Positions 1 through 64,000 are shown, counted from the stretch's first letter. The stretch is DNA of 64,000 bases from a virus (IMGVR_UViG_3300031993_000018:89614-153613), one strand, 5' to 3'. The notes: generated from the sequence alone by a model not told the origin. A program made the numbers and translations.

Positions 1-351
1 TGTAGCATCATATGTTGACCGTTTTTTCGAGAAGGCTTCAACAATCATGGGGAACTGTATAGAGGTGCAGAACCACATAATGGCGTAAAATTTTCAAATA
101 GCGTAAAGGGCCTTGATTTTAGTAGAGGAGATTACATTGAAGCCAAAATAGATTTACGCAATTTAAATAGAGCAAAGCAGAACATCATCTCTATTGGAGA
201 AGATATAGCCAACTGGACCCCAAGTGGTAGTGGAGAAAAATATAATCTTCATATTTATTATCCCAATGATGTTAACGATTTACGAATAAGATTTTCTGCA
301 TTAAGCAGTAATAGAATTAAGATTGGTAATACCACTTATAATCGTAGAACA

Positions 352-663
352 ATGGGAATTGTTGATTCAGATATATTTTATTTTGATGAGGATACTAATT
401 ATGAAGTTACTATAAAATTTGACAAAGATGGATTTTATGTCAATGACCACTTGATAACCAGAGATGATTTTGAATCTGTTGAACCAAGTAAAATACCTGA
501 GTGGCCAACAAATCCAAGTGGTACTGGAACAGATGTTTGGACATATCCAGATTATTTCATGTTACATTTCCAAAATAAAGTAAGTGTTAGTTTTGGAAGC
601 ATGGAAGGTAGTACACGAAGTTACGCTTATTATGAATACATAAAATATCATCATGTACTATAA
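352..663 (+). CDS. Hypothetical protein. ATG at 352, but the frame is open from 19 to 351 with no in-frame ATG/GTG/TTG, so the start is uncertain
   Basis: ORF track gives 103 aa. I translated frame 1 upstream by eye and found it stop-free from 19. TAA stop is followed by a hairpin terminator at 664..690. Confidence 0.4.
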   Translation: MGIVDSDIFYFDEDTNYEVTIKFDKDGFYVNDHLITRDDFESVEPSKIPEWPTNPSGTGTDVWTYPDYFMLHFQNKVSVSFGSMEGSTRSYAYYEYIKYHHVL

Positions 664-744
664 AAGAGAGGATAAAACATCCTCTCTTTTGTACATAAAT
701 ATTTTATAAAAACTTTGTTATATTTAATATACAAAATAAGTTAT

Positions 745-951
745 ATGAGTATGAATGATTTGAAATACTTTGGTAAGGTGGTTGCCTTGTTTCTTGCAGG
801 ATTCATTGCCATCATCACAGCATCAGGTGTTTGGAATGGTGTAGCAGAAGGATGTGTTGATTCCTTCTATGGTTGGGTTGCTGGTATCAACTTCATCATC
901 CAGGGATTTGGTATCTATTCACTTTATAAGAAATTATTCCCAAAAGAATAA
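745..951 (+). CDS. Small two-TM membrane protein (start 715 or 745)
   Basis: Hydrophobic segments ALFLAGFIAIITASGVW and VAGINFIIQGFGIYSLY; it follows a terminator/promoter cassette. Confidence 0.4.
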   Translation: MSMNDLKYFGKVVALFLAGFIAIITASGVWNGVAEGCVDSFYGWVAGINFIIQGFGIYSLYKKLFPKE

Positions 952-1148
952 TACAATATGCTCTCTGGTGAGTTTATGGGTGTCTTGATTAACTTCATAT
1001 ATGACCCATAAATAAAAGTGGTATAAGTGCAGTATATTCCAGGAGTACATACTGCAACGGTTCATAGTTCAGCCGGGAAACGTACGAAACTATGCGTGGG
1101 ATCCATAACAGACGGAGAAGCATACGGTCACTTGAAAGTCTGTTTTTC

Positions 1149-1236
1149 GGAGGGTTGCCTGAGTGGACGAAAGGGGCTGCCTGCTAAGCAGTTGAACCCT
1201 TTATGGGTTCCAGAGGTTCGAATCCTCTACCCTCCG
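1149..1236 (+). tRNA. tRNA-Ser (anticodon GCU), class II with long variable arm
   Basis: Hand-folded cloverleaf. Acceptor GGAGGGT pairs with ACCCTCC, discriminator G. D-stem CCT pairs with AGG around a GG-containing loop. Anticodon stem GCTGC/GCAGT with loop CTGCTAA. Variable arm AACCC-TTTAT-GGGTT. T-arm AGAGG-TTCGAAT-CCTCT. CCA is not encoded. Confidence 0.8.
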
Positions 1237-1354
1237 CACATAAATACTATGAATATACAATGTTTTTGGTCCAGAGGATTCCGGAACCTTTTGAGTGTTA
1301 ATAAAAGACACGAATGGATTAGAGACAGTTAAATACAAAATAATTTAATAAAGT

Positions 1355-2191
1355 ATGTCTAATTTTATCGTTAAAGACTCATTGGCAAAGATTGCCATCC
1401 AAAAAAATCTAATCAAGGAATACAAGACTTCTGAATCTGACAGAACAGTGTACCTCAATGATGGTACTGAATTCCAAATCTATCTCAAAAATCCTTATCA
1501 GACACATCTGGGTATTAAGATTTCTGTGAACAACAAGTCCATAGGTAATATGCTTGTGTTGAAACCAGGTCAGAGTTTCTGGCTTGACAGGTTTGTAAAT
1601 GAGAACAGTAAGTTCTTATTCTCTACATACCAGGTTGAAAACACAGGTGAGATGAAGTATGCAACCAGTAACAATGGTAAGGTAAAGATTGAGTTCTACC
1701 ATGAAAGGGAAAACACTTTCAGTTTCTGTCGAGGTGTCTCAACAGTTTATGATGGTTATAATGGTTGGAGTAGTGGTACCAAATTATACAACAATGACAA
1801 TATAACCTGTTATTACAGTGCTTCAACCATCACAGGTTCAGCAGCAACACCTGATACAGTTCTTACAGCAAGTTCTGCTTGCTTGGATTCAAGTTCTCGT
1901 TCAAGAAGTCTCAAAAAGGAGATTGACAAGAGTGCAAACAAGAAAGTTGATCATGACCTTACAATGGAGACAGGTAGGGTAGAAAAAGGTGGAAGATCAG
2001 ACCAGGAATTTACAACCTGTGACATTAATTTTGATTACTATCCATTCCAGACAGAGAACATCCTTATCCTTCCAAATTCAAGGAAGCAGATAAGGGTTGA
2101 GGATACCAGAAGAAGATATTGCAGTCAGTGCGGAAAGAAGGTAAGTCCAAAGGATAAGTTCTGTTCCAACTGTGGTGCGAAACTCTACTAA
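1355..2191 (+). CDS. Hypothetical protein with C-terminal zinc-ribbon (CSQCGKK...CSNCGAK)
   Basis: 278 aa ORF; two CxxC pairs at the C-terminus; hairpin terminator at 2192..2222. Confidence 0.5.
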   Translation: MSNFIVKDSLAKIAIQKNLIKEYKTSESDRTVYLNDGTEFQIYLKNPYQTHLGIKISVNNKSIGNMLVLKPGQSFWLDRFVNENSKFLFSTYQVENTGEMKYATSNNGKVKIEFYHERENTFSFCRGVSTVYDGYNGWSSGTKLYNNDNITCYYSASTITGSAATPDTVLTASSACLDSSSRSRSLKKEIDKSANKKVDHDLTMETGRVEKGGRSDQEFTTCDINFDYYPFQTENILILPNSRKQIRVEDTRRRYCSQCGKKVSPKDKFCSNCGAKLY

Positions 2192-2234
2192 ACAAAATCC
2201 CGGATGAAAGTCCGGGATTTTTCGTAAATATAGT

Positions 2235-2615
2235 ATGAAAAGATTTACAAACAGTGAGATTACATTTGGTGAGGAGATCCAAATCAATGACTGGCAGGTC
2301 AGACTTCCTGTCATTGTTGATGGTAAGGAGATGTCTGTTGATGATGTGAACTTCATCATAGAACCTCATTATGTGTCAGGAGAGACATTGTATCAACCTC
2401 ATATATTCATTGATGAAAGACTCCGGGACCAAGGTCTGGGATATGGAATCTACAAGGCATTCATACATGAGTTCGGGAACATATACAGTTCCCACTGGTG
2501 TAGGACAAACAACAAGGAAATTATATCCATCTTCAACAAACTTGCACTGGAAGATGACATAGTGGTGGAGAAAAACAACAAATATTATTTCGCATATCTA
2601 AAGGGTTCAAGATAA
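2235..2615 (+). CDS. Hypothetical protein
   Basis: 126 aa ORF immediately after a terminator; followed by a hairpin plus TTTTGTTATATTTAA cassette. Confidence 0.45.
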   Translation: MKRFTNSEITFGEEIQINDWQVRLPVIVDGKEMSVDDVNFIIEPHYVSGETLYQPHIFIDERLRDQGLGYGIYKAFIHEFGNIYSSHWCRTNNKEIISIFNKLALEDDIVVEKNNKYYFAYLKGSR

Positions 2616-2661
2616 TTTGAACCTTTTTTGTTATATTTAATCTGGATTATTTAATTGAATT

Positions 2662-3792
2662 ATGCAGATTATAGACAATGTACAACTTGACTTCAGTGAT
2701 GTTCTCATTAAACCCAGGAGGTCAAGTATTGATTCGAGAAGTAAGGTAGATATTACCAGGGAGTACAAATTCAAATGGTGTCCATATAAAATCACAGGTA
2801 CTGGTATTATGCAGGCCAATATGGGAACCATAGGTAACTTTAAAGTGAGTGAGAAACTGTTGGAGAATGGTATGTTTGCTTGCCTTCACAAATATCATGA
2901 TACTGACAAACTGATTGATTTCTACAAGAAACTCATCCACAAAGGTGACGGAAGTATGAGAAGATGTCTCCTTGCAATAGGATTGAGAGATAATGGTATT
3001 GAGAAACTGAGGGAAATAAACAAGGCAACCGGTGAACAGATTGGTGTGAAGTTTGATGTTCCCAATGGATATATTCCCCAGGTAAAGGAAAGAGTCATTG
3101 AACTCAGGAAGGAGTTTCCAGATATGTTCATTATGGTTGGTAATGTGGTTACTGGTGATATCACAGAAGACCTGATTCTGTCAGGTGCAGACTGTGTTGC
3201 AGTAGGTATCGGTAATGGTGCCCAGTGTCTCACAAGAAGACAGACAGGTTGCGGAAGACCACAGTTCTCCGCTGTCGTAGAGTGTGCAGATGCAGCTCAC
3301 CAGGTCGGAGGTATGGTTTGTTCTGATGGTGGTATCACCTGTCCTGGAGATTTGGGTAAGGCATTTGGTGCCGGTGCGGATTTCATTATGATAGGAAGTC
3401 TGTTTGCAGGAACTGATGAGGCAGATGGTGAGACTGTTGAGAAGTATGTCTTCAATGGTGAGTATGACAAAATATTATATAATCCTGGTTATGTGTTTGA
3501 TCCCCATCTTGATAAGAAACAGTTCAAACAGTTCTATGGTATGAGTTCAACTCTGGCCCAGGAAAAGTTTGGTAATGGTAAACCCAGTTACCGTGCGAGT
3601 GAAGGTCGTGTAACTCTGATGCCTTATACAGGATCTGTTTGTGATGTGATTGAGGAACTCCTTGGAGGATTGAGGTCAACAATGACTTATATAGGTGCAT
3701 GGAAACTCAAGAATATTCCTAAACAGTGTGTGTTCTATAAGGTTCACAACCAACTGAACCAGACATATGAGAGATTTACAGTAGGTAAATAA
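2662..3792 (+). CDS. guaC: GMP reductase (IMPDH/GMPR family)
   Basis: N-terminal LDFSDVLIKPRRSS and the motif GADCVAVGIGNGAQCLTRRQTGCGRPQFSAVVECADAAH...SDGGI...GADFIMIGSLFAG match E. coli GuaC almost motif-for-motif, including the catalytic Cys loop. Confidence 0.85.
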   Translation: MQIIDNVQLDFSDVLIKPRRSSIDSRSKVDITREYKFKWCPYKITGTGIMQANMGTIGNFKVSEKLLENGMFACLHKYHDTDKLIDFYKKLIHKGDGSMRRCLLAIGLRDNGIEKLREINKATGEQIGVKFDVPNGYIPQVKERVIELRKEFPDMFIMVGNVVTGDITEDLILSGADCVAVGIGNGAQCLTRRQTGCGRPQFSAVVECADAAHQVGGMVCSDGGITCPGDLGKAFGAGADFIMIGSLFAGTDEADGETVEKYVFNGEYDKILYNPGYVFDPHLDKKQFKQFYGMSSTLAQEKFGNGKPSYRASEGRVTLMPYTGSVCDVIEELLGGLRSTMTYIGAWKLKNIPKQCVFYKVHNQLNQTYERFTVGK

Positions 3793-3830
3793 AAAAATGA
3801 GAGGTTGTTGCCTCTCATTTTTATTTTAAT
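3793..3830. terminator. Bidirectional intrinsic terminator between convergent genes
   Basis: aaaaaaaTGAGAGGttgttgCCTCTCAttttttatttt: a perfect 8-bp stem flanked by an A-run and a T-run. Confidence 0.6.
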
Positions 3831-4758
3831 CACCCCAGTATGTACCTGGTCTTGAACAATTAATTTCAACTTCATATTTATATCCTTTTGAGAAGTTGTC
3901 ATCATTGACATATCTCATAACAGTCTTGACATCATAAGGACTCATTGAGATGAACTCATCATATTTGACATAAGGTGCATCCATATAATCATCAGATTTC
4001 AGTGCATCTGCAATTTCCTTTGGAACATCCTGGGCAGCAATCTCCTCATAGTTGTCAGGATTTGCCTCAACATCTGCCTTGAGTGCCTCAACCCTTGCAT
4101 CATATGCTTCTTTCTTTGCCTTCTCTGCGGCAGTCCTGGCTTCCTCCTCTTCTTTTTCTATTCTTCTCTTTTCCTCCTCTTCCCTCTGCTTTTCAAGATA
4201 TTTGTCATAAAGTTCATCCACTTCCTTTGTAACTTCCTCAAGACCTGATGTCCTGATTTTGATGAACATTTCCAGAAAACCTATTGCATCATTGTTACTG
4301 CTGTAATATGATTTTGAATCTATTGTTGTGAAATAGAAGTATTTGTTTTCCTCATTCCAAAGAACATAATAGAGGTCACCCTTGTTTGTGAAGCATGATT
4401 TAACTTTCTCAATATTGGGTTCTGACAATACTTCAAGGAGTCTGTCCACTTTACCTTCTGTACCGAATGTATGTGTGTCCAAATATGCCTTACTTGGTTT
4501 ATGAGAAATATAATCTCTACCTCCACATTCATATAATTTATCACATATTTCATCAGGAACAACAGCCTTGATTTCCTTATATGCAAAATTATTAAAAGTT
4601 TTTACTTTGAAAGATATGTTTCCCAGGAACTCATAATCCTTTGAAAGGAAACCATTCTTCATCTGTGAATAACTCAGATTCCTGATGTTTCCATTTTCAA
4701 GTTCCTTTATTGAAATAGATTCCTTAAGAAAGTTGTAACTATTAAAGTTTGGTACCAT
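3826..4758 (-). CDS. Hypothetical protein with a central E/K/R-rich coiled coil (minus-strand moron)
   Basis: 310 aa ORF on the opposite strand, lying between a bidirectional terminator and a divergent promoter region. Contains an EKQREEEEKRRIEKEEEEARTAAEKAKKEA segment. Confidence 0.55.
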   Translation of the reverse strand: MVPNFNSYNFLKESISIKELENGNIRNLSYSQMKNGFLSKDYEFLGNISFKVKTFNNFAYKEIKAVVPDEICDKLYECGGRDYISHKPSKAYLDTHTFGTEGKVDRLLEVLSEPNIEKVKSCFTNKGDLYYVLWNEENKYFYFTTIDSKSYYSSNNDAIGFLEMFIKIRTSGLEEVTKEVDELYDKYLEKQREEEEKRRIEKEEEEARTAAEKAKKEAYDARVEALKADVEANPDNYEEIAAQDVPKEIADALKSDDYMDAPYVKYDEFISMSPYDVKTVMRYVNDDNFSKGYKYEVEINCSRPGTYWGD

Positions 4759-4788
4759 ATTTTTGTTATATTTATAATTGAACTTATA

Positions 4789-5889
4789 ATGTATTTATGT
4801 ATGAATAAGAATTTTTTAGAAGATTTTTTGAAGACTTACAGACCTTCAGGGTTTGAACAGGAAGGTGCTGAAGTGTTTGTCAGTAATGCCTGTGGACTCA
4901 AAGGAGTCAAGAAAGAGTTTATTGATAAGATGTGGAATGCATGTGTGAGTGTGGGTAGTGAAAAGGAGGATGCACTGAAAATCCTCATCTCCGGTCACTC
5001 TGATCAGAACTGTCTCATTGTGACTGAAATCACAAAGAATGGTTTCCTCAAGTATGCAACCCAGGGTGGATTCTCTCCAAGGACAGTAATTGATTCAGAC
5101 CTCTTTGTCATCACAAACAATGATGGTGTGAAGAAACTTATCCCCTGCTTCTGTAGTTATAAAGCAATACATATAGAAAAACCGGATGACAGAAAGAAAT
5201 GTCCAGAACATAAGGATCTCTATCTTGATTTGGGATGTACATCCAGGGAACAGGTTGAGAAACTCGGTGTACATATAGGTGACCTGGTTGTATTCAACAA
5301 CAGTGGTCTGAATATGGACTTTGGTCCTGATGGCAACTACATTGTAGGTTCAGGTCTTGATGATGGTGTTGCTTGCGGAATCGTTTATGATGTCCTGAAG
5401 AAACTTGATGAGAATGAACTCAAGGAGATGAACATCAGGGTATATGGTGCATGCATCACATCAGAGGAAACTGGTGCCAGGGGTGTTGGTCCTGTAGTAA
5501 GAAAGGTTCAGCCACATATCTCCATAGATATTGATGTATGTCATGACTGCACCAAGGAGATTGGTGAGGATGAAGGCCGGATTGCAAAGATGGGTGATGG
5601 TGCTGTCCTGAACTATGGTCCTGACAAATACAGACCTCTCAATGAAGACTTGAGACAGATTGCAAAGGATTATGACATCAAGTTGCAACTCATTGCCGGC
5701 AAGGCAGGAGGTACAAACACCAACAACATCCAGATGATGTCAGACAACTGTGCCACAACCCTGTTGAGTATCCCTTGCAGATATATGCACAGCGGAACAC
5801 ATGAGATGGTCAATAAGGATGACATTGATGGTTGTGGTCAGCTCATATACAAGTTCATCAACAAGGTAGATCCAAAGAAGTATGTATAA
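4789..5889 (+). CDS. M42-family metallopeptidase (glutamyl aminopeptidase / cellulase-M like)
   Basis: Segments GHSDQNCLIVTEITKNGFLKY, GSGLDDGVACGIV, ITSEETGARG and RYMHSGTHEM line up with the conserved metal-ligand blocks of M42/FrvX peptidases. Confidence 0.6.
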   Translation: MYLCMNKNFLEDFLKTYRPSGFEQEGAEVFVSNACGLKGVKKEFIDKMWNACVSVGSEKEDALKILISGHSDQNCLIVTEITKNGFLKYATQGGFSPRTVIDSDLFVITNNDGVKKLIPCFCSYKAIHIEKPDDRKKCPEHKDLYLDLGCTSREQVEKLGVHIGDLVVFNNSGLNMDFGPDGNYIVGSGLDDGVACGIVYDVLKKLDENELKEMNIRVYGACITSEETGARGVGPVVRKVQPHISIDIDVCHDCTKEIGEDEGRIAKMGDGAVLNYGPDKYRPLNEDLRQIAKDYDIKLQLIAGKAGGTNTNNIQMMSDNCATTLLSIPCRYMHSGTHEMVNKDDIDGCGQLIYKFINKVDPKKYV

Positions 5890-6361
5890 GTCTGAAATCA
5901 CAGATGATATGCCTGAACTTGAGAAGTTTGTCAGGCAAGAGGCAGCTGCCTATGTCAATTCCACAATCTTCTTGAGTTGTATTTCAACCAGTCACAAGAA
6001 CATTGACAGTGTTGTTGAGAAAGGTAAGGATGTTGTACCATATGTAATTAAACTATACAAGGAGAATGGTGAATACTCCAACCAGAATATGTACACACAT
6101 TTCTTCCTGATTGTCATGCAGAGACTCTATGGTAACCCATTTGATGGATATGTAGGTATGAACTTTGCAGAGAGGTATTGGTTGAAGAGATATGAGCATG
6201 GCATGCTGGATGACTATGATGAGAATACAGACAAGAAAAAGGAAGAGAATTTCATACTTGACCTGTTCCAGTGTAAGTCTATGGAAGAACTGAAGGCATT
6301 TTTTAAACCTGATTCAGTAGCATCTTATGGAGGAGGAAACAAAAACATACAGGACTCCTAA
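5882..6361 (+). CDS. Hypothetical protein
   Basis: 159 aa ORF overlapping the preceding stop. Confidence 0.45.
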   Translation: MYKSEITDDMPELEKFVRQEAAAYVNSTIFLSCISTSHKNIDSVVEKGKDVVPYVIKLYKENGEYSNQNMYTHFFLIVMQRLYGNPFDGYVGMNFAERYWLKRYEHGMLDDYDENTDKKKEENFILDLFQCKSMEELKAFFKPDSVASYGGGNKNIQDS

Positions 6362-6752
6362 ATGGAGAGAGTATTACAGTATCATCCTCTGGTGGATGAA
6401 TGAAAAGTTCCATGACCAGAATAATCTGTCTGGTTATGATGCCACACCTGTACAAAAATCCATTGATGGTAATGAGGAATATTACTCATTCTGGGTTGAG
6501 ATAGGTAATCAGGTATATGAGAAAGGTCATGAAGATTATATGAAAGACAATCCTGAAGCTGGAAAATTCTATGAAATACTCAATCCTATGAAGAAGGTTA
6601 CACTGGATGACCTACAGGAACTCAATCTCAAACTGAAGGAAGCGGGTGCTGATGAGGTGTATATTCAGACAAAAGAGATGTATGTGCATGGTCAAGCAGC
6701 TTTGTACAATTACATAAGTCCGAATATCCTACAGTTACTCATCAAAAAATAA
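6327..6752 (+). CDS. Hypothetical protein
   Basis: 141 aa ORF with a terminator hairpin directly downstream. Confidence 0.4.
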   Translation: MEEETKTYRTPKWREYYSIILWWMNEKFHDQNNLSGYDATPVQKSIDGNEEYYSFWVEIGNQVYEKGHEDYMKDNPEAGKFYEILNPMKKVTLDDLQELNLKLKEAGADEVYIQTKEMYVHGQAALYNYISPNILQLLIKK

Positions 6753-6794
6753 TTGAAGAAAGAGTCAGGAAAACCTGACTCTTTTGTTATTTTT

Positions 6795-7388
6795 ATGTTG
6801 TCAAAAAATGTATTTATTATGAGCAGACCAAACAAATGTATCAAGGATGAGAATGGAAAGGATCAGTGGATCTCCCGCAGTACTGTGGTAATACCTATTG
6901 TATTCAAGATAGACAATGAAACCGGAGACATCTACACTATTGTGGAACAGAGAGGTAATGCAGTAACCCATCCTGGTGAATGGTGTTGTCCCTGTGGATT
7001 TATAGACTGGGATGAGACTCTTGAAGAGGCCTGTCAGAGGGAAGTGAGGGAAGAGACCGGAATCATCCTCAATCAGGAAAACATCCATTTTATGTATGTC
7101 TATAGTGACCCCAAGAGTACCAATCAGACTGTTGACTTGTGGTATATGTGCTGGACAGATGCAGACATAGACACATCAAAGATTGAAACAAAGGAAGAGG
7201 TTATGGATGTAAGGTGGCTGAAGGTCGGTAAGTTATACCGGGGTAGTACATTGTTCATCTTCAACACATCAATCAAAAACTGTTATGGTACCTGGGCATT
7301 TAAGACACATGCCGGCAGAGTCATAGAGATGTTGAAAACAATTGTCAAAGATGCCAAGAATGGTAGAGTGGTTGAAGTAAATGATTAA
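6795..7388 (+). CDS. NUDIX hydrolase
   Basis: Nudix box [23 protein letters not shown] (Gx5Ex7REUxEExGU). The ORF-track start at 6753 is a TTG lying inside terminator hairpin 6761..6783, so the ATG at 6795 (or 6819) is preferred. Confidence 0.75.
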
Positions 7389-8880
7389 GAAAGGCAAATA
7401 TGAGAATATCCTGGATCATGGATATACAGTCTGGCTTGACTTCTTGCTGAATGACCAGCAGAAGGATGTCATCAAGCAGATAAATGACTTCATAACAAGT
7501 CCTACTGAATTTGCTATGACCATATCCGGATGGGCTGGAACAGGTAAGACCACCCTGATGGAAATTGTCAACAAGAGGTACTGGATGAGTCATACTGTTC
7601 ATTTTGCAGCCACTACACACAAGGCAGCAGGTGTACTCAAGGAGAAAGTAGGAAAGAAGGTATTTACTGTCAATTCACTCTTTGGAATCATGATTGAAAC
7701 CGATATGGAGGGTGAAACATATGATGTGTCCAAGAAAGCAAGGAAACTATCTGATGACAAAGTGAAACCAAACTCAATCATCATTATTGATGAGGCATCT
7801 ATGCTTTCCATCCAGAACTATATTGATGTGATTCTCAAGGCAAGAGAAAGAAAGTGCAAGATAATCTTCATAGGTGATTCAGCACAGTTGTCTCCTGTCA
7901 ATGAGGATGACATCTCCATTGTGTTCAGAAATACAGATCACAGGATAGTGGAACTCACCAAAGTGATGAGAACTGATGATGACTCCATCCTGAATGAATC
8001 CACTTCTGTAAGAACAGGTGATGGATTCACATATGAAACTCACATCAATGAAGAGGGAGATGGTGTCAGATATATCTCAAGTAAGGATACAAAAGCAATT
8101 CTTGATGTAATTGACAATCATATTGAAGGTCTGAAAGATGATCCCAATTACTTCAGGGTACTTACATACACCAATGCCAATGTGGAGAAACTGAACAGGA
8201 TGATCCGCAAGAAACTTGGTTATGACGGTCTGAATCCACAACCTGGGGAACCATTGATGGCATACAGTAACTGGGGGTATCAGGGTATGGGTCTATCAGG
8301 TGCTGTATATGTTGTGGTCAATTCGGAGGCATATACAGTCAAGAGTGTTCCTGAAATGTATGATGTCATTGTCCATAAAGAGGATGTAAGCAGAATGATA
8401 ACATACACCAATGAATCAAGATTGGATGACTACAACCTTGAAATCATTGACCTTGAGATTGAAGACTCACTGGGTATTCCTATTGATGTTCCTTTGATTG
8501 ATGTCAAGAACAACTCTCACAACAGGGAGATAGTGGTTGCCCTTGCATATGAGAAAGTCCATCAGTGGAATCTCTACAGGGAAGCGGAAAACAAAAATGA
8601 CAAACTGACCTGTCTTGATAAGATAAATGCCATTGATGACTTCCTGTTTGTCAATGACAATGTATATGACAAGTATGGAACTCTGATCCAGGCCAAGGTG
8701 ATTGACTATGGTTATGCCCATACAATCCACAAGAGTCAGGGAAGTACCTTCAGGCATGTTCTCATCAATGATGATGACATCAACCGCTGTCTTGACAAGA
8801 ATGTAAAAAAGCAGCTCAGGTATGTGGCTGTTACCAGGGCACAGAAATCAGCAAATATTATTACATCACATGTTGTTTAA
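7381..8880 (+). CDS. Dda/RecD-like SF1B DNA helicase
   Basis: Walker [10 protein letters not shown], Walker [11 protein letters not shown], and a C-terminal [13 protein letters not shown] motif typical of RecD/Dda/Pif1-type helicases. Confidence 0.8.
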
Positions 8881-8882
8881 TT

Positions 8883-9494
8883 ATGAGTTATAAGATTAGT
8901 TTATACAGATGTCCAAAGAAGGATGTTGATTCAATAAGGGACATCACAGATGAGGAGTTTGAGGTCAATTATGACAAGATATATGCCACACTTGAAAAGG
9001 AGAAAATCAAGTATGACACCCTTGCAAATATACTTGACACTGGTATGGAGGTTAGGGAAAACCTATGCAGCAGAATCTTCACAAACAAACTGAAGTGTGA
9101 AGAGGATGTATCTTTCTACACAATATCCAAAGACCAGCTCAGGAATATCATAGAAAAAATCAGGCAGCGCACCTTTGAATATGAATGGGGAAACACCATT
9201 GATTATGACAATAAAATAATAGGTGAAAAGATACATGGAGATTTGTCCTGGGAGAAACCTACCTGGGATGAAGCCATCAAACATGTATGTCGTGAATCAA
9301 GGTTTGACGCAAGGATGTGGGCAGACTATCTGGAGAATGAAGACGGTACTAAAAGATACACCAATGTAGATACCAGTGACAATAAGTGGTGGATTACCAA
9401 TGGGTTTGGTTACAAGTACTGCATATTCAACTTTGTGCATATCCTGAAGTGTTTTGACTGGGAAAATGACTATCTTGTCGCAATCGGCGGATAA
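8883..9494 (+). CDS. Hypothetical protein
   Basis: 203 aa ORF. Confidence 0.45.
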   Translation: MSYKISLYRCPKKDVDSIRDITDEEFEVNYDKIYATLEKEKIKYDTLANILDTGMEVRENLCSRIFTNKLKCEEDVSFYTISKDQLRNIIEKIRQRTFEYEWGNTIDYDNKIIGEKIHGDLSWEKPTWDEAIKHVCRESRFDARMWADYLENEDGTKRYTNVDTSDNKWWITNGFGYKYCIFNFVHILKCFDWENDYLVAIGG

Positions 9495-9522
9495 ATTATT
9501 TTTCAATTTACATAAATAACGT

Positions 9523-9963
9523 ATGGGAAAATATAGAATGTACAGCTTGGTGCTGAGGCAACTAAACCCAATTCAAAAAGGTGTTCAATCAGCACACTCA
9601 ATCGTCGAATACGCAAAGAAATTCTACAAATCCACTGAATATATACAGTGGGTTAATGTGGATAAGACCATTATCATACTTGATGGTGGAACATATCCTG
9701 AATTGAAAGAATGTAGGGACACCCTCATCGATTTAGGTGTACCTTATATGGCTTTCTATGAAGAAGATCTTGGTGATGTGATGACTTCAATATCATTCCT
9801 GGTTGAAGACAAGGTCTGGGATTCGAAGTCATATCCTTCTTATGAAGATGAACTTGATGAGAATTCATCTGAATCCGAAAATCCGGTATGGCTCATTATG
9901 ATGGGTGGAAAACGGAATCTTGAATTAAGGAAATTCCTGATGAGTAAAAGACTTTCAGCATAA
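9523..9963 (+). CDS. Hypothetical protein, possibly peptidyl-tRNA hydrolase PTH2-like
   Basis: N-terminal YSLVLRQLNPIQKGVQSAHSIVEY resembles the PTH2 core K..vvR.DL.M..GK.aaQ..HA. Weak, from memory only. Confidence 0.3.
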   Translation: MGKYRMYSLVLRQLNPIQKGVQSAHSIVEYAKKFYKSTEYIQWVNVDKTIIILDGGTYPELKECRDTLIDLGVPYMAFYEEDLGDVMTSISFLVEDKVWDSKSYPSYEDELDENSSESENPVWLIMMGGKRNLELRKFLMSKRLSA

Positions 9964-10022
9964 AAGTGATGAACAAAAGTTCATCACTTTTTTGTTATAT
10001 TTACTTTATAATACTTAAGGTT

Positions 10023-10337
10023 ATGACTGATAATGAACTGTTCCACTATATCTGTATGTATGTGACCGATGATGTCTTCACATTTGAGGAAAGGAGGAGT
10101 ATGAGTGTGGAGGATTTCCACCAGTATGTAAGAGAACACTTCATACCCATACCCAAATCAGAACTCATCACAGGTGTAATTTATGATGGATATTGCCGGA
10201 ACACCAACAGGGCAACATGGGATGGGGAGGAATTTCATTATAAAAGACATAAGTTCGGTACCACATTTGATGACACAATCAACCATTATGAAGATGATGA
10301 AGGTTATGATGTGTTTGTACCCATAAAGGAGATTTGA
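10023..10337 (+). CDS. Hypothetical protein
   Basis: ORF 9966..10337; ATG at 10023 lies after the terminator/TTTTGTTATATTTAC cassette. Confidence 0.4.
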   Translation: MTDNELFHYICMYVTDDVFTFEERRSMSVEDFHQYVREHFIPIPKSELITGVIYDGYCRNTNRATWDGEEFHYKRHKFGTTFDDTINHYEDDEGYDVFVPIKEI

Positions 10338-10338
10338 T

Positions 10339-10704
10339 ATGGAGAAATATAAAGCAAAAGGTTTGTATGGTGAAGGGGATGTTTATGTCCTCAAGACTAT
10401 GGAAGACTGGGATGAACTTGAAAGAATAAAGAGATCAAGATCCCCGGAATTTCCAAAATGGACTCCTGCCTTCTTTGACATCAAGGAGGATTTCCGTAAA
10501 TTCATTGGAAAGATTTGGCAGGATAAGGAGAAACTCAGGTACCTATATAATGGTGAACCGGTTTATGTCCAGTATAGAATAATTGCCATTGAAGATAACG
10601 ATCCAATGGCAGACTTCTATTGGGTAGTACAGAATGTAGATGATGACAGGGATATTAAGTATATCAATGTCCTTACACCAATCAGGAATGATATAATCTT
10701 TTAA
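10339..10704 (+). CDS. Hypothetical protein
   Basis: 121 aa ORF. Confidence 0.45.
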   Translation: MEKYKAKGLYGEGDVYVLKTMEDWDELERIKRSRSPEFPKWTPAFFDIKEDFRKFIGKIWQDKEKLRYLYNGEPVYVQYRIIAIEDNDPMADFYWVVQNVDDDRDIKYINVLTPIRNDIIF

Positions 10705-10708
10705 ACAT

Positions 10709-10867
10709 ATGGATACATTTAGATACAAGGTCATTAAGACTTCTACAGAATTGAGTGAAGCGAAACTCAACGAATTCGGCCGCAGAGGATTTGAACTTGT
10801 CAGTGTTGATTCTGATGAGTATGGTCACAGATATTATTTCAAAGTAAAGGTGGAGAACAATGGGTAA
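10709..10867 (+). CDS. Small hypothetical protein (52 aa, below ORF-track cutoff)
   Basis: Hand translation gives MDTFRYKVIKTSTELSEAKLNEFGRRGFELVSVDSDEYGHRYYFKVKVENNG. It overlaps the tdk start with an ATGGGTAA arrangement. Confidence 0.35.
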   Translation: MDTFRYKVIKTSTELSEAKLNEFGRRGFELVSVDSDEYGHRYYFKVKVENNG

Positions 10868-11429
10868 ACTGACATTCACTTATGCCTGTATGGGTGCCGG
10901 CAAAACAACCCAGATGCTCACAATGTTTGACCAATATAAGAGGAGAAAGAAGAAACCCATCATTGTCAAACCCTGTATAGATGTGAGGGAAGGTGTGTTC
11001 ACTGGTTGGGGTATCACAAAGTCACGAATTACGAAGAACGAGGAACCGACCTATTACTACAAGAATCTGAAAGAAGAGTTGGAGAAACTTGACTATGGTG
11101 TTCTCTTTGTGGATGAGGTACAGTTCCTATCCAGGGAAGATGTCCTGACACTCTGTGATGTATGTGACAAAAAGGATGTTGATGTGTTCTGTTTTGGACT
11201 CAAGACTGATGTGACTGGTAATCTCTTTGAAGGGAGCAGATACCTGTTGGCCCTGGCAGATAACCTCAATGAAATCCAGACTCCCTGTGAGATAGAAGGA
11301 TGTAACTGTAATGCAACCTGTCATATCAGATATATAAATGGTGTGAGGGATACAGATGGAAGAACTGTCGCAATAGAGACGGGAGATGTGACATATAAGG
11401 CAGTGTGTAGGAAACACTGGAAGTTATAA
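10860..11429 (+). CDS. tdk: Thymidine kinase (TK1 family)
   Basis: P-loop CMGAGKTT, Mg/dT site FVDEVQFL, lasso FGLKTD, and a C-terminal zinc ribbon C..C...C..HIRY...C. Confidence 0.85.
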   Translation: MGKLTFTYACMGAGKTTQMLTMFDQYKRRKKKPIIVKPCIDVREGVFTGWGITKSRITKNEEPTYYYKNLKEELEKLDYGVLFVDEVQFLSREDVLTLCDVCDKKDVDVFCFGLKTDVTGNLFEGSRYLLALADNLNEIQTPCEIEGCNCNATCHIRYINGVRDTDGRTVAIETGDVTYKAVCRKHWKL

Positions 11430-11724
11430 AATATGTGAAAAATATCATGAAAAGTGGAGATATACTCTCCACTTTTGTTATTTTTATAATGAAAAATTAT
11501 TGAGTTATGAAAATATATGGAATTAAATGCATCCAGTCTGAATGGGATGGATGCAATGGTTGTGAAACAGACAGTTATTTGTTGGACTATTTTTTCAGCA
11601 CAAGAGAAAAAGCAGAAGAAAATCTTTTAGAAGATGTACATAGTGCTGGGTACAGAAAAAGGTATGAGGTTGCTGAAATAGACCTTGACAGATATACTAC
11701 AAGACCTGAATACCGCAGAAAGAA

Positions 11725-12183
11725 ATGAAAGAATTGACAGAGACCGAAAAGCAGTATGTATGGTTACATGAGTTCTATGAACTTGAGGACAAAACCAAGT
11801 CAAGATCATATGATAACTATGATTCCAAGAGATCTGCTGTTGCCATATTAAAATGTACAGGTAAGATAAAGTATGGTCTTTATGAAGCAACTGTAATAGA
11901 CATAGTTTCAAAAGAGGAGTTCAGGGTTATGGGGACTCTGTCTGAATATACCCAGCAGTACAGGATAGGTCAGAAGATACAGTTGAGACAACACAGGGAA
12001 CAACCTACAAGAAGTTCCTTTTCAGACCACCATCACCACTTCTGGTATAATCCAGAACACAGGGACACCTTCCAGGGTGAGAGATATGAACTGTTGCAGT
12101 ATGAAGCACAGTGTATCAACTACAAGATAGATGATGTAACAAAATATACAACAATGGAATTGATTCCAGTTTCTAACAGATAA
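11725..12183 (+). CDS. Hypothetical protein
   Basis: 152 aa ORF. It is surrounded by many 40-75 aa ORFs (11507..11728, 12189..12380, 12393..12557, 12554..12739, 12741..12950, 12952..13155, 13262..13399, 13397..13567). Confidence 0.4.
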   Translation: MKELTETEKQYVWLHEFYELEDKTKSRSYDNYDSKRSAVAILKCTGKIKYGLYEATVIDIVSKEEFRVMGTLSEYTQQYRIGQKIQLRQHREQPTRSSFSDHHHHFWYNPEHRDTFQGERYELLQYEAQCINYKIDDVTKYTTMELIPVSNR

Positions 12184-13586
12184 ACATTATGTACATAGGA
12201 TTTAAACATTACAAGACATTTCAGTGGATTGAGGAAAAGACCTCTGATGAGTTACCAATTGTTCCAGACAAGGGAGATGTTGTCTGGTTAAAGGGTCATC
12301 AATACAAGGTCAAGTCTAAACTGTTCAACATCATTGATGGAAAGCATTCATTGATGTTCATATTTGTAAAAGAGGTATGAGTATGTGGGAATTAATATGT
12401 TTAGCATTATTTGTTGGAATTGCTACTCTTCTTGCATTTATAATTATATTTGGTATAGGTTATACTATCTATATTGGTATAGAATATTTCATTCACAGGA
12501 AGAAACTTATGAGGAAGTTAAGAGATGTTGATCTTGAACATTTTGATTGAGATATGATGACAAAGGAATTAGAAGAGTGGTTGAGGTATCACTGGAGAAG
12601 GGATAACCACCCCAAATATCAGAGATATTTTGAAGAGTGGATGGCAAATCTTCTGCCAACACAGATAGAGTATTTCAAGAAACAGATGTACAATGAGAAG
12701 AATGGAATCCTGGGTAAGACAATGACAAATAAGAAATGATATGAATAACAGTATAAAAGTGATAATAAGTCCTCTTGTCGGAACAAAGAATTACAGTATG
12801 CATGAAGGTAAGGAATTGGTTCTACCTTGTGTACCTCAAATTGGATCAGTCATTGAAATTGGCAGTGACAACCTTGAAGTCAAAAGAGTGTTTTATATAT
12901 ATAAAGAAGGTGAATATAAAGTTTATTTAAGTGTAACTGACTGGAATTAATATGACTAAATTTACATTAATCCCAATACACTGTAAGGTCCTCAGGATTT
13001 ATTATTCCAAGATGTGTTATAATGGATACTGTGATAAATCTGTTCTCAAAGATAAGGAATGGGTTGTGGGAAAATACTTTGTTGCTGAACATTCAAAGAC
13101 ACCAGGTCTTAAAGAGGGTGACAGTTTTATAATCAAAGAAATATATACTGATTGAGATATGGATAACAGTACATTAATCACTTTATTTATTTTTGGTGCA
13201 GGATTTCTTTTGGGGTTTTGGATTAGTGACAAGATGTCAAATAACAAAAGAAGAAATTAGTATGAAACTATTGAATGTATTTAAATGGATGTGGTATGAA
13301 CTCGGTATTATGGGAACCCTGATTGATGATTATGGAGATCCCGACGGAGCACAGAAACTCCGTATTGAACTATATAAAAAACAGGATGAACTAAAATGAA
13401 AATACTTTGTGTTATATTTTTGATTTACCTAATTGTAGGAACACTTGCGTTTATAGGTGGATCCATATATGCTATACTAACATATAAAAGAGATAAATCC
13501 AAAAAGAGTAATTATGGTTATCCATATCTGGGATTCAACAATCCCCTTATGGATGGGTTTGAATAATAGAATATAAAAAAGATATA

Positions 13587-14105
13587 ATGGAAAAGAAAGG
13601 TAATATGGATGAGTACATAGACAGACTCATCAGGGAACTTCCAGGTGTCCATACCTATGAGTATGGTCAGAGTTGGCACAAGGGTACATATGAAGGTTTG
13701 GCTGCCTTTGCCAAACTTCTTATAGAATATGGTATTGAACTTGGTCACACAGAAGCAGATGTGGAATCCAAAATGACAAGTATATACAGCAAACCTCTGG
13801 ATGAGGCTGCAAGAAAATATGAGGATTATTATGATGCATGTGATGAGACACCATACCTGTACTGTATGAGAGGTGATATGGAACAGGCATACAAGGCCGG
13901 TGCAGAATGGCAGAGAATCCATGACATAGAGGGAAGAGGTGTTGATATAGAGTCAGGTAAGGAGATTATGAAGATGGAGTTGATGAAGGATGCAAAAGAA
14001 TGTACTGTTTTCATCAGTGATGGAAAGAAAGTTATCAACCCTGGTAATATAGAGGTTGATGCAGATTTTGGTGATAAAGTTAAACTTGTAATTATAAAGG
14101 AGTGA
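13587..14105 (+). CDS. Hypothetical protein, paralog family A (conserved GA.WQ block and C-terminal GDKVKLVIIKE)
   Basis: Shares internal AGAEWQRI and C-terminal FGDKVKLVIIKE with 14110..14823 and 20464..21282. Confidence 0.5.
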   Translation: MEKKGNMDEYIDRLIRELPGVHTYEYGQSWHKGTYEGLAAFAKLLIEYGIELGHTEADVESKMTSIYSKPLDEAARKYEDYYDACDETPYLYCMRGDMEQAYKAGAEWQRIHDIEGRGVDIESGKEIMKMELMKDAKECTVFISDGKKVINPGNIEVDADFGDKVKLVIIKE

Positions 14106-14109
14106 GATT

Positions 14110-14823
14110 ATGATTGATGATAAGGATATAGAACAGTTAGTTCAGGATTATATTGGTGATGATGATATTGGGGATGATTTAGGAGATATCCTTGATGGAT
14201 TTGGCAGATACTTGCGTGACAAGATATTATCAAAGGGGGCATATGAAGGAGATGACCTGGAAAGGGCAGCAGAGAAATATGAACACAACAGAGCCTATGA
14301 GAATGAGATGGAGAGGTATGCCAATTACCTTGAAGGTCTTGAAGAAGATGAAACCCCAAGAATGAAAGAACCATCACCAGATACAGAGTATATATTAAAT
14401 GCTGATATGATTGATTCTTTTATAGCTGGTGCCCAATGGATGGAATCAAAGATGATAGGAGATTACAGATGGATGACTCCTCACAAGACCAAGATAATCC
14501 AGAAGTCCTGGTATCTGGAAGGATGGCATGACCACAAATATAACCAGAAACCCCAGTTTGAACCTGGTCCGGACTTGGAACAGAAATACCGACCCTGTCA
14601 TATGACTGGTGATGAAGTACAGGAACTGTGTAACAGGAACTATGAGAATGGTAAAAAGGATAAGGAGGAGGAGATAATGAAAGATGCCATTCATTGTAAA
14701 GTGTTCTGGCATGATGGTCCACTGTTAGATTATACCCAGGAACAACAGGATGATGCTCTTGAAAAGATAGGAGCAGAAGTCGGTGACAAGGTGAAACTTA
14801 TAATTGTTAAAGACAATGAGTGA
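14110..14823 (+). CDS. Hypothetical acidic protein, paralog family A
   Basis: AGAQWMESK block and C-terminal VGDKVKLIIVKDNE; Asp-rich N-terminus. Confidence 0.5.
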   Translation: MIDDKDIEQLVQDYIGDDDIGDDLGDILDGFGRYLRDKILSKGAYEGDDLERAAEKYEHNRAYENEMERYANYLEGLEEDETPRMKEPSPDTEYILNADMIDSFIAGAQWMESKMIGDYRWMTPHKTKIIQKSWYLEGWHDHKYNQKPQFEPGPDLEQKYRPCHMTGDEVQELCNRNYENGKKDKEEEIMKDAIHCKVFWHDGPLLDYTQEQQDDALEKIGAEVGDKVKLIIVKDNE

Positions 14824-15373
14824 TTCCAAATCCCTACATTACCAACTTTGTCTGGAAGGTGCCAAGTGGTTACATAGGAAAAAGAATGACTACAAGAAGT
14901 GCCCAAATAAAGACTGTCACTTGAAGTTCTGCCGGAACTGTGAGACTTACGATTACGTTGCGGTGGAACTCTGTGTATATGGTGCAGAGAACACTGATGT
15001 ATGGGGTTACTCATGTGGAAGTCATACCAGTGCAGTCATTGAAGTAAAGACATCTCATTCCGATTTTCTGGCAGATCAGAAGAAATGGTGGAGAAGTAAG
15101 GAAGCAGAGAATGGTGGGTTCCAGGCTGGACAAAGGAGATGGTATCTATGTCCGGAAGGTGTCATCAAACCTGATGAACTTCCCGAGGGTTGGGGACTTC
15201 TTTACTGGGATGGCAAGAAGGTATATCATGTGGTGAATCCTGTTATGACAGACAGGAAAACATCCAGGGCAGATATGATAATGCTGACATCTATATTGAG
15301 GCGAGAGAATTTCCCCAAGAAGATTTACAACTACAGATACACTAATCCAAATTTCCAAAATGATTTGGAATAA
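14804..15373 (+). CDS. Hypothetical protein, possible PD-(D/E)xK nuclease fold
   Basis: An ordered VAVEL ... TDVWGY ... AVIEVKTS pattern resembles the E / D / ExK motif series. Confidence 0.3.
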   Translation: MLKTMSDSKSLHYQLCLEGAKWLHRKKNDYKKCPNKDCHLKFCRNCETYDYVAVELCVYGAENTDVWGYSCGSHTSAVIEVKTSHSDFLADQKKWWRSKEAENGGFQAGQRRWYLCPEGVIKPDELPEGWGLLYWDGKKVYHVVNPVMTDRKTSRADMIMLTSILRRENFPKKIYNYRYTNPNFQNDLE

Positions 15374-15506
15374 CAAGAAAAAATCATTATCTTTGTAATG
15401 GAGAAATAATGTTTAAGAATATGTGGATAGTATTATTACTGTTGATTGGATTGATAGCTTGCCTTTGGAAAGGTGAAGGTAGTAAGTAATTTTAAAAAAT
15501 ATAATT

Positions 15507-15722
15507 ATGGCTTGGTATTGGATTGTAGCAATTATCATTGGCTACTTTATTTTTGGTAGCACCCTTACAGCTCTTGCAGTAAGATTTGACATTGTTGAAG
15601 ACAATGAGGAAGCTGGCTTCTGTATTGTGTTCTGGCCAGTTTACACACCGGTGAGATTTATATTCTGGTTGTGCGCAACTATCTATTGTGAAATTGCATT
15701 CCCAAAAAACAAAAGAAAATGA
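15507..15722 (+). CDS. Small membrane protein (MAWY family paralog 1)
   Basis: MAWYWIVAIIIGYFIFG; two TM segments; paralog of 16813..17004. Confidence 0.4.
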   Translation: MAWYWIVAIIIGYFIFGSTLTALAVRFDIVEDNEEAGFCIVFWPVYTPVRFIFWLCATIYCEIAFPKNKRK

Positions 15723-15952
15723 AAAGAATTGATTTTAGAGTTCTGTTGAAGTCAATAGGACTGTTTATTCTGGTGATTGGAGCAATCATAGGATTTTGCT
15801 TTTTTACAACTTTTTATCCTGTGGCGGGGTGTTGTATTTTCATTATATGTGTATCAGTAGTTTGTATCTGGTGTATATATGATATAGTACTTGATTCTGA
15901 ACGTCGTATAAAAAACCACACCAAGGATCCTGGATCAATGTAAATTAAAGTT

Positions 15953-16270
15953 ATGAAAGTAAAAGTAATTAAAACAGGAGAAATCATAGATGTCGAGTGT
16001 TTATACTCCACTGTATATTCAAGATTGGACGGTAATGGTAAAATCTTTGAAGAATACTATGATGATGAGATTGAAATTCTCCATGACGGTGAAGAAACAC
16101 TTGGCGCACGTTTAAGAAACCTTCTCACACCTTACAAGAACCTTATCCAGTTGAATAAGGATGGTAGGGATGTCAGTGGTTATCTTGAGGATGTGGAGAA
16201 AAACTTCAAAGACTTGTTGGAGTTTTCTGAATTATGGACAATGGAAAACCACTACTTAAAGAAAAAGTGA
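15953..16270 (+). CDS. Hypothetical protein
   Basis: 105 aa ORF. Confidence 0.4.
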   Translation: MKVKVIKTGEIIDVECLYSTVYSRLDGNGKIFEEYYDDEIEILHDGEETLGARLRNLLTPYKNLIQLNKDGRDVSGYLEDVEKNFKDLLEFSELWTMENHYLKKK

Positions 16271-16812
16271 TATGACCAGCACAGAAGAAAGATGGGCAGC
16301 AAAGGCAAAGGATGCTGAACAGAATCTATATGACCTTATTCCCAGGTTCAAGGGTGCTCATGGCAGGTATCTTGCAGAACGTGACTTCTATTCATTGAGA
16401 AACCTGGCAATGATGGCAGAAAATGTCAAACGGGATTGTATTGACATAATGAGAACATTCAGGGGTCCTGATGTTGAAGAGGAAATAAGAAAATTAGAAA
16501 ACTATGACTAATTTCTTTATAAATGGCGTGGTCATAAAGGCGGAGACCGAACAAAAGGCATTGGAAAGATATGCCCGGGAGTATGGTCACCACTATGAGG
16601 AATATGAAGATGAACTTTATGAAGATGAGATATGAGAAAAGAAGACATTGTAATTGGTAAGAAGGTTTATTACCATCCTATCATTGGTGGATCTGAAAAG
16701 AAGGAGGCTACTATCACCAGTGAAGTGTTTGTAATTGGAGGTACAGATTGTTGTATGGTTGACACTGTATCCGGTTGTGTTGCTATTGAGGCATTAAGTA
16801 AAAGAGAATAAT

Positions 16813-17004
16813 ATGGCGTGGTATTTTATAGTTTTAATTGTTCTGGGATATTTTATTATTGGTGGTATTACCGCAGGATTATACAAAAGATATTTTGAAC
16901 AACCAGTAGTTGGTGATTTAACTATGGTCATAGGTTTTTTATGGCCTATATTTATAATACCAATGTTTATAGTAATTATTTCTGACTGGGTATCAAATAT
17001 ATAA
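16813..17004 (+). CDS. Small membrane protein (MAWY family paralog 2)
   Basis: MAWYFIVLIVLGYFIIGG, homologous to 15507..15722. Confidence 0.4.
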   Translation: MAWYFIVLIVLGYFIIGGITAGLYKRYFEQPVVGDLTMVIGFLWPIFIIPMFIVIISDWVSNI

Positions 17005-17007
17005 ACC

Positions 17008-17289
17008 ATGAACATAACAAAGGGGAAACTGAAGGTTGAATGGAATGATACCCACACATGGAAGGTCACCAAGAGATACAATAAAGAAGGAAAGGTGATT
17101 GCTATGAAGTTTATGGGCGAGTGGTATTACCCCAGAAAGGATTACAGTGGAAGAGATTGGATGTATGGAAGCTGGTATATCGCCAGTGATGTCTGTGACA
17201 ACTGTGCCCTTGAAAAATATTGTAAAGGAGATAATCCAATCTGGAATGCATGTAATGGTGCAGATCAATCAGAAATAAATTGGCATTAA
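17008..17289 (+). CDS. Hypothetical Cys-containing protein
   Basis: 93 aa ORF with a CDNCALEKYC...C motif. Confidence 0.35.
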   Translation: MNITKGKLKVEWNDTHTWKVTKRYNKEGKVIAMKFMGEWYYPRKDYSGRDWMYGSWYIASDVCDNCALEKYCKGDNPIWNACNGADQSEINWH

Positions 17290-17292
17290 GAT

Positions 17293-17874
17293 ATGAATAT
17301 TGAAATTTCACAAGAGGATTATGAATTCCTGAAGGAGTTACAGCATGAACTGAACACTCAGGAGAATGATGGAAATGCTGACCCTGTATTCTGGGGTGTG
17401 GAAGAGACTGTTGAAGAGTGCAGAGGTGGTGATGGTGAATATGGTGGAGACCCATATATTCATTATGATGATGGTGACTGGACACTTGAAGAGGCAATTG
17501 AAGAGGTTGAGAATGCATTCAAGGATGAGGACAACTATGGTCCATATGATGAAGATACCCGTGAAGCATGGAAGGAGGTTGACAAGACCTGCGCAGAGGA
17601 TGTCTATGATTTTATGACAGAAGAACTTGGATGGAATTTTGTCTATGGTGTTGTTTATGTTGAAAAGGTACCGAGGGTGACTCCCTATACTGGAGCATTC
17701 ATCACCAAGAGGGCTTGTAAAAACTATATTGAGAGATTTGGTTACAATCACAACAATCCTCACACATATGCTATGACAGCATACAGGAACTTTGAGTTGG
17801 CAAGACTGATAAAGATTCTCAAGACTATGAACTTTAAAGATTCAGACAATGGGGGAAAAGAAGCAGATGCATGA
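17293..17874 (+). CDS. Hypothetical acidic protein
   Basis: 193 aa ORF, strongly D/E-rich in the N-terminal half. Confidence 0.45.
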   Translation: MNIEISQEDYEFLKELQHELNTQENDGNADPVFWGVEETVEECRGGDGEYGGDPYIHYDDGDWTLEEAIEEVENAFKDEDNYGPYDEDTREAWKEVDKTCAEDVYDFMTEELGWNFVYGVVYVEKVPRVTPYTGAFITKRACKNYIERFGYNHNNPHTYAMTAYRNFELARLIKILKTMNFKDSDNGGKEADA

Positions 17875-18039
17875 ATGGGAGATATATGAGAAAGACCTCC
17901 CCTGGTGGTTTTTCCTCATTCACCCCGGTGATGCTATTGTGTTCCAACACTATGGTTCAGTATGTTATGGTGGATACACTATTGAAGATGTCCCAAAGGA
18001 GTACAGGAAACATGCAAGAAAAATAATTCAGATAAAGTA

Positions 18040-18933
18040 ATGACAAAGAAAGCGGAATATATCGGTGATAACCATCCTCAGGTCTATGGATTTGAGGTTG
18101 GTCATATCTATTTATACAGAGACTTTGGTAGAGGGGTTGAAGTCTATTACTCCAAAGAGGGTGGTACTTCCCTGGCAATGGGTTACAATATGTTCAATGC
18201 CTGCTTCAGGGGTGTGGAAGATAAAGTGTTCAAGAAGGAGGGTAGACTCCAGCACATCACTTTCACAGGTATTGATTGGAAGACTGACTTGAATGAACTG
18301 TCAGAAATCCAGAAGCAGTATCCCTATGTGGAATGGGGAGTACTTGTATCAAAAAATTGGAAGACCAATGGTAACAGGTATTTCAACCCCTCATTCATAG
18401 AAGCACTTGACAGTAACCTCAACCTATCTGCACATATGTGTGGAAGGATTGCAAGGGAAGCAGTCAGAGGAAACCTGAATCCATTCCTGGATTGGGTAAA
18501 TGGATATGGTTACATCTTCAAGAGATGTCAACTCAACATATCAGGAAGTGAGACCAACCCAGAGAAGTTTGAATACAAGGGTGATTTGTCAGATTACTTT
18601 GATGAAGTCATACTTCAACAGAAGGGAGTCAATAACTGTGACCTGTTTATGAAGAGCAAGGGAAACAGACATGTGTCCATACTCCTGGATGCATCCGGTG
18701 GAAATGGAATCAACACTGACATTGAACTCCTCAATGTCAGGTCAAAGGTTGGTTATGCTGGAGGTATCAATGCCGACAATGTGGCAGAGAAACTAACATA
18801 TCTTGAAGAGAACTGCAAGACTCCATATTGGATTGATATGGAAGCAGGTGTAAGAACCAATGACTGGTTTGACACAGAGAAGGTGAGAAAGGTTCTGGAG
18901 ATTTGTGATGGTATAATCAATAAAAAGAAATGA
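18040..18933 (+). CDS. Hypothetical protein, possibly a (beta/alpha)8 barrel with C-terminal GGI..DN phosphate-binding motif
   Basis: 297 aa ORF. The C-terminal YAGGINADNVAEKL resembles the terminal phosphate-binding loop of ribulose-phosphate-binding barrels such as ThiE/TrpF. Weak. Confidence 0.45.
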   Translation: MTKKAEYIGDNHPQVYGFEVGHIYLYRDFGRGVEVYYSKEGGTSLAMGYNMFNACFRGVEDKVFKKEGRLQHITFTGIDWKTDLNELSEIQKQYPYVEWGVLVSKNWKTNGNRYFNPSFIEALDSNLNLSAHMCGRIAREAVRGNLNPFLDWVNGYGYIFKRCQLNISGSETNPEKFEYKGDLSDYFDEVILQQKGVNNCDLFMKSKGNRHVSILLDASGGNGINTDIELLNVRSKVGYAGGINADNVAEKLTYLEENCKTPYWIDMEAGVRTNDWFDTEKVRKVLEICDGIINKKK

Positions 18934-18934
18934 C

Positions 18935-19396
18935 ATGGATCCAAATGATGTAAAACGTGGAGACTGGGTATTCTCCAATACTATGAACCAACCCTGTAAG
19001 GTACTGGGAATCATCCCGGAGGAGACAGAGGAGGGTGAGAAAATTGTGTTCAAACTCACAAATGGTACATCAACATTCCTTGTCTATAACACAAGTGTGG
19101 ATCCTCTTGACATAAGTGATGACTTCCTTTTAAAGAATGATTTCCAACCAATCAAAGGTGTAGACAACAATACCATAAAATATATTTTGATTGAAGATGG
19201 AAGAAGAGAAGGATGTGTTATAGAGATTACTCCTTACAATCCTCCTCATATGGGTGTGAAATTCCTGGTCTCAATCCACACAGAATCAACACACGATAAT
19301 GGTGTAAACAGGATACACAATTGTGATATTGAGTATGTACACCAACTTCAGCATGCATTTAAGATTTGTAAAATTAAAAAAGATTTTATTGTATGA
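18935..19396 (+). CDS. Hypothetical protein
   Basis: 153 aa ORF. Confidence 0.45.
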   Translation: MDPNDVKRGDWVFSNTMNQPCKVLGIIPEETEEGEKIVFKLTNGTSTFLVYNTSVDPLDISDDFLLKNDFQPIKGVDNNTIKYILIEDGRREGCVIEITPYNPPHMGVKFLVSIHTESTHDNGVNRIHNCDIEYVHQLQHAFKICKIKKDFIV

Positions 19397-19908
19397 AAGC
19401 ATTTTACTTTGGTGGTCAGTTCAGGTTCAGATACAAGGACTGTAATCCTGATTTACTGGCAAAGGATTACCGGTCACTCCTACTTGGAGACAAGAAGGAT
19501 ATATGGATTAACAGACCTGAATGGGGATATGTGGAAATCAATGATAGTGTATTATATAATGGTCCATTCTACTTCTATGACCAGATTGATTCAGAGACTG
19601 TTGTCAAGGTTGAATCAGAAAGTATAAGTGGTTCAACTGACTGTGTGTTTGTGTTGAGTAATGATGATGCACCTGGAACAGTCACAGAGATAATCCAGGC
19701 AACAATGTTAAAGAAGAATGTGTACATATTCTTTGAGAAGAAAGATTTGCCAAAGGAAGAGGTGGATACCAAATATCCTTCAAACCTTTGGTATGTAATA
19801 ACATTTGCCTGTATGAATAATAACCCCAATGTCAAATACTGTATGGGATTTGATACGTATGATGATGCAGTTAAAGCATGTGTTAACTATTTCAAAGGAG
19901 TATTATGA
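19393..19908 (+). CDS. Nucleoside 2-deoxyribosyltransferase-like protein
   Basis: N-terminal FYFGGQF resembles Lactobacillus NDT (IYFGAGWF). Acidic block DDAPGTVTEIIQA sits at the position of the catalytic-Glu motif DxGxxxExG. Confidence 0.4.
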   Translation: MKAFYFGGQFRFRYKDCNPDLLAKDYRSLLLGDKKDIWINRPEWGYVEINDSVLYNGPFYFYDQIDSETVVKVESESISGSTDCVFVLSNDDAPGTVTEIIQATMLKKNVYIFFEKKDLPKEEVDTKYPSNLWYVITFACMNNNPNVKYCMGFDTYDDAVKACVNYFKGVL

Positions 19909-20459
19909 TTGAGTTTATTTGTGCAATACTTGGTCTGGCACAGGGAGTTCTGGCCTGGCTTAACAAGAGAATCAACTGGCTTGTATATGCAGTGATGATG
20001 GTGTTTCTAATCATATTCTCTGCTGCCAACAATCTATGGGCAGATGTTTTTCAGAACTCAATATATGCAGCAATATGTCTTTATTCATACTTCATAATGT
20101 GGAACAAAGGTTCTGATTTTGACCACATATCAAAGATGAGTAATGAAAATAGATATTGGACTGTTGCGATAGTATTGTTGGCAACACTCCTGCTTGGTGT
20201 GTTGTTAAAGGGTACCAATGACCCCTTACCTGTGATTGATGCATTTACCACAGTTACTACATTTGGAGCCCTGATACTGATGTCACGACACAAGATAGAA
20301 TGTTGGATTATGTGGTTAATCAATGACATTGCTTACATTGTCCAGTACTATATGTTACCGGACCAGGCATGGTATTTGATATTCCTGTATATAATATGGA
20401 CAGGATTTGCCATTGGTTCATTGATAACTTGGAGAAAGCAAATGATAACTAATTCTTAA
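19905..20459 (+). CDS. pnuC: PnuC-family nicotinamide riboside transporter
   Basis: 184 aa multi-TM protein. N-terminal ICAILGLAQGVLAWLNKRINWLVYAVMMVF, Trp-rich helices and an overall layout resembling PnuC. Confidence 0.6.
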   Translation: MIEFICAILGLAQGVLAWLNKRINWLVYAVMMVFLIIFSAANNLWADVFQNSIYAAICLYSYFIMWNKGSDFDHISKMSNENRYWTVAIVLLATLLLGVLLKGTNDPLPVIDAFTTVTTFGALILMSRHKIECWIMWLINDIAYIVQYYMLPDQAWYLIFLYIIWTGFAIGSLITWRKQMITNS

Positions 20460-20463
20460 GAAT

Positions 20464-21282
20464 ATGTCAAAAGAGAAGGAAATAAAGAACTATATGGGTT
20501 ACAAGGAAGCCCTCCTTGAAGCAAGGAAAGAGGTGGAGGGTCTCATCAGTAGATATGAATCCATCAAGGCAAAAGATTCATACAGTGAGACATTCCAGAA
20601 AGCAAGGGTGATGGGATACAGGGATGTACTCTACAGAATAGGTAACCTGATTGCAAAGTATGACAATGAAGGTCATAATTATACTGCACTCAATGAAATC
20701 AATGAGGCAGCAGACAACTATGTTGGTCATCCAGAGGAAGTTGATGAAGGTATCACAGTATCCGGAAGGAGAGATGCCTTCAAGGATGGTGCCAAGTGGC
20801 AGATGAAGAAAGACTTTGATTTCTTCACAGGACAGATGGGTTTGTATGATCCGAATATGGAAGTGACTGATGAGGAGAAAATAGAAGCATTGAGGTTTGC
20901 TTATGACCTGGATGCTTATATGGAAGGTGAAGGTCCCAACATCACTGATGTGGTGAATGGTTACTATGGAGGTCTCCTTGCACAGAAGAAAAAGGATAGG
21001 ACAGAACATCTTGCATACCCTGTGACAGATACAACAAAGGATAAGATTGAACATTATATTGCTTCCACATTCCACACAGAAAGACCTGAACCTGTTCTCA
21101 TTGAAACAGTGGAAGAGGGTGTCAGACTCGGAAGACAGGAGTATAGGGATGAGATGATGAAGGATGCACTTGATGGATATATCTCTGTTGGTGGTAAAAG
21201 AAGACTCATAACAATCCTGGATGGTATGAAGGACTTCAAGTTTGGTGAAAAGATTAAGGCAATTATATTAAAGGATAAGTAA
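20464..21282 (+). CDS. Hypothetical protein, paralog family A
   Basis: FKDGAKWQMKKDF block and C-terminal FGEKIKAIILKDK, related to 13587 and 14110. Confidence 0.5.
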   Translation: MSKEKEIKNYMGYKEALLEARKEVEGLISRYESIKAKDSYSETFQKARVMGYRDVLYRIGNLIAKYDNEGHNYTALNEINEAADNYVGHPEEVDEGITVSGRRDAFKDGAKWQMKKDFDFFTGQMGLYDPNMEVTDEEKIEALRFAYDLDAYMEGEGPNITDVVNGYYGGLLAQKKKDRTEHLAYPVTDTTKDKIEHYIASTFHTERPEPVLIETVEEGVRLGRQEYRDEMMKDALDGYISVGGKRRLITILDGMKDFKFGEKIKAIILKDK

Positions 21283-21582
21283 ATGGGATTTCTTGAAAAA
21301 CCAAAATTGAGTGAACCAAATGAATTGGGATATCAGTTCGGTATAAATGAATCACTCACAAAATATGCACATGATAAACAAATGCAGAGTGCCAATACAT
21401 ACCTTCCGGGTGTCAAGATCACTGTAATGGAAGTATGGAAGGATGATAAACTGGTGGCATATCTTTTGGTTGATGAGAAGACAAACCAACCACTGAAGGA
21501 AGCACAGGGGTATGAAGCAGCTGCGGTTGATATTGATGCATACAAAATATTAGCTCAATCAAAACAACTTGAGAAGAATTAA
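21283..21582 (+). CDS. Hypothetical protein
   Basis: 99 aa ORF; followed by several tiny ORFs (21586..21714, 21718..21849, 21847..22065, 22061..22175, 22172..22360). Confidence 0.4.
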   Translation: MGFLEKPKLSEPNELGYQFGINESLTKYAHDKQMQSANTYLPGVKITVMEVWKDDKLVAYLLVDEKTNQPLKEAQGYEAAAVDIDAYKILAQSKQLEKN

Positions 21583-22373
21583 TTATGAGTAAGGAGGATG
21601 CCATTCAGGAGTTGGAAGAGTTACTCTATTACTGGAGACATATAAAGTTTTACAACAACAAATCTGAACAGGACGCTGTTGAGTTTGCAATTAACTACTT
21701 AAAAGAGAATTGATTATGAATGATGAGATTAAAAATTATCTCAAGAGTCATCTTGGTTTGAGATGGGAAGTTAATCGTCATGGAGATTATTTTCTGGATC
21801 TCACACTGGATAATGAGACAATAAGTAAGGTACCGTTTCATATGGATTGATTATGAACAGAGAAGAATTTATAGAGATGCTGGTTAAGCTTGCCAGAATA
21901 AGGTACAACCTGTCAGAAACTGAACTCAATGAGTTCAGGACAGTGTTGGAAATGATGCCGGACAGGGAATCATTGGATACAAGTATCCAACAGGTCAAAC
22001 CAAAGAAGAATCCCTGGCCACAGAACTTTGATAACATACCACTTATGTATGGACCCCCAAGATGATGACTATGTGTTTAAGTGCAGGTATTTTAATTGTA
22101 GGTATGCTGGCAGTCATATGTATATGTGTTGTGGAAATGTTTGATGACTGCGAAAATGACGATGACGAAGAATGAAAGCTACATTTGAAGATTGTATGGA
22201 TTGTCCATTCTGCCTGGTGAGCAAGAAGGACAGAAAGTATGCCAATGTGTTTTGTCATGGTTTGGACAAAGTGGTGGCTCAAGTACTGATAAAAGATGTC
22301 TTGGATAAGACAGCAAAAGCAGGACTTCCGCCAAACTGTCCATACATTGATAAGGATTAAAAAATGCGAAAAA

Positions 22374-22406
22374 ATTTGTTGGTTCAGATTTTTTTATTAT
22401 CTTTGT
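22374..22406 (+). promoter_or_regulatory. Bacteroidetes sigma-AB type promoter (TTTG, then 19 nt, then TATCTTTG)
   Basis: aaaaaaTTTGttggttcagatttttttatTATCTTTGtaatag, upstream of the gene at 22427. Confidence 0.55.
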
Positions 22407-22426
22407 AATAGAAATAGAAAGGATTT

Positions 22427-23032
22427 ATGAATAAAGATGATATTATCAAGATAGGTAGTCACAACAGTTGGTCTTTCAATCCAATAAAGCAGTTGTGGCT
22501 TAAACCTTTTTCATGGGTGGCAAGGTGTCAAAGAGTCACCATACTTGAACAGTATTTTGATTATGGGGTGAGAGTGTTTGATCTCAGACTCCGTTATGAC
22601 AAGAGATCCAAGTCATTTAAGGTCGCACATGGACTTGCTATATTCAAGTGTGATTGGGAGAATGACCTCAAGGATTTAAATGCCCTGGCTGCCCTCGATA
22701 CCATCTATTGTAGGGTTTTACTGGAAGATGATGAAAACCAGAAAGACCAGAAGGAGAATGATGAGAGGTTCAAGGCAGAGTGTCAGAGACTGGCAGAGAA
22801 GTATAAGAAGGTAATATTCTTTGGTGGTTTCCCGGCAAGATACAGGTGGAGAAAGGTCATATATGACTTCAAGACCAAAGAACCCACCCTGCATGACAAG
22901 TATTCATCATCAAAACTGGTGAATGGAAACAAGGTATGGCCTTGGCTCTATGCTTTCAACCACAACAAGAAAAACCTGAAAATGGGAACTAATTTTGATT
23001 TCCTTTTCATTGATTATGTTGACATTAGATAA
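22427..23032 (+). CDS. PLC-like phosphodiesterase (PI-PLC X-domain-like)
   Basis: IGSHNSWSF and GVRVFDLRLRY resemble the catalytic His motif and the G.R.FD.R block of bacterial PI-PLC. Confidence 0.4.
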   Translation: MNKDDIIKIGSHNSWSFNPIKQLWLKPFSWVARCQRVTILEQYFDYGVRVFDLRLRYDKRSKSFKVAHGLAIFKCDWENDLKDLNALAALDTIYCRVLLEDDENQKDQKENDERFKAECQRLAEKYKKVIFFGGFPARYRWRKVIYDFKTKEPTLHDKYSSSKLVNGNKVWPWLYAFNHNKKNLKMGTNFDFLFIDYVDIR

Positions 23033-23041
23033 AGATAAGAT

Positions 23042-23647
23042 ATGCTGACAGTAGATGAAATGAAGTCCAATTCTGAACTCTACACATTGAGGGAAAGTCT
23101 TGGAAGACACACCCAACCGGTGATGTTGGATTACAGAATAGGTGATGCCCTTGTGAGTGATGACCTCACACACAGGGGAAGAAAGTATGATATGGATGTT
23201 TATCTTGAGAAATACAAGACAAACCTTCAGCGTCCTTATGTATGGACATATCCACAGCAGAATGCTTTCATCCAGTCTGTCCTTTATGACAAGGTTGTAT
23301 CTCCATTTGTTGTAATCATGCACTCTTTGAGTAATGATGGTCTTGGTGACAAGATTGTATATGTCATTGATGGCAAGCAGAGGCTCACTACTGTCCATAA
23401 GTTTATGCACAATGAGTTTCCTGTTGAGGTTGGTGGTGAGAAATATTACTACAAGGATTTTGATGATGACTTGAAGACCTATTTCAACAGAAACCTTGAC
23501 CGCTTTGTGGCAATTGTGTATTACAGTTACCCTTATGAACCGGTCACTGATGATGAGAAGATCCAGATCTTCAACTTCTACAACTTCACAGGTACTCCCC
23601 AGGCAGAGGAACACAAGATTAAGTTACAGAACCTTTTGAAGAAATAA
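23042..23647 (+). CDS. Hypothetical protein
   Basis: 201 aa ORF. Confidence 0.45.
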   Translation: MLTVDEMKSNSELYTLRESLGRHTQPVMLDYRIGDALVSDDLTHRGRKYDMDVYLEKYKTNLQRPYVWTYPQQNAFIQSVLYDKVVSPFVVIMHSLSNDGLGDKIVYVIDGKQRLTTVHKFMHNEFPVEVGGEKYYYKDFDDDLKTYFNRNLDRFVAIVYYSYPYEPVTDDEKIQIFNFYNFTGTPQAEEHKIKLQNLLKK

Positions 23648-23649
23648 CT

Positions 23650-24021
23650 ATGTGCCTTTTATCAACATCTATTAAACCCAAGAAGGCCAAAGAGGATATT
23701 GTCTGCTACAAGTTCTTTTTTAAACGTAATGGACGCCTGATATCTCCCTGGACTCATTTTGAATGGAGAACAAATGTGACATACACTGCCAGAAAGGCTA
23801 AACCAATGTATCCTAATGAGATAAAGGATGGATACTTCCATAGTTTTACAACAAATGAAATAGCAGATGAGATGGCAGATCATTACTCTGGTATACGTCA
23901 TTGTTATGTATATGAGTGTGTAATCCCAAAGGGTACTTACTACTATACTGGTGAACATCGAGGACTTTCTGGATATGCATCCAAGAAATTGATTATCAAA
24001 AAGAATGTAAGTGTATTTTAA
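23650..24021 (+). CDS. Hypothetical protein
   Basis: 123 aa ORF. Confidence 0.4.
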   Translation: MCLLSTSIKPKKAKEDIVCYKFFFKRNGRLISPWTHFEWRTNVTYTARKAKPMYPNEIKDGYFHSFTTNEIADEMADHYSGIRHCYVYECVIPKGTYYYTGEHRGLSGYASKKLIIKKNVSVF

Positions 24022-24247
24022 GTTCCTAACATTATGATGTACATACTTGCAGGAAGAAGTTATCAATTATATGGCATCTTCTCCACAAAGGAGAAACTCA
24101 ATGAGGCCATCGCAGTCGTAAGGAAACATGACCCTTACACACATCTCTATTGGCAGGAGGTAGAGGTTGACAACTTTGACACAACCATTGCCTCATTCTT
24201 TACAATGCATCCGGAAAAACTTATAGAAATAGAAAAAGACACAGATT

Positions 24248-24973
24248 ATGAAATTTCTGATACAGACAGTAAATAAACAGATTACATATGACTTCATTTT
24301 TGAGTTGACCATATGTAAGGAATACTTTGATTGGATTGGAAGGGATTTCAAACTCAAGAAACATGAAGGTCTGAACTTTGATGATATAAAGAACCCGGAC
24401 CAGTATGTCCCTGTTGGTTCTGTTGAGTTTGTATCAGAGTATTTGAGGAAGTTTTACCCCCAGGCAGAGAAAGCACTCATACCTATCAATGTTCCAGAAC
24501 AGTTGTTCCCATTTGCCGGCAGAACCATTGCCAACATAACCAAACCGGAGGATATGAATGGGTTTGATTGTCTTGTGTACAGAAAGTCTTTGGATACAAT
24601 AAAGGATCCCAACAATGGATGGTGGGGATTTCCTGAATATGAATGGTGTAAGGGTTACCAGGTTTCCACTCCAATTGATAACATTATTTCTGAATGGAGA
24701 GTATTTGTATTCAATGATGTAATTGTGGATGCAAAAAACTACAGGGGTGACTTTTTCGTATGTCCGGATGAAGAAACAGTTTCCAATATGGTGAAAGCAT
24801 ATAAGAATTCACCCAGAGCATATACGCTTGATGTAGCAGTCACAAGTGAAGGTAAAACTGTAGTGATTGAGTGTCACCGGTTCTTTTCATGTGGTCTGTA
24901 TGGATTTTGTGAGCATGATAAATATCCTGTAATGCTTTCACAGGAATGGTTTGAAATGAAAAATATGAGATAA
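24248..24973 (+). CDS. ATP-grasp fold enzyme
   Basis: EWRVFVFNDVIVDAK and LDVAVTSEGKTVVIECH resemble ATP-grasp C-terminal strands (RimK-like E.RV.V.G.VV and D....G...V.E.N). Confidence 0.4.
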   Translation: MKFLIQTVNKQITYDFIFELTICKEYFDWIGRDFKLKKHEGLNFDDIKNPDQYVPVGSVEFVSEYLRKFYPQAEKALIPINVPEQLFPFAGRTIANITKPEDMNGFDCLVYRKSLDTIKDPNNGWWGFPEYEWCKGYQVSTPIDNIISEWRVFVFNDVIVDAKNYRGDFFVCPDEETVSNMVKAYKNSPRAYTLDVAVTSEGKTVVIECHRFFSCGLYGFCEHDKYPVMLSQEWFEMKNMR

Positions 24974-25580
24974 TTATGAACACTAAAAAAAGAAATGTAT
25001 TCTTTGATTTGTTTTACAAGAAATACAAATCCATTGATAAAATGAACTACATCAAAAATGTTATGGACTCTTGTGAGACAAAAGTACAATTGGATTCAGC
25101 GTATTCATGGGGAATTGAAATCATTTGGAAAACATGTAGTGCAATGAGAGAAATACTTGATAATGAATATGGTAGTATCTTTGCATTTCCTATTGAAGAT
25201 AAAATAATGGATATGTGTAAAGAAATATCAGATGAAATTACCAATCATTATAATAACATACTAAAAAGAAAGATATAAAAGAATGATATGATAGGTATTT
25301 TTATTTTCCCGGCAAAACCAAACAAGGATTACCTGTTCTACAAAGAACCCAGAAAAGTTCTTGAAATGAGTGATGATGAAATCATATCATCAAAAAATTC
25401 ATCAAGGGGTATTTTCTATAACATACATTATGACAATGAATGGGAAGGACTCAGTGATGCAGAAATTGTTGATAAGTGGAATGAAAAAGCGATAAACCTC
25501 CAAATTCAGATTGGTAACAGAAAATCCGGACTTGGTTATACATCAGTAGATAAGACTAAATTTATTAGAATAATAAGGAA

Positions 25581-26258
25581 ATGAAACACTATGACAGTAT
25601 TCCCAGACTCCAGGATGATGGAACACTGAAAGGAGAGATGGTCGCCGGGTACAACAAACTTGACGGTCAGAACTTCTGTGTCACATATAATTGTAGAAAG
25701 AAAACCTGGGGACCTTATGGATCCAGGACTGTCACTGTTGATGAGAACTCTGAACAGTTTGGGGACACGGTTAGATTCTTCAACAACTCCGGTTACAAGG
25801 AGATACTTGGAAATATCATCAAGGAGTATTCAGGTAAGGGAGATGTGTTCAATGGTGTTGAAGAAGTCACATTCTTCTTTGAGTGGTATGGGTGGAACTC
25901 ATTCGCTGGCAAACACAAGGAAGGTGACAAGATGCACCTGGCACTCATTGATGTGTTCCTGAAGAAGAGAGGTTATATGGAACCCAAATCATATGAGATG
26001 TGTTTCAGAAATTGCGGAATTGAACTTCCTGATCTCATATATTCCGGACCACTCAATGCAGACATTATAGAAAAGGTTCAGAACAATGACTGGACAGACC
26101 CGGATTGTTGGAATTCCAAAGTACATGAGGGTGTTGTCTTCAAAAGAACAACACTCCTGAAAGGACAGAGGAGACCATCAGTCAAGGTGAAGACCAAATG
26201 GTGGTTGGACACTCTCCACTCACTTTATACAGAAGAGGAATGTAAGAAACTTGAGTGA
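25581..26258 (+). CDS. ATP-dependent RNA/DNA ligase-like nucleotidyltransferase (small)
   Basis: Motif I KLDGQN (KxDGxN), motif IV-like EGVVFK and downstream lysines in RPSVKVKTKWW. Confidence 0.5.
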   Translation: MKHYDSIPRLQDDGTLKGEMVAGYNKLDGQNFCVTYNCRKKTWGPYGSRTVTVDENSEQFGDTVRFFNNSGYKEILGNIIKEYSGKGDVFNGVEEVTFFFEWYGWNSFAGKHKEGDKMHLALIDVFLKKRGYMEPKSYEMCFRNCGIELPDLIYSGPLNADIIEKVQNNDWTDPDCWNSKVHEGVVFKRTTLLKGQRRPSVKVKTKWWLDTLHSLYTEEECKKLE

Positions 26259-27111
26259 TATGGAAGGATACAGTATAAATCCATTAGACTATCTTAACCA
26301 GGCACTTAATTATGCACATCGTTGGAAACTTGATGTCAATCTTGAAAATCCGACCACAATACAGGACAAACTGTTCTGGTTGAATTTCTATGACCAGGAC
26401 ATCAGAAAGTCCAGATGTGCAGATAAACTGTTAGTCAGGGAGTATGCAAAAGAAAAACTTGGTTTTGACATCAACATACCAATATTAAAGGTGTATGACA
26501 GTGTTGATGACATAAACCTGGATGAACTCCCAGATAAGTTTGTCATAAAGTGTAATCATGGAAGTTCAATGAACATTGTTGTCAAAGACAAGAGTTCATT
26601 TGACTTTGAAAAAGCAAAGGACAAACTCAGGAAATGGATGAGTATTGATTATGCACTATATAATCATTATGAGTTCCATTACCATGACATACAACACAAG
26701 ATTCTGATTGAGGAATACAAGGAAGATCTCAAGACCAATGAACTCAGGGATTACAAGTTCAGCTGTTTCAATGGTGTTCCCAAAGTTATGTGTGCAATCA
26801 CAAACCTGTTCAAACACAATGAGACAACCAACTATTATGATATGGATTTCAATCCATTGACTGATATGTCCCTGATATATCATCCTGCAAACTACAATGT
26901 CCAGATTGATAAACCCAAAGGGTTTGAAAAGATGATAGAGTATGCCACAAAACTCTCCCAGGACTTTAAGTATGTCAGGGTAGATTTCTTCAGTATCAAT
27001 GGTGATGTGTATCTGAGTGAGATGACATTCACACCACATGCCATAATCTGGTTGAGATTCAATAACCCCAAATATGACCTTGAACTGGGTAATATGCTTA
27101 ATATAAAGTAA
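26251..27111 (+). CDS. TupA-like ATP-grasp protein
   Basis: IQDKLFWLNFYD, ADKLLVREYAKEKLG, FVIKCNHGSS, DYKFSCFNGVPK and FTPH blocks match what I recall of the TupA-like ATP-grasp family. Confidence 0.55.
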   Translation: MSDMEGYSINPLDYLNQALNYAHRWKLDVNLENPTTIQDKLFWLNFYDQDIRKSRCADKLLVREYAKEKLGFDINIPILKVYDSVDDINLDELPDKFVIKCNHGSSMNIVVKDKSSFDFEKAKDKLRKWMSIDYALYNHYEFHYHDIQHKILIEEYKEDLKTNELRDYKFSCFNGVPKVMCAITNLFKHNETTNYYDMDFNPLTDMSLIYHPANYNVQIDKPKGFEKMIEYATKLSQDFKYVRVDFFSINGDVYLSEMTFTPHAIIWLRFNNPKYDLELGNMLNIK

Positions 27112-27860
27112 TATGAATACAAGTTTCATTTATAAGGTGATATCTGAATCAGAAAGGTGGCAGGTAAGACGCAAGAGAAAGATCGAGAGGATGAAATTTC
27201 TGATGAAAGTTCTTGAAGACAGAAACCTTAACCTCCCTGAAAGATTTTATGGTATGCTGGCAAGGTGGGAGTCAGAATATAGAAGAGAATGTGAGGAATA
27301 TCAGCAACTACTTAACATAACCAAGAATGAAAAGAAAGAAGAAAGAATACAGTAACATCTGTGATATGAATGGGGAACTCATCCCATATGGTGTCCCTAT
27401 TGACTTCACATGGTGGGCATACTATGGGACAGAAGTTGAACTCCACCTGGTTGCGAAGATACGAAAGCGAAAATCCGGTGACATCTTTGAGTTCATAAAG
27501 GATGAACATGGAAGAGATTGTTTCTTCACTCACAGACTGACATCACTCAATTGGGAACCGGCAGATTTGGAAATATTAAATGAAAATGAGTTATGAACAA
27601 CATCTTTAATTATATCTTTAATTTTGGACCGGTAATTGTCTCCCTCATCCTCCTTATCTGGATGAGATGTTGTTGTGTATTCACAGAGAACATCAAGTTC
27701 CCGACAAGAGGACATATTGTACTGATTACACTGTTGTCAGCAATCCCCATTATAGGAATTATAACAGTGGCGGGTATGATTGCATTCTATATTGGATTCA
27801 GAGTGACAGGTGATTTACGTCTTAAAAGTAATAGATTTACTAAATTTTGGTTTGACATAG

Positions 27861-28388
27861 ATGAATGATTTTAAGAAAATAGTTTTCCTGGATATAGATG
27901 GTGTATTGGCATCCATCCAATTCTTGTGTGATCATCCCAAGTCATCAGGAATTGATCCGGAAAAGTGTAAACTCCTCAACACCCTTTCTGAAATAGGTGC
28001 TGAAATTGTCATATCCTCTTCCTGGGGACACGACAATGGCAGAACTGAAAAGACATTGAGACAATGTGGGTTGACCCTTCCAATCATAGGTTACACCCAA
28101 CATTTTTCCCAGGACTGGATATGTAGGGGTAATGAAATTGAGAAGTGGTTGACAGAGATGTATGGTGGTATGGGTACCAAGTTTGGTTACGATTGCGATA
28201 CGGGTGAACCATACTACAGGGAACACTTTAGTGATAATGATGTTGATTATGAGTATGTTATCTTTGATGATGACACTGATTTCCTGCTTGGACAAAAAGA
28301 CAACTTCATCAAAATAGATGAAAAGACAGGTCTGACAGAAGAGGACATCAACAAAGCAATTAAGATACTTACAAGAAGTGGCGAATAA
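27861..28388 (+). CDS. HAD-superfamily phosphatase (HAD_SAK / polynucleotide-phosphatase-like)
   Basis: Motif I VFLDIDGVL followed by a short ISSSW block, as in the HAD domains of Swiss-army-knife RNA repair proteins and PNKP phosphatases. Confidence 0.5.
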   Translation: MNDFKKIVFLDIDGVLASIQFLCDHPKSSGIDPEKCKLLNTLSEIGAEIVISSSWGHDNGRTEKTLRQCGLTLPIIGYTQHFSQDWICRGNEIEKWLTEMYGGMGTKFGYDCDTGEPYYREHFSDNDVDYEYVIFDDDTDFLLGQKDNFIKIDEKTGLTEEDINKAIKILTRSGE

Positions 28389-28401
28389 ATTTCGCCATTT
28401 T

Positions 28402-28433
28402 TTTTTTGTTATTTCAAAAAAATATATTATCTT
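28402..28433 (+). promoter_or_regulatory. Sigma-AB type promoter (TTTG, then 19 nt, then TATCTTTG)
   Basis: TTTGttatttcaaaaaaatatatTATCTTTGtaatag, preceded by hairpin terminator GGCGAAtaaatTTCGCC. Confidence 0.55.
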
Positions 28434-28457
28434 TGTAATAGATATAAACAAACAGAT

Positions 28458-29063
28458 ATGAAACTGATTGAATTAGGTACCCAGTATCTCACCCGTAAGG
28501 ATGAGGAAGAGGCTGCCAGACAGGCTGCCCAGAAGATTATGGAAGAGATTGAAACCCTGTGTCCTCACAAGGTTGGTGAGATAATCAAGTGGATTGGATC
28601 CAAGTGCAAGAAGGTTGGTCCGGTACATGATTCATATTGGACAACCGGTGACAAGGTTGAGAAGAAAGCTATGCTTTCCAAGGTTCAACCTGACATCTTC
28701 AAAACTCCTGATGGTGAGGTCAAGGTCAATTTCATATATACTTTCCGACCCATCACATCCAAGGGCAACCTGAGTCATATACATACTTCACCTGAAGAAG
28801 AATTTGAATGGACAGGGGAAATGTATGAGAACCCCAACAAGAAGGATTACACATCTGACTTTGAGCAGTTCAAGAATGAACACCCGGGTTGGGATAAGTA
28901 TGGTATCACTGATTCAATGGCATATGACCTGATGGATTGGTATGATATAAAGCACAACATCACACTTGAACTGGATGAAGATGGTGAGGCAATATGTGCA
29001 AGTGATGAGGGACATGAGTTCGCAAGATATGTCTGGACTGAGATTCTCGGTCTTGTATGGTAA
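28458..29063 (+). CDS. Hypothetical protein
   Basis: 201 aa ORF. Confidence 0.45.
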   Translation: MKLIELGTQYLTRKDEEEAARQAAQKIMEEIETLCPHKVGEIIKWIGSKCKKVGPVHDSYWTTGDKVEKKAMLSKVQPDIFKTPDGEVKVNFIYTFRPITSKGNLSHIHTSPEEEFEWTGEMYENPNKKDYTSDFEQFKNEHPGWDKYGITDSMAYDLMDWYDIKHNITLELDEDGEAICASDEGHEFARYVWTEILGLVW

Positions 29064-29082
29064 ACAATTAAACACTAAGGAT

Positions 29083-29415
29083 ATGAAGAAGATTTTATTT
29101 TTACTTTGTCTTATGTTGTGTCTGGTCTCTTGCGGGCCATTAGGCAGATGTGACTATAAGAGTACAATCACATACAAACTGGATGGAGTATCCCATACAG
29201 AATCAATATTGATGGAAGACATACAAGAGTATTCTGTTCCATCTTATTCCTGTAGTCCAAAGGGGTTACAGATAATTGCTTCTAATGGTCCATACATCAC
29301 CTACCGTAAAAAGATATACACAGGAAATCTTCCCATTGAGGTTGAAAAATTTGAATACAAGACATTGAGAACATACAAGGTTTCCGCATGGAGTGGAAAG
29401 GAAATTAAGAAATAA
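29083..29415 (+). CDS. Putative lipoprotein
   Basis: MKKILFLLCLMLCLVSCGP: signal peptide with lipobox LVSC. Confidence 0.45.
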   Translation: MKKILFLLCLMLCLVSCGPLGRCDYKSTITYKLDGVSHTESILMEDIQEYSVPSYSCSPKGLQIIASNGPYITYRKKIYTGNLPIEVEKFEYKTLRTYKVSAWSGKEIKK

Positions 29416-29971
29416 TCATATGTTTGGAGATACAATAGATGATATGATGGTCATTATGGACAATGGTGTAAAGTCAAACCAGTCTGTCTATTCCGATCGC
29501 CTTTGGCAGATGAACCCCAAGAAGTATGACTCCTGTTGTATGAAGGTGTGGGGTAATGAAGGTCAGACTTTCTATGGCAGAGAGTTCAATGACATTGAGA
29601 AGTTCCTGAAACTCTATACAGAAAACAATGACCTGATACTGTGTAGAGTACTCCAGACAGAGAATGTCTCCAATGGTTACCCGCTGTGGAGATTTGATTA
29701 CAAGATATAAAAAAGTTATGGCAGCATCAAAATTACCTAAAATCAATGTAGTTCGCATCACAAAGAACTATGTAACATTCAAGAGGGAAGACTTTGAAGC
29801 ATTGAAGGCTGCATATCTTGATTTGTATAATGAACACAAGAATGACCCCAATGTCGGTAAGTCTGTCAAGGATCAATGGCTTGGACACTATCTGATGTTG
29901 TCTGAGATTTGTGGTAAATGGTCATTTCCCACTTTAGAAACAAAACCGGAAACAAATAAAACAAAATAATT

Positions 29972-30532
29972 ATGGCTTATAAAGGAGACCCCGAAAAGGA
30001 TTTGATGGTCCAGTTTCTTGACCAGAAAACAATGTCATTCCAGACATTAATAGATGGTGTTGAGAATTTCAAACACAACTGTGAGTTAAACCATATTGAC
30101 CCCAGGAATGTTCCATTTGTCATAGAGACAGATGGTCTCAAATATGCTGTACCCTGGTATGGTATCAGTCTTGGTATAGGAAAGGGTACAAGAGTTGCTG
30201 TGGAGTTTTCCAAGGATAAAAAGTGCATGCCCATTGTACCTGATGTAAGACCTGAGGGTGAGGGTGAGTACTGGAGTTCAAGAGGTCCAGGTTACCCGGA
30301 CATATCCGGTTTCGTAAAGAGCAAGCAGGCCGGTGAGAGAATTGATGCTATGGTTGACAGGGTACTTGGTACCAAGAATCACAAGACCTGGCTTGATTAC
30401 AGGGAGTTTGAACCCACCTGGATCCAATACAAGTTCCACAAGGATGAGTTTGATATGGAGAAACTGGACAAACTGACCAAGGATAATGATTATATCATCA
30501 CTGAAGAAATCATAAGGAGGTGTAAAAGATGA
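29972..30532 (+). CDS. Hypothetical protein
   Basis: 186 aa ORF. Confidence 0.45.
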   Translation: MAYKGDPEKDLMVQFLDQKTMSFQTLIDGVENFKHNCELNHIDPRNVPFVIETDGLKYAVPWYGISLGIGKGTRVAVEFSKDKKCMPIVPDVRPEGEGEYWSSRGPGYPDISGFVKSKQAGERIDAMVDRVLGTKNHKTWLDYREFEPTWIQYKFHKDEFDMEKLDKLTKDNDYIITEEIIRRCKR

Positions 30533-30770
30533 AAGGAAAGGCAAGACTGATACGAAAGGAAGATGGCAGATATTATGTCTATGCAAAGGACTTCTGGTTT
30601 CAGAGGTGGAAGCCATTGACATACAGTGAGAATAGTGATGTACAGATTTCATTCAAGGACTTTGCTGAATTTGGGGAGGTAACCCAGATTGAAACTTTTG
30701 ATGTCATCACATTATCTTATGACAAGTTTTCAGGAATGAGAGGTTGACTATGTAACATAAAGAAATAACT

Positions 30771-31406
30771 ATGAGAAAGTTCAAAGAGGGTGATGTAATC
30801 AAGTATGATGGTATAGGTCACAATGTATATATCATCAAGGAGGTTCATAGATCCCATTATGTAAACAGTTTGGGTAACTGTATGGATGGTGCTTACACAG
30901 ATGCTAATTTCGTTTTCTGTGAAAGATGTAAACCGAACACTCGGATCGGAGAACTTGAAAAACTGATAAAAGAAAAGGAATCTGAATTGGGAAAACTCCG
31001 CCAGGAATTGCATGAACTGGAAGAGAACATCAATTACGGCAACATCAATTTCTTAATAAAGTGTTCAAATGATTCATCCATACTTGCAAAGAATACAGAT
31101 GAAGGTGACATTCTGATTGACTCTTATGTGGACAACAATGGTAAGGTTCATGCCCGTTCTGGAAAAGAAAGAAGGGAATATGCTTCTGACATCTTCCTGG
31201 AATATCTTGGAACAGGAAACAAATACACTATCTGTACTTGCAGTGATGAGGCATTGAATGCTATTGGAAACCTATTGATGGAATACAATGTCATACCCAA
31301 CAATATAGAGGTACTTATGTTCTCTAAAGAACATCCGGAAGGTAAGGTCAGTCACTACACAAGAGAAGGATACCTGACCAACTGGGAGATTGGTTTCCTG
31401 GGTTAA
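30771..31406 (+). CDS. Hypothetical protein
   Basis: 211 aa ORF. Confidence 0.45.
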   Translation: MRKFKEGDVIKYDGIGHNVYIIKEVHRSHYVNSLGNCMDGAYTDANFVFCERCKPNTRIGELEKLIKEKESELGKLRQELHELEENINYGNINFLIKCSNDSSILAKNTDEGDILIDSYVDNNGKVHARSGKERREYASDIFLEYLGTGNKYTICTCSDEALNAIGNLLMEYNVIPNNIEVLMFSKEHPEGKVSHYTREGYLTNWEIGFLG

Positions 31407-31417
31407 AAAATACAACT

Positions 31418-31741
31418 ATGGTAGCATACAAGACAAGTAAAGACTATAAACACCTCATAGAGTTACTCAACAAAGGTGTTGAGGTGGTATGTTTCTACAC
31501 TTATGACTGGAATATGCTCAGACCTGGAGAGAAACAGGAAGACCATGAACCAATGATGGTAACTGATGTATGTACTGCAAAACTGATGTATAAGGACAGT
31601 AAATATGAGCAGTATGTCATCTCGTGTAGAGGATCCCAGTTCATAAGTTACTGGGTACATGATTTCCCTTACACATACACATTTGAGGAATTGCTTAAAG
31701 CAAGAGATATAGAATATATTGAACCCAATAACATCCAATGA
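31418..31741 (+). CDS. Hypothetical protein
   Basis: 107 aa ORF. Confidence 0.4.
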   Translation: MVAYKTSKDYKHLIELLNKGVEVVCFYTYDWNMLRPGEKQEDHEPMMVTDVCTAKLMYKDSKYEQYVISCRGSQFISYWVHDFPYTYTFEELLKARDIEYIEPNNIQ

Positions 31742-32793
31742 TATGGAAGTAATTATAGATGGAGTAAAATATCTTCCTTCCAATGTGGCACAACCCACAA
31801 TGGAGGAACTGAAACAGTATCTGGAGGAACTGAAAGGTAAAAGTCATCTGGTTGCTGAACAGAAAGTCCCTGCTGAATATGTAAGAGATGATGACAGAGG
31901 CAGACCCTTTGACAAGGCATATGACAAGAGAGACTGTTATGAAAGGGGATATGACTATGCCTTATTGGAGATTTTATACTGGGTAAATGAACACACTAAT
32001 AATAAGTAATATGGATAGAGAAAAATTATTGACAGTATTCAATTTGAGTAACAGTGCATTGATATTCACCTCATTTGGTGTATTCAATATGGCAATAAAC
32101 AACCACAAGGGTGCATTCATCCTGTTCGGTATTGCCCTGGTGGAACTCCTGGCGATGTCCATCACACTCGGAATTGGAGTGTTTGGAAAGAATAAATGAA
32201 CATCCAATGGAAGGAAAGAAGTTAGGCAGGAAGGATAAGGAAATGCTCAAGTCGGCACTTGGTGCCATCCACTTCGCAGATGACAGGTATTACTTTGATG
32301 GTGGAGAATACACATCCATTGATGTAATATCCTGACTGACTGATCTGGTCCTGAATAAATGACTTAATTTGGTATATTTATATAAAGGTAAGATATGACA
32401 AAAGAAGAATTCAATAATGAGATATCAGTCGGTGATGTAGTAAGAATCATTGGAACTGACAAAGAGGAAGACTGTGTGGTTCAACACAAGACAGAATATG
32501 CAGTCAATCTCCTGACTGTTGAATTAGGTCCGAGCGGTCTTCCGCGCGGAAGTTTCTATCGCACATATGATGAGATAATTTCAAAAGTAAAATAATATGG
32601 GTAATAAAAACAAATTAAAGGGTGAAGGTACTGCCACAATCATACAGACCAAACAAAACCTGGGTCTCTTCTTTGAGAATGGCAGATTCTACACCATGTA
32701 CTCCAATAGTTCATATGGTCCCATACTTGAAAAGGAGGATGTGACCGATGAAATTGCAAAGGTACTGAAACCATATTTCACATCTAATCCGGA

Positions 32794-33267
32794 TTGACAA
32801 TGATCCCTGTACTCACATTAGACACAGATGCCATCACCAAGAACTGGAAGGGTGACCAGGAGTCCATTGACTGGGTAAAGAAGTACTGTAACGCTGTTTA
32901 TGCAGAGAACAGTACCATCCCATTGTATCAATGTGATGAGAACTATGTTGATATGGAAGTCTTCAAGGAGTTCAAAAAGATTTGTACTATGAGGGATTTC
33001 CATGACTATGGTTACTGTGACAATGAGGAGTCCCTGGTGAAATATCTCCAGAAGTATGTTGATGACAAAGACAACAACTACTTTGTCCATTTTGGTTTTA
33101 TGAGTATGGACTATGAGAAGTACTACAAGAATGGGACATACATCAACAAGGATGGTATTGATACTGATCAGGACTACTATCTCTATATAGATCAACATCC
33201 GGAGATGAAGATTGACCAGGAGTTTGAGAACAAATGGATAACATATACAGTAAGAAAACTGAAATAA
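32794..33267 (+). CDS. Hypothetical protein
   Basis: 157 aa ORF. Confidence 0.45.
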   Translation: MTMIPVLTLDTDAITKNWKGDQESIDWVKKYCNAVYAENSTIPLYQCDENYVDMEVFKEFKKICTMRDFHDYGYCDNEESLVKYLQKYVDDKDNNYFVHFGFMSMDYEKYYKNGTYINKDGIDTDQDYYLYIDQHPEMKIDQEFENKWITYTVRKLK

Positions 33268-33282
33268 TCAAAATAAACAACT

Positions 33283-34074
33283 ATGGCAAAAAAGAAGGAG
33301 AATGAAGAGGAGAAGACAATCTCTCCAAGTCAGTACTTTGATTTCTTGAAGGGAGCAAAGAACATCATCACAACCGAGGCACTCAAGGAGTCATATGATG
33401 TGTTCATAAAACTGGCTGAAAAGTACCAAAAGATAGGTCAGGTGGAGTCTCTCAAGAAGCTTTGCTTCCTTGCAGACACACTGGTGAAGGAGGAGAAACT
33501 CATTGAGATGGGAATCAACACATTCATCTATAAGGACACCATTGAGGACTACATTGAGAATGTGGCAGGTAAGACCGTCAAGATTGTGGAACTCTCCAGA
33601 TATATGAGAGAGGTTCCGGATGAACTGGTGGAGACCATTGAAAAGACCAAGAGTCTCTTCAATGAGTTCTATGTAATCTTCACAGACTATACCGGTAAGG
33701 AAGAGAGAAAGATTGAGAAGGAGAGAAGGGATAAGGATCCCATCCTGTTCGGTGTGTTCAAAGACAACACCAATGTATCTGACCGCTTCTACTTCCTGGG
33801 TGACTGGGTGGATGAGTATTGTGACCTCACCCTTGACAAGATGGTTGAGCAGTACAAGTCAAAGAAGAATGTCTCACCTGTTGTAACCACAGAGATACCC
33901 AAGGATAGTGATGAACTTGTTTCAATCCTCAAGACATACAAGATTGAGGAGAAGAAGGGTAACAGTTACATAACCCTTACACCCAATGATCCGCTTCCTG
34001 TTGCCAATTACAAGGTAGAGGGTGAAAAGAAACCCGGATTCTTTAAGAAGGTCTTCAGTGTATTTAAGAACTAA
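33283..34074 (+). CDS. Hypothetical protein
   Basis: 263 aa ORF immediately upstream of the leader-family array. Confidence 0.5.
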   Translation: MAKKKENEEEKTISPSQYFDFLKGAKNIITTEALKESYDVFIKLAEKYQKIGQVESLKKLCFLADTLVKEEKLIEMGINTFIYKDTIEDYIENVAGKTVKIVELSRYMREVPDELVETIEKTKSLFNEFYVIFTDYTGKEERKIEKERRDKDPILFGVFKDNTNVSDRFYFLGDWVDEYCDLTLDKMVEQYKSKKNVSPVVTTEIPKDSDELVSILKTYKIEEKKGNSYITLTPNDPLPVANYKVEGEKKPGFFKKVFSVFKN

Positions 34075-34076
34075 GT

Positions 34077-34481
34077 ATGCTTCCGAGAAACATTGATCTC
34101 ACCGAGAATAGAGACTTTGGTGGTGATGGAGAATTGGATGGACTTGACATATCACTCTGGTGGGATGATGATGAATTGATAACTCCTGCCCAGTGGCACA
34201 ATAGTGTAAGGTTTCAGAGTTTCTTTGGGAAAAGAATCCACAAGAATGAGAAGGATAAAATCTTCACTCATATGGATCTTCCATTTCTCACAGGTGATGA
34301 AGGTAGATGTACCAAGTGTGGTCGCTTATTAGTCCCCTGGAATAGGTTTCACGGATTCTGTATGGGATGTAAAGATGAAATGGAAAAGTTCACACCAAAG
34401 GACATTCCTTGGCGGAACAATGAACTAAGAATAGTTAGAGCTGGTGACAGAGGTCAGGGAGATTTATTCAATTTAAGATGA
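34077..34481 (+). CDS. Hypothetical zinc-ribbon protein
   Basis: RCTKCGRLL...FCMGCK; its stop overlaps the next start as ATGA. Confidence 0.45.
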   Translation: MLPRNIDLTENRDFGGDGELDGLDISLWWDDDELITPAQWHNSVRFQSFFGKRIHKNEKDKIFTHMDLPFLTGDEGRCTKCGRLLVPWNRFHGFCMGCKDEMEKFTPKDIPWRNNELRIVRAGDRGQGDLFNLR

Positions 34482-34654
34482 GTATCTGGGGTGATATGCT
34501 TGACAAAGGTCAGGGAGATATGGAGAGAGGAGAAGACCTTCCACATATCAGAAGTCTTTATCCCTCAGTGTTTGGTAAGAAAAATCCCACAAGAAAGGAT
34601 TTGGAAGACTATAGAGAAATGTGTGAAAACTTAAATAAAATATTTGGACTATGA
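34478..34654 (+). CDS. MSIWGDMLD-leader family member 0 (58 aa)
   Basis: Hand translation gives MSIWGDMLDKGQGDMERGEDLPHIRSLYPSVFGKKNPTRKDLEDYREMCENLNKIFGL. Start and stop both overlap neighbours as ATGA. Confidence 0.5.
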   Translation: MSIWGDMLDKGQGDMERGEDLPHIRSLYPSVFGKKNPTRKDLEDYREMCENLNKIFGL

Positions 34655-34920
34655 GTATCTGGGGTGACATGCTTGACCGGGGAACCGGGGAGAAAATAAA
34701 GAAGGAGGATATCATCCCCTTTCCTAACTTTGATGAACTTTTTTATCCTGATATTACTATTAATCCCAAATCATTTACTGTAGATTATTTAGACCAATTA
34801 AGAGATTTCTCAAAGAAAACATCAGATATAGAAAGTAAACTATCAGATGTGGAAAAGAAACTCAAGGAACTTGGAGTTACAATAAATGATTTTACCAAAT
34901 CATGTAGATTACCATTATGA
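34651..34920 (+). CDS. MSIWGDMLD-leader family member 1
   Basis: MSIWGDMLDRGTGEKIKKEDIIPFP...; unique C-terminus. Confidence 0.6.
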   Translation: MSIWGDMLDRGTGEKIKKEDIIPFPNFDELFYPDITINPKSFTVDYLDQLRDFSKKTSDIESKLSDVEKKLKELGVTINDFTKSCRLPL

Positions 34921-35177
34921 GTGTCTGGGGTGACATGCTTGACAGAGGTAGAGGTATAAGAGAAAAGAAAGAAGATGATTACCTCTCCAAAATGAAAAGT
35001 GCGGGTGTATATAAACCTGTATTTGTACCCTGGTGGAAGAATTTTGACTCTACTGATATTGATATTGATGAAGATGCAATAAAGGAGATGAACAATTTCA
35101 GCTGGGATAAAATGTGGAAGAAACAGAATATCAATGATGAATATTCAAGAGACCTTTTATCCAAACTGTACAAATAA
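34917..35177 (+). CDS. MSIWGDMLD-leader family member 2
   Basis: MSVWGDMLDRGRGIREKKEDDYL...; unique C-terminus. Confidence 0.6.
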   Translation: MSVWGDMLDRGRGIREKKEDDYLSKMKSAGVYKPVFVPWWKNFDSTDIDIDEDAIKEMNNFSWDKMWKKQNINDEYSRDLLSKLYK

Positions 35178-35182
35178 ATCTT

Positions 35183-35500
35183 ATGGGAGTCTGGGGAAAA
35201 ATACTTGACCAAGGTTGTGGTATAAAGATTAAGAAGGAGAATGAATATTTGGAGAATCTGAAAAGGATGATTAGAGATGTCCTATCTTCCCATAAGGTTT
35301 GTCCAGATGGTGACCCACCAATCAAAAATTTCTTTATTGAGGTTGAAGAAGATGGAGGAGTACAAAGATATTCCATTACCCTTGCAGCCTTGGAACACAA
35401 AGATGAATATGGACAAATAACAAGAGATTTTAATAGTCTTGATAATTTGGAAAGCATCCTTAAACTACTTAAAAAAGGAAAAATAATATATGTATTTTAA
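35183..35500 (+). CDS. MSIWGDMLD-leader family member 3 (divergent leader MGVWGKILDQGCGIKIKKENEY)
   Basis: The leader is conserved at both protein and DNA level (atgggagtctggggaaaaatacttgac). Confidence 0.55.
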   Translation: MGVWGKILDQGCGIKIKKENEYLENLKRMIRDVLSSHKVCPDGDPPIKNFFIEVEEDGGVQRYSITLAALEHKDEYGQITRDFNSLDNLESILKLLKKGKIIYVF

Positions 35501-35502
35501 TT

Positions 35503-35916
35503 ATGAGTATCTGGGGTGATATGCTTGACCGGGGAACCGGTGAAAAGATAAAGAAGGAGGATCTCATTGCCGATCCACTGGGGACACTTGAAAAAAGTGT
35601 TATAGTGTATATAGGACCTGTGGACAGAACAGTGTTTCCCACAATGCCGGCGGAAAAAGGACAACTGTACTATGTAAAGGATGAGGTAACCATTGAAGGT
35701 GTAACCTTTCCAGCAGGTTCAGGTATAGTCTATGATGGAACCAAGTGGGTAAATGTAGGTGGTTACACTGTTGAAAGGGTAGATGCCAATATCGATTACC
35801 TTAAACCTGATTCTGGTTTGGAATATATCCCTGAGCCGCCGCGAATTACAATAGCAGCATATGACGATGACGGAGTATATGTACCAAAGTCAATAGGATG
35901 GAAAAATAATTTTTGA
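35503..35916 (+). CDS. MSIWGDMLD-leader family member 4
   Basis: MSIWGDMLDRGTGEKIKKEDLIADP...; 137 aa. Confidence 0.6.
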   Translation: MSIWGDMLDRGTGEKIKKEDLIADPLGTLEKSVIVYIGPVDRTVFPTMPAEKGQLYYVKDEVTIEGVTFPAGSGIVYDGTKWVNVGGYTVERVDANIDYLKPDSGLEYIPEPPRITIAAYDDDGVYVPKSIGWKNNF

Positions 35917-35945
35917 TTAATCAAGAAAAATCATTATATTTGTAA
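35916..35945 (+). promoter_or_regulatory. Sigma-AB type promoter (TTTG, then 19 nt, then TATATTTG)
   Basis: TTTGattaatcaagaaaaatcatTATATTTGtaag, upstream of the nucleotidyltransferase gene. Confidence 0.5.
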
Positions 35946-35968
35946 GAGAAGAGACATTTAATCTTATT

Positions 35969-37288
35969 ATGAAACTAACATTAGAGAATATTACAATCAA
36001 AGACCACAAGATTTATGACCCGGAAGGAAACTTCAGGGGAGAAATCTTGTATGAGTACATTCGTGGTTCTCATCTGTATTCAACCAATGTGGAGACATCA
36101 GATGAAGACCAGGGAGGTATCTACATTATGCCTAACAGCACCATATTGGGTCTTGGTCTTGACTATCAGAATGAGATAAAGGATAAGAGTAATGACAAGT
36201 GCATCTGGGAGTTGGGAAGATTCCTGGAACTTGCCCTGTCTTCAAACCCAACTGTCCTGGAGGCACTCTTTGTTCCTGGTGATAAGGTCATCTATGAACA
36301 TCCTGTCATCAAGGAGATCCGTTCACACCGTGATGAGTTTATCACCAAGAAGTGTTTTGCACCATTTGGAGGTTATGCTTCAAGTCAGATAAAGAAGGCT
36401 CAGGGTCAGAACAAGAAGATCCACTGGGATATTGCCCAGATGGTAAGGAAGACTCCTATGGACTTCTGTTATACCTTGAAGAACCAGGGTAGTCAGCCTA
36501 TGCAGGACTGGTTGGATGAAAGAGGACTTGATCAGAGAAACTGTGGTCTGGTCAATATTCCCAATATGCCTGATATGTTCGGTGTGTATTATGACTGGGG
36601 TCAGCACATCAGACTTGCCGGTATCACCAAGGAGTATTTCACCAATAAGGAGAATTACTACAAGGATAAGTTTATCAAGACTATGGACATGTATCTTGGA
36701 AATGAATATATCCTCCATGAGGATGGAAACCTTGAGGATGAACTTGAATATATCTGGGATCATCACTCTGAACCTCATGGTGGTTACTGTGGAATCATCT
36801 CACCCAATGAGGATTCCAACACAGTAAGGTTCTCTTCTGTTGTCAAGGGTGAGAAACCCATCTGTTATATGTCTTACAATGCCAATGCATATATATCACA
36901 TTGTAAGGAGTATAGGGAGTATGAGGACTGGAAGGAACACAGAAATCCAGCAAGGTATGAATCCAATATGGAGGGAGAGAAGTCAGGCAATGCAGATATG
37001 AAATATGACTGCAAGAATATGATGCACTGCTTCAGGTTGATGGCAATGGCAAAGGAGATTGCAGAAGGAAAGGGTGTGATCCTGGATCGCGCTGGTATTG
37101 ACAGGGAGTTTCTCCTGGATGTTAGAAACCGTAAGTATGGTTATTCTGAACTCCAGAAGAAGATGCTTGACCTGAAGGATGAGATGGATGCTGCCATTGA
37201 GAAATCTACCATCAAGGATGAGATTGATCCCCAAATGGTCAATGACCTCCTCCTGGAAGCAAGAAAACATTTTAATTCAAAAGATTAA
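35969..37288 (+). CDS. Pol-beta superfamily nucleotidyltransferase (GSHLYST...SDED motif)
   Basis: Near the N-terminus, IRGSHLYSTNVETSDEDQGG fits the GS...(S/T)D.D nucleotidyltransferase active site. The ~440 aa protein probably carries a helical substrate-binding extension. Confidence 0.5.
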   Translation: MKLTLENITIKDHKIYDPEGNFRGEILYEYIRGSHLYSTNVETSDEDQGGIYIMPNSTILGLGLDYQNEIKDKSNDKCIWELGRFLELALSSNPTVLEALFVPGDKVIYEHPVIKEIRSHRDEFITKKCFAPFGGYASSQIKKAQGQNKKIHWDIAQMVRKTPMDFCYTLKNQGSQPMQDWLDERGLDQRNCGLVNIPNMPDMFGVYYDWGQHIRLAGITKEYFTNKENYYKDKFIKTMDMYLGNEYILHEDGNLEDELEYIWDHHSEPHGGYCGIISPNEDSNTVRFSSVVKGEKPICYMSYNANAYISHCKEYREYEDWKEHRNPARYESNMEGEKSGNADMKYDCKNMMHCFRLMAMAKEIAEGKGVILDRAGIDREFLLDVRNRKYGYSELQKKMLDLKDEMDAAIEKSTIKDEIDPQMVNDLLLEARKHFNSKD

Positions 37289-37305
37289 CTTTAAAAAATA
37301 ACACT

Positions 37306-37581
37306 ATGTTTGGAATTATTTTATCATTAGTAGCTGCACTTCTATGTGCAATTTCATGTGGTATTTACATTCTTGAAAAGAAACCGGTGGGTGCCACATT
37401 TTTTGGATTCTTGTCAATTTTAAATCTTGTTTTCTTTTTTCTTAATCTTGTGAACTATAATTCAAATGAAATTGAGAAACATGAGATTGAAAATGTTATA
37501 AAGTATGATGTTGACAGTACCATGACAATATCCGGAAAGGACACTACAAAGACATACACAATTTATTACTACAAATATTAA
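37306..37581 (+). CDS. Small membrane protein
   Basis: Two hydrophobic helices at the N-terminus. Confidence 0.4.
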   Translation: MFGIILSLVAALLCAISCGIYILEKKPVGATFFGFLSILNLVFFFLNLVNYNSNEIEKHEIENVIKYDVDSTMTISGKDTTKTYTIYYYKY

Positions 37582-37585
37582 AATT

Positions 37586-38035
37586 ATGAAACCGGAGAAT
37601 AGGAATACATTGAAGAAAAGTGTGGAAGCTCTCACTACCCTTGGGTTCAAACCTGAAAACATTATGGTAACCGGAAGTATAGCTCTGGATATTGTTGGAG
37701 TACTTCCCCCGAACAGATGGACTCATGACATTGATTTCATCATCAAAATGGATGACAAGTCTTGGCATTGCATGAAACTGCTTGAAGCAATTGAAAAGGC
37801 AGATATGGGTAAGGATAGCAAGTATCCTGATGACAAGAATATGGTCTTCCTGAAGTTAAAGGGTATCAGTACTAACATATGGAGACACACTCCCAACTTT
37901 GACTGGTCAACCATCAAGGATACAGAGACTGGTGTTATGGTGGCAACAGTGTCTCATATTATTCAGGCAAAGAAGGCATATGGTCGCCAAAAGGACTATG
38001 AGGATCTTGCCGCCATTTGCAAATACATTCTTTGA
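37586..38035 (+). CDS. Hypothetical protein, possible minimal nucleotidyltransferase fold
   Basis: VTGSIALDIVGV....THDIDFII resembles the GS...D.D motif of MNT-type nucleotidyltransferases. Weak. Confidence 0.3.
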   Translation: MKPENRNTLKKSVEALTTLGFKPENIMVTGSIALDIVGVLPPNRWTHDIDFIIKMDDKSWHCMKLLEAIEKADMGKDSKYPDDKNMVFLKLKGISTNIWRHTPNFDWSTIKDTETGVMVATVSHIIQAKKAYGRQKDYEDLAAICKYIL

Positions 38036-38266
38036 TAATGATATTCAAGTTCAATGGAGGTAGAGGTGCCATCCTTTGTGACAAATGTGGAATCATCCTC
38101 AAGTCAGGAGATGACATTCCAAAATATGTCTGGGATGCAGTCAGGAAAGGTACTGTAAGTGACCTCCCTGGTATGTGTTGTGATGACAACTGTGAAAGAA
38201 GTAAGAAAATTCTTGGAGACATCTACACAGGTAACACCAAAGATGTAGGACAATAAAATTAAGATT

Positions 38267-39112
38267 ATGTATTTCAAAAACCTAAAAGAAAAGTGCGAAT
38301 ATTACCGTTCGCTTACTGATTATAAACTGATGTCAAACTCTTATGTCCTGGTGATGGTGGATGGTCACTGTTTCAGCAAGATGATCAAGAATAAGTTTGA
38401 CAAACCATTTGATGATGAGTTCATCAATATGATGAATGAGACTGCAAAGTATCTGTGTGAACAGGTACAGGGAGTTAAGTTTGCATACACACAGTCTGAT
38501 GAGATTTCACTTCTCATCACAGACTTTGACACACCAGTAACCGATGCATACTTTAGTTTCAGACTCTGTAAGATGCAGTCACTCATTGCTGCACTGGCAA
38601 CTGCCAAGTTCAACCAGTTATATGCCATCCATAACATTGGTAAGGAAGTGAGTGGTGGCAGCAACAAGATTGAACTTAAGAAGACTATTCCACTCTGTAC
38701 ATTTGACTGTAAGGTATGGACTGTTCCAAATGCAAATGACGCCTATGCCTGGTTCCTCTACAGACAGACTGACTGTATCAAGAACTCAAAGGCACAGACA
38801 GCCCAGACATATCTTCCACACAAACAGTTGGTGGGTCTGACAGCAGATGATATGATTGCCAAACTCAAGGATGAGCAGAACATTGACTGGTATGAGTTTG
38901 TCAATGGTAAGAAGTATGGAAGACTCATCAGGAAAGTGGAGACTCCTATGGAGAAAGACCTTTCCAATGGACTACACATTGAATACATAAGGAATGTATG
39001 GACACCTGTTGAGATAACAGACTTGAGAGAGGATGGGTCACAAGTGAGAGATCTGATTCCTGAACTGTTCAGACCTGGTGTTAATATAAAAGAAGAAATC
39101 ACAGAAGAATGA
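38267..39112 (+). CDS. Thg1-like protein (tRNA-His guanylyltransferase family 3'-5' nucleotidyltransferase)
   Basis: YVLVMVDGHCFSKMIKNKFDKPFDDEFINMMNETAKYL and FAYTQSDEISLLI parallel the Thg1/TLP N-terminal catalytic blocks (R.DGR.FH.F...KP.D....M...A...AYG.SDE.S..L). Confidence 0.65.
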   Translation: MYFKNLKEKCEYYRSLTDYKLMSNSYVLVMVDGHCFSKMIKNKFDKPFDDEFINMMNETAKYLCEQVQGVKFAYTQSDEISLLITDFDTPVTDAYFSFRLCKMQSLIAALATAKFNQLYAIHNIGKEVSGGSNKIELKKTIPLCTFDCKVWTVPNANDAYAWFLYRQTDCIKNSKAQTAQTYLPHKQLVGLTADDMIAKLKDEQNIDWYEFVNGKKYGRLIRKVETPMEKDLSNGLHIEYIRNVWTPVEITDLREDGSQVRDLIPELFRPGVNIKEEITEE

Positions 39113-39489
39113 TTATAGGTATAGATTTTGATGGGACATGTGTAAAGCATGCATATCCCAATATAGGAGATGACATTGGTGCTGTTCCAGTACTCAAGGA
39201 ATTCATAAGACAGGGACACAAACTGGTTCTCATCTCAATGAGGTCCGGGGAACTCCTGGACAATGCCGTACAGTGGTTTAAGGAGAGAGGAATTGAACTC
39301 TATGGAGTAAACCACAATCCTGATCAGGACAGTTGGACTAAGTCACCAAAGATTTATGCACAACTGTATATAGATGATGCCGGACTTGGTTGCCCCACTA
39401 ATTTTGACCAGAGAACCGGAAGACCTTATGTGGATTGGAAAGTAATTGCACAGGCATTCGGTTACAAATATGATGAACTTCCAAAATAA
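39109..39489 (+). CDS. Small HAD-superfamily hydrolase
   Basis: Motif I IGIDFDGTCV (DxDGT); 126 aa. Confidence 0.5.
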   Translation: MIIGIDFDGTCVKHAYPNIGDDIGAVPVLKEFIRQGHKLVLISMRSGELLDNAVQWFKERGIELYGVNHNPDQDSWTKSPKIYAQLYIDDAGLGCPTNFDQRTGRPYVDWKVIAQAFGYKYDELPK

Positions 39490-39499
39490 TATTTGATTT

Positions 39500-40219
39500 A
39501 TGGATACTACCAATACCAATTATTATTATATGATGAGAGATGAGATAGACAGTATTGACAATCCTGAAATCAGGAGGTTTGCCAACACACTGTTGAACAG
39601 AGTCCCCGATTATTTTTTCAAGGTACCCGCATCTTCATCAGGTAAGTATCACCCAAAGAATGACCTGGGTGAGGGTGGATTGGTCAGACACTCCATCAGT
39701 GTAAAGAGAATGCTTGTACATCTCCTTGAACTGGACTGTTATAGTTTCTCTGATGATGAGAAGGATCTCCTGATTGTTGCGGCTCTGTTCCATGACTGTA
39801 TGAAGTCAGGAACACAGGAGGAGTATAAGAAAAACAACAGAACCAAATTCCTCCATCCTGTCCTGGCTGCCAACTTCATTATCACCACATCTGTGATAGA
39901 TGGGTTCAAATATGATTGGGCATTGTATATTGCTGATGCTGTGATTTCACATATGGGTCAGTGGAACACCAACAAGAGTGAGGATGGTGAACTCCCTGTC
40001 CCTGTTAATCCGGCACAAAGAATCCTCCATCTTGCAGACTATCTTGTCTCAAGAAAGGACATCAATATGGTCCTCAGGGAAGATGATGAGATTATTGACA
40101 ATGAAGTAATTGTAACCCAGGATGACAACAAGGATGAACCTGGAGATGTTCCTGAACACAAGGAGAATGGTGAGGACACCAAGACAGCACCAGGAACAAC
40201 TATGGAAATGTCAGACTGA
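39500..40219 (+). CDS. HD-domain phosphohydrolase
   Basis: H...HS...AALFHDCMK contains His-Asp metal ligands, with additional downstream His (ISHMGQW). A bidirectional terminator follows. Confidence 0.6.
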   Translation: MDTTNTNYYYMMRDEIDSIDNPEIRRFANTLLNRVPDYFFKVPASSSGKYHPKNDLGEGGLVRHSISVKRMLVHLLELDCYSFSDDEKDLLIVAALFHDCMKSGTQEEYKKNNRTKFLHPVLAANFIITTSVIDGFKYDWALYIADAVISHMGQWNTNKSEDGELPVPVNPAQRILHLADYLVSRKDINMVLREDDEIIDNEVIVTQDDNKDEPGDVPEHKENGEDTKTAPGTTMEMSD

Positions 40220-40280
40220 TTGCTGCGATAGCGGTTGCGACAATAAAAAAGAGGGTGAATGATTTCATCCTCTTTTGTTT

Positions 40281-40577
40281 TTAAATACCATCACATCCTT
40301 CTTCACCAGAATCAACTTCTGCATAGTCCTCACCTTTGGGGATTGGGTCTTTAAACCTCTTCTCAAACACACCTATACCCAGGAGGGCAAATGCACCAAT
40401 CATCATGGTCATTATTGCCTCACCAAGCCAAACTGCCTGAACATTCCTGAACACACTGATTACAATGACAGTGAGTAAGACAATAAGAATGAATGTACCC
40501 AACACTCTCTTGGATGACACTCTTCCATTCGCACCGGTGAACATTGTGTCAAAGAATCTGACCTTTTTGTTTTTCAT
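40281..40577 (-). CDS. Minus-strand small membrane protein (2 TM, acidic C-terminus)
   Basis: Internal start MKNKKVRFFD of minus ORF 40281..40739; TM helices LGTFILIVLLTVIVISVF and IMTMMIGAFALLGIGVF. It is flanked by a bidirectional terminator and divergent promoters. Confidence 0.45.
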   Translation of the reverse strand: MKNKKVRFFDTMFTGANGRVSSKRVLGTFILIVLLTVIVISVFRNVQAVWLGEAIMTMMIGAFALLGIGVFEKRFKDPIPKGEDYAEVDSGEEGCDGI

Positions 40578-40668
40578 GTTGTATGTGTTTATTATAAAAT
40601 ATTTATGTGAATATTTGGATATTTCAAAAAAACATATTATATTTGTAGTAAGAATAAAAATATAAACT

Positions 40669-41127
40669 ATGTATTGGAAATTTATATACAGGTGGTGGTA
40701 CACCGCACAGGCATCAGTAATGTATGTTTGTGCAGACAATGCAAAGGATGCTGAGAAGGAATTTGACTCCCACTTCGGTTATGAGGATGTGGATATAGTC
40801 AGTTACAGTGAAATATCCAAGGAGGATATGCTGAAGGAAATGGTGAAGGGTTACAAGGGTGATGATACCGACAAGAAACTCTATCAAGTCTTTGAGGTGG
40901 ACACCACCATTGAAGAATATAATATGGAATATTGTCTTATTGGTGCCAATAATTTGGAAGATCTCATCCAGCATCTTCCAGACATTCTGAAAGAATATAA
41001 AAATATATCCAAAAAAGAAATAAGGGGACTGATGAAGAACTATGAGATATACCCACCTAAACCAGTTGTGGGTACATACACAAACAAACCATATTCTGTC
41101 TTAACTATGTTTGGTTATATGGAATAA
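40669..41127 (+). CDS. Hypothetical protein
   Basis: 152 aa ORF. Confidence 0.45.
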   Translation: MYWKFIYRWWYTAQASVMYVCADNAKDAEKEFDSHFGYEDVDIVSYSEISKEDMLKEMVKGYKGDDTDKKLYQVFEVDTTIEEYNMEYCLIGANNLEDLIQHLPDILKEYKNISKKEIRGLMKNYEIYPPKPVVGTYTNKPYSVLTMFGYME

Positions 41128-41336
41128 CGGACGATTACGAACGACAAAATAAAAGGCATTATGTTTTATATTTATAAAAAGAACTTGAACACAGGCAAGT
41201 CCTCATTCTTTATGAAGACTGCTGATAACAAACTGGCTGAGTCCAGGATTAGGGAACTGAATGCCGAGTCATTGTATGATGATGAGTACTACTACATTTC
41301 AGAGACACCTATCAATGGTTAAAAAATCTAAAAATA

Positions 41337-41368
41337 TTTGGTAGTATCGATTTTTTGTTTTATATTTG
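41337..41368 (+). promoter_or_regulatory. Sigma-AB type promoter, extended conserved form (AAAATATTTGGTRGT...TATMTTTGTATCAGAAAC)
   Basis: aaaaatatTTGgtagtatcgattttttgtttTATATTTGtatcagaaacc. The same extended motif occurs at 50791..50840, 54341..54390 and 60851..60900. Confidence 0.55.
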
Positions 41369-41937
41369 TATCAGAAACCAAAAACAATAAACAATTATGA
41401 ACGACGATCAACTCTTCATAGAGGTATTCAGGAACTTCCAGGAACATTATTATGGTCTGGATATGAGAGGTACACTTGTTTATTACAAGGGTGAGTGTAA
41501 ATTCAACATAGAGGGTTACAACCTCTGTTATAATCTCCTCCGACTCACAAGGATGCTTGAAGAGGCTGGAGAACTCAGGTAACAACTTAAAACATCAAAA
41601 TTATGAAACTTATCAATGTAAATGACAGAGATGGGGATACTTACATAATCAATCCCATCCATGTGGAGGAAGTCAAAGTCACACGTTCAAGTCACAATAA
41701 TGACTGGTGTATTGTGATTTCCGTTGGGGAGAACAGGACACACACAATCTTGTGTCATTCAGAATCAGAGAAGGACAAACATGTTCTTGAAATCAATGCA
41801 GCAATGGAGTCAATTTCTTAATCCTGACAACTATGAACTGGACAAATTTTTGGTTGTTCCTCATTGTACTTGTACTTTATGGAATAGGGGATGAAATCCA
41901 TAAGTTGAACAACAAAAACAAAGACTAATTTGAGATT

Positions 41938-42543
41938 ATGAAGAATATCCGTATAATTTTCAATGTCATAGCGACACTTTTGTGTATGGCTCTTGCCTTT
42001 TTGTTGATATATCCCTTCCTTGGGAATCCAAAAGAAAAGGAACTGAGAAAAATGGTGAATGTATACTATGAGACTCATGATTTCACCAACTTTGAAGAGT
42101 ATCAGTCCATCCGCCTGTGTGATGAGGTTGAGCAACAGATTAAGGTTATGAACACCAAACTGAACTGGGATAAGAGTTTCTGTGAGGCATACCGGGAAAA
42201 TCTTGATGGTGAGGTGGAGAGTACACTTTCAGAGGATGAGGTTGTATTCAGTTATAACTACTATAAACATGAGATAGAGAAGGATGAAAAGATGCTTGAA
42301 TATCTCAAGTATGTAAATCTGCTTTACCCGGAGAAATATAATGAGGTATCATACACTACATACAGAATAACATACCTTGGGAAAGATAAGGATGGAAATG
42401 TAATCCATGACAGATGTTATGGGAAATTTGACAATGACGGTGTGATGGTCGCATACAGAATGTCTGACACCGCCGAGTGGAAGGTTACTTATAAAGGTGA
42501 AACCACATCCATCCCAAAGTACCGTGAAATGCTTTTACAATGA
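41938..42543 (+). CDS. Hypothetical protein with N-terminal signal anchor
   Basis: MKNIRIIFNVIATLLCMALAFLLIYPF, then a soluble domain. Confidence 0.45.
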   Translation: MKNIRIIFNVIATLLCMALAFLLIYPFLGNPKEKELRKMVNVYYETHDFTNFEEYQSIRLCDEVEQQIKVMNTKLNWDKSFCEAYRENLDGEVESTLSEDEVVFSYNYYKHEIEKDEKMLEYLKYVNLLYPEKYNEVSYTTYRITYLGKDKDGNVIHDRCYGKFDNDGVMVAYRMSDTAEWKVTYKGETTSIPKYREMLLQ

Positions 42544-42607
42544 TTAATAGAAGTACATTTGAAGAAGGTTGTCTGTGAAGATAACCTTTTTTGTTATATT
42601 TACATAT

Positions 42608-43471
42608 ATGATTATACCCCCAATTAAAATACAAGGAAAGAAGACCAAACTGGTTCCGAGAATAATGGAGATTGCCCAGGACCAACTGGATACACATCCG
42701 GAGATTGACACCTGGGTTGAACCCTTCCTGGGATCTGGAGTGGTGGCCTTCAACTGTCCGGACAGAATAAAGAATGTCATAGTCAATGACATCAACCCCC
42801 ATATCATCAATCTATACAAACAGATTGCATGTGGATTTATCACCCCCGAAATGGTGAAAACTGTATTCTCACAACACAATGATGCACTACTGAAAGGAGG
42901 ATATACATACTATAATAAAATCAAAGACAGATTCAATAATTATTTTGATCCTATGGATTTCCTCTTCCTTACCAGGACTGGATTCAATGGGGTGATGAGA
43001 TTCAATGGTTCAGGAAAATGGAATGTCCCATTCTGTAAACTCAACAACAGGTTGTCCACAAAAGTCATAGAAGACCTTTCCAGCTCCATAGAGGAACTTT
43101 CTCACCTCTTCCTGAGCAAGTCATTCACTTTCTATAACACTTCGTTTGAGAAGGTTTTAGAGGCCTCTCCTGCCAATTCAATTTTCTATTGTGATCCTCC
43201 TTATTATGGACTCCAGGTTCAGTACTTCAAAGGGTGGGAAAAGGAAGATGAAATAAGACTCAATGAAATGTTAAAGGATAAGGTGTTCATCTACTCAACC
43301 TGGCTTAATGATGGAAAGAAAGACAACCCTATGATAGATGAATACTGGAAAGACTTTGTGGTGGAGAAGATACCTCACAAATACAATGTGGCAGAGAAGT
43401 CCACAGAGAGAAACCAAGTGTTTGAGGGACTCATATACAGACCGGCGGAAAACAAGTTTTCATTGTTCTAA
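42608..43471 (+). CDS. Dam-class (D12) N6-adenine DNA methyltransferase
   Basis: N-terminal KIQGKKTKLVPRI (compare Dam KWAGGKRQLLPEL), motif I EPFLGSGVVAFN, catalytic FYCDPPYYG. The ORF-track start at 42569 lies inside the terminator/promoter cassette, so the ATG at 42608 is preferred. Confidence 0.7.
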   Translation: MIIPPIKIQGKKTKLVPRIMEIAQDQLDTHPEIDTWVEPFLGSGVVAFNCPDRIKNVIVNDINPHIINLYKQIACGFITPEMVKTVFSQHNDALLKGGYTYYNKIKDRFNNYFDPMDFLFLTRTGFNGVMRFNGSGKWNVPFCKLNNRLSTKVIEDLSSSIEELSHLFLSKSFTFYNTSFEKVLEASPANSIFYCDPPYYGLQVQYFKGWEKEDEIRLNEMLKDKVFIYSTWLNDGKKDNPMIDEYWKDFVVEKIPHKYNVAEKSTERNQVFEGLIYRPAENKFSLF

Positions 43472-43593
43472 ACCTTGCGGTCACGACCTTACGAAAGATG
43501 AAGAAACAAAAAATCTTCATCTTTTTTTTCATTTTTATTTGGTAGTTTCAAAAAAAACCTTTATATTTGTAGTGTAAATCAAGTAACAAAGTT

Positions 43594-43917
43594 ATGAAAC
43601 ACTCTTACACGATTTTTCAACTTGATGATGAGAACATCAAAGTTCTCAAGGAACACAAACTCTTTGAGTCTTGGGAATTTCTCAACAGACGTTCAGAGTT
43701 TGACTTTAACCAGTATAAGAAGGTATATGAGAATGAGATCGATGGTGAAACCCCGGCAGGTATTCTTGAAGACCTGTTTCAGAAGTTCAATCTTCACATC
43801 CCGAAGGGTTTCAGAGGTCACTCCCTCTCTGTGTCTGATGTTGTCATTCTTGATGATGTCAAGTACTACTGTGACTGTTATGGTTGGGTAAATGTAGAGA
43901 CAGGTAAGAAAGTCTAA
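43594..43917 (+). CDS. Hypothetical protein
   Basis: 107 aa ORF behind promoter 43538..43569. Confidence 0.4.
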   Translation: MKHSYTIFQLDDENIKVLKEHKLFESWEFLNRRSEFDFNQYKKVYENEIDGETPAGILEDLFQKFNLHIPKGFRGHSLSVSDVVILDDVKYYCDCYGWVNVETGKKV

Positions 43918-43927
43918 ACACATCATT

Positions 43928-44461
43928 ATGGAAAGGATTAATATTAGATTTAAGATAACACTCCTGATGCTTGCGATATCGCTCGCAGTAAATGTGTACT
44001 TCATATCAACCAAGGAACAGAAACATCCTGGTAATGAAGATTCATATCCTGTTGTGGTGCAGAACAATGTCTTTTACTCAATGCCTGACACCCTGTCAGA
44101 CTGGAGTACCCTTCAGTTGGCAATAGCAATGACTGAGTCTGAATTCAAACCGGATGCAGTCGGAAAGACAAAGGATTATGGTATCTATCAAATCACTCCC
44201 ATTTATGTGGAAGAAATCAACAGACTCCTGGGTGAACAGATTTATACCCATAACCAGGCATTTGACATAGAAAAGTCTGTTGAAATGTTCAATGTTATGC
44301 AGGAGTTCAAGAATCCTGATCATGACATTGAGACTGCCATATACTATCACAACAAGGCCTCCTGGTATAAGAAGAAGGTGTTGAGAAACTATGAGACAGT
44401 CAAGAGGTATGAGGAGTTGAGATCCATATTACAAGATTATAACAAATCACAGAACATATGA
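43928..44461 (+). CDS. Lytic transglycosylase (SLT domain) with N-terminal signal anchor
   Basis: LQLAIAMTESEFKPDAVGKTKDYGIYQIT matches the SLT catalytic block (ES.F.p.A.S..GA.GLMQ). Confidence 0.65.
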   Translation: MERINIRFKITLLMLAISLAVNVYFISTKEQKHPGNEDSYPVVVQNNVFYSMPDTLSDWSTLQLAIAMTESEFKPDAVGKTKDYGIYQITPIYVEEINRLLGEQIYTHNQAFDIEKSVEMFNVMQEFKNPDHDIETAIYYHNKASWYKKKVLRNYETVKRYEELRSILQDYNKSQNI

Positions 44462-44742
44462 GAATAGAAAAAAGGCAGAAGACAGTGGTTGTAGACTATA
44501 ATGTCTATATTGCCAATGATGGTCAGGAGTTTGCAAGTGCGGAACTGTGTCGTGATCATGAGAAGATGCTTGATGGTACCAGGATCACCTGTCCAGAATG
44601 TGATGGAAAGAAAGGATACCGAGGTAAGTGGATAGAACCATATGATCATTGGGATGGACCAATGGGTGGTTATTATGAATGGCATACATGTTCAAGATGT
44701 GGAGGTAAGGGTTACCTTGAAAAGAAAACAACCTGGGAATAA
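44458..44742 (+). CDS. DnaJ-type cysteine-rich zinc-finger protein
   Basis: CPECDGKKG ... CSRCGGKG (CxxCxGxG repeats). Confidence 0.4.
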   Translation: MRIEKRQKTVVVDYNVYIANDGQEFASAELCRDHEKMLDGTRITCPECDGKKGYRGKWIEPYDHWDGPMGGYYEWHTCSRCGGKGYLEKKTTWE

Positions 44743-44894
44743 CTATGGCACACATATTAACACAGAAGGAAACTGAAACAAGTTCGGTGTATGTTATGCC
44801 AGCAAAAGAAAAATGCAAAACATGCATATACAAACATCATGATTGTTCAAGTGACCCGGACAACAAGTGTCAAGTAACTTATTAACCGAAGAAT

Positions 44895-45197
44895 ATGACA
44901 ACTAAATCATTCAAAGAATTACTCAACAAATCCTTTGAGATAGGATTTAATGATGAGAAAAGAATCATTTGGTTTATCAATGATTGCCCCTGGCTCAATA
45001 TTGAGTGGAAAGAAGGAAATGGGTTTATCTTTGATTATAAAAAGAATACATTTGTTGCTCATATTACCATTGACAGTGTTCCAAGACTTGTGGATGCTCT
45101 AAATCTTTGTGGACTGTCAGTGTTGGCAAAACAGGTAACATATAACTTTATAGACTCCGGTAGATGTCCGGAAATAAAAGAAGACATTGTAAAATGA
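44895..45197 (+). CDS. Hypothetical protein
   Basis: 100 aa ORF. Confidence 0.4.
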   Translation: MTTKSFKELLNKSFEIGFNDEKRIIWFINDCPWLNIEWKEGNGFIFDYKKNTFVAHITIDSVPRLVDALNLCGLSVLAKQVTYNFIDSGRCPEIKEDIVK

Positions 45198-45691
45198 TAA
45201 GAAGAATAGTAGTTGACGGTAATGACGGAACAGGAAAGACTGCAACCATTAACAAGTTGAAGTTCCTATTCCCTGGTATTGAAATACAGGACAGAGGTCT
45301 GTTCTCTGAAGCGACTCTCAATGATGAGTTGTTCAAGGAGTATGAGGAAGAGAGTAAAAGGAGGGAAAATAACCCGAATTTATTTCTAAACTTTGGTATG
45401 AATATTGATAACCAACAGGTGAACAAAAACATCATGAATTTCCTGTTGAGTCTCAGTGAAATCCCAGAATGTGATACACTCTTTATCATATGTGTTGCAG
45501 ACCCGGAGGTATGTCAACAGAGAATTGCTGCCAGAGGTGACTCCATTGAGGAGGAATATCACACAATGGAAGACTTGAAAAAGTTTGACTACCGTTTCAG
45601 AATACTGTGCAGACTTGCCGATTACAAACAGAACATAATGTTGGTTGACACAACAAACAGGACAAACCCGGATACTTGTGATCTGGTATAA
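45194..45691 (+). CDS. P-loop nucleoside/nucleotide kinase (thymidylate-kinase / NRK-uridine-kinase-like)
   Basis: RIVVDGNDGTGKTATINKL (Walker A) followed by IQDRGLF. ATG 45194 is preferred over 45164, which overlaps the upstream gene. Confidence 0.5.
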   Translation: MIRRIVVDGNDGTGKTATINKLKFLFPGIEIQDRGLFSEATLNDELFKEYEEESKRRENNPNLFLNFGMNIDNQQVNKNIMNFLLSLSEIPECDTLFIICVADPEVCQQRIAARGDSIEEEYHTMEDLKKFDYRFRILCRLADYKQNIMLVDTTNRTNPDTCDLV

Positions 45692-45714
45692 AAATAATAT
45701 GTAAAGTTAAAGAT

Positions 45715-45987
45715 ATGGATAAAGCAAAAGAAAAAGCATTGAAGGCATACCCAGATTATGTTGGGTTCAATGACCCTAACACCATAAACCATGTGAGAAA
45801 AGCATATGAAGATGGTTACAATGAAGGTCATAAAGACTCGGCTGTCACCACAGAGGACATAGCCAGGATAAAGGACTTGCTGGACATCGTTCGTGCAGTC
45901 AAGGGTGTTTCAATACCTCAGGACCAGTTCTATGAGGAGGTGTTGAAGAGATACAACAACTGGAAAGAAAACAAATCAAAAAATTGA
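45715..45987 (+). CDS. Hypothetical protein
   Basis: 90 aa ORF. Confidence 0.4.
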   Translation: MDKAKEKALKAYPDYVGFNDPNTINHVRKAYEDGYNEGHKDSAVTTEDIARIKDLLDIVRAVKGVSIPQDQFYEEVLKRYNNWKENKSKN

Positions 45988-45994
45988 AAATAGT

Positions 45995-46477
45995 ATGAAG
46001 GTATTTTTCCCGGGGACTTTTGATCCCTTTACAATTGGTCATGAAGACCTTGTTAAGCGTGCATTGGCAATGGGTTTTGAGGTGGTAATCGGTATTGGCA
46101 TCAATGAGAAGAAGGAACCTCTCTTCACCATAACAGAAAGACTTGATGCCATCCGTAAACATTTTGCTGGTTACACCCGTGTTGGTGTTGTTCAGTATGA
46201 GGGACTCACTGTTGATGCTGCCAGGGCAAATGGTTGCCAGGCAATCCTGAGGGGTGTCCGCTCAGTGGTAGACTTTGAGTATGAGAGAGGTCTGGCAGAC
46301 ATCAATGACAAGATTGACGGTATAGAGACCATCCTACTGGTATCCAAACTTGATCTCCAGTATGTGAGTAGCAGTTTTGTCAGAGAACTCATCCACTTTG
46401 GTCGCAACCCCAAGGATATGGTGATTGACACATTCCAACCGGATGTGGAACTCAAGGCATACTACAATAAGTCATAA
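45995..46477 (+). CDS. coaD: Phosphopantetheine adenylyltransferase (CoaD/PPAT), copy 1
   Basis: FPGTFDPFTIGHEDLV (compare E. coli YPGTFDPITNGHIDIV), ILRGVRSVVDFEYE (LIRGLRAVADFEYE), YVSSSFVRELI (FISSSLVKEV). Confidence 0.8.
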   Translation: MKVFFPGTFDPFTIGHEDLVKRALAMGFEVVIGIGINEKKEPLFTITERLDAIRKHFAGYTRVGVVQYEGLTVDAARANGCQAILRGVRSVVDFEYERGLADINDKIDGIETILLVSKLDLQYVSSSFVRELIHFGRNPKDMVIDTFQPDVELKAYYNKS

Positions 46478-46482
46478 AGTTA

Positions 46483-46895
46483 TGAAAAAGAAAAGATTAT
46501 GGAAGGTCATCAAGACCGGACTCACATACAGCAAGGCATTGAGTATTTTCAAGGCCCAGGCAATTGAGGGAAAGCAGTATGAAGACCTTGCTATCCAGGT
46601 TGGTGACAAGTTCTTTTCACGCAATTCCAATCCGGAACTGGAACAGTACTTCCCATCGGAATTACTCAATGACACATGGGAGGTGTTGGTACCCGACACT
46701 GATGAGGAGGCAAAGTGTGACAAGATCCGTCAGGCAGTCAAGGACTCAAACTGTTCAGGACTCAACTATGCACAGATAGACAATATGACTATCCCTGAAC
46801 TGTTTGAAAGAATTATGTCTGGTCTGAATAATGATCAGATGTATAAAGTTCTCAAAGCATTCTATAATGAAGAGATATACAAAACAAAAAATTAA
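46483..46895 (+). CDS. Hypothetical protein
   Basis: Internal ATG of ORF 46425..46895. Confidence 0.4.
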
Positions 46896-46910
46896 CAAAT
46901 TCAAAAAGTT

Positions 46911-47123
46911 ATGATTTACACTATTGTAATTGGCCTGTTGGTATTGGCCGTAGCACTTTACTACATTTTCTGTTTTCTGGAAATCTTCGGTGTGATAGAT
47001 TTCACCGGTGAGAAGACCACAGTTAAGGTTCCCCAGATGTTCATCCCCTTCTATTACCTCATCCATGAGGATAAGGATTCCAAAGAGAAGGAAAACAAAT
47101 CAAAAGACAAATCAAAAAAGTAA
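46911..47123 (+). CDS. Small membrane protein, possible short NfeD-like partner of SPFH protein
   Basis: A single N-terminal TM followed by a ~40 aa domain, sitting immediately upstream of the SPFH gene as in NfeD-SPFH operons. Confidence 0.3.
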   Translation: MIYTIVIGLLVLAVALYYIFCFLEIFGVIDFTGEKTTVKVPQMFIPFYYLIHEDKDSKEKENKSKDKSKK

Positions 47124-47150
47124 TTAACAATCAATTTAACAAAAAGTATT

Positions 47151-48368
47151 ATGATTAAACTTACAAAAGGTAAAGTTACCGCTATCATTTGCGGTGTGTT
47201 CACAATCATCGTTCTCTGTCTGTTGGGCAGTATAGGTGAGGATGTAAAGAACAAGACAATCGTTGTTAACCAGTATCCCATTTCAGGTCGTATGGCCTAT
47301 TGGACTGAACCTGGTTTCAAGTGGCAGTTGTTCGGTAAGACAACTACTTATTACAAGACCGAGCAGTTGTGGTTCGGTGGTAAGGACATCAATGACAACC
47401 CCATTGGATCTCCCATCCCGGTGAAGTTCTATGACGGTTCTGATGGTATGATTTATGGTTCTCTCCGTGTTGAGCTTCCTACAGACACAAAGTATCTGGC
47501 AAAGATTCAGAGAGAGTATGACAGTATGGACCGACTCATGAATGACCTGGTTAAGCAGACAGTAAGTAAGGTTATATATGCGACAGGTGCTTTGATGACA
47601 GGATTTGAGTCTTATGCAGAGAAAAAGAATGACTTCTTGGAGTATGTTCAGGACCAGCTCGCTCATGGTGTATATAAGACAAATGTTAGGATAGAAGAGG
47701 TTAAGGACCAGGCAGGTAATATAGAGAAACTCAAGATTGCCAGTCTTATACCCGACACAGCATCTGCAAATGGTTACAAGAGATCTGAGACTTCACCCTT
47801 TATGGATTATGGAATTAAGGTGAACCAGGTATCTATTTCAACAATTGACTATTCACAGAAGGTTAAGGACCAGATTGCACAGCAGCAGGAGTCAAATATG
47901 TTGGCACAGACTGCAAAGGCCAAGGCTGCAGCCGCAGCACAGGAGGCAATCCGTGCAGAGGAGGAAGGTAAGGCAAAGGCTGCTCAGGCAAAGTGGGCAC
48001 AGGAGACCATCAAGGCTACAGAGGTGACAAAGGCAGAGCAGGAGTATGAGGTTGCCGTCACCCAGGCAAAGCAGCAGAGGGAGACCGCCAAGCTTGCAGC
48101 AGAGAAGGCAGAGTTTGATAAGAAGAGAATTATCGCCCAGGGTGAGGCTGAGGCCGCAGCTAACAGAGCAAAGGTCAATGCTGGTCTGACTCCTCAGGAG
48201 AGGGCAGAGTGGGACTTCAAGACCAAGGTTGGTGTCGCAGAGGCAATCTCCAAGGTTAATCTTCCTACAATCGTAATGACCGGTTCAGGTTCAAATGGTA
48301 GCTCATCAGCACTGGATGCAATGGGTCTGAAGATGCTGACCGATCTGGCAGACAAAATGTCCAAGTAA
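47151..48368 (+). CDS. SPFH/band-7 (stomatin/HflKC/flotillin-like) membrane protein
   Basis: N-terminal TM, central SPFH-like region, and a long Ala/Glu/Lys/Gln-rich coiled coil (AKAKAAAAAQEAIRAEEEGKAKAAQAKWAQE...) typical of HflK/flotillin C-termini. Confidence 0.6.
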   Translation: MIKLTKGKVTAIICGVFTIIVLCLLGSIGEDVKNKTIVVNQYPISGRMAYWTEPGFKWQLFGKTTTYYKTEQLWFGGKDINDNPIGSPIPVKFYDGSDGMIYGSLRVELPTDTKYLAKIQREYDSMDRLMNDLVKQTVSKVIYATGALMTGFESYAEKKNDFLEYVQDQLAHGVYKTNVRIEEVKDQAGNIEKLKIASLIPDTASANGYKRSETSPFMDYGIKVNQVSISTIDYSQKVKDQIAQQQESNMLAQTAKAKAAAAAQEAIRAEEEGKAKAAQAKWAQETIKATEVTKAEQEYEVAVTQAKQQRETAKLAAEKAEFDKKRIIAQGEAEAAANRAKVNAGLTPQERAEWDFKTKVGVAEAISKVNLPTIVMTGSGSNGSSSALDAMGLKMLTDLADKMSK

Positions 48369-48473
48369 CTATAAGTAAAACTTGAAAAAAGACCATCCGA
48401 AAGGGTGGTCTTTTTTTGTTATATTTTTTATAAAATGACATAAATATCTATATAGTGTTTATAAGTTTTTCAA

Positions 48474-48746
48474 ATGGCAGACGATATTGAAACCATATCT
48501 TACATAAACCCTGGTGACGGACAGAATCATCCCATTGATGCTGTTACAGTTGGAGGTAAAACCATACCGGGTGCAACATCTCTCCTTCCATCAGTGTCTA
48601 ATTCAGACAATGGAAAGGTGTTGAGAGTTGTCAATGGACAGTGGGTCATTGTTACTCCTGCCATCATCTACACAGGTGATGGTGAGCCATCCGACAGTGA
48701 AGGAAATGATGGAGACATCTACATACAAACAAATATAGAGATCTAA
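48474..48746 (+). CDS. Hypothetical small protein, probably tail-fibre associated
   Basis: 90 aa, Gly/Asp-rich, directly upstream of the fibre gene. Confidence 0.4.
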   Translation: MADDIETISYINPGDGQNHPIDAVTVGGKTIPGATSLLPSVSNSDNGKVLRVVNGQWVIVTPAIIYTGDGEPSDSEGNDGDIYIQTNIEI

Positions 48747-48748
48747 TT

Positions 48749-50719
48749 TTGGCACAGTATATCAAGATAGGAGGTAGATGGAAACAAATCAGGTCTGTCT
48801 ATAAGAAGGTAAACGGTACCTGGATCCCCCAAGAGTATTATAATTTTGATGACAATATCCACTTCTTTAATGCAGCAGAGGTGGATGTTGATGTTTTCAC
48901 TATTGTATCAGAAGACTCTTATACCGGTAAACAGTTCTATCTTGTTGCAAAGTTCAATGGTACAAGAGTGTATCCTACCTGGTCAATCACATCAGGAAAT
49001 GAATATGCCACAGTCAACAGTAATGGTAAGGTGACCATACTTGCCGGAGCCCACAATAACACTATCACAGTTCATGCTTCACTCAATGGTCTGGGAAAGT
49101 CCAAGACCATCACAGTGTCTTACAGCAACCAGTTGTCAATTGAGGGTGCTGACACAATGTCAGGAACATCGGGTAACCTGATTGCCCTTTACAACTCAAC
49201 CATAGTTGTTCCTACCTGGTCAATCACATCAGGAAGTCAGTATGCCGAGATATATCCGACAGGTCAAATCTCCATTATGGATTCAGGACAGATTACAGTA
49301 TCTGCCACATATGATGGGTATACTGCAACCAAGGTCATCACTCTTGTCTATGATGAGAACAGTTCAGCATATACAGATGTTGATCCCGACACCGGTGCAG
49401 TCACAACAACCGAGACTACAACAACAGTTGACCCGGAGACAGGTGCAACAATAGAGACAACAACATCTACAACAACCAACACTGACGGTTCTACATCAGA
49501 GACATCAACAGAGACAACAACAAACACTGATGGTTCTACAACAACCACAGAGACAACTACCAATTCAGATGGTAGCAGCAGTTCATCAACCACATCAGTG
49601 TCTTCAGCAGATTCAGATGGTGCAGTCACAACAGAGACCAGCACCACAACCAATAATGCAGATGGTACATCAACAGAGACCAACTCTACAACAGTTGAGA
49701 ATGAAGACGGATCTTCAACATCAACATCATCCACTGTAAACTATGATGAGAATGGAAATGAGACATCATCATCCTCATCAACAGTGAATGTTTCATCAGC
49801 AGATTCTGACGGTGCGGTTACGACAGAGACCAGCACAACAACAAACAATGCTGACGGTACATCATCAGAAAGTACATCCACACTGGTGGAGAATGAGGAT
49901 GGTTCATCATCATCACAGTCACAAACAGTCAACTATGATGAGAATGGTGACACCACAGGATCTACAACCAATGAGACCAATGTCAATTCTGACGGTTCAT
50001 CACAGAGTTCTACAACAAACTATGATGCATCAGGTGACCCGACAGACACAACCAATGTGGGAACAGACACCACAGGTAATGTGGACACCCAGAACATCGA
50101 GTATGATGAGGAGGGTAACCAGACAGTAACAGGTTATGACATCAACACAGAGGCAAGTGAAGGTGAAGGTAAGGAGATTAGTGGTGATGGAGTCAATACA
50201 GAGTTTGTTCCTTTTGATGACCAGGGTTCAGGATTCATCTGCCACATCAGATTCAAGACTGTTCAGTCAGAACAGCCGAGACCTCCTCTTGTTGAGGACA
50301 TAGATGACAGTGGTACAAACTATCTTTATAATGTAATGTCTGCCAAGTCACCTACAAAGATTGGTAACTACTATCCTGGCTTTGACATAAGATGGGCAAT
50401 CTCCAAGACCAATGCTTCCAGTGGAGTAATCCAGTTCAGGTATGCCCCCGCCAATTCAGGAAACACCCAGACTAACCTCACACCATATGGAGATAATGAG
50501 TATGACATCACAGTGACTTATGATCCCCATAAGTTATACAACAATTACAAGCTCAGGGTCACATCAGCACTGGGAAGTATCCAGACCATTCAGGCAGACA
50601 AGGAGTTTTCCACACTGAATATGGACTTCACAATAGGTTGCGCCCTTTCATCACAAGGTACACCATACAGACATGCCAATGTGACAATATATGAGTTCAC
50701 GATAACCAAGTTACATTAA
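48749..50719 (+). CDS. Tail fibre / receptor-binding adhesin with Big_2 Ig-like domains, Thr/Ser-rich tandem repeats and a C-terminal beta-rich domain
   Basis: Two Big_2-like blocks (ATVNSNGKVTILAGAHNNTITVHASLNGLGKSKTITVSY and AEIYPTGQISIMDSGQITVSATYDGYTATKVITLVY). A ~62-aa unit SSADSDGAVTTETSTTTNNADGTS...VENEDGSS...TVNYDENG is repeated twice, alongside shorter TTNTDGST repeats. Confidence 0.6.
   Translation: MAQYIKIGGRWKQIRSVYKKVNGTWIPQEYYNFDDNIHFFNAAEVDVDVFTIVSEDSYTGKQFYLVAKFNGTRVYPTWSITSGNEYATVNSNGKVTILAGAHNNTITVHASLNGLGKSKTITVSYSNQLSIEGADTMSGTSGNLIALYNSTIVVPTWSITSGSQYAEIYPTGQISIMDSGQITVSATYDGYTATKVITLVYDENSSAYTDVDPDTGAVTTTETTTTVDPETGATIETTTSTTTNTDGSTSETSTETTTNTDGSTTTTETTTNSDGSSSSSTTSVSSADSDGAVTTETSTTTNNADGTSTETNSTTVENEDGSSTSTSSTVNYDENGNETSSSSSTVNVSSADSDGAVTTETSTTTNNADGTSSESTSTLVENEDGSSSSQSQTVNYDENGDTTGSTTNETNVNSDGSSQSSTTNYDASGDPTDTTNVGTDTTGNVDTQNIEYDEEGNQTVTGYDINTEASEGEGKEISGDGVNTEFVPFDDQGSGFICHIRFKTVQSEQPRPPLVEDIDDSGTNYLYNVMSAKSPTKIGNYYPGFDIRWAISKTNASSGVIQFRYAPANSGNTQTNLTPYGDNEYDITVTYDPHKLYNNYKLRVTSALGSIQTIQADKEFSTLNMDFTIGCALSSQGTPYRHANVTIYEFTITKLH
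49598..49965 (+). repeat. Two tandem copies of a ~186-nt unit inside the fibre gene
   Basis: The DNA starting at 49598 (gtgtcttcagcagattcagatggtgcagtcacaacagagaccagcacc...) recurs from 49784 (gtgaatgtttcatcagcagattctgacggtgcggttacgacagagaccagcaca...) with about 85 % identity. Confidence 0.6.
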
Positions 50720-50858
50720 AACGGTTGCGACAACGAAGCACGAATCACCAATTCCAAAAGGAGTTGGTGATTTTTTTGTTAAAAAGTACGAAAATATTTG
50801 GAGGTATCAAATATTTCTTGTATATTCGTGACAGAAACCAATAAGAAAGAGGGTATAT

Positions 50859-51065
50859 ATGAATACAAAGGAAGAGATAATTGAGTTCATCAAGAATGTG
50901 AAGACAACCTCTGCAAGAAACAGTATGGGTTGTTCTGAGAACTGGTACAATGCATATTTTGCAATCTCTAAAACATTCACAATGGAGGAAATTGAGGCGA
51001 TGAGTGAGAAGGAACTGAATAATCTGGTCAAACTGGCCGACAATATTGCAGAAGGTTTATATTAA
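50859..51065 (+). CDS. Hypothetical protein
   Basis: 68 aa ORF behind extended promoter 50797..50828. Confidence 0.4.
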   Translation: MNTKEEIIEFIKNVKTTSARNSMGCSENWYNAYFAISKTFTMEEIEAMSEKELNNLVKLADNIAEGLY

Positions 51066-51076
51066 AACTGACAATT

Positions 51077-51289
51077 ATGACAAAGAAATCAATCCTGGTG
51101 CGCAAGATGCGCAGGGCATACAACAATAAGCACAACAGAGAGTATTCATTATTCAAGGGTTACCCCAGTGACACATACTTTGGTTACTACTCCTTTGATG
51201 AAATGAAGAAGAGTGTACTCAAAGATTTCAGAGAGTATTATGGAAAGGGATTGAAGAGATACAGATTCAAAAAATTAACACATTGCTGA
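51077..51289 (+). CDS. Small basic protein
   Basis: 70 aa, K/R-rich. Confidence 0.35.
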   Translation: MTKKSILVRKMRRAYNNKHNREYSLFKGYPSDTYFGYYSFDEMKKSVLKDFREYYGKGLKRYRFKKLTHC

Positions 51290-51357
51290 CAATCTGTCAT
51301 ACAAACCCGACGGTACAGCATTTGTATTATATATTGAGGATTTAAAACAACAAAGAT

Positions 51358-52197
51358 ATGGTTATAAATTACACCAACCTTAATGAGAACATCAACATCT
51401 ATTTCAAGGAGATCCGCAACTTCGCATCCCTGACAAGAGAAGATGAGGTAAGACTGTTCTCAAGAATCAAGACAGGTGACAAGTCAGCACAGGCTGAAAT
51501 CTTCAACAGGATGGCCAAGCTGGCGGTCAACATTGCCAAGACATACACAGGTGATGCAGACCTTTTGGAAGATCTCATCCAGGAGGCAAACATTGGTATC
51601 CTTACCGCCATTGACAAGTTTGACCTCAATTCCGGTTTCAGATTTTCATCATATGCCCGTTACTGGATGAAGGCCGCCATTTCCAAGTATCTTGATGAAA
51701 TGGGTGTGGTACGTCACTGCAATCCCCATCTTGTTGACCTGGCCAACAAAATCCGTGAGAAGTTCTACAAGGAGAACCAAAGGGATATCACCAGTGTGGA
51801 ACTGATGGATATGTTGGAGGATGCAGGTGAGGTGGTTGATGACATCAAGTCAATCACCAGCATCACCAATGTGAGGATTGATCTTCCTTATGATTGTGAT
51901 GAGTCCGGAAAGCCAAAGGGCGAATATGGAGACTTCGCAGACCGTACTGCCTGTGACAATGGGTTTGTAGAAAAGGAAAGAGCCGAGGAACTTTCAGAAG
52001 ACATCAGACGAAGACTCTCAAGACTCACTCCGAGGGAGCAGCAGTTGGTCCTGTTGATGTACGGTTTCGTCACCGGAGAAGAAATGGGTTATGACGCTGT
52101 TACAGAAAGGTGGAATGAAGGTAAGCCCGAGAAGGAACAGCTCACACAGGAGAGAGTCCGTCAGATCATCAAGGGTGCACTCAAAAAGATGAAGTAA
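51358..52197 (+). CDS. Sigma-70 family RNA polymerase sigma factor
   Basis: Region 2 LLEDLIQEANIGILTAIDKFDLNSGFRFSSYARYWMKAAI (compare DLIQEGNIGLMKAVDKFD...F.TYA.WWIRQAI); region 4 LTPREQQLVLLMYGF...ERVRQIIKGALKKM. Confidence 0.7.
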   Translation: MVINYTNLNENINIYFKEIRNFASLTREDEVRLFSRIKTGDKSAQAEIFNRMAKLAVNIAKTYTGDADLLEDLIQEANIGILTAIDKFDLNSGFRFSSYARYWMKAAISKYLDEMGVVRHCNPHLVDLANKIREKFYKENQRDITSVELMDMLEDAGEVVDDIKSITSITNVRIDLPYDCDESGKPKGEYGDFADRTACDNGFVEKERAEELSEDIRRRLSRLTPREQQLVLLMYGFVTGEEMGYDAVTERWNEGKPEKEQLTQERVRQIIKGALKKMK

Positions 52198-52384
52198 TGA
52201 CACAGGTTCAGATACAAATGCTTGAGAGTGCAATCCAGACTCATCAGAGTTCCCTTTACAGGGATGCGGAGGCATACAAGCGTCAGAACAACACTGAAGC
52301 AGTCAAGGACTGTCTTGCTGAGATAAAGAAGTTTGAAGACTTGAAAAAGTCACTTAAATCAATCCCTGTAGAAAAGTAATCACT

Positions 52385-52663
52385 ATGTTCCCATTTTTTA
52401 TCATCCCCTGGATACACTGGGCAATCAACAGAGAGGATCTCCCGGAGATAGACTCATCAAAAGAAACATTAAAGACAGCTATATATTTTGCCATCATCAC
52501 CCCCATATGGTTTGGATTGGGCATATGGTTCATTCCGAATATAGTAAGTGCCGGCAACCCGACTTTTGATATCGGACTGATTAAAATGGTAATATGTATA
52601 TTGGTATGGTTAGCAGTCTATGCTGCCGCAGGTGTAATAGGAATCAAGAAGATATTCAAATAA
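52385..52663 (+). CDS. Small membrane protein
   Basis: Three hydrophobic helices. Confidence 0.35.
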   Translation: MFPFFIIPWIHWAINREDLPEIDSSKETLKTAIYFAIITPIWFGLGIWFIPNIVSAGNPTFDIGLIKMVICILVWLAVYAAAGVIGIKKIFK

Positions 52664-53833
52664 TAAATTGTAAATAACTTTTGCTCACCTTATAAACGAG
52701 GTGAGCAAAATAAAACAGATAGGAAATATGGAAATAGAGGACATTACAGATCTCAATCCGGAGGAAGTACAGAATCTGGAGGTAAAGGAGTCAATTGAGG
52801 GGTGTGGTTTTGTTGCAAGAGACAAGTGTGGAGACTTGTATTTCTTCAACACTTTTGAGAAACCCATAAGAGATAAGTTTCTTGGTATCAAGAGTGGTAG
52901 ATGGGTTTCAGTGAAAAGATGTCTTGTATTCAGACTGAATCCCAAAAGTTTCAAGAATGTTACCTGGGAGTCAGAGCCATTGATGGTGACACTGACAATA
53001 AAACCTAATGACTGGACAAAATGACAGACAAAAAGAAAAAAATTAGGGATATTCTCCTGCCTACACTGGTACTCCAGATGTTCGCTCATAAGACTTCTGA
53101 TGAAACATTGGAGGAAATTACAGATTCCTTCAATGATGACATCAAGAAACTTGAAGAACAGATGAAGCAGTCAATCATTGATGAGAAAATCTCCAATGAC
53201 AGGTACAACAAGGAACAGATGAAATTCAGAAAAAGGTTTTATAAGAAATGAACAACTTTACAAGTATAGAGGAAGGTTACACCCTGTTACACCTGGGTGT
53301 CAATAGGATCAGTGCAGATATGTACTATGGTTACAAGAGGGAGAAACCCGTTCCTCTTCCATACAATGATGTGGAGATAACCCATTTATGTACACCTTGC
53401 TGGACAGTTGGGGCACTGTTGGAAATCCTGCCGTCAGGTAGTTCAATTGTCAAGAAAAGTGAGGGTGCATATTACTGCACATGTCCACTGAAGAAGGATG
53501 AGGTTCCCACAACATATGAGACTCCTGTCAAGGCAGCATATGAAATGGTGGTCTGGTTGTTGAAAAAGAAAAGAAACAAGTAATGTCAAGGGAATGGATA
53601 GAACATCAGGACAACAGTGGTGAAACCATCTTCAGGGTGGGAGACACTGTTGAGGCAGGTGACATCAGATATGAACTGGGAACCTGTTTCAGACCTGGTA
53701 TATCCATCATTGAAATCAACATCACAAGGAGATCAATCACAACCCACAATGAAGGGTTTGGAAATTTCCAGATGACATACAGTAAGAATATGTCCGAAGA
53801 GGACTTCTATAATGAAATCAAAAAGAGACTGAT

Positions 53834-54277
53834 ATGAAAGAGATAACATACAGTAACAGTATGAATAATGTCTACCTGGCAGACAAGGGTGAATACAAGG
53901 GAGTCAAGTACTTCATCATTGCTGGTGGTATCCATCCCTGTGCATATGTCATGTGTGACGAGGAGTTTGTCAACAACCACAGGAATGAGTGGGGAGACCT
54001 GGACTGCATCAGTGTGCATGGTGGCGTCACCTGGTTGGAAGATGCCGACCATCTGAAGTGTCACCCTGATGACTGCACAGGTATATGCTTCGGTTGGGAC
54101 TATGGTCATGCCGGTGACTGGGCAGGTTACCATCAGGATGTGGAGAATATGGTCTATGAGAACCACAAATACACTCTGATGGAAATCCAGTATCACTGTA
54201 AGGATGCCATTGACCAGTACCTGAAAGCAATCAGGAAAGAGAGAAGAGGTGACAACTACAACAAAAGTGAAAAGTGA
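53834..54277 (+). CDS. Hypothetical His/Cys-rich protein
   Basis: HPCAYVMCDEEF...CISVHGG...HLKCHPDDCTGICFGWDYGHAGDWAGYH suggests metal binding. Confidence 0.4.
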   Translation: MKEITYSNSMNNVYLADKGEYKGVKYFIIAGGIHPCAYVMCDEEFVNNHRNEWGDLDCISVHGGVTWLEDADHLKCHPDDCTGICFGWDYGHAGDWAGYHQDVENMVYENHKYTLMEIQYHCKDAIDQYLKAIRKERRGDNYNKSEK

Positions 54278-54346
54278 TATGAAACCTTGCGATAACGACC
54301 CGCGATAAACCCTTTGTGTTAAAAAGTCTAAAAATATCAGGAAATA

Positions 54347-54378
54347 TTTGGTGGTTCCGAAAATATATTGTATCTTTA
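54347..54378 (+). promoter_or_regulatory. Sigma-AB type promoter, extended conserved form
   Basis: gaaatatTTGgtggttccgaaaatatattgTATCTTTAcatcagaaac. Confidence 0.5.
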
Positions 54379-54400
54379 CATCAGAAACAAGAAACAAAAA

Positions 54401-54980
54401 CATAAAAGATATGAGTACAACAAACTACAACTTCAAGAGAATGGATGAGGATGAGAAGATCCTTGCTATGGTAGAGTTGCTTGGCGCAAATTCCCCAGAG
54501 ACAGCAGTCACAATGGAGCAGATAATCGCCAAGGGTATCGAGACAGGAGCCACTGAAGACTATTTCAGAGAGAACTGGCATGGTTACAAGGAGGGAGATC
54601 ATCCCTGGTGGCAGAAGGTCGCCCCTATGATGGGTGTAGGCACAATCGAGGAGGTCAGAGCACATGACTGTCCCCATCTTCACCGCCGTCAGGTCAAGGA
54701 AATGAAGAATGACCGCAAGACCAATGTCATGAGATACTGGATTGATGAGTCAATGACTCACAAACAGGTCATCAGACAGAAGAAGGTCAAGACAAAGGTC
54801 AATGTTCTTCCTGAGATTCCACCTATGGAGGTAAGGTTCAGAGGTGAGGATGGTGCACAGCAGAAGGCTAAGGAGAATCCAGACTGGATTGCCATCAATG
54901 GAAGGGTTTACAGCCGCCAGTTCATCCTGGATCACCCAGAGAAATTCAATTCTGTTGAGATTGCTATGGCCAGACAGTAA
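54401..54980 (+). CDS. Hypothetical protein
   Basis: Internal ATG of ORF 54348..54980, placed after the promoter. Confidence 0.45.
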
Positions 54981-55115
54981 CACTTAAATCATCACAATAT
55001 GAAAAAGGGAAGCAAAACAATCCTGGGAGAGTACACAATATCTGACAATCCCATTGAAGGAAGACGAGTGGCAGTCCATTACAGTGACGGTTCCACAAAA
55101 ATAATCTGCAAATAA

Positions 55116-55147
55116 TTTGGAATATCCGAAAAGATCCATTATATTTG
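55116..55147 (+). promoter_or_regulatory. Sigma-AB type promoter (TTTG, then 20 nt, then TATATTTG)
   Basis: aataaTTTGgaatatccgaaaagatccatTATATTTGtaatg. Confidence 0.5.
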
Positions 55148-55500
55148 TAATGTAAGGGAATAAGATATGAAGAAAAGATTCAATGTTATCAGACAGGTCC
55201 TCGTCACAACAGAGGACATCTGGGAGGCAGAGTCAGAACAGGAGATCCTGGACAGGCTTGAGGATGGAACATCACTTGCCGGGGAAATATCTCTCTTGGG
55301 ACTCAAGTCAAGACCGGGAAGGATTGTCAAGTATCAGTTCCCGACTGATCCAAAAGTAAAAGAGTTAAATAAACCGTTGTGATGTTGTTTTAAGTCCTAA
55401 AGATTCATACCGCAATCATCAAAAATAAAATATTGATTATTACTTTTAAGAATCTTGTTAATCCGCTTTAAGACAACATCACAACATAAAAATCAAAACA

Positions 55501-55755
55501 ATGGCAATACGAAAAGTAACAAATGAGGAACTTCGTCAGATGATGAAGGAGGGAAAGGTGACTTTCCAGTACAAGAAGAAGGACGGTTCAATCCGTCAGG
55601 CAACAGGTACACTCAAACCTGAGCTCATTGAGAAGAAATCACAAGGAGGTCCTTGTTATCCCAAGGAAGCAGGATATTCAGTCTATTGGGATATGGATAA
55701 GAGGTGGTACAGAGTCTATGCGGAGTCTCAGCTTGTTGGTGTTGTCGAAGGTTAA
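55501..55755 (+). CDS. Small stand-alone domain protein, homologous to the C-terminal domain of leader-family member 58458..58892
   Basis: VTFQYKKKDGSIRQATGTLKPELIEKKSQGGPCYPKEAGYSVYWDMDKRWYRVYAESQLVGV aligns with IVRFQYRKK....RTAWGTRKSEVITKIPHGGECPPKKVGYSLYFDMEKSDWRVFWSGRLIGV. Confidence 0.5.
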   Translation: MAIRKVTNEELRQMMKEGKVTFQYKKKDGSIRQATGTLKPELIEKKSQGGPCYPKEAGYSVYWDMDKRWYRVYAESQLVGVVEG

Positions 55756-55766
55756 TCACAATCAAT

Positions 55767-56354
55767 ATGAATAATATAGTCAGAGAATCTATAATGGCAG
55801 GAATTCTCATTGGTCTGGGTGCATATGGTTACCTGGCCCTGGGTGGAATCCCCGGTGCAATCATCTTTGCCTTCGGTCTGATATGTGTTGTCCTTATGGA
55901 AGCATATCTCTATACCGGAAAGGCAGGAGTCCTCACCAACATCAAAAATGTGACTACCATCTGGTTTTTCAACATCCTTGCCTGTGGACTCATAGGTCTG
56001 ATGGTCTGGTATCTGGGTGGAAAACCTGTTGAGGTAGCACAGGAAATTGTCGCAAACCGTCTCGCGACAGAACCTCTCAAGGTATTCCTCAAGGCACTTG
56101 GTTGCGGACTCATCATTGATCTCTCCTGTGCCTCATACAGAGGTAGCAAGAGTCTCCTTCCCATTCTTTTCGGTGTCCCATTGTTCATCATACTGGGATT
56201 CTACCATTCAATTGCAGATGTGGTTTACATTGTTGCTGCATGGGACTGGTCAAAGGATCTCATCTGGTATTACCCCCTGATTGTAGTGGGTAACTATGTG
56301 GGATGCAACATCAGAAGACTGGTATATGTAACCAGATGGATTCAGATAGGATAA
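55767..56354 (+). CDS. Multi-TM channel-like protein, possible FNT (formate/nitrite transporter) family
   Basis: GLICVVLMEAYLYTG resembles FocA SLGLILCVVCGADLFTS (L-F-T signature). LGFYHSIADVVYI resembles FocA SGFEHSIANMFM (conserved His of TM5). At 196 aa it is shorter than canonical FNT proteins. Confidence 0.35.
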   Translation: MNNIVRESIMAGILIGLGAYGYLALGGIPGAIIFAFGLICVVLMEAYLYTGKAGVLTNIKNVTTIWFFNILACGLIGLMVWYLGGKPVEVAQEIVANRLATEPLKVFLKALGCGLIIDLSCASYRGSKSLLPILFGVPLFIILGFYHSIADVVYIVAAWDWSKDLIWYYPLIVVGNYVGCNIRRLVYVTRWIQIG

Positions 56355-56535
56355 TAATCTAAAACAAATTGACAATGAAAGATAACTTAATCAACCTGAT
56401 TTTAGACAACAGAAATTCTGTTTCTGACAAGGTGTTGGAAATTATGCTTGAGAAGTTGTACCAGGCAGGTACACAGGCAGGCTGGGTAGATGGTTTCAAT
56501 AACGGAGTAAATTATCAGCAATCAAATTAAAAGAT

Positions 56536-57159
56536 ATGGGTAAGAAAATAATTACCATCATCATTGATGATGACAAGAAGAGCATGAGTGTTGACATTAT
56601 CAAGGAGAAAGAGACCAATGTGGGAAAGTACATTGTCACCACCTCAAACTTCTCCGGATATGGAAAGGATATCCTGGATGATGCGTATGTGATAGGAATC
56701 CCCTGCAAGATTCTGACAGAACCATATCAGAAAAGAAAAAAGAACATCCTGGGTCATTATGAAGAGACCAAGGAGGTCATTGATGTCATGTCAATGGTGA
56801 CAGGTAAGACATATACAATCCCGACAGGTTGGGGAAACATATTTGACACCCTGGAGGAAGCAAACAACATTGCAAAAACCAAGGGAACATACAATCCTTC
56901 AACCAAAAACCTCATAGGTAAAAAGTACTGGCCATATAGTAACTCATTCAACAAGGATTTGGTGACCGGTGCAAGGTATAATCTTGTTGATAAAGAGTGC
57001 AGGATAGTCTCTGAACCGTTCAGGGAAAAGACCGGTGACCCGCAGTTCAAGAATGTGGAATGTGATTTCATTCTCGTGTATCATGAGGGAATGGTCTACA
57101 GGGTACAGTTCGGTGAGTGGGGACTTCAGGATCGTTTATATCGTTTAACCAAAAAATAA
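56536..57159 (+). CDS. Hypothetical protein, paralog family B
   Basis: About 40 % identical to 57783..58364 (KKIITI.I..D...NVGK..V.T.N......DAY..G.PCKIL.EPY...). Confidence 0.5.
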   Translation: MGKKIITIIIDDDKKSMSVDIIKEKETNVGKYIVTTSNFSGYGKDILDDAYVIGIPCKILTEPYQKRKKNILGHYEETKEVIDVMSMVTGKTYTIPTGWGNIFDTLEEANNIAKTKGTYNPSTKNLIGKKYWPYSNSFNKDLVTGARYNLVDKECRIVSEPFREKTGDPQFKNVECDFILVYHEGMVYRVQFGEWGLQDRLYRLTKK

Positions 57160-57163
57160 ACTC

Positions 57164-57772
57164 ATGTACAGACATAATTCAAAAAAGGCTGTAAAAGAGA
57201 TGGAGGCAGGTCTCCAGGCAATGGCGAACATCAAGGTAAAGTATGGCATCAGAGGTATCCAGTCTGCCCGTTTTATGAAGGACAGTGTTGTCGCTGACAA
57301 TCTCGGAAATGTCCAGATGAACACCAATCCTCACGGATGGGATGGAATATTCAGCAATGGTGTCTTCTATGAGAACAAGAATGTGTCGGCCGATGCCAAG
57401 AGTCAGGTCTCATTCTCACTCAAGTTCCAGGACACTTCAGAGGAAAAACTTGAGGAACTCAAGGATGGAGTCATCTGCACCACATCATTCTTTGATGACG
57501 GCAAGGCATGTCCTGGTTTCCTGATGGTTGGAAACACCAGGATGGTGGGAGATCTCCTTCAGATCTCATACAACCCCACAACCAGGAAGTCCTGTCAGGT
57601 AAGCCTGCCCAAGTGTATCAAGAATGGTTTCAAGATTGTCGCCTGGGAGTATGACAGAAAGCAGGTATGGGATATCCTCTCCTCAAAGTTCCCCCGTCTG
57701 GGAAATGTGATGACCATAAATGACATTCACACCAAGAGGGATCTCAAGAACCTGGTCGCAAATATGATGTAA
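57164..57772 (+). CDS. Hypothetical protein
   Basis: 202 aa ORF between the two family-B paralogs. Confidence 0.45.
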   Translation: MYRHNSKKAVKEMEAGLQAMANIKVKYGIRGIQSARFMKDSVVADNLGNVQMNTNPHGWDGIFSNGVFYENKNVSADAKSQVSFSLKFQDTSEEKLEELKDGVICTTSFFDDGKACPGFLMVGNTRMVGDLLQISYNPTTRKSCQVSLPKCIKNGFKIVAWEYDRKQVWDILSSKFPRLGNVMTINDIHTKRDLKNLVANMM

Positions 57773-57782
57773 TCTGGTAACT

Positions 57783-58364
57783 ATGGCAAAGAAGATTATA
57801 ACAATTCAGATTGAGATTGATGTCCCCGAGTCAAATGTGGGAAAGTTTATGGTTCCAACACACAACTATGGTGAAGTGGATGAAAATGATGCATATCTGG
57901 CCGGTGTTCCCTGCAAGATTCTCTCTGAACCTTATATGGCAACAGTGAAGACTTTCTGTGGGATACAGGAAAGAAGGGAACTTGTTGATGTGAAGTCAAT
58001 GGTGTCCAACATCAAGTACACAATTCCCACAAGTCTGTTCGGTCCGGTCTATGACACACTGGCAGAGGCCAATAAGCATGCAAAGATTCAGGGTGTTGAG
58101 AACCCCAGGATGAAGGATCTCATAGGAAAGAGGTACTACCCCTTCGACAATTCCTGGAACAAGGATTTGGTCAATGGAAAGTGGCATAACCTTATTGACA
58201 GTGACTGTACAATCATAGGAATCCCCTTCAAGGAACTGACGGGTGATCCCTTTCCGGATGTAATAGACAAAAAGATGGTCTTTGTCCATGTCCTTTCGAA
58301 TGGACAGGCACACAGAGTCCTCTATGGTGACTGGGGTCTGATTCCTGGTAAGTTAAGGAAATAA
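57783..58364 (+). CDS. Hypothetical protein, paralog family B
   Basis: Homolog of 56536..57159; followed by a terminator plus TTTTGTTATATTTAA cassette. Confidence 0.5.
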   Translation: MAKKIITIQIEIDVPESNVGKFMVPTHNYGEVDENDAYLAGVPCKILSEPYMATVKTFCGIQERRELVDVKSMVSNIKYTIPTSLFGPVYDTLAEANKHAKIQGVENPRMKDLIGKRYYPFDNSWNKDLVNGKWHNLIDSDCTIIGIPFKELTGDPFPDVIDKKMVFVHVLSNGQAHRVLYGDWGLIPGKLRK

Positions 58365-58457
58365 AAACAGTCCTCCGGGCCAAAATTCCGGAGGATTTTG
58401 TTATATTTAATATGTGAAACGGACATAAATAAAGTATATAACTAAATCACTGTTAAT

Positions 58458-58892
58458 ATGAGTATTTGGGATGATATGCTTGATAAGGGTGTCGGTGAAA
58501 AGGAGGCTCTGGAAGACAGGGCTCAGTTCAGGGATGACATCACTCCTGAAGATTTGAATGAGATGCTCCTTTCCGGAATTGTCCGTTTCCAATACAGAAA
58601 GAAGGCAAAGAAAGGTCAGCCGGAGGACAGTGGTGAGGTCAGGACTGCCTGGGGTACCAGGAAGTCAGAAGTGATCACCAAGATTCCTCACGGTGGTGAA
58701 TGTCCCCCCAAGAAAGTCGGTTATTCTCTCTACTTTGATATGGAGAAATCCGATTGGAGGGTGTTCTGGTCAGGAAGACTGATTGGAGTATGGGACAAAG
58801 TTTACACTGAACCTGAATTCACCAGGCTGTATGCCAAACTGAAGGCAGAAGAGGCCAAGGAGAAAAAGGAAGAGGTGATACCTGAAGAATAA
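58458..58892 (+). CDS. MSIWGDMLD-leader family member 5 (leader fused to the 55501-type domain)
   Basis: MSIWDDMLDKGVGEKEALED..., then a domain homologous to 55501..55755, then a K/E-rich tail. Confidence 0.6.
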   Translation: MSIWDDMLDKGVGEKEALEDRAQFRDDITPEDLNEMLLSGIVRFQYRKKAKKGQPEDSGEVRTAWGTRKSEVITKIPHGGECPPKKVGYSLYFDMEKSDWRVFWSGRLIGVWDKVYTEPEFTRLYAKLKAEEAKEKKEEVIPEE

Positions 58893-58945
58893 AAGGATTT
58901 TCAGAATCCATAACATCGATGTTTAACCTTTTAAATTGAATTGTA

Positions 58946-59182
58946 ATGAAGCACAAGACAGTTCGTACAATCCTGCTTGATTTTGTTGAGGCAAATGGTC
59001 CGCAGAGTTGGAACACACTGCACAGAGAGGTACTTGTAGTTTCAGGTCAGCCCCTGACACGAAACGAGTACGGAAGCTCATACCTTGATCAGGTTTCTGA
59101 GTCATCAGTGTGCAGACCTACCCGTCGTGAGAGTCGTTATCTCCAGAAGAGAGCAGACGGTCTCTACCACCTGGTAAAGTAA
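58946..59182 (+). CDS. Hypothetical protein
   Basis: 78 aa ORF followed by a terminator/TTTTGTTATATTTAA cassette. Confidence 0.35.
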   Translation: MKHKTVRTILLDFVEANGPQSWNTLHREVLVVSGQPLTRNEYGSSYLDQVSESSVCRPTRRESRYLQKRADGLYHLVK

Positions 59183-59271
59183 TCAGGAAAGAGATGAAAA
59201 AATTGACCTCCGGGATGAATTTCCTGGAGGTTTTTTGTTATATTTAATGTGATAATAATAAAGTATTTAGT

Positions 59272-59883
59272 ATGGATAAACTTAGTTATGCATTAGGTGT
59301 CAGCGTTGGTCAGAACCTGATAACACAGTTCGGAATCAAGGATTTGAATTTCGAGGAATTCACAGAGGGATTGAAAGTAATGTTCGGTAAGGTAGAAAAC
59401 AAGATGTCTATTGATGACATCAACAATACCATAAATGAACACATAAAGAAGATCCATGATGAGAAGAAAAAAGAACAGAAGAAGATCAATGAGAATAACC
59501 TGAAGGAAGGAAAGGCATATCTTACAGAGAATGCCGAGAAGGATGATGTTACTACAACCAAGTCAGGACTCCAGATGAAGGTACTTAAGGCAGGACCTGG
59601 ATACATCTCTCCGGGACCACATTCAAGAGTAAGAGTCCACTATGAAGGCAAACTCATTGATGGAACAGTGTTTGATTCATCATACCAGAGAGGTGAACCT
59701 GTTGAGTTTGGCCTGGATCAGGTGATTCCTGGTTGGACAGAAGGTGTACAACTGATGAAGGAGGGAGATGTATTTGAATTCACCATCCCATCTGAATTGG
59801 GTTATGGTGAGGTAGGAGTTCCAGGTCATATTCCTGGTAATAGTGTCCTGATCTTCAAGGTGGAACTTATAAAGATATTGTAA
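59272..59883 (+). CDS. FKBP-type peptidyl-prolyl cis-trans isomerase
   Basis: GLQMKVLKAGPG...VHYEGKLIDGTVFDSSYQRGEPVEFGLDQVIPGWTEGVQLMKEGDVFEFTIPSELGYGEVGVPGHIPGNSVLIFKVELIKI is a canonical FKBP domain. Confidence 0.75.
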   Translation: MDKLSYALGVSVGQNLITQFGIKDLNFEEFTEGLKVMFGKVENKMSIDDINNTINEHIKKIHDEKKKEQKKINENNLKEGKAYLTENAEKDDVTTTKSGLQMKVLKAGPGYISPGPHSRVRVHYEGKLIDGTVFDSSYQRGEPVEFGLDQVIPGWTEGVQLMKEGDVFEFTIPSELGYGEVGVPGHIPGNSVLIFKVELIKIL

Positions 59884-59884
59884 T

Positions 59885-60343
59885 ATGGGAATGACATTAT
59901 TTTATCCAGGGACTTTTGATCCCTTTACAACAGGACATGCCAACATTGTCCAGAGAGCAGTTAATATGGGTTTCAATGTTGTCATAGGTATTGGCAAGAA
60001 TTCGGGCAAGACTCCAATGTTCAGTCCTGAACAGAGACTGGAGGCAATCTCAAGTTATTATGCAGGAAATCCCAATGTGAAGGTTGTGGAATATGACGGT
60101 CTTACTGCGGATGCGGCAGCGAAACTTGCAGACGGTATATTGAGAGGTATCAGGAACGGTACCGACTTTGACTATGAGAACACAATCGCCCATGTGAACA
60201 GACAGGTGAACAGGATAGAGACTGTTTTCCTCCCTGCAATCGAAGGATACTTCTTTGTCAGCAGCACTCTTGTCAAGGAACTGTACAGAAATGGGGAGGA
60301 TGTTTCAAATTATATCATAGACACTTTCAAACCTTATCTGTAA
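59885..60343 (+). CDS. coaD: Phosphopantetheine adenylyltransferase (CoaD/PPAT), copy 2
   Basis: YPGTFDPFTTGHANIV, ILRGIRNGTDFDYE, FVSSTLVKEL. About 55-60 % identical to copy 1. Confidence 0.75.
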   Translation: MGMTLFYPGTFDPFTTGHANIVQRAVNMGFNVVIGIGKNSGKTPMFSPEQRLEAISSYYAGNPNVKVVEYDGLTADAAAKLADGILRGIRNGTDFDYENTIAHVNRQVNRIETVFLPAIEGYFFVSSTLVKELYRNGEDVSNYIIDTFKPYL

Positions 60344-60476
60344 ATGAAACTGGCGGAATATTTACTGACAAAGAATTTTTGTCATATAAGATGTAATCCG
60401 GAAGATGGGTGTTTCTCAAACTGTCCTCATTACAAGATGTTGATAGGTAGATATGGAGATGGGGAAGTTATCAAAT
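60342..60476 (+). CDS. Possible tiny Cys-rich protein (44 aa)
   Basis: Hand translation gives MKLAEYLLTKNFCHIRCNPEDGCFSNCPHYKMLIGRYGDGEVIK; the ATG overlaps the coaD2 stop (TAAATG). Confidence 0.25.
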
Positions 60477-60856
60477 AATGTTGAGGTGGATTATAGAGTC
60501 CCCCATATATTACTGTGGAGGTTGTACACCGGAGGAGGTTACCTGTGCGGGATGTGCCATAATGAAGATCCTGAAGGCAATGTTTCTGGACATATTCCAG
60601 GAAACAGTGTCCTGATTCTCAAGTTACAATTGTCCAATTTTGTCCGATTCCCATTGCAAATCACTCATCACCAGATGTTTAGATCAATTCCCAATAATGA
60701 GTGGTTGTCTGATAATCGGACAAAGTATCCGGACATAAATCAAGTCAGTGTGTCTAAATTCTCAATACCAAAATGAGTATTTAGACACATTTTTCTTGCG
60801 GTGACGGACTGCGAAAAGAAAATATTGAAAATATTTTCAAAAAAGTTCCCAAAATA

Positions 60857-60888
60857 TTTGGTGGTTTAAAATAAAACCGTTATCTTTG
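60857..60888 (+). promoter_or_regulatory. Sigma-AB type promoter, extended conserved form
   Basis: aaaatatTTGgtggtttaaaataaaaccgtTATCTTTGtatcagaaagg. Confidence 0.5.
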
Positions 60889-60920
60889 TATCAGAAAGGA
60901 ACAATAAAGACATAACAATT

Positions 60921-61151
60921 ATGGAGATCAACTATAACGAGACAAAGGCCAATGCAGTATATGAGGTAAAGACAATGATGACTGTATATCTCGGATGGAC
61001 ATCAAAGGAGGTGCCTGTAGAGTTCAGAATTCTGGAAATGCCTTGGGATAAGGGCAAGACACCCGAGCAGTTGGTCAAGGATATAGAGAGATCTGCCAGT
61101 GTTGAGTTCAGTATGAAGAAGAAACACCTCAGTATTGAGAAAATATCTTAA
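60921..61151 (+). CDS. Hypothetical protein
   Basis: 76 aa ORF. Confidence 0.4.
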   Translation: MEINYNETKANAVYEVKTMMTVYLGWTSKEVPVEFRILEMPWDKGKTPEQLVKDIERSASVEFSMKKKHLSIEKIS

Positions 61152-61168
61152 CTTAAAACAATAATGAT

Positions 61169-61567
61169 ATGAAAGAATTTTGGAATTTTATTGTTGAGGC
61201 ATATAATGCCAACACTTCAAATAAAGTAGCAATGATATTTGTACTGGTCATATTAATCGGTCTGATATTGTTCTGGATCCGTGATGCAAAACTCAACAAG
61301 GAGTTACAAAGGGAGGCAAACAAGTACCTGGAAGACAACCAGAAGAGAATTTCTGAAATCAGGATAAGGATTATGACCTGTGACAACCTGAAGGACTGGC
61401 CTAATGTCAAGAACTGGGCGATCGCGGCCGCAAACAATATTAGATCTGAGATATTCGACATAGAATACAACTATGGACAGATATATGGAAACCGGATTGT
61501 GAAGGATATAACAAATATGGTTTTCAGAAAGGAGGAGGAACTTATAAGGAAGACATTTAAGGAATAA
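61169..61567 (+). CDS. Hypothetical protein with N-terminal TM anchor
   Basis: VAMIFVLVILIGLILFWI. Confidence 0.4.
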   Translation: MKEFWNFIVEAYNANTSNKVAMIFVLVILIGLILFWIRDAKLNKELQREANKYLEDNQKRISEIRIRIMTCDNLKDWPNVKNWAIAAANNIRSEIFDIEYNYGQIYGNRIVKDITNMVFRKEEELIRKTFKE

Positions 61568-61626
61568 AATAAGTTTCGGATGGCACCCAATGCCGAAGAA
61601 ACAATGTTGTTTTCATGTTGTTATGT

Positions 61627-61680
61627 GTTTTTGGGGTGCCGGACTGTTGTGAAATAATACCGGCACCCATTTTTTTAAAC
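61627..61680 (+). terminator. Strong rho-independent terminator
   Basis: GGGGTGCCGGactgttgtgaaataataCCGGCACCCatttttttaaa: a 9-10 bp GC-rich stem followed by T7. Confidence 0.6.
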
Positions 61681-61693
61681 GAAACAAATAGAA

Positions 61694-62377
61694 ATGAAGA
61701 ATATAGAAGACATAAACACCAAATATCCAAGGACATATCATCTGCCTTGGTCACCCGGAGCCACTTCTGATGACAAGAAGTTGTCCTCAGACTGGTTTGA
61801 TGCAGATGAATGGAAAGGAAAGGAGATTGTGATCACTGAGAAGCTTGACGGTGAGAACACCGCCTTCTGGAATGGTGATGTCTTCAGCAGAAGTCACTCG
61901 GTTCCCACCAGGTCACCCTGGTCAAGAAACCTTTGGGACAAAGATGGACTCCTGTGGGTGATAAAAGACAAGATCTCCCCGGAAGAGATTGTCTATGGTG
62001 AGAACCTTTATGGTGAACACAGCATACACTATGACAGACTTCCGGCGTATTTCTTCGCCTTCGCCTGCCGCAGGGAAAATCAGTGGTGGAGTTGGGATGA
62101 TGTTGTTCTGATGGCGGATATTCTGAATGTACCGACAGTTCCTGTCCTGTGGAGAGGAAGGTTGGAGTCAGAGTCTGAACTGAAGGAGATGATCTCCAGG
62201 TTTATGTCCCAACCATCGGCATTCGGTGATACAAAGGAAGGAGTGGTGATAAGAAAGGTCGAAGGATTTGACAACAAGGACTTCTCCAAGAATGTCGCCA
62301 AGTATGTGAGGGAAAATCATGTCCAGACTGACCAACACTGGACAAAGAACTGGAAAAGAGCAAAGTTAATAGTTTGA
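61694..62377 (+). CDS. ATP-dependent RNA ligase-like nucleotidyltransferase
   Basis: N-terminal KYPRTYHL, motif I KLDGEN, motif IV EGVVIRK, plus downstream Lys residues. Confidence 0.55.
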   Translation: MKNIEDINTKYPRTYHLPWSPGATSDDKKLSSDWFDADEWKGKEIVITEKLDGENTAFWNGDVFSRSHSVPTRSPWSRNLWDKDGLLWVIKDKISPEEIVYGENLYGEHSIHYDRLPAYFFAFACRRENQWWSWDDVVLMADILNVPTVPVLWRGRLESESELKEMISRFMSQPSAFGDTKEGVVIRKVEGFDNKDFSKNVAKYVRENHVQTDQHWTKNWKRAKLIV

Positions 62378-62464
62378 TATAACAAATATGAGAGAGTTGG
62401 TTCCGAGAGAATTGAGAGGTGTTCCTGATGAACACTACAGCGAAGACGATATTGACGATTAGTT

Positions 62465-63250
62465 ATGAACATAAAAGAAGTAATAGAACAGTTTATCAAG
62501 GATTTCACAGTCCCTTACAACACAGAGTTCGCAAAGAGAACTGTGGAGATCTTCACCAATGGCAAAGAAGGTCAGAACCTGGATGACTATTTCGGATGCA
62601 GGTTCATCTTCTACAATGGTGAGAGGAGGATCATCATCAAGGAGAAGGGACACCCGCATGATTTCTATGTGTGTGAGTGGGAAAAGAACAATGAGTACTC
62701 AAATGTCAGTATCAACAATCTCATCTATGATATCCTGGATGCCAAGTATTATGAGAATGCATATAATTGTTTGGATGACAGGTATGAGATAAGTATTGAC
62801 AGAATCAAGGAGATCAATGAGTTCTTCGGAATCAATCTTCCTGTTGAAGACCAGGGTGTGCCGGAGGGAAACAAGATTTGTTTCAGTGGTGACGGTTGGG
62901 ATGACGGTGCCCAGGAATGTCTGGAGGAGAGTGATCTCTTCACTGAACTGAAGGATTCTGTAAAAAAGTATTTCCAGTATGAGTATGCACCTTACAAGAA
63001 ATACAACCCTTACTTCAATCCATTCAGATATGCCAAGGCCAACAAAGACTATGACATGATATTTGAGGAACTGGACAAAGACCAGATTTTCAATGCTCTC
63101 ATCTCCATCCTGGATAAGAAGACCAACAAGGAGAAATTCAAGAAATTCTACTATACACTGAATGACAACTCACAGATCAAGATGTTAGTTGAGGCACTTG
63201 GTCTTGATGAACTGATGGTTATCAGATGTAATACACTTTACAACCTATGA
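62465..63250 (+). CDS. Hypothetical protein
   Basis: 261 aa ORF. Confidence 0.45.
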   Translation: MNIKEVIEQFIKDFTVPYNTEFAKRTVEIFTNGKEGQNLDDYFGCRFIFYNGERRIIIKEKGHPHDFYVCEWEKNNEYSNVSINNLIYDILDAKYYENAYNCLDDRYEISIDRIKEINEFFGINLPVEDQGVPEGNKICFSGDGWDDGAQECLEESDLFTELKDSVKKYFQYEYAPYKKYNPYFNPFRYAKANKDYDMIFEELDKDQIFNALISILDKKTNKEKFKKFYYTLNDNSQIKMLVEALGLDELMVIRCNTLYNL

Positions 63251-63633
63251 GAAAGTTAATGATGTTAATCATCCTGATGTTGGGATTCATCTCCTGCGAC
63301 AAGTTTGGGGACAACAGGGATCTCGTCAATTACATCAGCACAGGTATCTTCCATGATACCTGGGGAACGGTGGACAACCAGTCTTCAATATCCTGGGACA
63401 TTACCCCCATCAGTGCTGATCATGTCAGGAATGACATCACATACCTGAAGGTCTTCATCAACTCCTACTATGTGGAATACAACTACAGTGAGGTGATGAG
63501 TGATGAAGAGTTCATACATTTTATGAAGAATATTGAAAGGAAGGAGAAAACATCAGATATTGTACAGATTAATGACAGTATCAGATGTACCTGGAACCTT
63601 TTCTACAAAGTATATAACACATATATAAAATGA
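63247..63633 (+). CDS. Putative lipoprotein
   Basis: MRKLMMLIILMLGFISCDKF: signal peptide with lipobox. Confidence 0.45.
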   Translation: MRKLMMLIILMLGFISCDKFGDNRDLVNYISTGIFHDTWGTVDNQSSISWDITPISADHVRNDITYLKVFINSYYVEYNYSEVMSDEEFIHFMKNIERKEKTSDIVQINDSIRCTWNLFYKVYNTYIK

Positions 63634-64000
63634 ACAAGCAAGGGGATAACAATAACAGTGTGCTTACCTGGCAGGACATCTGGAATGGACCTTTCCAGAG
63701 TGACCACTATGGTTATGTATGGGGAGCAGATGGTGTTCCGGTGTTCACTGTTGACGACCTGACCGAGGAGAATGACAAGCAGATGCAGGAGTTCTGCCAG
63801 AATATGGTAAAGGCACTGAACGGTGAGGAGTGCAAGAAGTATTCAGGACTCTATGTGACCGACGGTTGCGATTTCTACCAGTATGGAAATCTTATAGGAT
63901 ATTTCAGAGGTTGGGGTCATCTCACCGGAGGACTGAAGATGAAGGAGGATATGGCTGCCCAGTATCAGAATGAGATGATCAAGGCAGTTATGGATAAGAT
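63632..64000 (+). CDS. Hypothetical protein (3' end beyond the window)
   Basis: The ORF opens at ATG 63632 and runs to the window end. Confidence 0.4.

What the first reader, a model, noticed from the sequence alone, without database searches (positions are those of the whole stretch)
58458..58892. Distant sixth leader-family member is a fusion of the leader to a domain that also exists stand-alone at 55501..55755
Residues ~30-115 of 58458..58892 align with about 45 % identity to the whole of 55501..55755 (conserved F-Q-Y-(K/R)-K-K, G-T, GG-(P/E)-C, GYS-(V/L)-Y-(W/F)-DM-(D/E)-K, WRV, L-(V/I)-GV). The stand-alone copy begins MAIRKV directly at the domain boundary. The fused copy carries MSIWDDMLDKGVGEKEALEDRAQFRDD in front. 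This is direct within-genome evidence that the leader is a detachable module rather than part of any one fold.
Basis: seen in the sequence. Interest (0 to 1): 0.75.

Follow-up and report, generated by a model that had tools for sequence, protein, structure and literature searches.

The report
Portable N-terminal tag on megaphage proteins
A gene of an uncultured rumen megaphage joins a 20-residue address-like tag, shared by dozens of unrelated small phage proteins, to a small barrel domain that the same genome also encodes untagged. The tag may mark proteins for loading into the virus particle, which, if proven, would let the injected protein set of such phages be read from sequence.

Summary
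58458..58892 (144 aa) and 55501..55755 (84 aa) share a Pfam WYL_2 (Sm-like SH3 barrel) domain at 44% identity, E=1e-21. The first 20 residues of the longer protein match the N-termini of five tandem genes at 34478..35916.

The fusion is old. Tagged and untagged WYL_2 form two separate clades, one member each in six related rumen phage contigs. At least 118 database proteins carry tag plus WYL_2.

The tag (MS[IV]WxD[IM]xxR[SG]xGxxx[RK]KED) is a portable linear motif:
- it sits on 46 distinct proteins in the held loci;
- four cargo families occur both with and without it;
- AlphaFold models it as disordered;
- it is under protein-level selection (dS saturated, dN 0.2-0.3);
- each genome has its own version, shared by all its tagged genes.

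In a sister rumen phage lineage the motif recurs 2-7 times inside 300-1159-aa proteins, with Glu in place of Met. Each copy follows [I/V/L]-x-E, the T4 prohead-protease cleavage motif. The short N-terminal pre-sequences there resemble the T4 capsid targeting sequence.

Best reading (about 0.45): a T4-like virion-targeting and processing tag. This is not proven: no virion data exist, and no protease gene could be examined.

The parts
58458..58892 (+). Gene for the 144-aa tagged WYL_2 protein (tag + barrel + C-terminal helix; stop codon 58890..58892).
   Evidence: ORF and translation. 20 homologues at 49-91% identity with the same architecture. 118 of the 133 database proteins examined have a Met1 tag plus WYL_2.
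58458..58517 (+). The 20-residue tag MSIWDDMLDKGVGEKEALED. This is the window's version of the motif MS[IV]WxD[IM]xxR[SG]xGxxx[RK]KED.
   Evidence: tblastn and HMM matches to five other gene starts. pLDDT <50 for residues 1-19. Its identity to the window's other tags is 12.4/20, against 8-10/20 to the tags of its own orthologues.
58527..58805 (+). WYL_2 (Sm-like SH3 beta-barrel) domain, residues 24-116: an N-terminal helix (30-39) followed by five strands.
   Evidence: Pfam PF10902, 44.8 bits, cut-off 26.7. AF2 block pLDDT mostly 85-92, dipping to 67-69 over residues 71-90. Weak Foldseek matches to SH3 and to the BrxR/CapW WYL domains.
58605..58628 (+). 8-residue basic insert AKKGQPED (residues 50-57), specific to the tagged WYL_2 clade.
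   Evidence: It is the gap in the pairwise alignment. It is present in all six tagged and absent from all six untagged orthologues.
58809..58889 (+). C-terminal extension: a predicted helix (residues 118-139) and an acidic tail ending VIPEE. The stand-alone copy lacks it.
   Evidence: AF2 secondary structure. A conserved V[YF].[ST]E.EF segment in the orthologues, and a [VI]PEE ending in the closest ones.
55501..55755 (+). Stand-alone (untagged) WYL_2 paralogue, 84 aa.
   Evidence: Pfam PF10902, 64.2 bits. 44% identical to the tagged copy. It has its own orthologous clade in all six related genomes.
34478..35916 (+). Tandem array of five small genes (58, 89, 86, 105 and 137 aa) that each begin with the tag. 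Start and stop codons overlap or lie 3-6 bases apart.
   Evidence: The cargos have no Pfam or PHROG match. The same locus in the 411-kb IMG/VR phage carries different cargos.
33283..34481 (+). Two conserved genes immediately upstream of the array: a phrog_10081 protein (263 aa) and a 134-aa Cys-rich protein. They mark the array as a conserved but variable locus.
   Evidence: PHROG hits at E=4e-74 in the window and 6e-72 in L013, with the same gene order in L013.
58369..58411 (+). Terminator-like hairpin (58369..58397) followed by the box TTGTTATATTTAAT (58398..58411), upstream of the tagged gene.
58946..59182 (+). 78-aa gene apparently co-transcribed with the tagged WYL_2 gene. Function unknown. 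It is conserved downstream of the tagged gene in most of the related loci (absent in the short contig L025).
   Evidence: Synteny. No Pfam or PDB match.
59205..59248 (+). A second terminator-like hairpin plus the same TTGTTATATTTAAT box. It closes the two-gene unit.
53834..54277 (+). Untagged member of a cargo family that carries the tag in related phages (L002 2546..3070, L007 3778..4299).
   Evidence: BLASTP E=3e-34 to 5e-41 between the post-tag part of the tagged proteins and this ORF.
56536..58364 (+). Two untagged paralogues (56536..57159 and 57783..58364, flanking 57164..57772). Their counterpart in L002/L003 carries the tag and lies directly upstream of the tagged WYL_2 gene.
   Evidence: BLASTP E=1e-16 to 7e-19. 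Synteny.

Best explanation
The gene encodes a three-part protein: a 20-residue, intrinsically unstructured N-terminal tag; a WYL_2 (Sm-like SH3) barrel paralogous to the untagged 55501..55755 protein; and a C-terminal helix.

The tag is a portable short linear motif specific to a clade of rumen megaphages, probably of Bacteroidales. It is placed in front of many unrelated small proteins and is read by a partner that co-evolves with each phage genome.

Most likely the tag works like the T4 capsid targeting sequence. It would dock tagged proteins to the assembling prohead, so that they are packaged and delivered to the next host with the DNA, with processing by a Glu-specific prohead protease. 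On this reading the phage makes two versions of its WYL_2 barrel: one delivered with the virion (tagged) and one made only after gene expression (untagged).

Shown: the architecture, portability, protein-level selection, genome-specific tag versions, and the [I/V/L]-x-E context in the sister lineage. Inferred: the partner, the packaging and the cleavage.
For: Architecture and homology.

Portability:
- 46 distinct tagged proteins, with cargos of 31-190 aa.
- Apart from WYL_2, the cargos have no Pfam or PHROG family.
- Four cargo families exist with and without the tag.

Protein-level selection, not DNA homogenisation:
- No conservation upstream of the ATG.
- Within one genome dN is 0.21-0.31 while median dS is 1.3-1.6.
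- Ser11 is encoded by both AGY and TCN codons.

Co-evolution with a phage-specific reader:
- Tags within a genome share 13-15 of 20 residues, against 8.6-9.8 of 20 between distant genomes.
- The tag of the syntenic WYL_2 orthologue follows its own genome's version.

Link to head processing:
- A leader-only profile finds 490 representative proteins. The top ones hold 2-7 internal copies about 153 aa apart.
- In 388 internal copies position 1 is Glu in 386. Position -2 is I, V, L or M in 86%. Positions -3 to -7 are Lys-rich.
- [L/I]-X-E followed by cleavage is the T4 gp21 motif (PMC9026906).
- The 6-13-residue pre-sequences before the first copy (MKKLSE, MKKLSKITE, MSKFYEHITE, MIPDFKTYIKE) all end in hydrophobic-x-E. 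They resemble the T4 CTS MKTYQEFIAE (PMC8442874).
- One WYL_2 orthologue (P0097) has MSETKKVNE before SVW in place of Met1.
- AF2 also models the motif as disordered in front of the internal modules.

Array layout: a variable array of small tagged genes at a conserved locus parallels the T4 internal-protein genes, which are diverse proteins sharing only the CTS (PMC3012670).
Against: - There are no virion proteomics for any of these phages.
- No head, portal or prohead-protease gene was seen in the window or in any held locus. Whether this phage has a gp21-type protease is therefore unknown.
- In the window's lineage the tag starts at Met1, so no [L/I]-x-E precedes it.
- The conserved Glu19 has Arg/Lys at P3, which is not a T4-type site.
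- In the sister lineage the putative cut lies before the motif. The motif would then stay on the mature protein, unlike the T4 CTS, which is removed.
- The resemblance to MKTYQEFIAE is too short to test statistically.
- 84% of the internal copies precede one module family. The upstream [IVL]-N-E could therefore be inherited with that module rather than selected as a cleavage site.
- The tagged genes sit among non-structural genes.
Confidence: 0.45

Rival explanations
1. The tag is a retained docking peptide for a hub that has nothing to do with the virion. Candidates are a phage or host complex (RNA polymerase with the phage sigma factor, the replisome, a chaperone such as the phage FKBP, or a membrane or compartment). 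The tag would bring many small effector proteins to one place inside the infected cell.
For: - The tag is disordered, short and amphipathic at its start (W4, [IM]7), as docking motifs are.
- Genome-specific versions point to a phage-encoded partner.
- The tagged genes lie among non-structural genes: sigma factor, FKBP, RNA ligase.
- The commonest internal module gives weak fold matches to the DNA-binding domain of the T4 transcription factor MotA (probability 0.87-0.90 but E=0.17).
Against: This does not explain why every internal copy is preceded by Lys-rich sequence plus [I/V/L]-x-E. Nor does it explain why first copies carry short CTS-like pre-sequences ending in hydrophobic-x-E. No candidate partner was identified.
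Confidence: 0.25
2. The tag is a degradation or turnover signal. It would be read by a host or phage protease so that a set of small early proteins is removed on schedule.
For: - It is an exposed, disordered N-terminal peptide shared by many small proteins.
- The window encodes an M42 aminopeptidase at 4789..5889.
Against: - Genome-specific tag versions fit poorly with a conserved host protease.
- M42 enzymes are aminopeptidases without known sequence-motif recognition (own knowledge).
- Internal repeated copies between folded modules are not expected of a degron.
Confidence: 0.1
3. The conserved N-terminus is only a remnant of common ancestry. The tagged genes would be fast-diverging paralogues that kept their first 20 codons, without a function specific to the tag.
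For: - The genes are arranged in tandem arrays.
- 84% of the internal modules in the sister lineage belong to one family.
Against: - The WYL_2, 53834-type and 56536-type cargos have untagged homologues that begin at the domain. The tag was therefore gained or lost independently of the cargo.
- dS is saturated while the 20 residues stay conserved.
- The tag versions track the genome, not the cargo phylogeny.
Confidence: 0.05
4. The tag is a leader of the kind found on ribosomally made, post-translationally modified peptides (RiPPs). It would be recognised by a modifying enzyme such as an ATP-grasp ligase, or by a leader-cleaving exporter.
For: - A conserved leader with variable downstream sequence, and multi-copy precursors, are RiPP-like features.
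- An ATP-grasp (RimK-like) gene and a RimB-like protease gene lie two to four genes downstream of the multi-copy protein in the sister lineage.
Against: - The cargos are folded domains of 31-190 aa, not short cores.
- There is no Gly-Gly cleavage motif.
- No homologue of the ATP-grasp or RimB-like genes occurs in the window or its relatives' held loci.
Confidence: 0.05
5. The conservation is at the nucleotide level: a translation-initiation or regulatory element, or a recombination site for swapping gene cassettes.
For: - Codon 2 is AGY in all 36 Ser2 tags tabulated (the one remaining tag has Gly at codon 2), although AGY makes up 31% of Ser codons in the window.
- Ile7 is always ATA in L002.
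- The window carries a tRNA-Ser(GCT) gene.
Against: - Synonymous sites are otherwise saturated.
- Ser11 switches between codon boxes.
- Gly13 uses all four codons.
- Internal copies in the sister lineage are not at start codons.
Confidence: 0.03

Closest known systems
T4 capsid targeting sequence (CTS) of internal proteins IPI-III and Alt
   Same: - A short (10-20 aa) N-terminal peptide shared by otherwise unrelated small proteins.
- Portable between cargos.
- Diverse cargos sharing only the tag.
- An aromatic residue at position 4 and a hydrophobic one at position 7. These are the positions that determine T4 targeting (PMC9026906).
- In the sister lineage the motif sits next to [L/I/V]-x-E, the gp21 cleavage motif, and behind pre-sequences such as MSKFYEHITE that resemble MKTYQEFIAE (PMC8442874).
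   Different: - There is no significant sequence similarity.
- The tag is 20 aa, not 10.
- In the window's lineage nothing precedes the tag, and its own end (RKE|D) is not a T4-type site.
- Where a T4-type site exists it lies before the motif, so the motif would be kept rather than discarded.
- Packaging and cleavage are untested.
Propeptides of ejection and inner-body proteins of giant phages (phiKZ, 201phi2-1, SPN3US)
   Same: - Large phages whose head proteins are cut after Glu at short motifs (S/A-X-E or A-X-E), often at several sites.
- Paralogues with conserved N-termini: SPN3US gp53 and gp54 share an identical 15-residue N-terminus (PMC5694885).
   Different: - Those propeptides are mostly longer than 100 aa and are not one shared motif across many unrelated proteins.
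- The hosts are Proteobacteria.
- There is no sequence relation to the present motif.
WYL-domain proteins (PF13280 superfamily; regulators BrxR, CapW) and DUF2693/WYL_2
   Same: Both window proteins pass the PF10902 threshold. DUF2693 was assigned to the WYL / Sm-like SH3 superfamily, with conserved basic residues and a Cys thought to line a ligand pocket (PMC4012209). K48, K49, R62, R101 and C82 are invariant here.
   Different: - There is no HTH or WCX domain in the same polypeptide.
- These are single-domain phage proteins of unknown ligand.
- Structural matches to BrxR/CapW are weak (E>0.1).
Cargo-loading peptides of encapsulins and encapsulation peptides of bacterial microcompartments (own knowledge)
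   Same: Short, portable terminal peptides that dock diverse cargo to the inner face of a protein shell. In encapsulins the shell has the HK97 fold, as phage capsids do.
   Different: Those peptides are usually C-terminal in encapsulins, have unrelated sequences, and are not linked to proteolysis. No shell partner is known here.

Membership tests
Pfam PF10902 WYL_2 (formerly DUF2693) | A profile match above the curated gathering score (26.7 bits). | tested here: met
   44.8 bits (residues 31-108) for 58458..58892 and 64.2 bits (residues 9-72) for 55501..55755.
Pfam PF10902 WYL_2 (formerly DUF2693) | An Sm-like SH3 beta-barrel fold. | tested here: inconclusive
   The AF2 model has a helix plus five strands, at pLDDT mostly 85-92. 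The best Foldseek PDB matches are SH3 domains and the BrxR/CapW WYL domains, but none reaches E<=0.001.
Pfam PF10902 WYL_2 (formerly DUF2693) | The WYL-superfamily conservation pattern: several basic residues and a frequent Cys (PMC4012209). | tested here: met
   K48, K49, R62, R101 and C82 are invariant across 20 sequences, including the stand-alone copy.
T4-type capsid targeting sequence | A short N-terminal peptide shared by otherwise unrelated proteins and transferable between cargos. | tested here: met
   46 distinct tagged proteins. Four cargo families occur with and without the tag.
T4-type capsid targeting sequence | The peptide ends in the prohead-protease site L/I-X-E and is removed. 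| tested here: not met
   Window tags end [RK]-K-E-D, with Arg/Lys at P3. Only 58458 has A-L-E. In the sister lineage the [I/V/L]-x-E site lies before the motif, not after it.
T4-type capsid targeting sequence | Association with gp21-type cleavage motifs in the same proteins. | tested here: inconclusive
   386 of 388 internal copies start with Glu, and 86% have I/V/L/M at -2. All 122 pre-sequences end in E, with L/I/V (rarely T or F) two residues before it. This holds in the sister lineage only, and cleavage itself is untested.
T4-type capsid targeting sequence | Tagged proteins are found inside virions and are processed. | not testable with these tools
   The phages are uncultured. No proteomic data are available here.
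T4-type capsid targeting sequence | The phage encodes a gp21-family (Glu-specific) prohead protease. | not tested
   No head-module genes were seen in the window or in any held locus. The full 344-kb and 411-kb contigs could not be read.
Sec/Tat/lipoprotein signal peptides | A hydrophobic core of 10 or more residues after a basic N-region. A lipobox Cys for lipoproteins. | tested here: not met
   The tag is charged throughout (MSIWGDMLDRGTGEKIKKED), with no hydrophobic run and no Cys.
RiPP or double-glycine leader peptides | A Gly-Gly (or similar) cleavage site, a short core peptide, and an adjacent modifying enzyme or exporter. | tested here: not met
   The tag has G-x-G, not GG. The cargos are folded domains of 31-190 aa. 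There are no modifying genes or exporters next to the window's arrays. ATP-grasp genes occur only in the sister lineage.

The most novel reading that the evidence does not exclude
The 20-residue motif is a universal, transplantable address label that defines the whole packaged and injected protein set of a clade of uncultured Bacteroidales megaphages. It would be used in two formats: as separate Met-started genes, and as multi-module polyproteins that the head protease cuts at [I/V/L]-x-E just before each label. After cutting, the label would stay on the mature N-terminus and have a second role, for example in ordering the proteins or ejecting them through the tail. That would be a targeting logic distinct from the T4 CTS, which is discarded.
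Probability: 0.25. Interest if true: 0.8.

Novelty: new variant of a known kind. Interest (0 to 1): 0.62.

Why it matters
If the tag is a virion-loading signal, a simple sequence pattern would list the proteins that uncultured rumen megaphages inject into their hosts. In T4 such proteins are counter-defence factors. The tagged and untagged WYL_2 pair would then be a natural example of one domain deployed both before and after gene expression.

The multi-copy proteins would be phage polyproteins with a readable cleavage grammar.

A 20-residue portable tag could also be used to load foreign cargo, as the T4 CTS is.

Even if the virion reading is wrong, the motif is an undescribed short linear motif. 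It has no Pfam family and gave no literature match. It has about 490 representative carriers and clear signs of co-evolution with an unknown reader.

Tried and rejected
- Close annotated relatives. megablast of 50000..64000, tblastn of the 144-aa protein, and tblastn of a motif consensus against 50,697 deposited phage genomes all gave nothing. The helicase gene only reaches a crAss-like phage at 34% identity.
- Head or protease genes near tagged genes. PHROG or Pfam scans were run on large ORFs of the window, L010, L013 and L027-L029. Precomputed Pfam labels were checked for the called genes of L018, L020 and L022. No structural annotation appeared anywhere.
- Extending the window by 10 kb upstream gave only metabolic and unknown genes.
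- Leader-only word-index search. The full-length alignment A4 was dominated by WYL_2. The leader-only profile on the representative library worked.
- Cargo function. The 43 tagged proteins gave no significant Pfam or PHROG family besides WYL_2. A single weak hit to Pfam Gp23 (E=0.005) was not traced and is probably chance.
- Solved-structure relatives by sequence: none, for either the WYL_2 family or the 78-aa neighbour.
- Literature string searches for the motif: no paper.
- DNA repeat or gene conversion as the cause of conservation: rejected.
- Signal peptide and double-glycine leader: rejected on composition.
- Homology between the sister-lineage modules and any window ORF: none.
- Homologues of the sister-lineage neighbours (ATP-grasp, RimB-like, Cpn10) in the window's lineage: none in the held loci.

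Full report
**1. Checking the observation**

Both ORFs are real and lie on the + strand. 58458..58892 encodes 144 aa and 55501..55755 encodes 84 aa. BLASTP aligns residues 28-111 of the long protein with residues 6-81 of the short one. The match is 44% identity (37/84) with one 8-residue gap, E=1e-21. Both proteins pass the Pfam gathering score for PF10902 WYL_2, described as an Sm-like SH3 beta-barrel: 44.8 and 64.2 bits against a cut-off of 26.7. Both hit phrog_1086, of unknown function.

The first 20-25 residues of the long protein match five other gene starts in the window, at 34478, 34651, 34917, 35183 and 35503. tblastn E-values within the window are 2e-6 to 3e-5 for four and 0.03 for the fifth. 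These five genes form a tight tandem array.

**2. What the gene product looks like**

An AlphaFold2 model was built on 20 homologues (mean pLDDT 75.5). Residues 1-19 fall below pLDDT 50. Residues 24-116 form a mostly confident helix plus five-strand barrel, with block means mostly of 85-92. A C-terminal helix spans residues 118-139. Foldseek against the PDB gives no match at E<=0.001, but the top matches are SH3 domains and the WYL domains of BrxR and CapW. This agrees with the published assignment of DUF2693 to the WYL / Sm-like SH3 superfamily (PMC4012209).

Compared with the stand-alone copy, the tagged protein has three additions:
- the tag itself;
- an 8-residue basic insert, AKKGQPED, at residues 50-57;
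- the C-terminal helix.

The gene is preceded by a terminator-like hairpin (58369..58397). Together with the 78-aa gene 58946..59182 it is followed by a second hairpin (59205..59232). The pair therefore looks like a two-gene transcription unit.

**3. The fusion is old and widespread**

All but two of the 20 closest database homologues (49-91% identity) keep an intact tag plus WYL_2; in P0007 the tag is partly deleted and in P0005 it is degenerate. Of the 133 proteins retrieved in two searches and a cluster look-up, 118 have a Met1 tag plus WYL_2.

Related contigs come from rumen metagenomes and are syntenic. In most of them the order is: untagged WYL_2 (84-90 aa), one to three genes, tagged WYL_2, a 79-aa gene, then an FKBP gene. 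In a neighbour-joining tree, tagged and untagged copies form two separate clades, each with one member per genome for six genomes. The duplication and the fusion therefore predate these phages.

In IMG/VR only two contigs carry the gene or the tag pattern, of 344,746 and 411,604 bp, so this is a megaphage clade. The same pattern occurs on contigs binned into Rikenellaceae and Bacteroidales rumen MAGs. This is a weak hint at the host.

**4. The tag is a portable protein-level module**

A leader HMM finds 46 distinct tagged proteins in the window and related loci. All are on the coding strand, and the motif sits at the very N-terminus in all but one. In that one the longest ATG ORF starts 14 codons upstream. 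One 18.7-kb locus (L002) has 14 tagged genes. The cargos are 31-190 aa and of mixed charge. Apart from WYL_2 they have no Pfam or PHROG family.

Four cargo families exist both with and without the tag:
- WYL_2;
- the family of window 53834..54277, tagged in L002 and L007;
- the family of window 56536..57159 and 57783..58364, tagged in L002 at the syntenic position;
- L002 12213, which is untagged in L001.

Conservation starts exactly at the ATG, with nothing conserved upstream. Within a genome, paralogous tags have dN of 0.21-0.31 and a median dS of 1.3-1.6. Ser11 uses both AGY and TCN codons, and Gly13 uses all four codons. Selection therefore acts on the peptide, and recent gene conversion is excluded.

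**5. Each genome has its own version of the tag**

Consensus tags differ between lineages:
- window: MSIWGDMLDrGtGeKiKKED
- L002: MSIWADIHKRSNGvqvRKED
- the 344-kb phage: MSVWNDIRKRgNG..IKkED
- L004: MsfWGDMRrRSSGEeeRgED

Mean identity is 13-15 of 20 within a genome and 8.6-9.8 of 20 between distant genomes. The tag of the WYL_2 gene follows its own genome. It shares 12.4/20 residues with the window's other tags, but only 8-10/20 with the tags of its orthologues. The barrels of those same orthologues are 58-66% identical. With synonymous sites saturated, the simplest reading is co-evolution of all tags in a genome with one phage-encoded reader. This step is an inference.

**6. An unexpected relative: internal copies in long proteins**

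A profile of the tag alone was searched against 1.84 billion representative proteins. It finds 490 proteins at E<=0.001. The best are 300-1159 aa long, with 2-7 internal copies about 153 aa apart.

Over 388 internal copies the pattern is:
- position 1 is Glu in 386 (it is Met in the stand-alone genes);
- position -1 is mostly Asn;
- position -2 is I, V, L or M in 86%;
- positions -3 to -7 are Lys-rich.

The first copy usually lies 5-12 residues after the protein's own Met. It follows pre-sequences such as MKKLSE, MKKLSKITE, MSKFYEHITE, MIPDFKTYIKE and MGTIKSFKKFIEE, all of which end in hydrophobic-x-E.

These proteins are encoded on 106-136-kb phage-like contigs, also from rumen. One such contig has, besides an 896-aa six-copy protein, eight tandem genes that each start MKKLSx(hydrophobic)xE-S[IV]WSDIQDRSTGE..RKED. 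One WYL_2 orthologue (P0097) has MSETKKVNE-SVW... in place of Met1, which links the two formats directly.

The modules between copies share no similarity with any window ORF. About 84% of them belong to one roughly 130-aa family. The rest comprise 29 further clusters, including a GNAT pre-module; DUF285 leucine-rich repeats were also seen in P0135 and P0141. An AlphaFold2 model of one unit again puts the motif (residues 1-22) below pLDDT 50, in front of a confident domain. That domain's best fold match, which is weak, is the T4 MotA DNA-binding domain.

**7. How it most likely works**

T4 internal proteins and Alt carry a 10-20-residue N-terminal capsid targeting sequence (MKTYQEFIAE). It docks them to the prohead core, and the gp21 protease removes it at L/I-X-E. 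Residues 4 and 7 determine targeting. The cargos are a diverse set of counter-defence proteins that share only the CTS (PMC9026906, PMC8442874, PMC3012670, PMC5694885).

The present system shares these features:
- portability of the tag;
- small, diverse cargos;
- a conserved locus with variable cargos;
- an aromatic residue at position 4 and a hydrophobic one at position 7;
- in the sister lineage, a gp21-type motif directly before every copy, and CTS-like pre-sequences.

I therefore rate a virion-targeting and processing tag as the best explanation, at about 0.45. One consequence is worth noting. A cut after the Glu would leave Ser as the new N-terminus. This is the same end that Met removal would give the Met-started genes. 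It suggests that the motif may be kept on the mature protein rather than discarded. That point is inferred, not shown.

The evidence against this reading:
- no virion data exist;
- no head or protease gene was seen in any sequence I could read;
- the window's tags have no T4-type site;
- the upstream [IVL]-N-E could be inherited with the dominant module family.

The rivals are a non-virion docking peptide (0.25), a degron (0.10), ancestry only (0.05), a RiPP-like leader (0.05) and a nucleotide-level element (0.03).

**8. Comparison with what is known, and novelty**

The cargo domain is an ordinary member of PF10902. The tag has no Pfam or PHROG family, matches no deposited phage genome and gave no literature hit. 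In function it is closest to the T4 CTS and to the giant-phage propeptides. However, it fails the defining test of ending in the cleavage motif, and it is unrelated in sequence. I therefore file it as a new variant of a known kind, not as a member. Interest is moderate to high. The modularity is solid and the polyprotein-like relatives are striking, but the mechanism remains inferred.

Noticed in passing
Whole window, + strand ORFs: TAG is never used as a stop codon in 124 non-overlapping ORFs (TAA 80, TGA 44). The TAG trinucleotide is also strongly depleted: 362 observed against about 1314 expected. This fits a phage lineage that avoids or has reassigned TAG, as described for gut phages (bioRxiv 10.1101/2021.08.26.457843). 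No in-frame TAG inside an obvious gene was seen in this window.
   Followed up: partly
window 1149..1237 (+), and codon 2 of every tagged gene: The window carries a tRNA-Ser(GCT) gene, which reads AGY codons. Ser2 of the tag is AGT or AGC in all 36 Ser2 tags tabulated (one further tag has Gly at codon 2), although AGY is only 31% of Ser codons in the window. At Ser11 both codon boxes are used.
   Followed up: partly
window 715, 2628, 58398, 59235 (+); variants at 4763, 9992, 42591, 48416: The box TTGTTATATTTAAT occurs four times exactly. With up to two mismatches there are nine matches, against 1.6 expected. Twice it directly follows a GC-rich terminator hairpin (58369..58397 and 59205..59232). 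It may be a phage promoter, or a combined terminator-promoter cassette.
   Followed up: partly
Sister-lineage proteins P0134, P0135, P0138, P0147; loci L018, L022, L023: Proteins of 300-1159 aa are built of about 150-aa units, each opened by the tag motif. Three of them share a C-terminal tail: GVPGG..GGMG..FPG..PGSGDLP.PTG.VY.Q.APF, then a poly-Lys run, then FRKEDE.CVHS. The commonest unit gives a weak fold match to the T4 MotA DNA-binding domain. Their conserved locus is SAM synthetase, Metallophos, Cpn10, a 287-aa gene, the multi-unit protein, ATP-grasp, RimB-like, RecA.
   Followed up: partly
window 4789..5889 (+): A phage-encoded M42 (glutamyl) aminopeptidase, Pfam E=7e-54. This is an unusual auxiliary gene. 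Any link to N-terminal processing of the tagged proteins is speculative.
   Followed up: no
window 33283..34481 (+); L013 5273..6492: The tag array always follows the same two genes: a phrog_10081 protein (labelled 'transposase' in PHROGs, with no Pfam match) and a roughly 135-aa Cys-rich protein. The tagged cargos behind them differ between phages, so this is a variable locus with fixed flanks.
   Followed up: partly
window 58875..58889 (protein residues 140-144): The tagged WYL_2 protein and its closest orthologues end in a conserved [VI]-[IV]-P-E-E. This contains an I-x-E, which resembles a gp21-type site. T4 Alt is processed at its C-terminus too (PMC9026906).
   Followed up: no
window 35969..37288 and 61694..62377 (+): An RlaP-type nucleotidyltransferase of the RNA-repair family (Pfam E=5e-19) and an RNA ligase (E=2e-30). 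Together they suggest a phage RNA-repair capacity.
   Followed up: no
window 45995..46477 and 59885..60343 (+): These appear to be two cytidylyltransferase-like paralogues. Both begin M..F.PGTFDPFT.GH. Only the second was scanned (Pfam CTP_transf_like, E=4e-17).
   Followed up: no
window 47151..48368, 51358..52197, 55704..56354, 59272..59883 (+): Auxiliary genes that are conserved in most of the related contigs: an SPFH/Band_7 protein, a sigma-70-like factor, a formate/nitrite-transporter-like membrane protein and an FKBP-type prolyl isomerase.
   Followed up: no
Alignment A4 (43 tagged proteins): One tagged protein gave a weak Pfam hit to Gp23, the T4 major capsid protein family (E=0.005). 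I did not determine which member or which region. It is probably chance among 43 scans.
   Followed up: no
L027, L028, L029 (GTDB genome contigs): Tag-bearing phage contigs of 18-36 kb are binned into Rikenellaceae and Bacteroidales rumen MAGs. One of them carries a 447-aa tagged protein, the largest single-tag cargo seen.
   Followed up: partly
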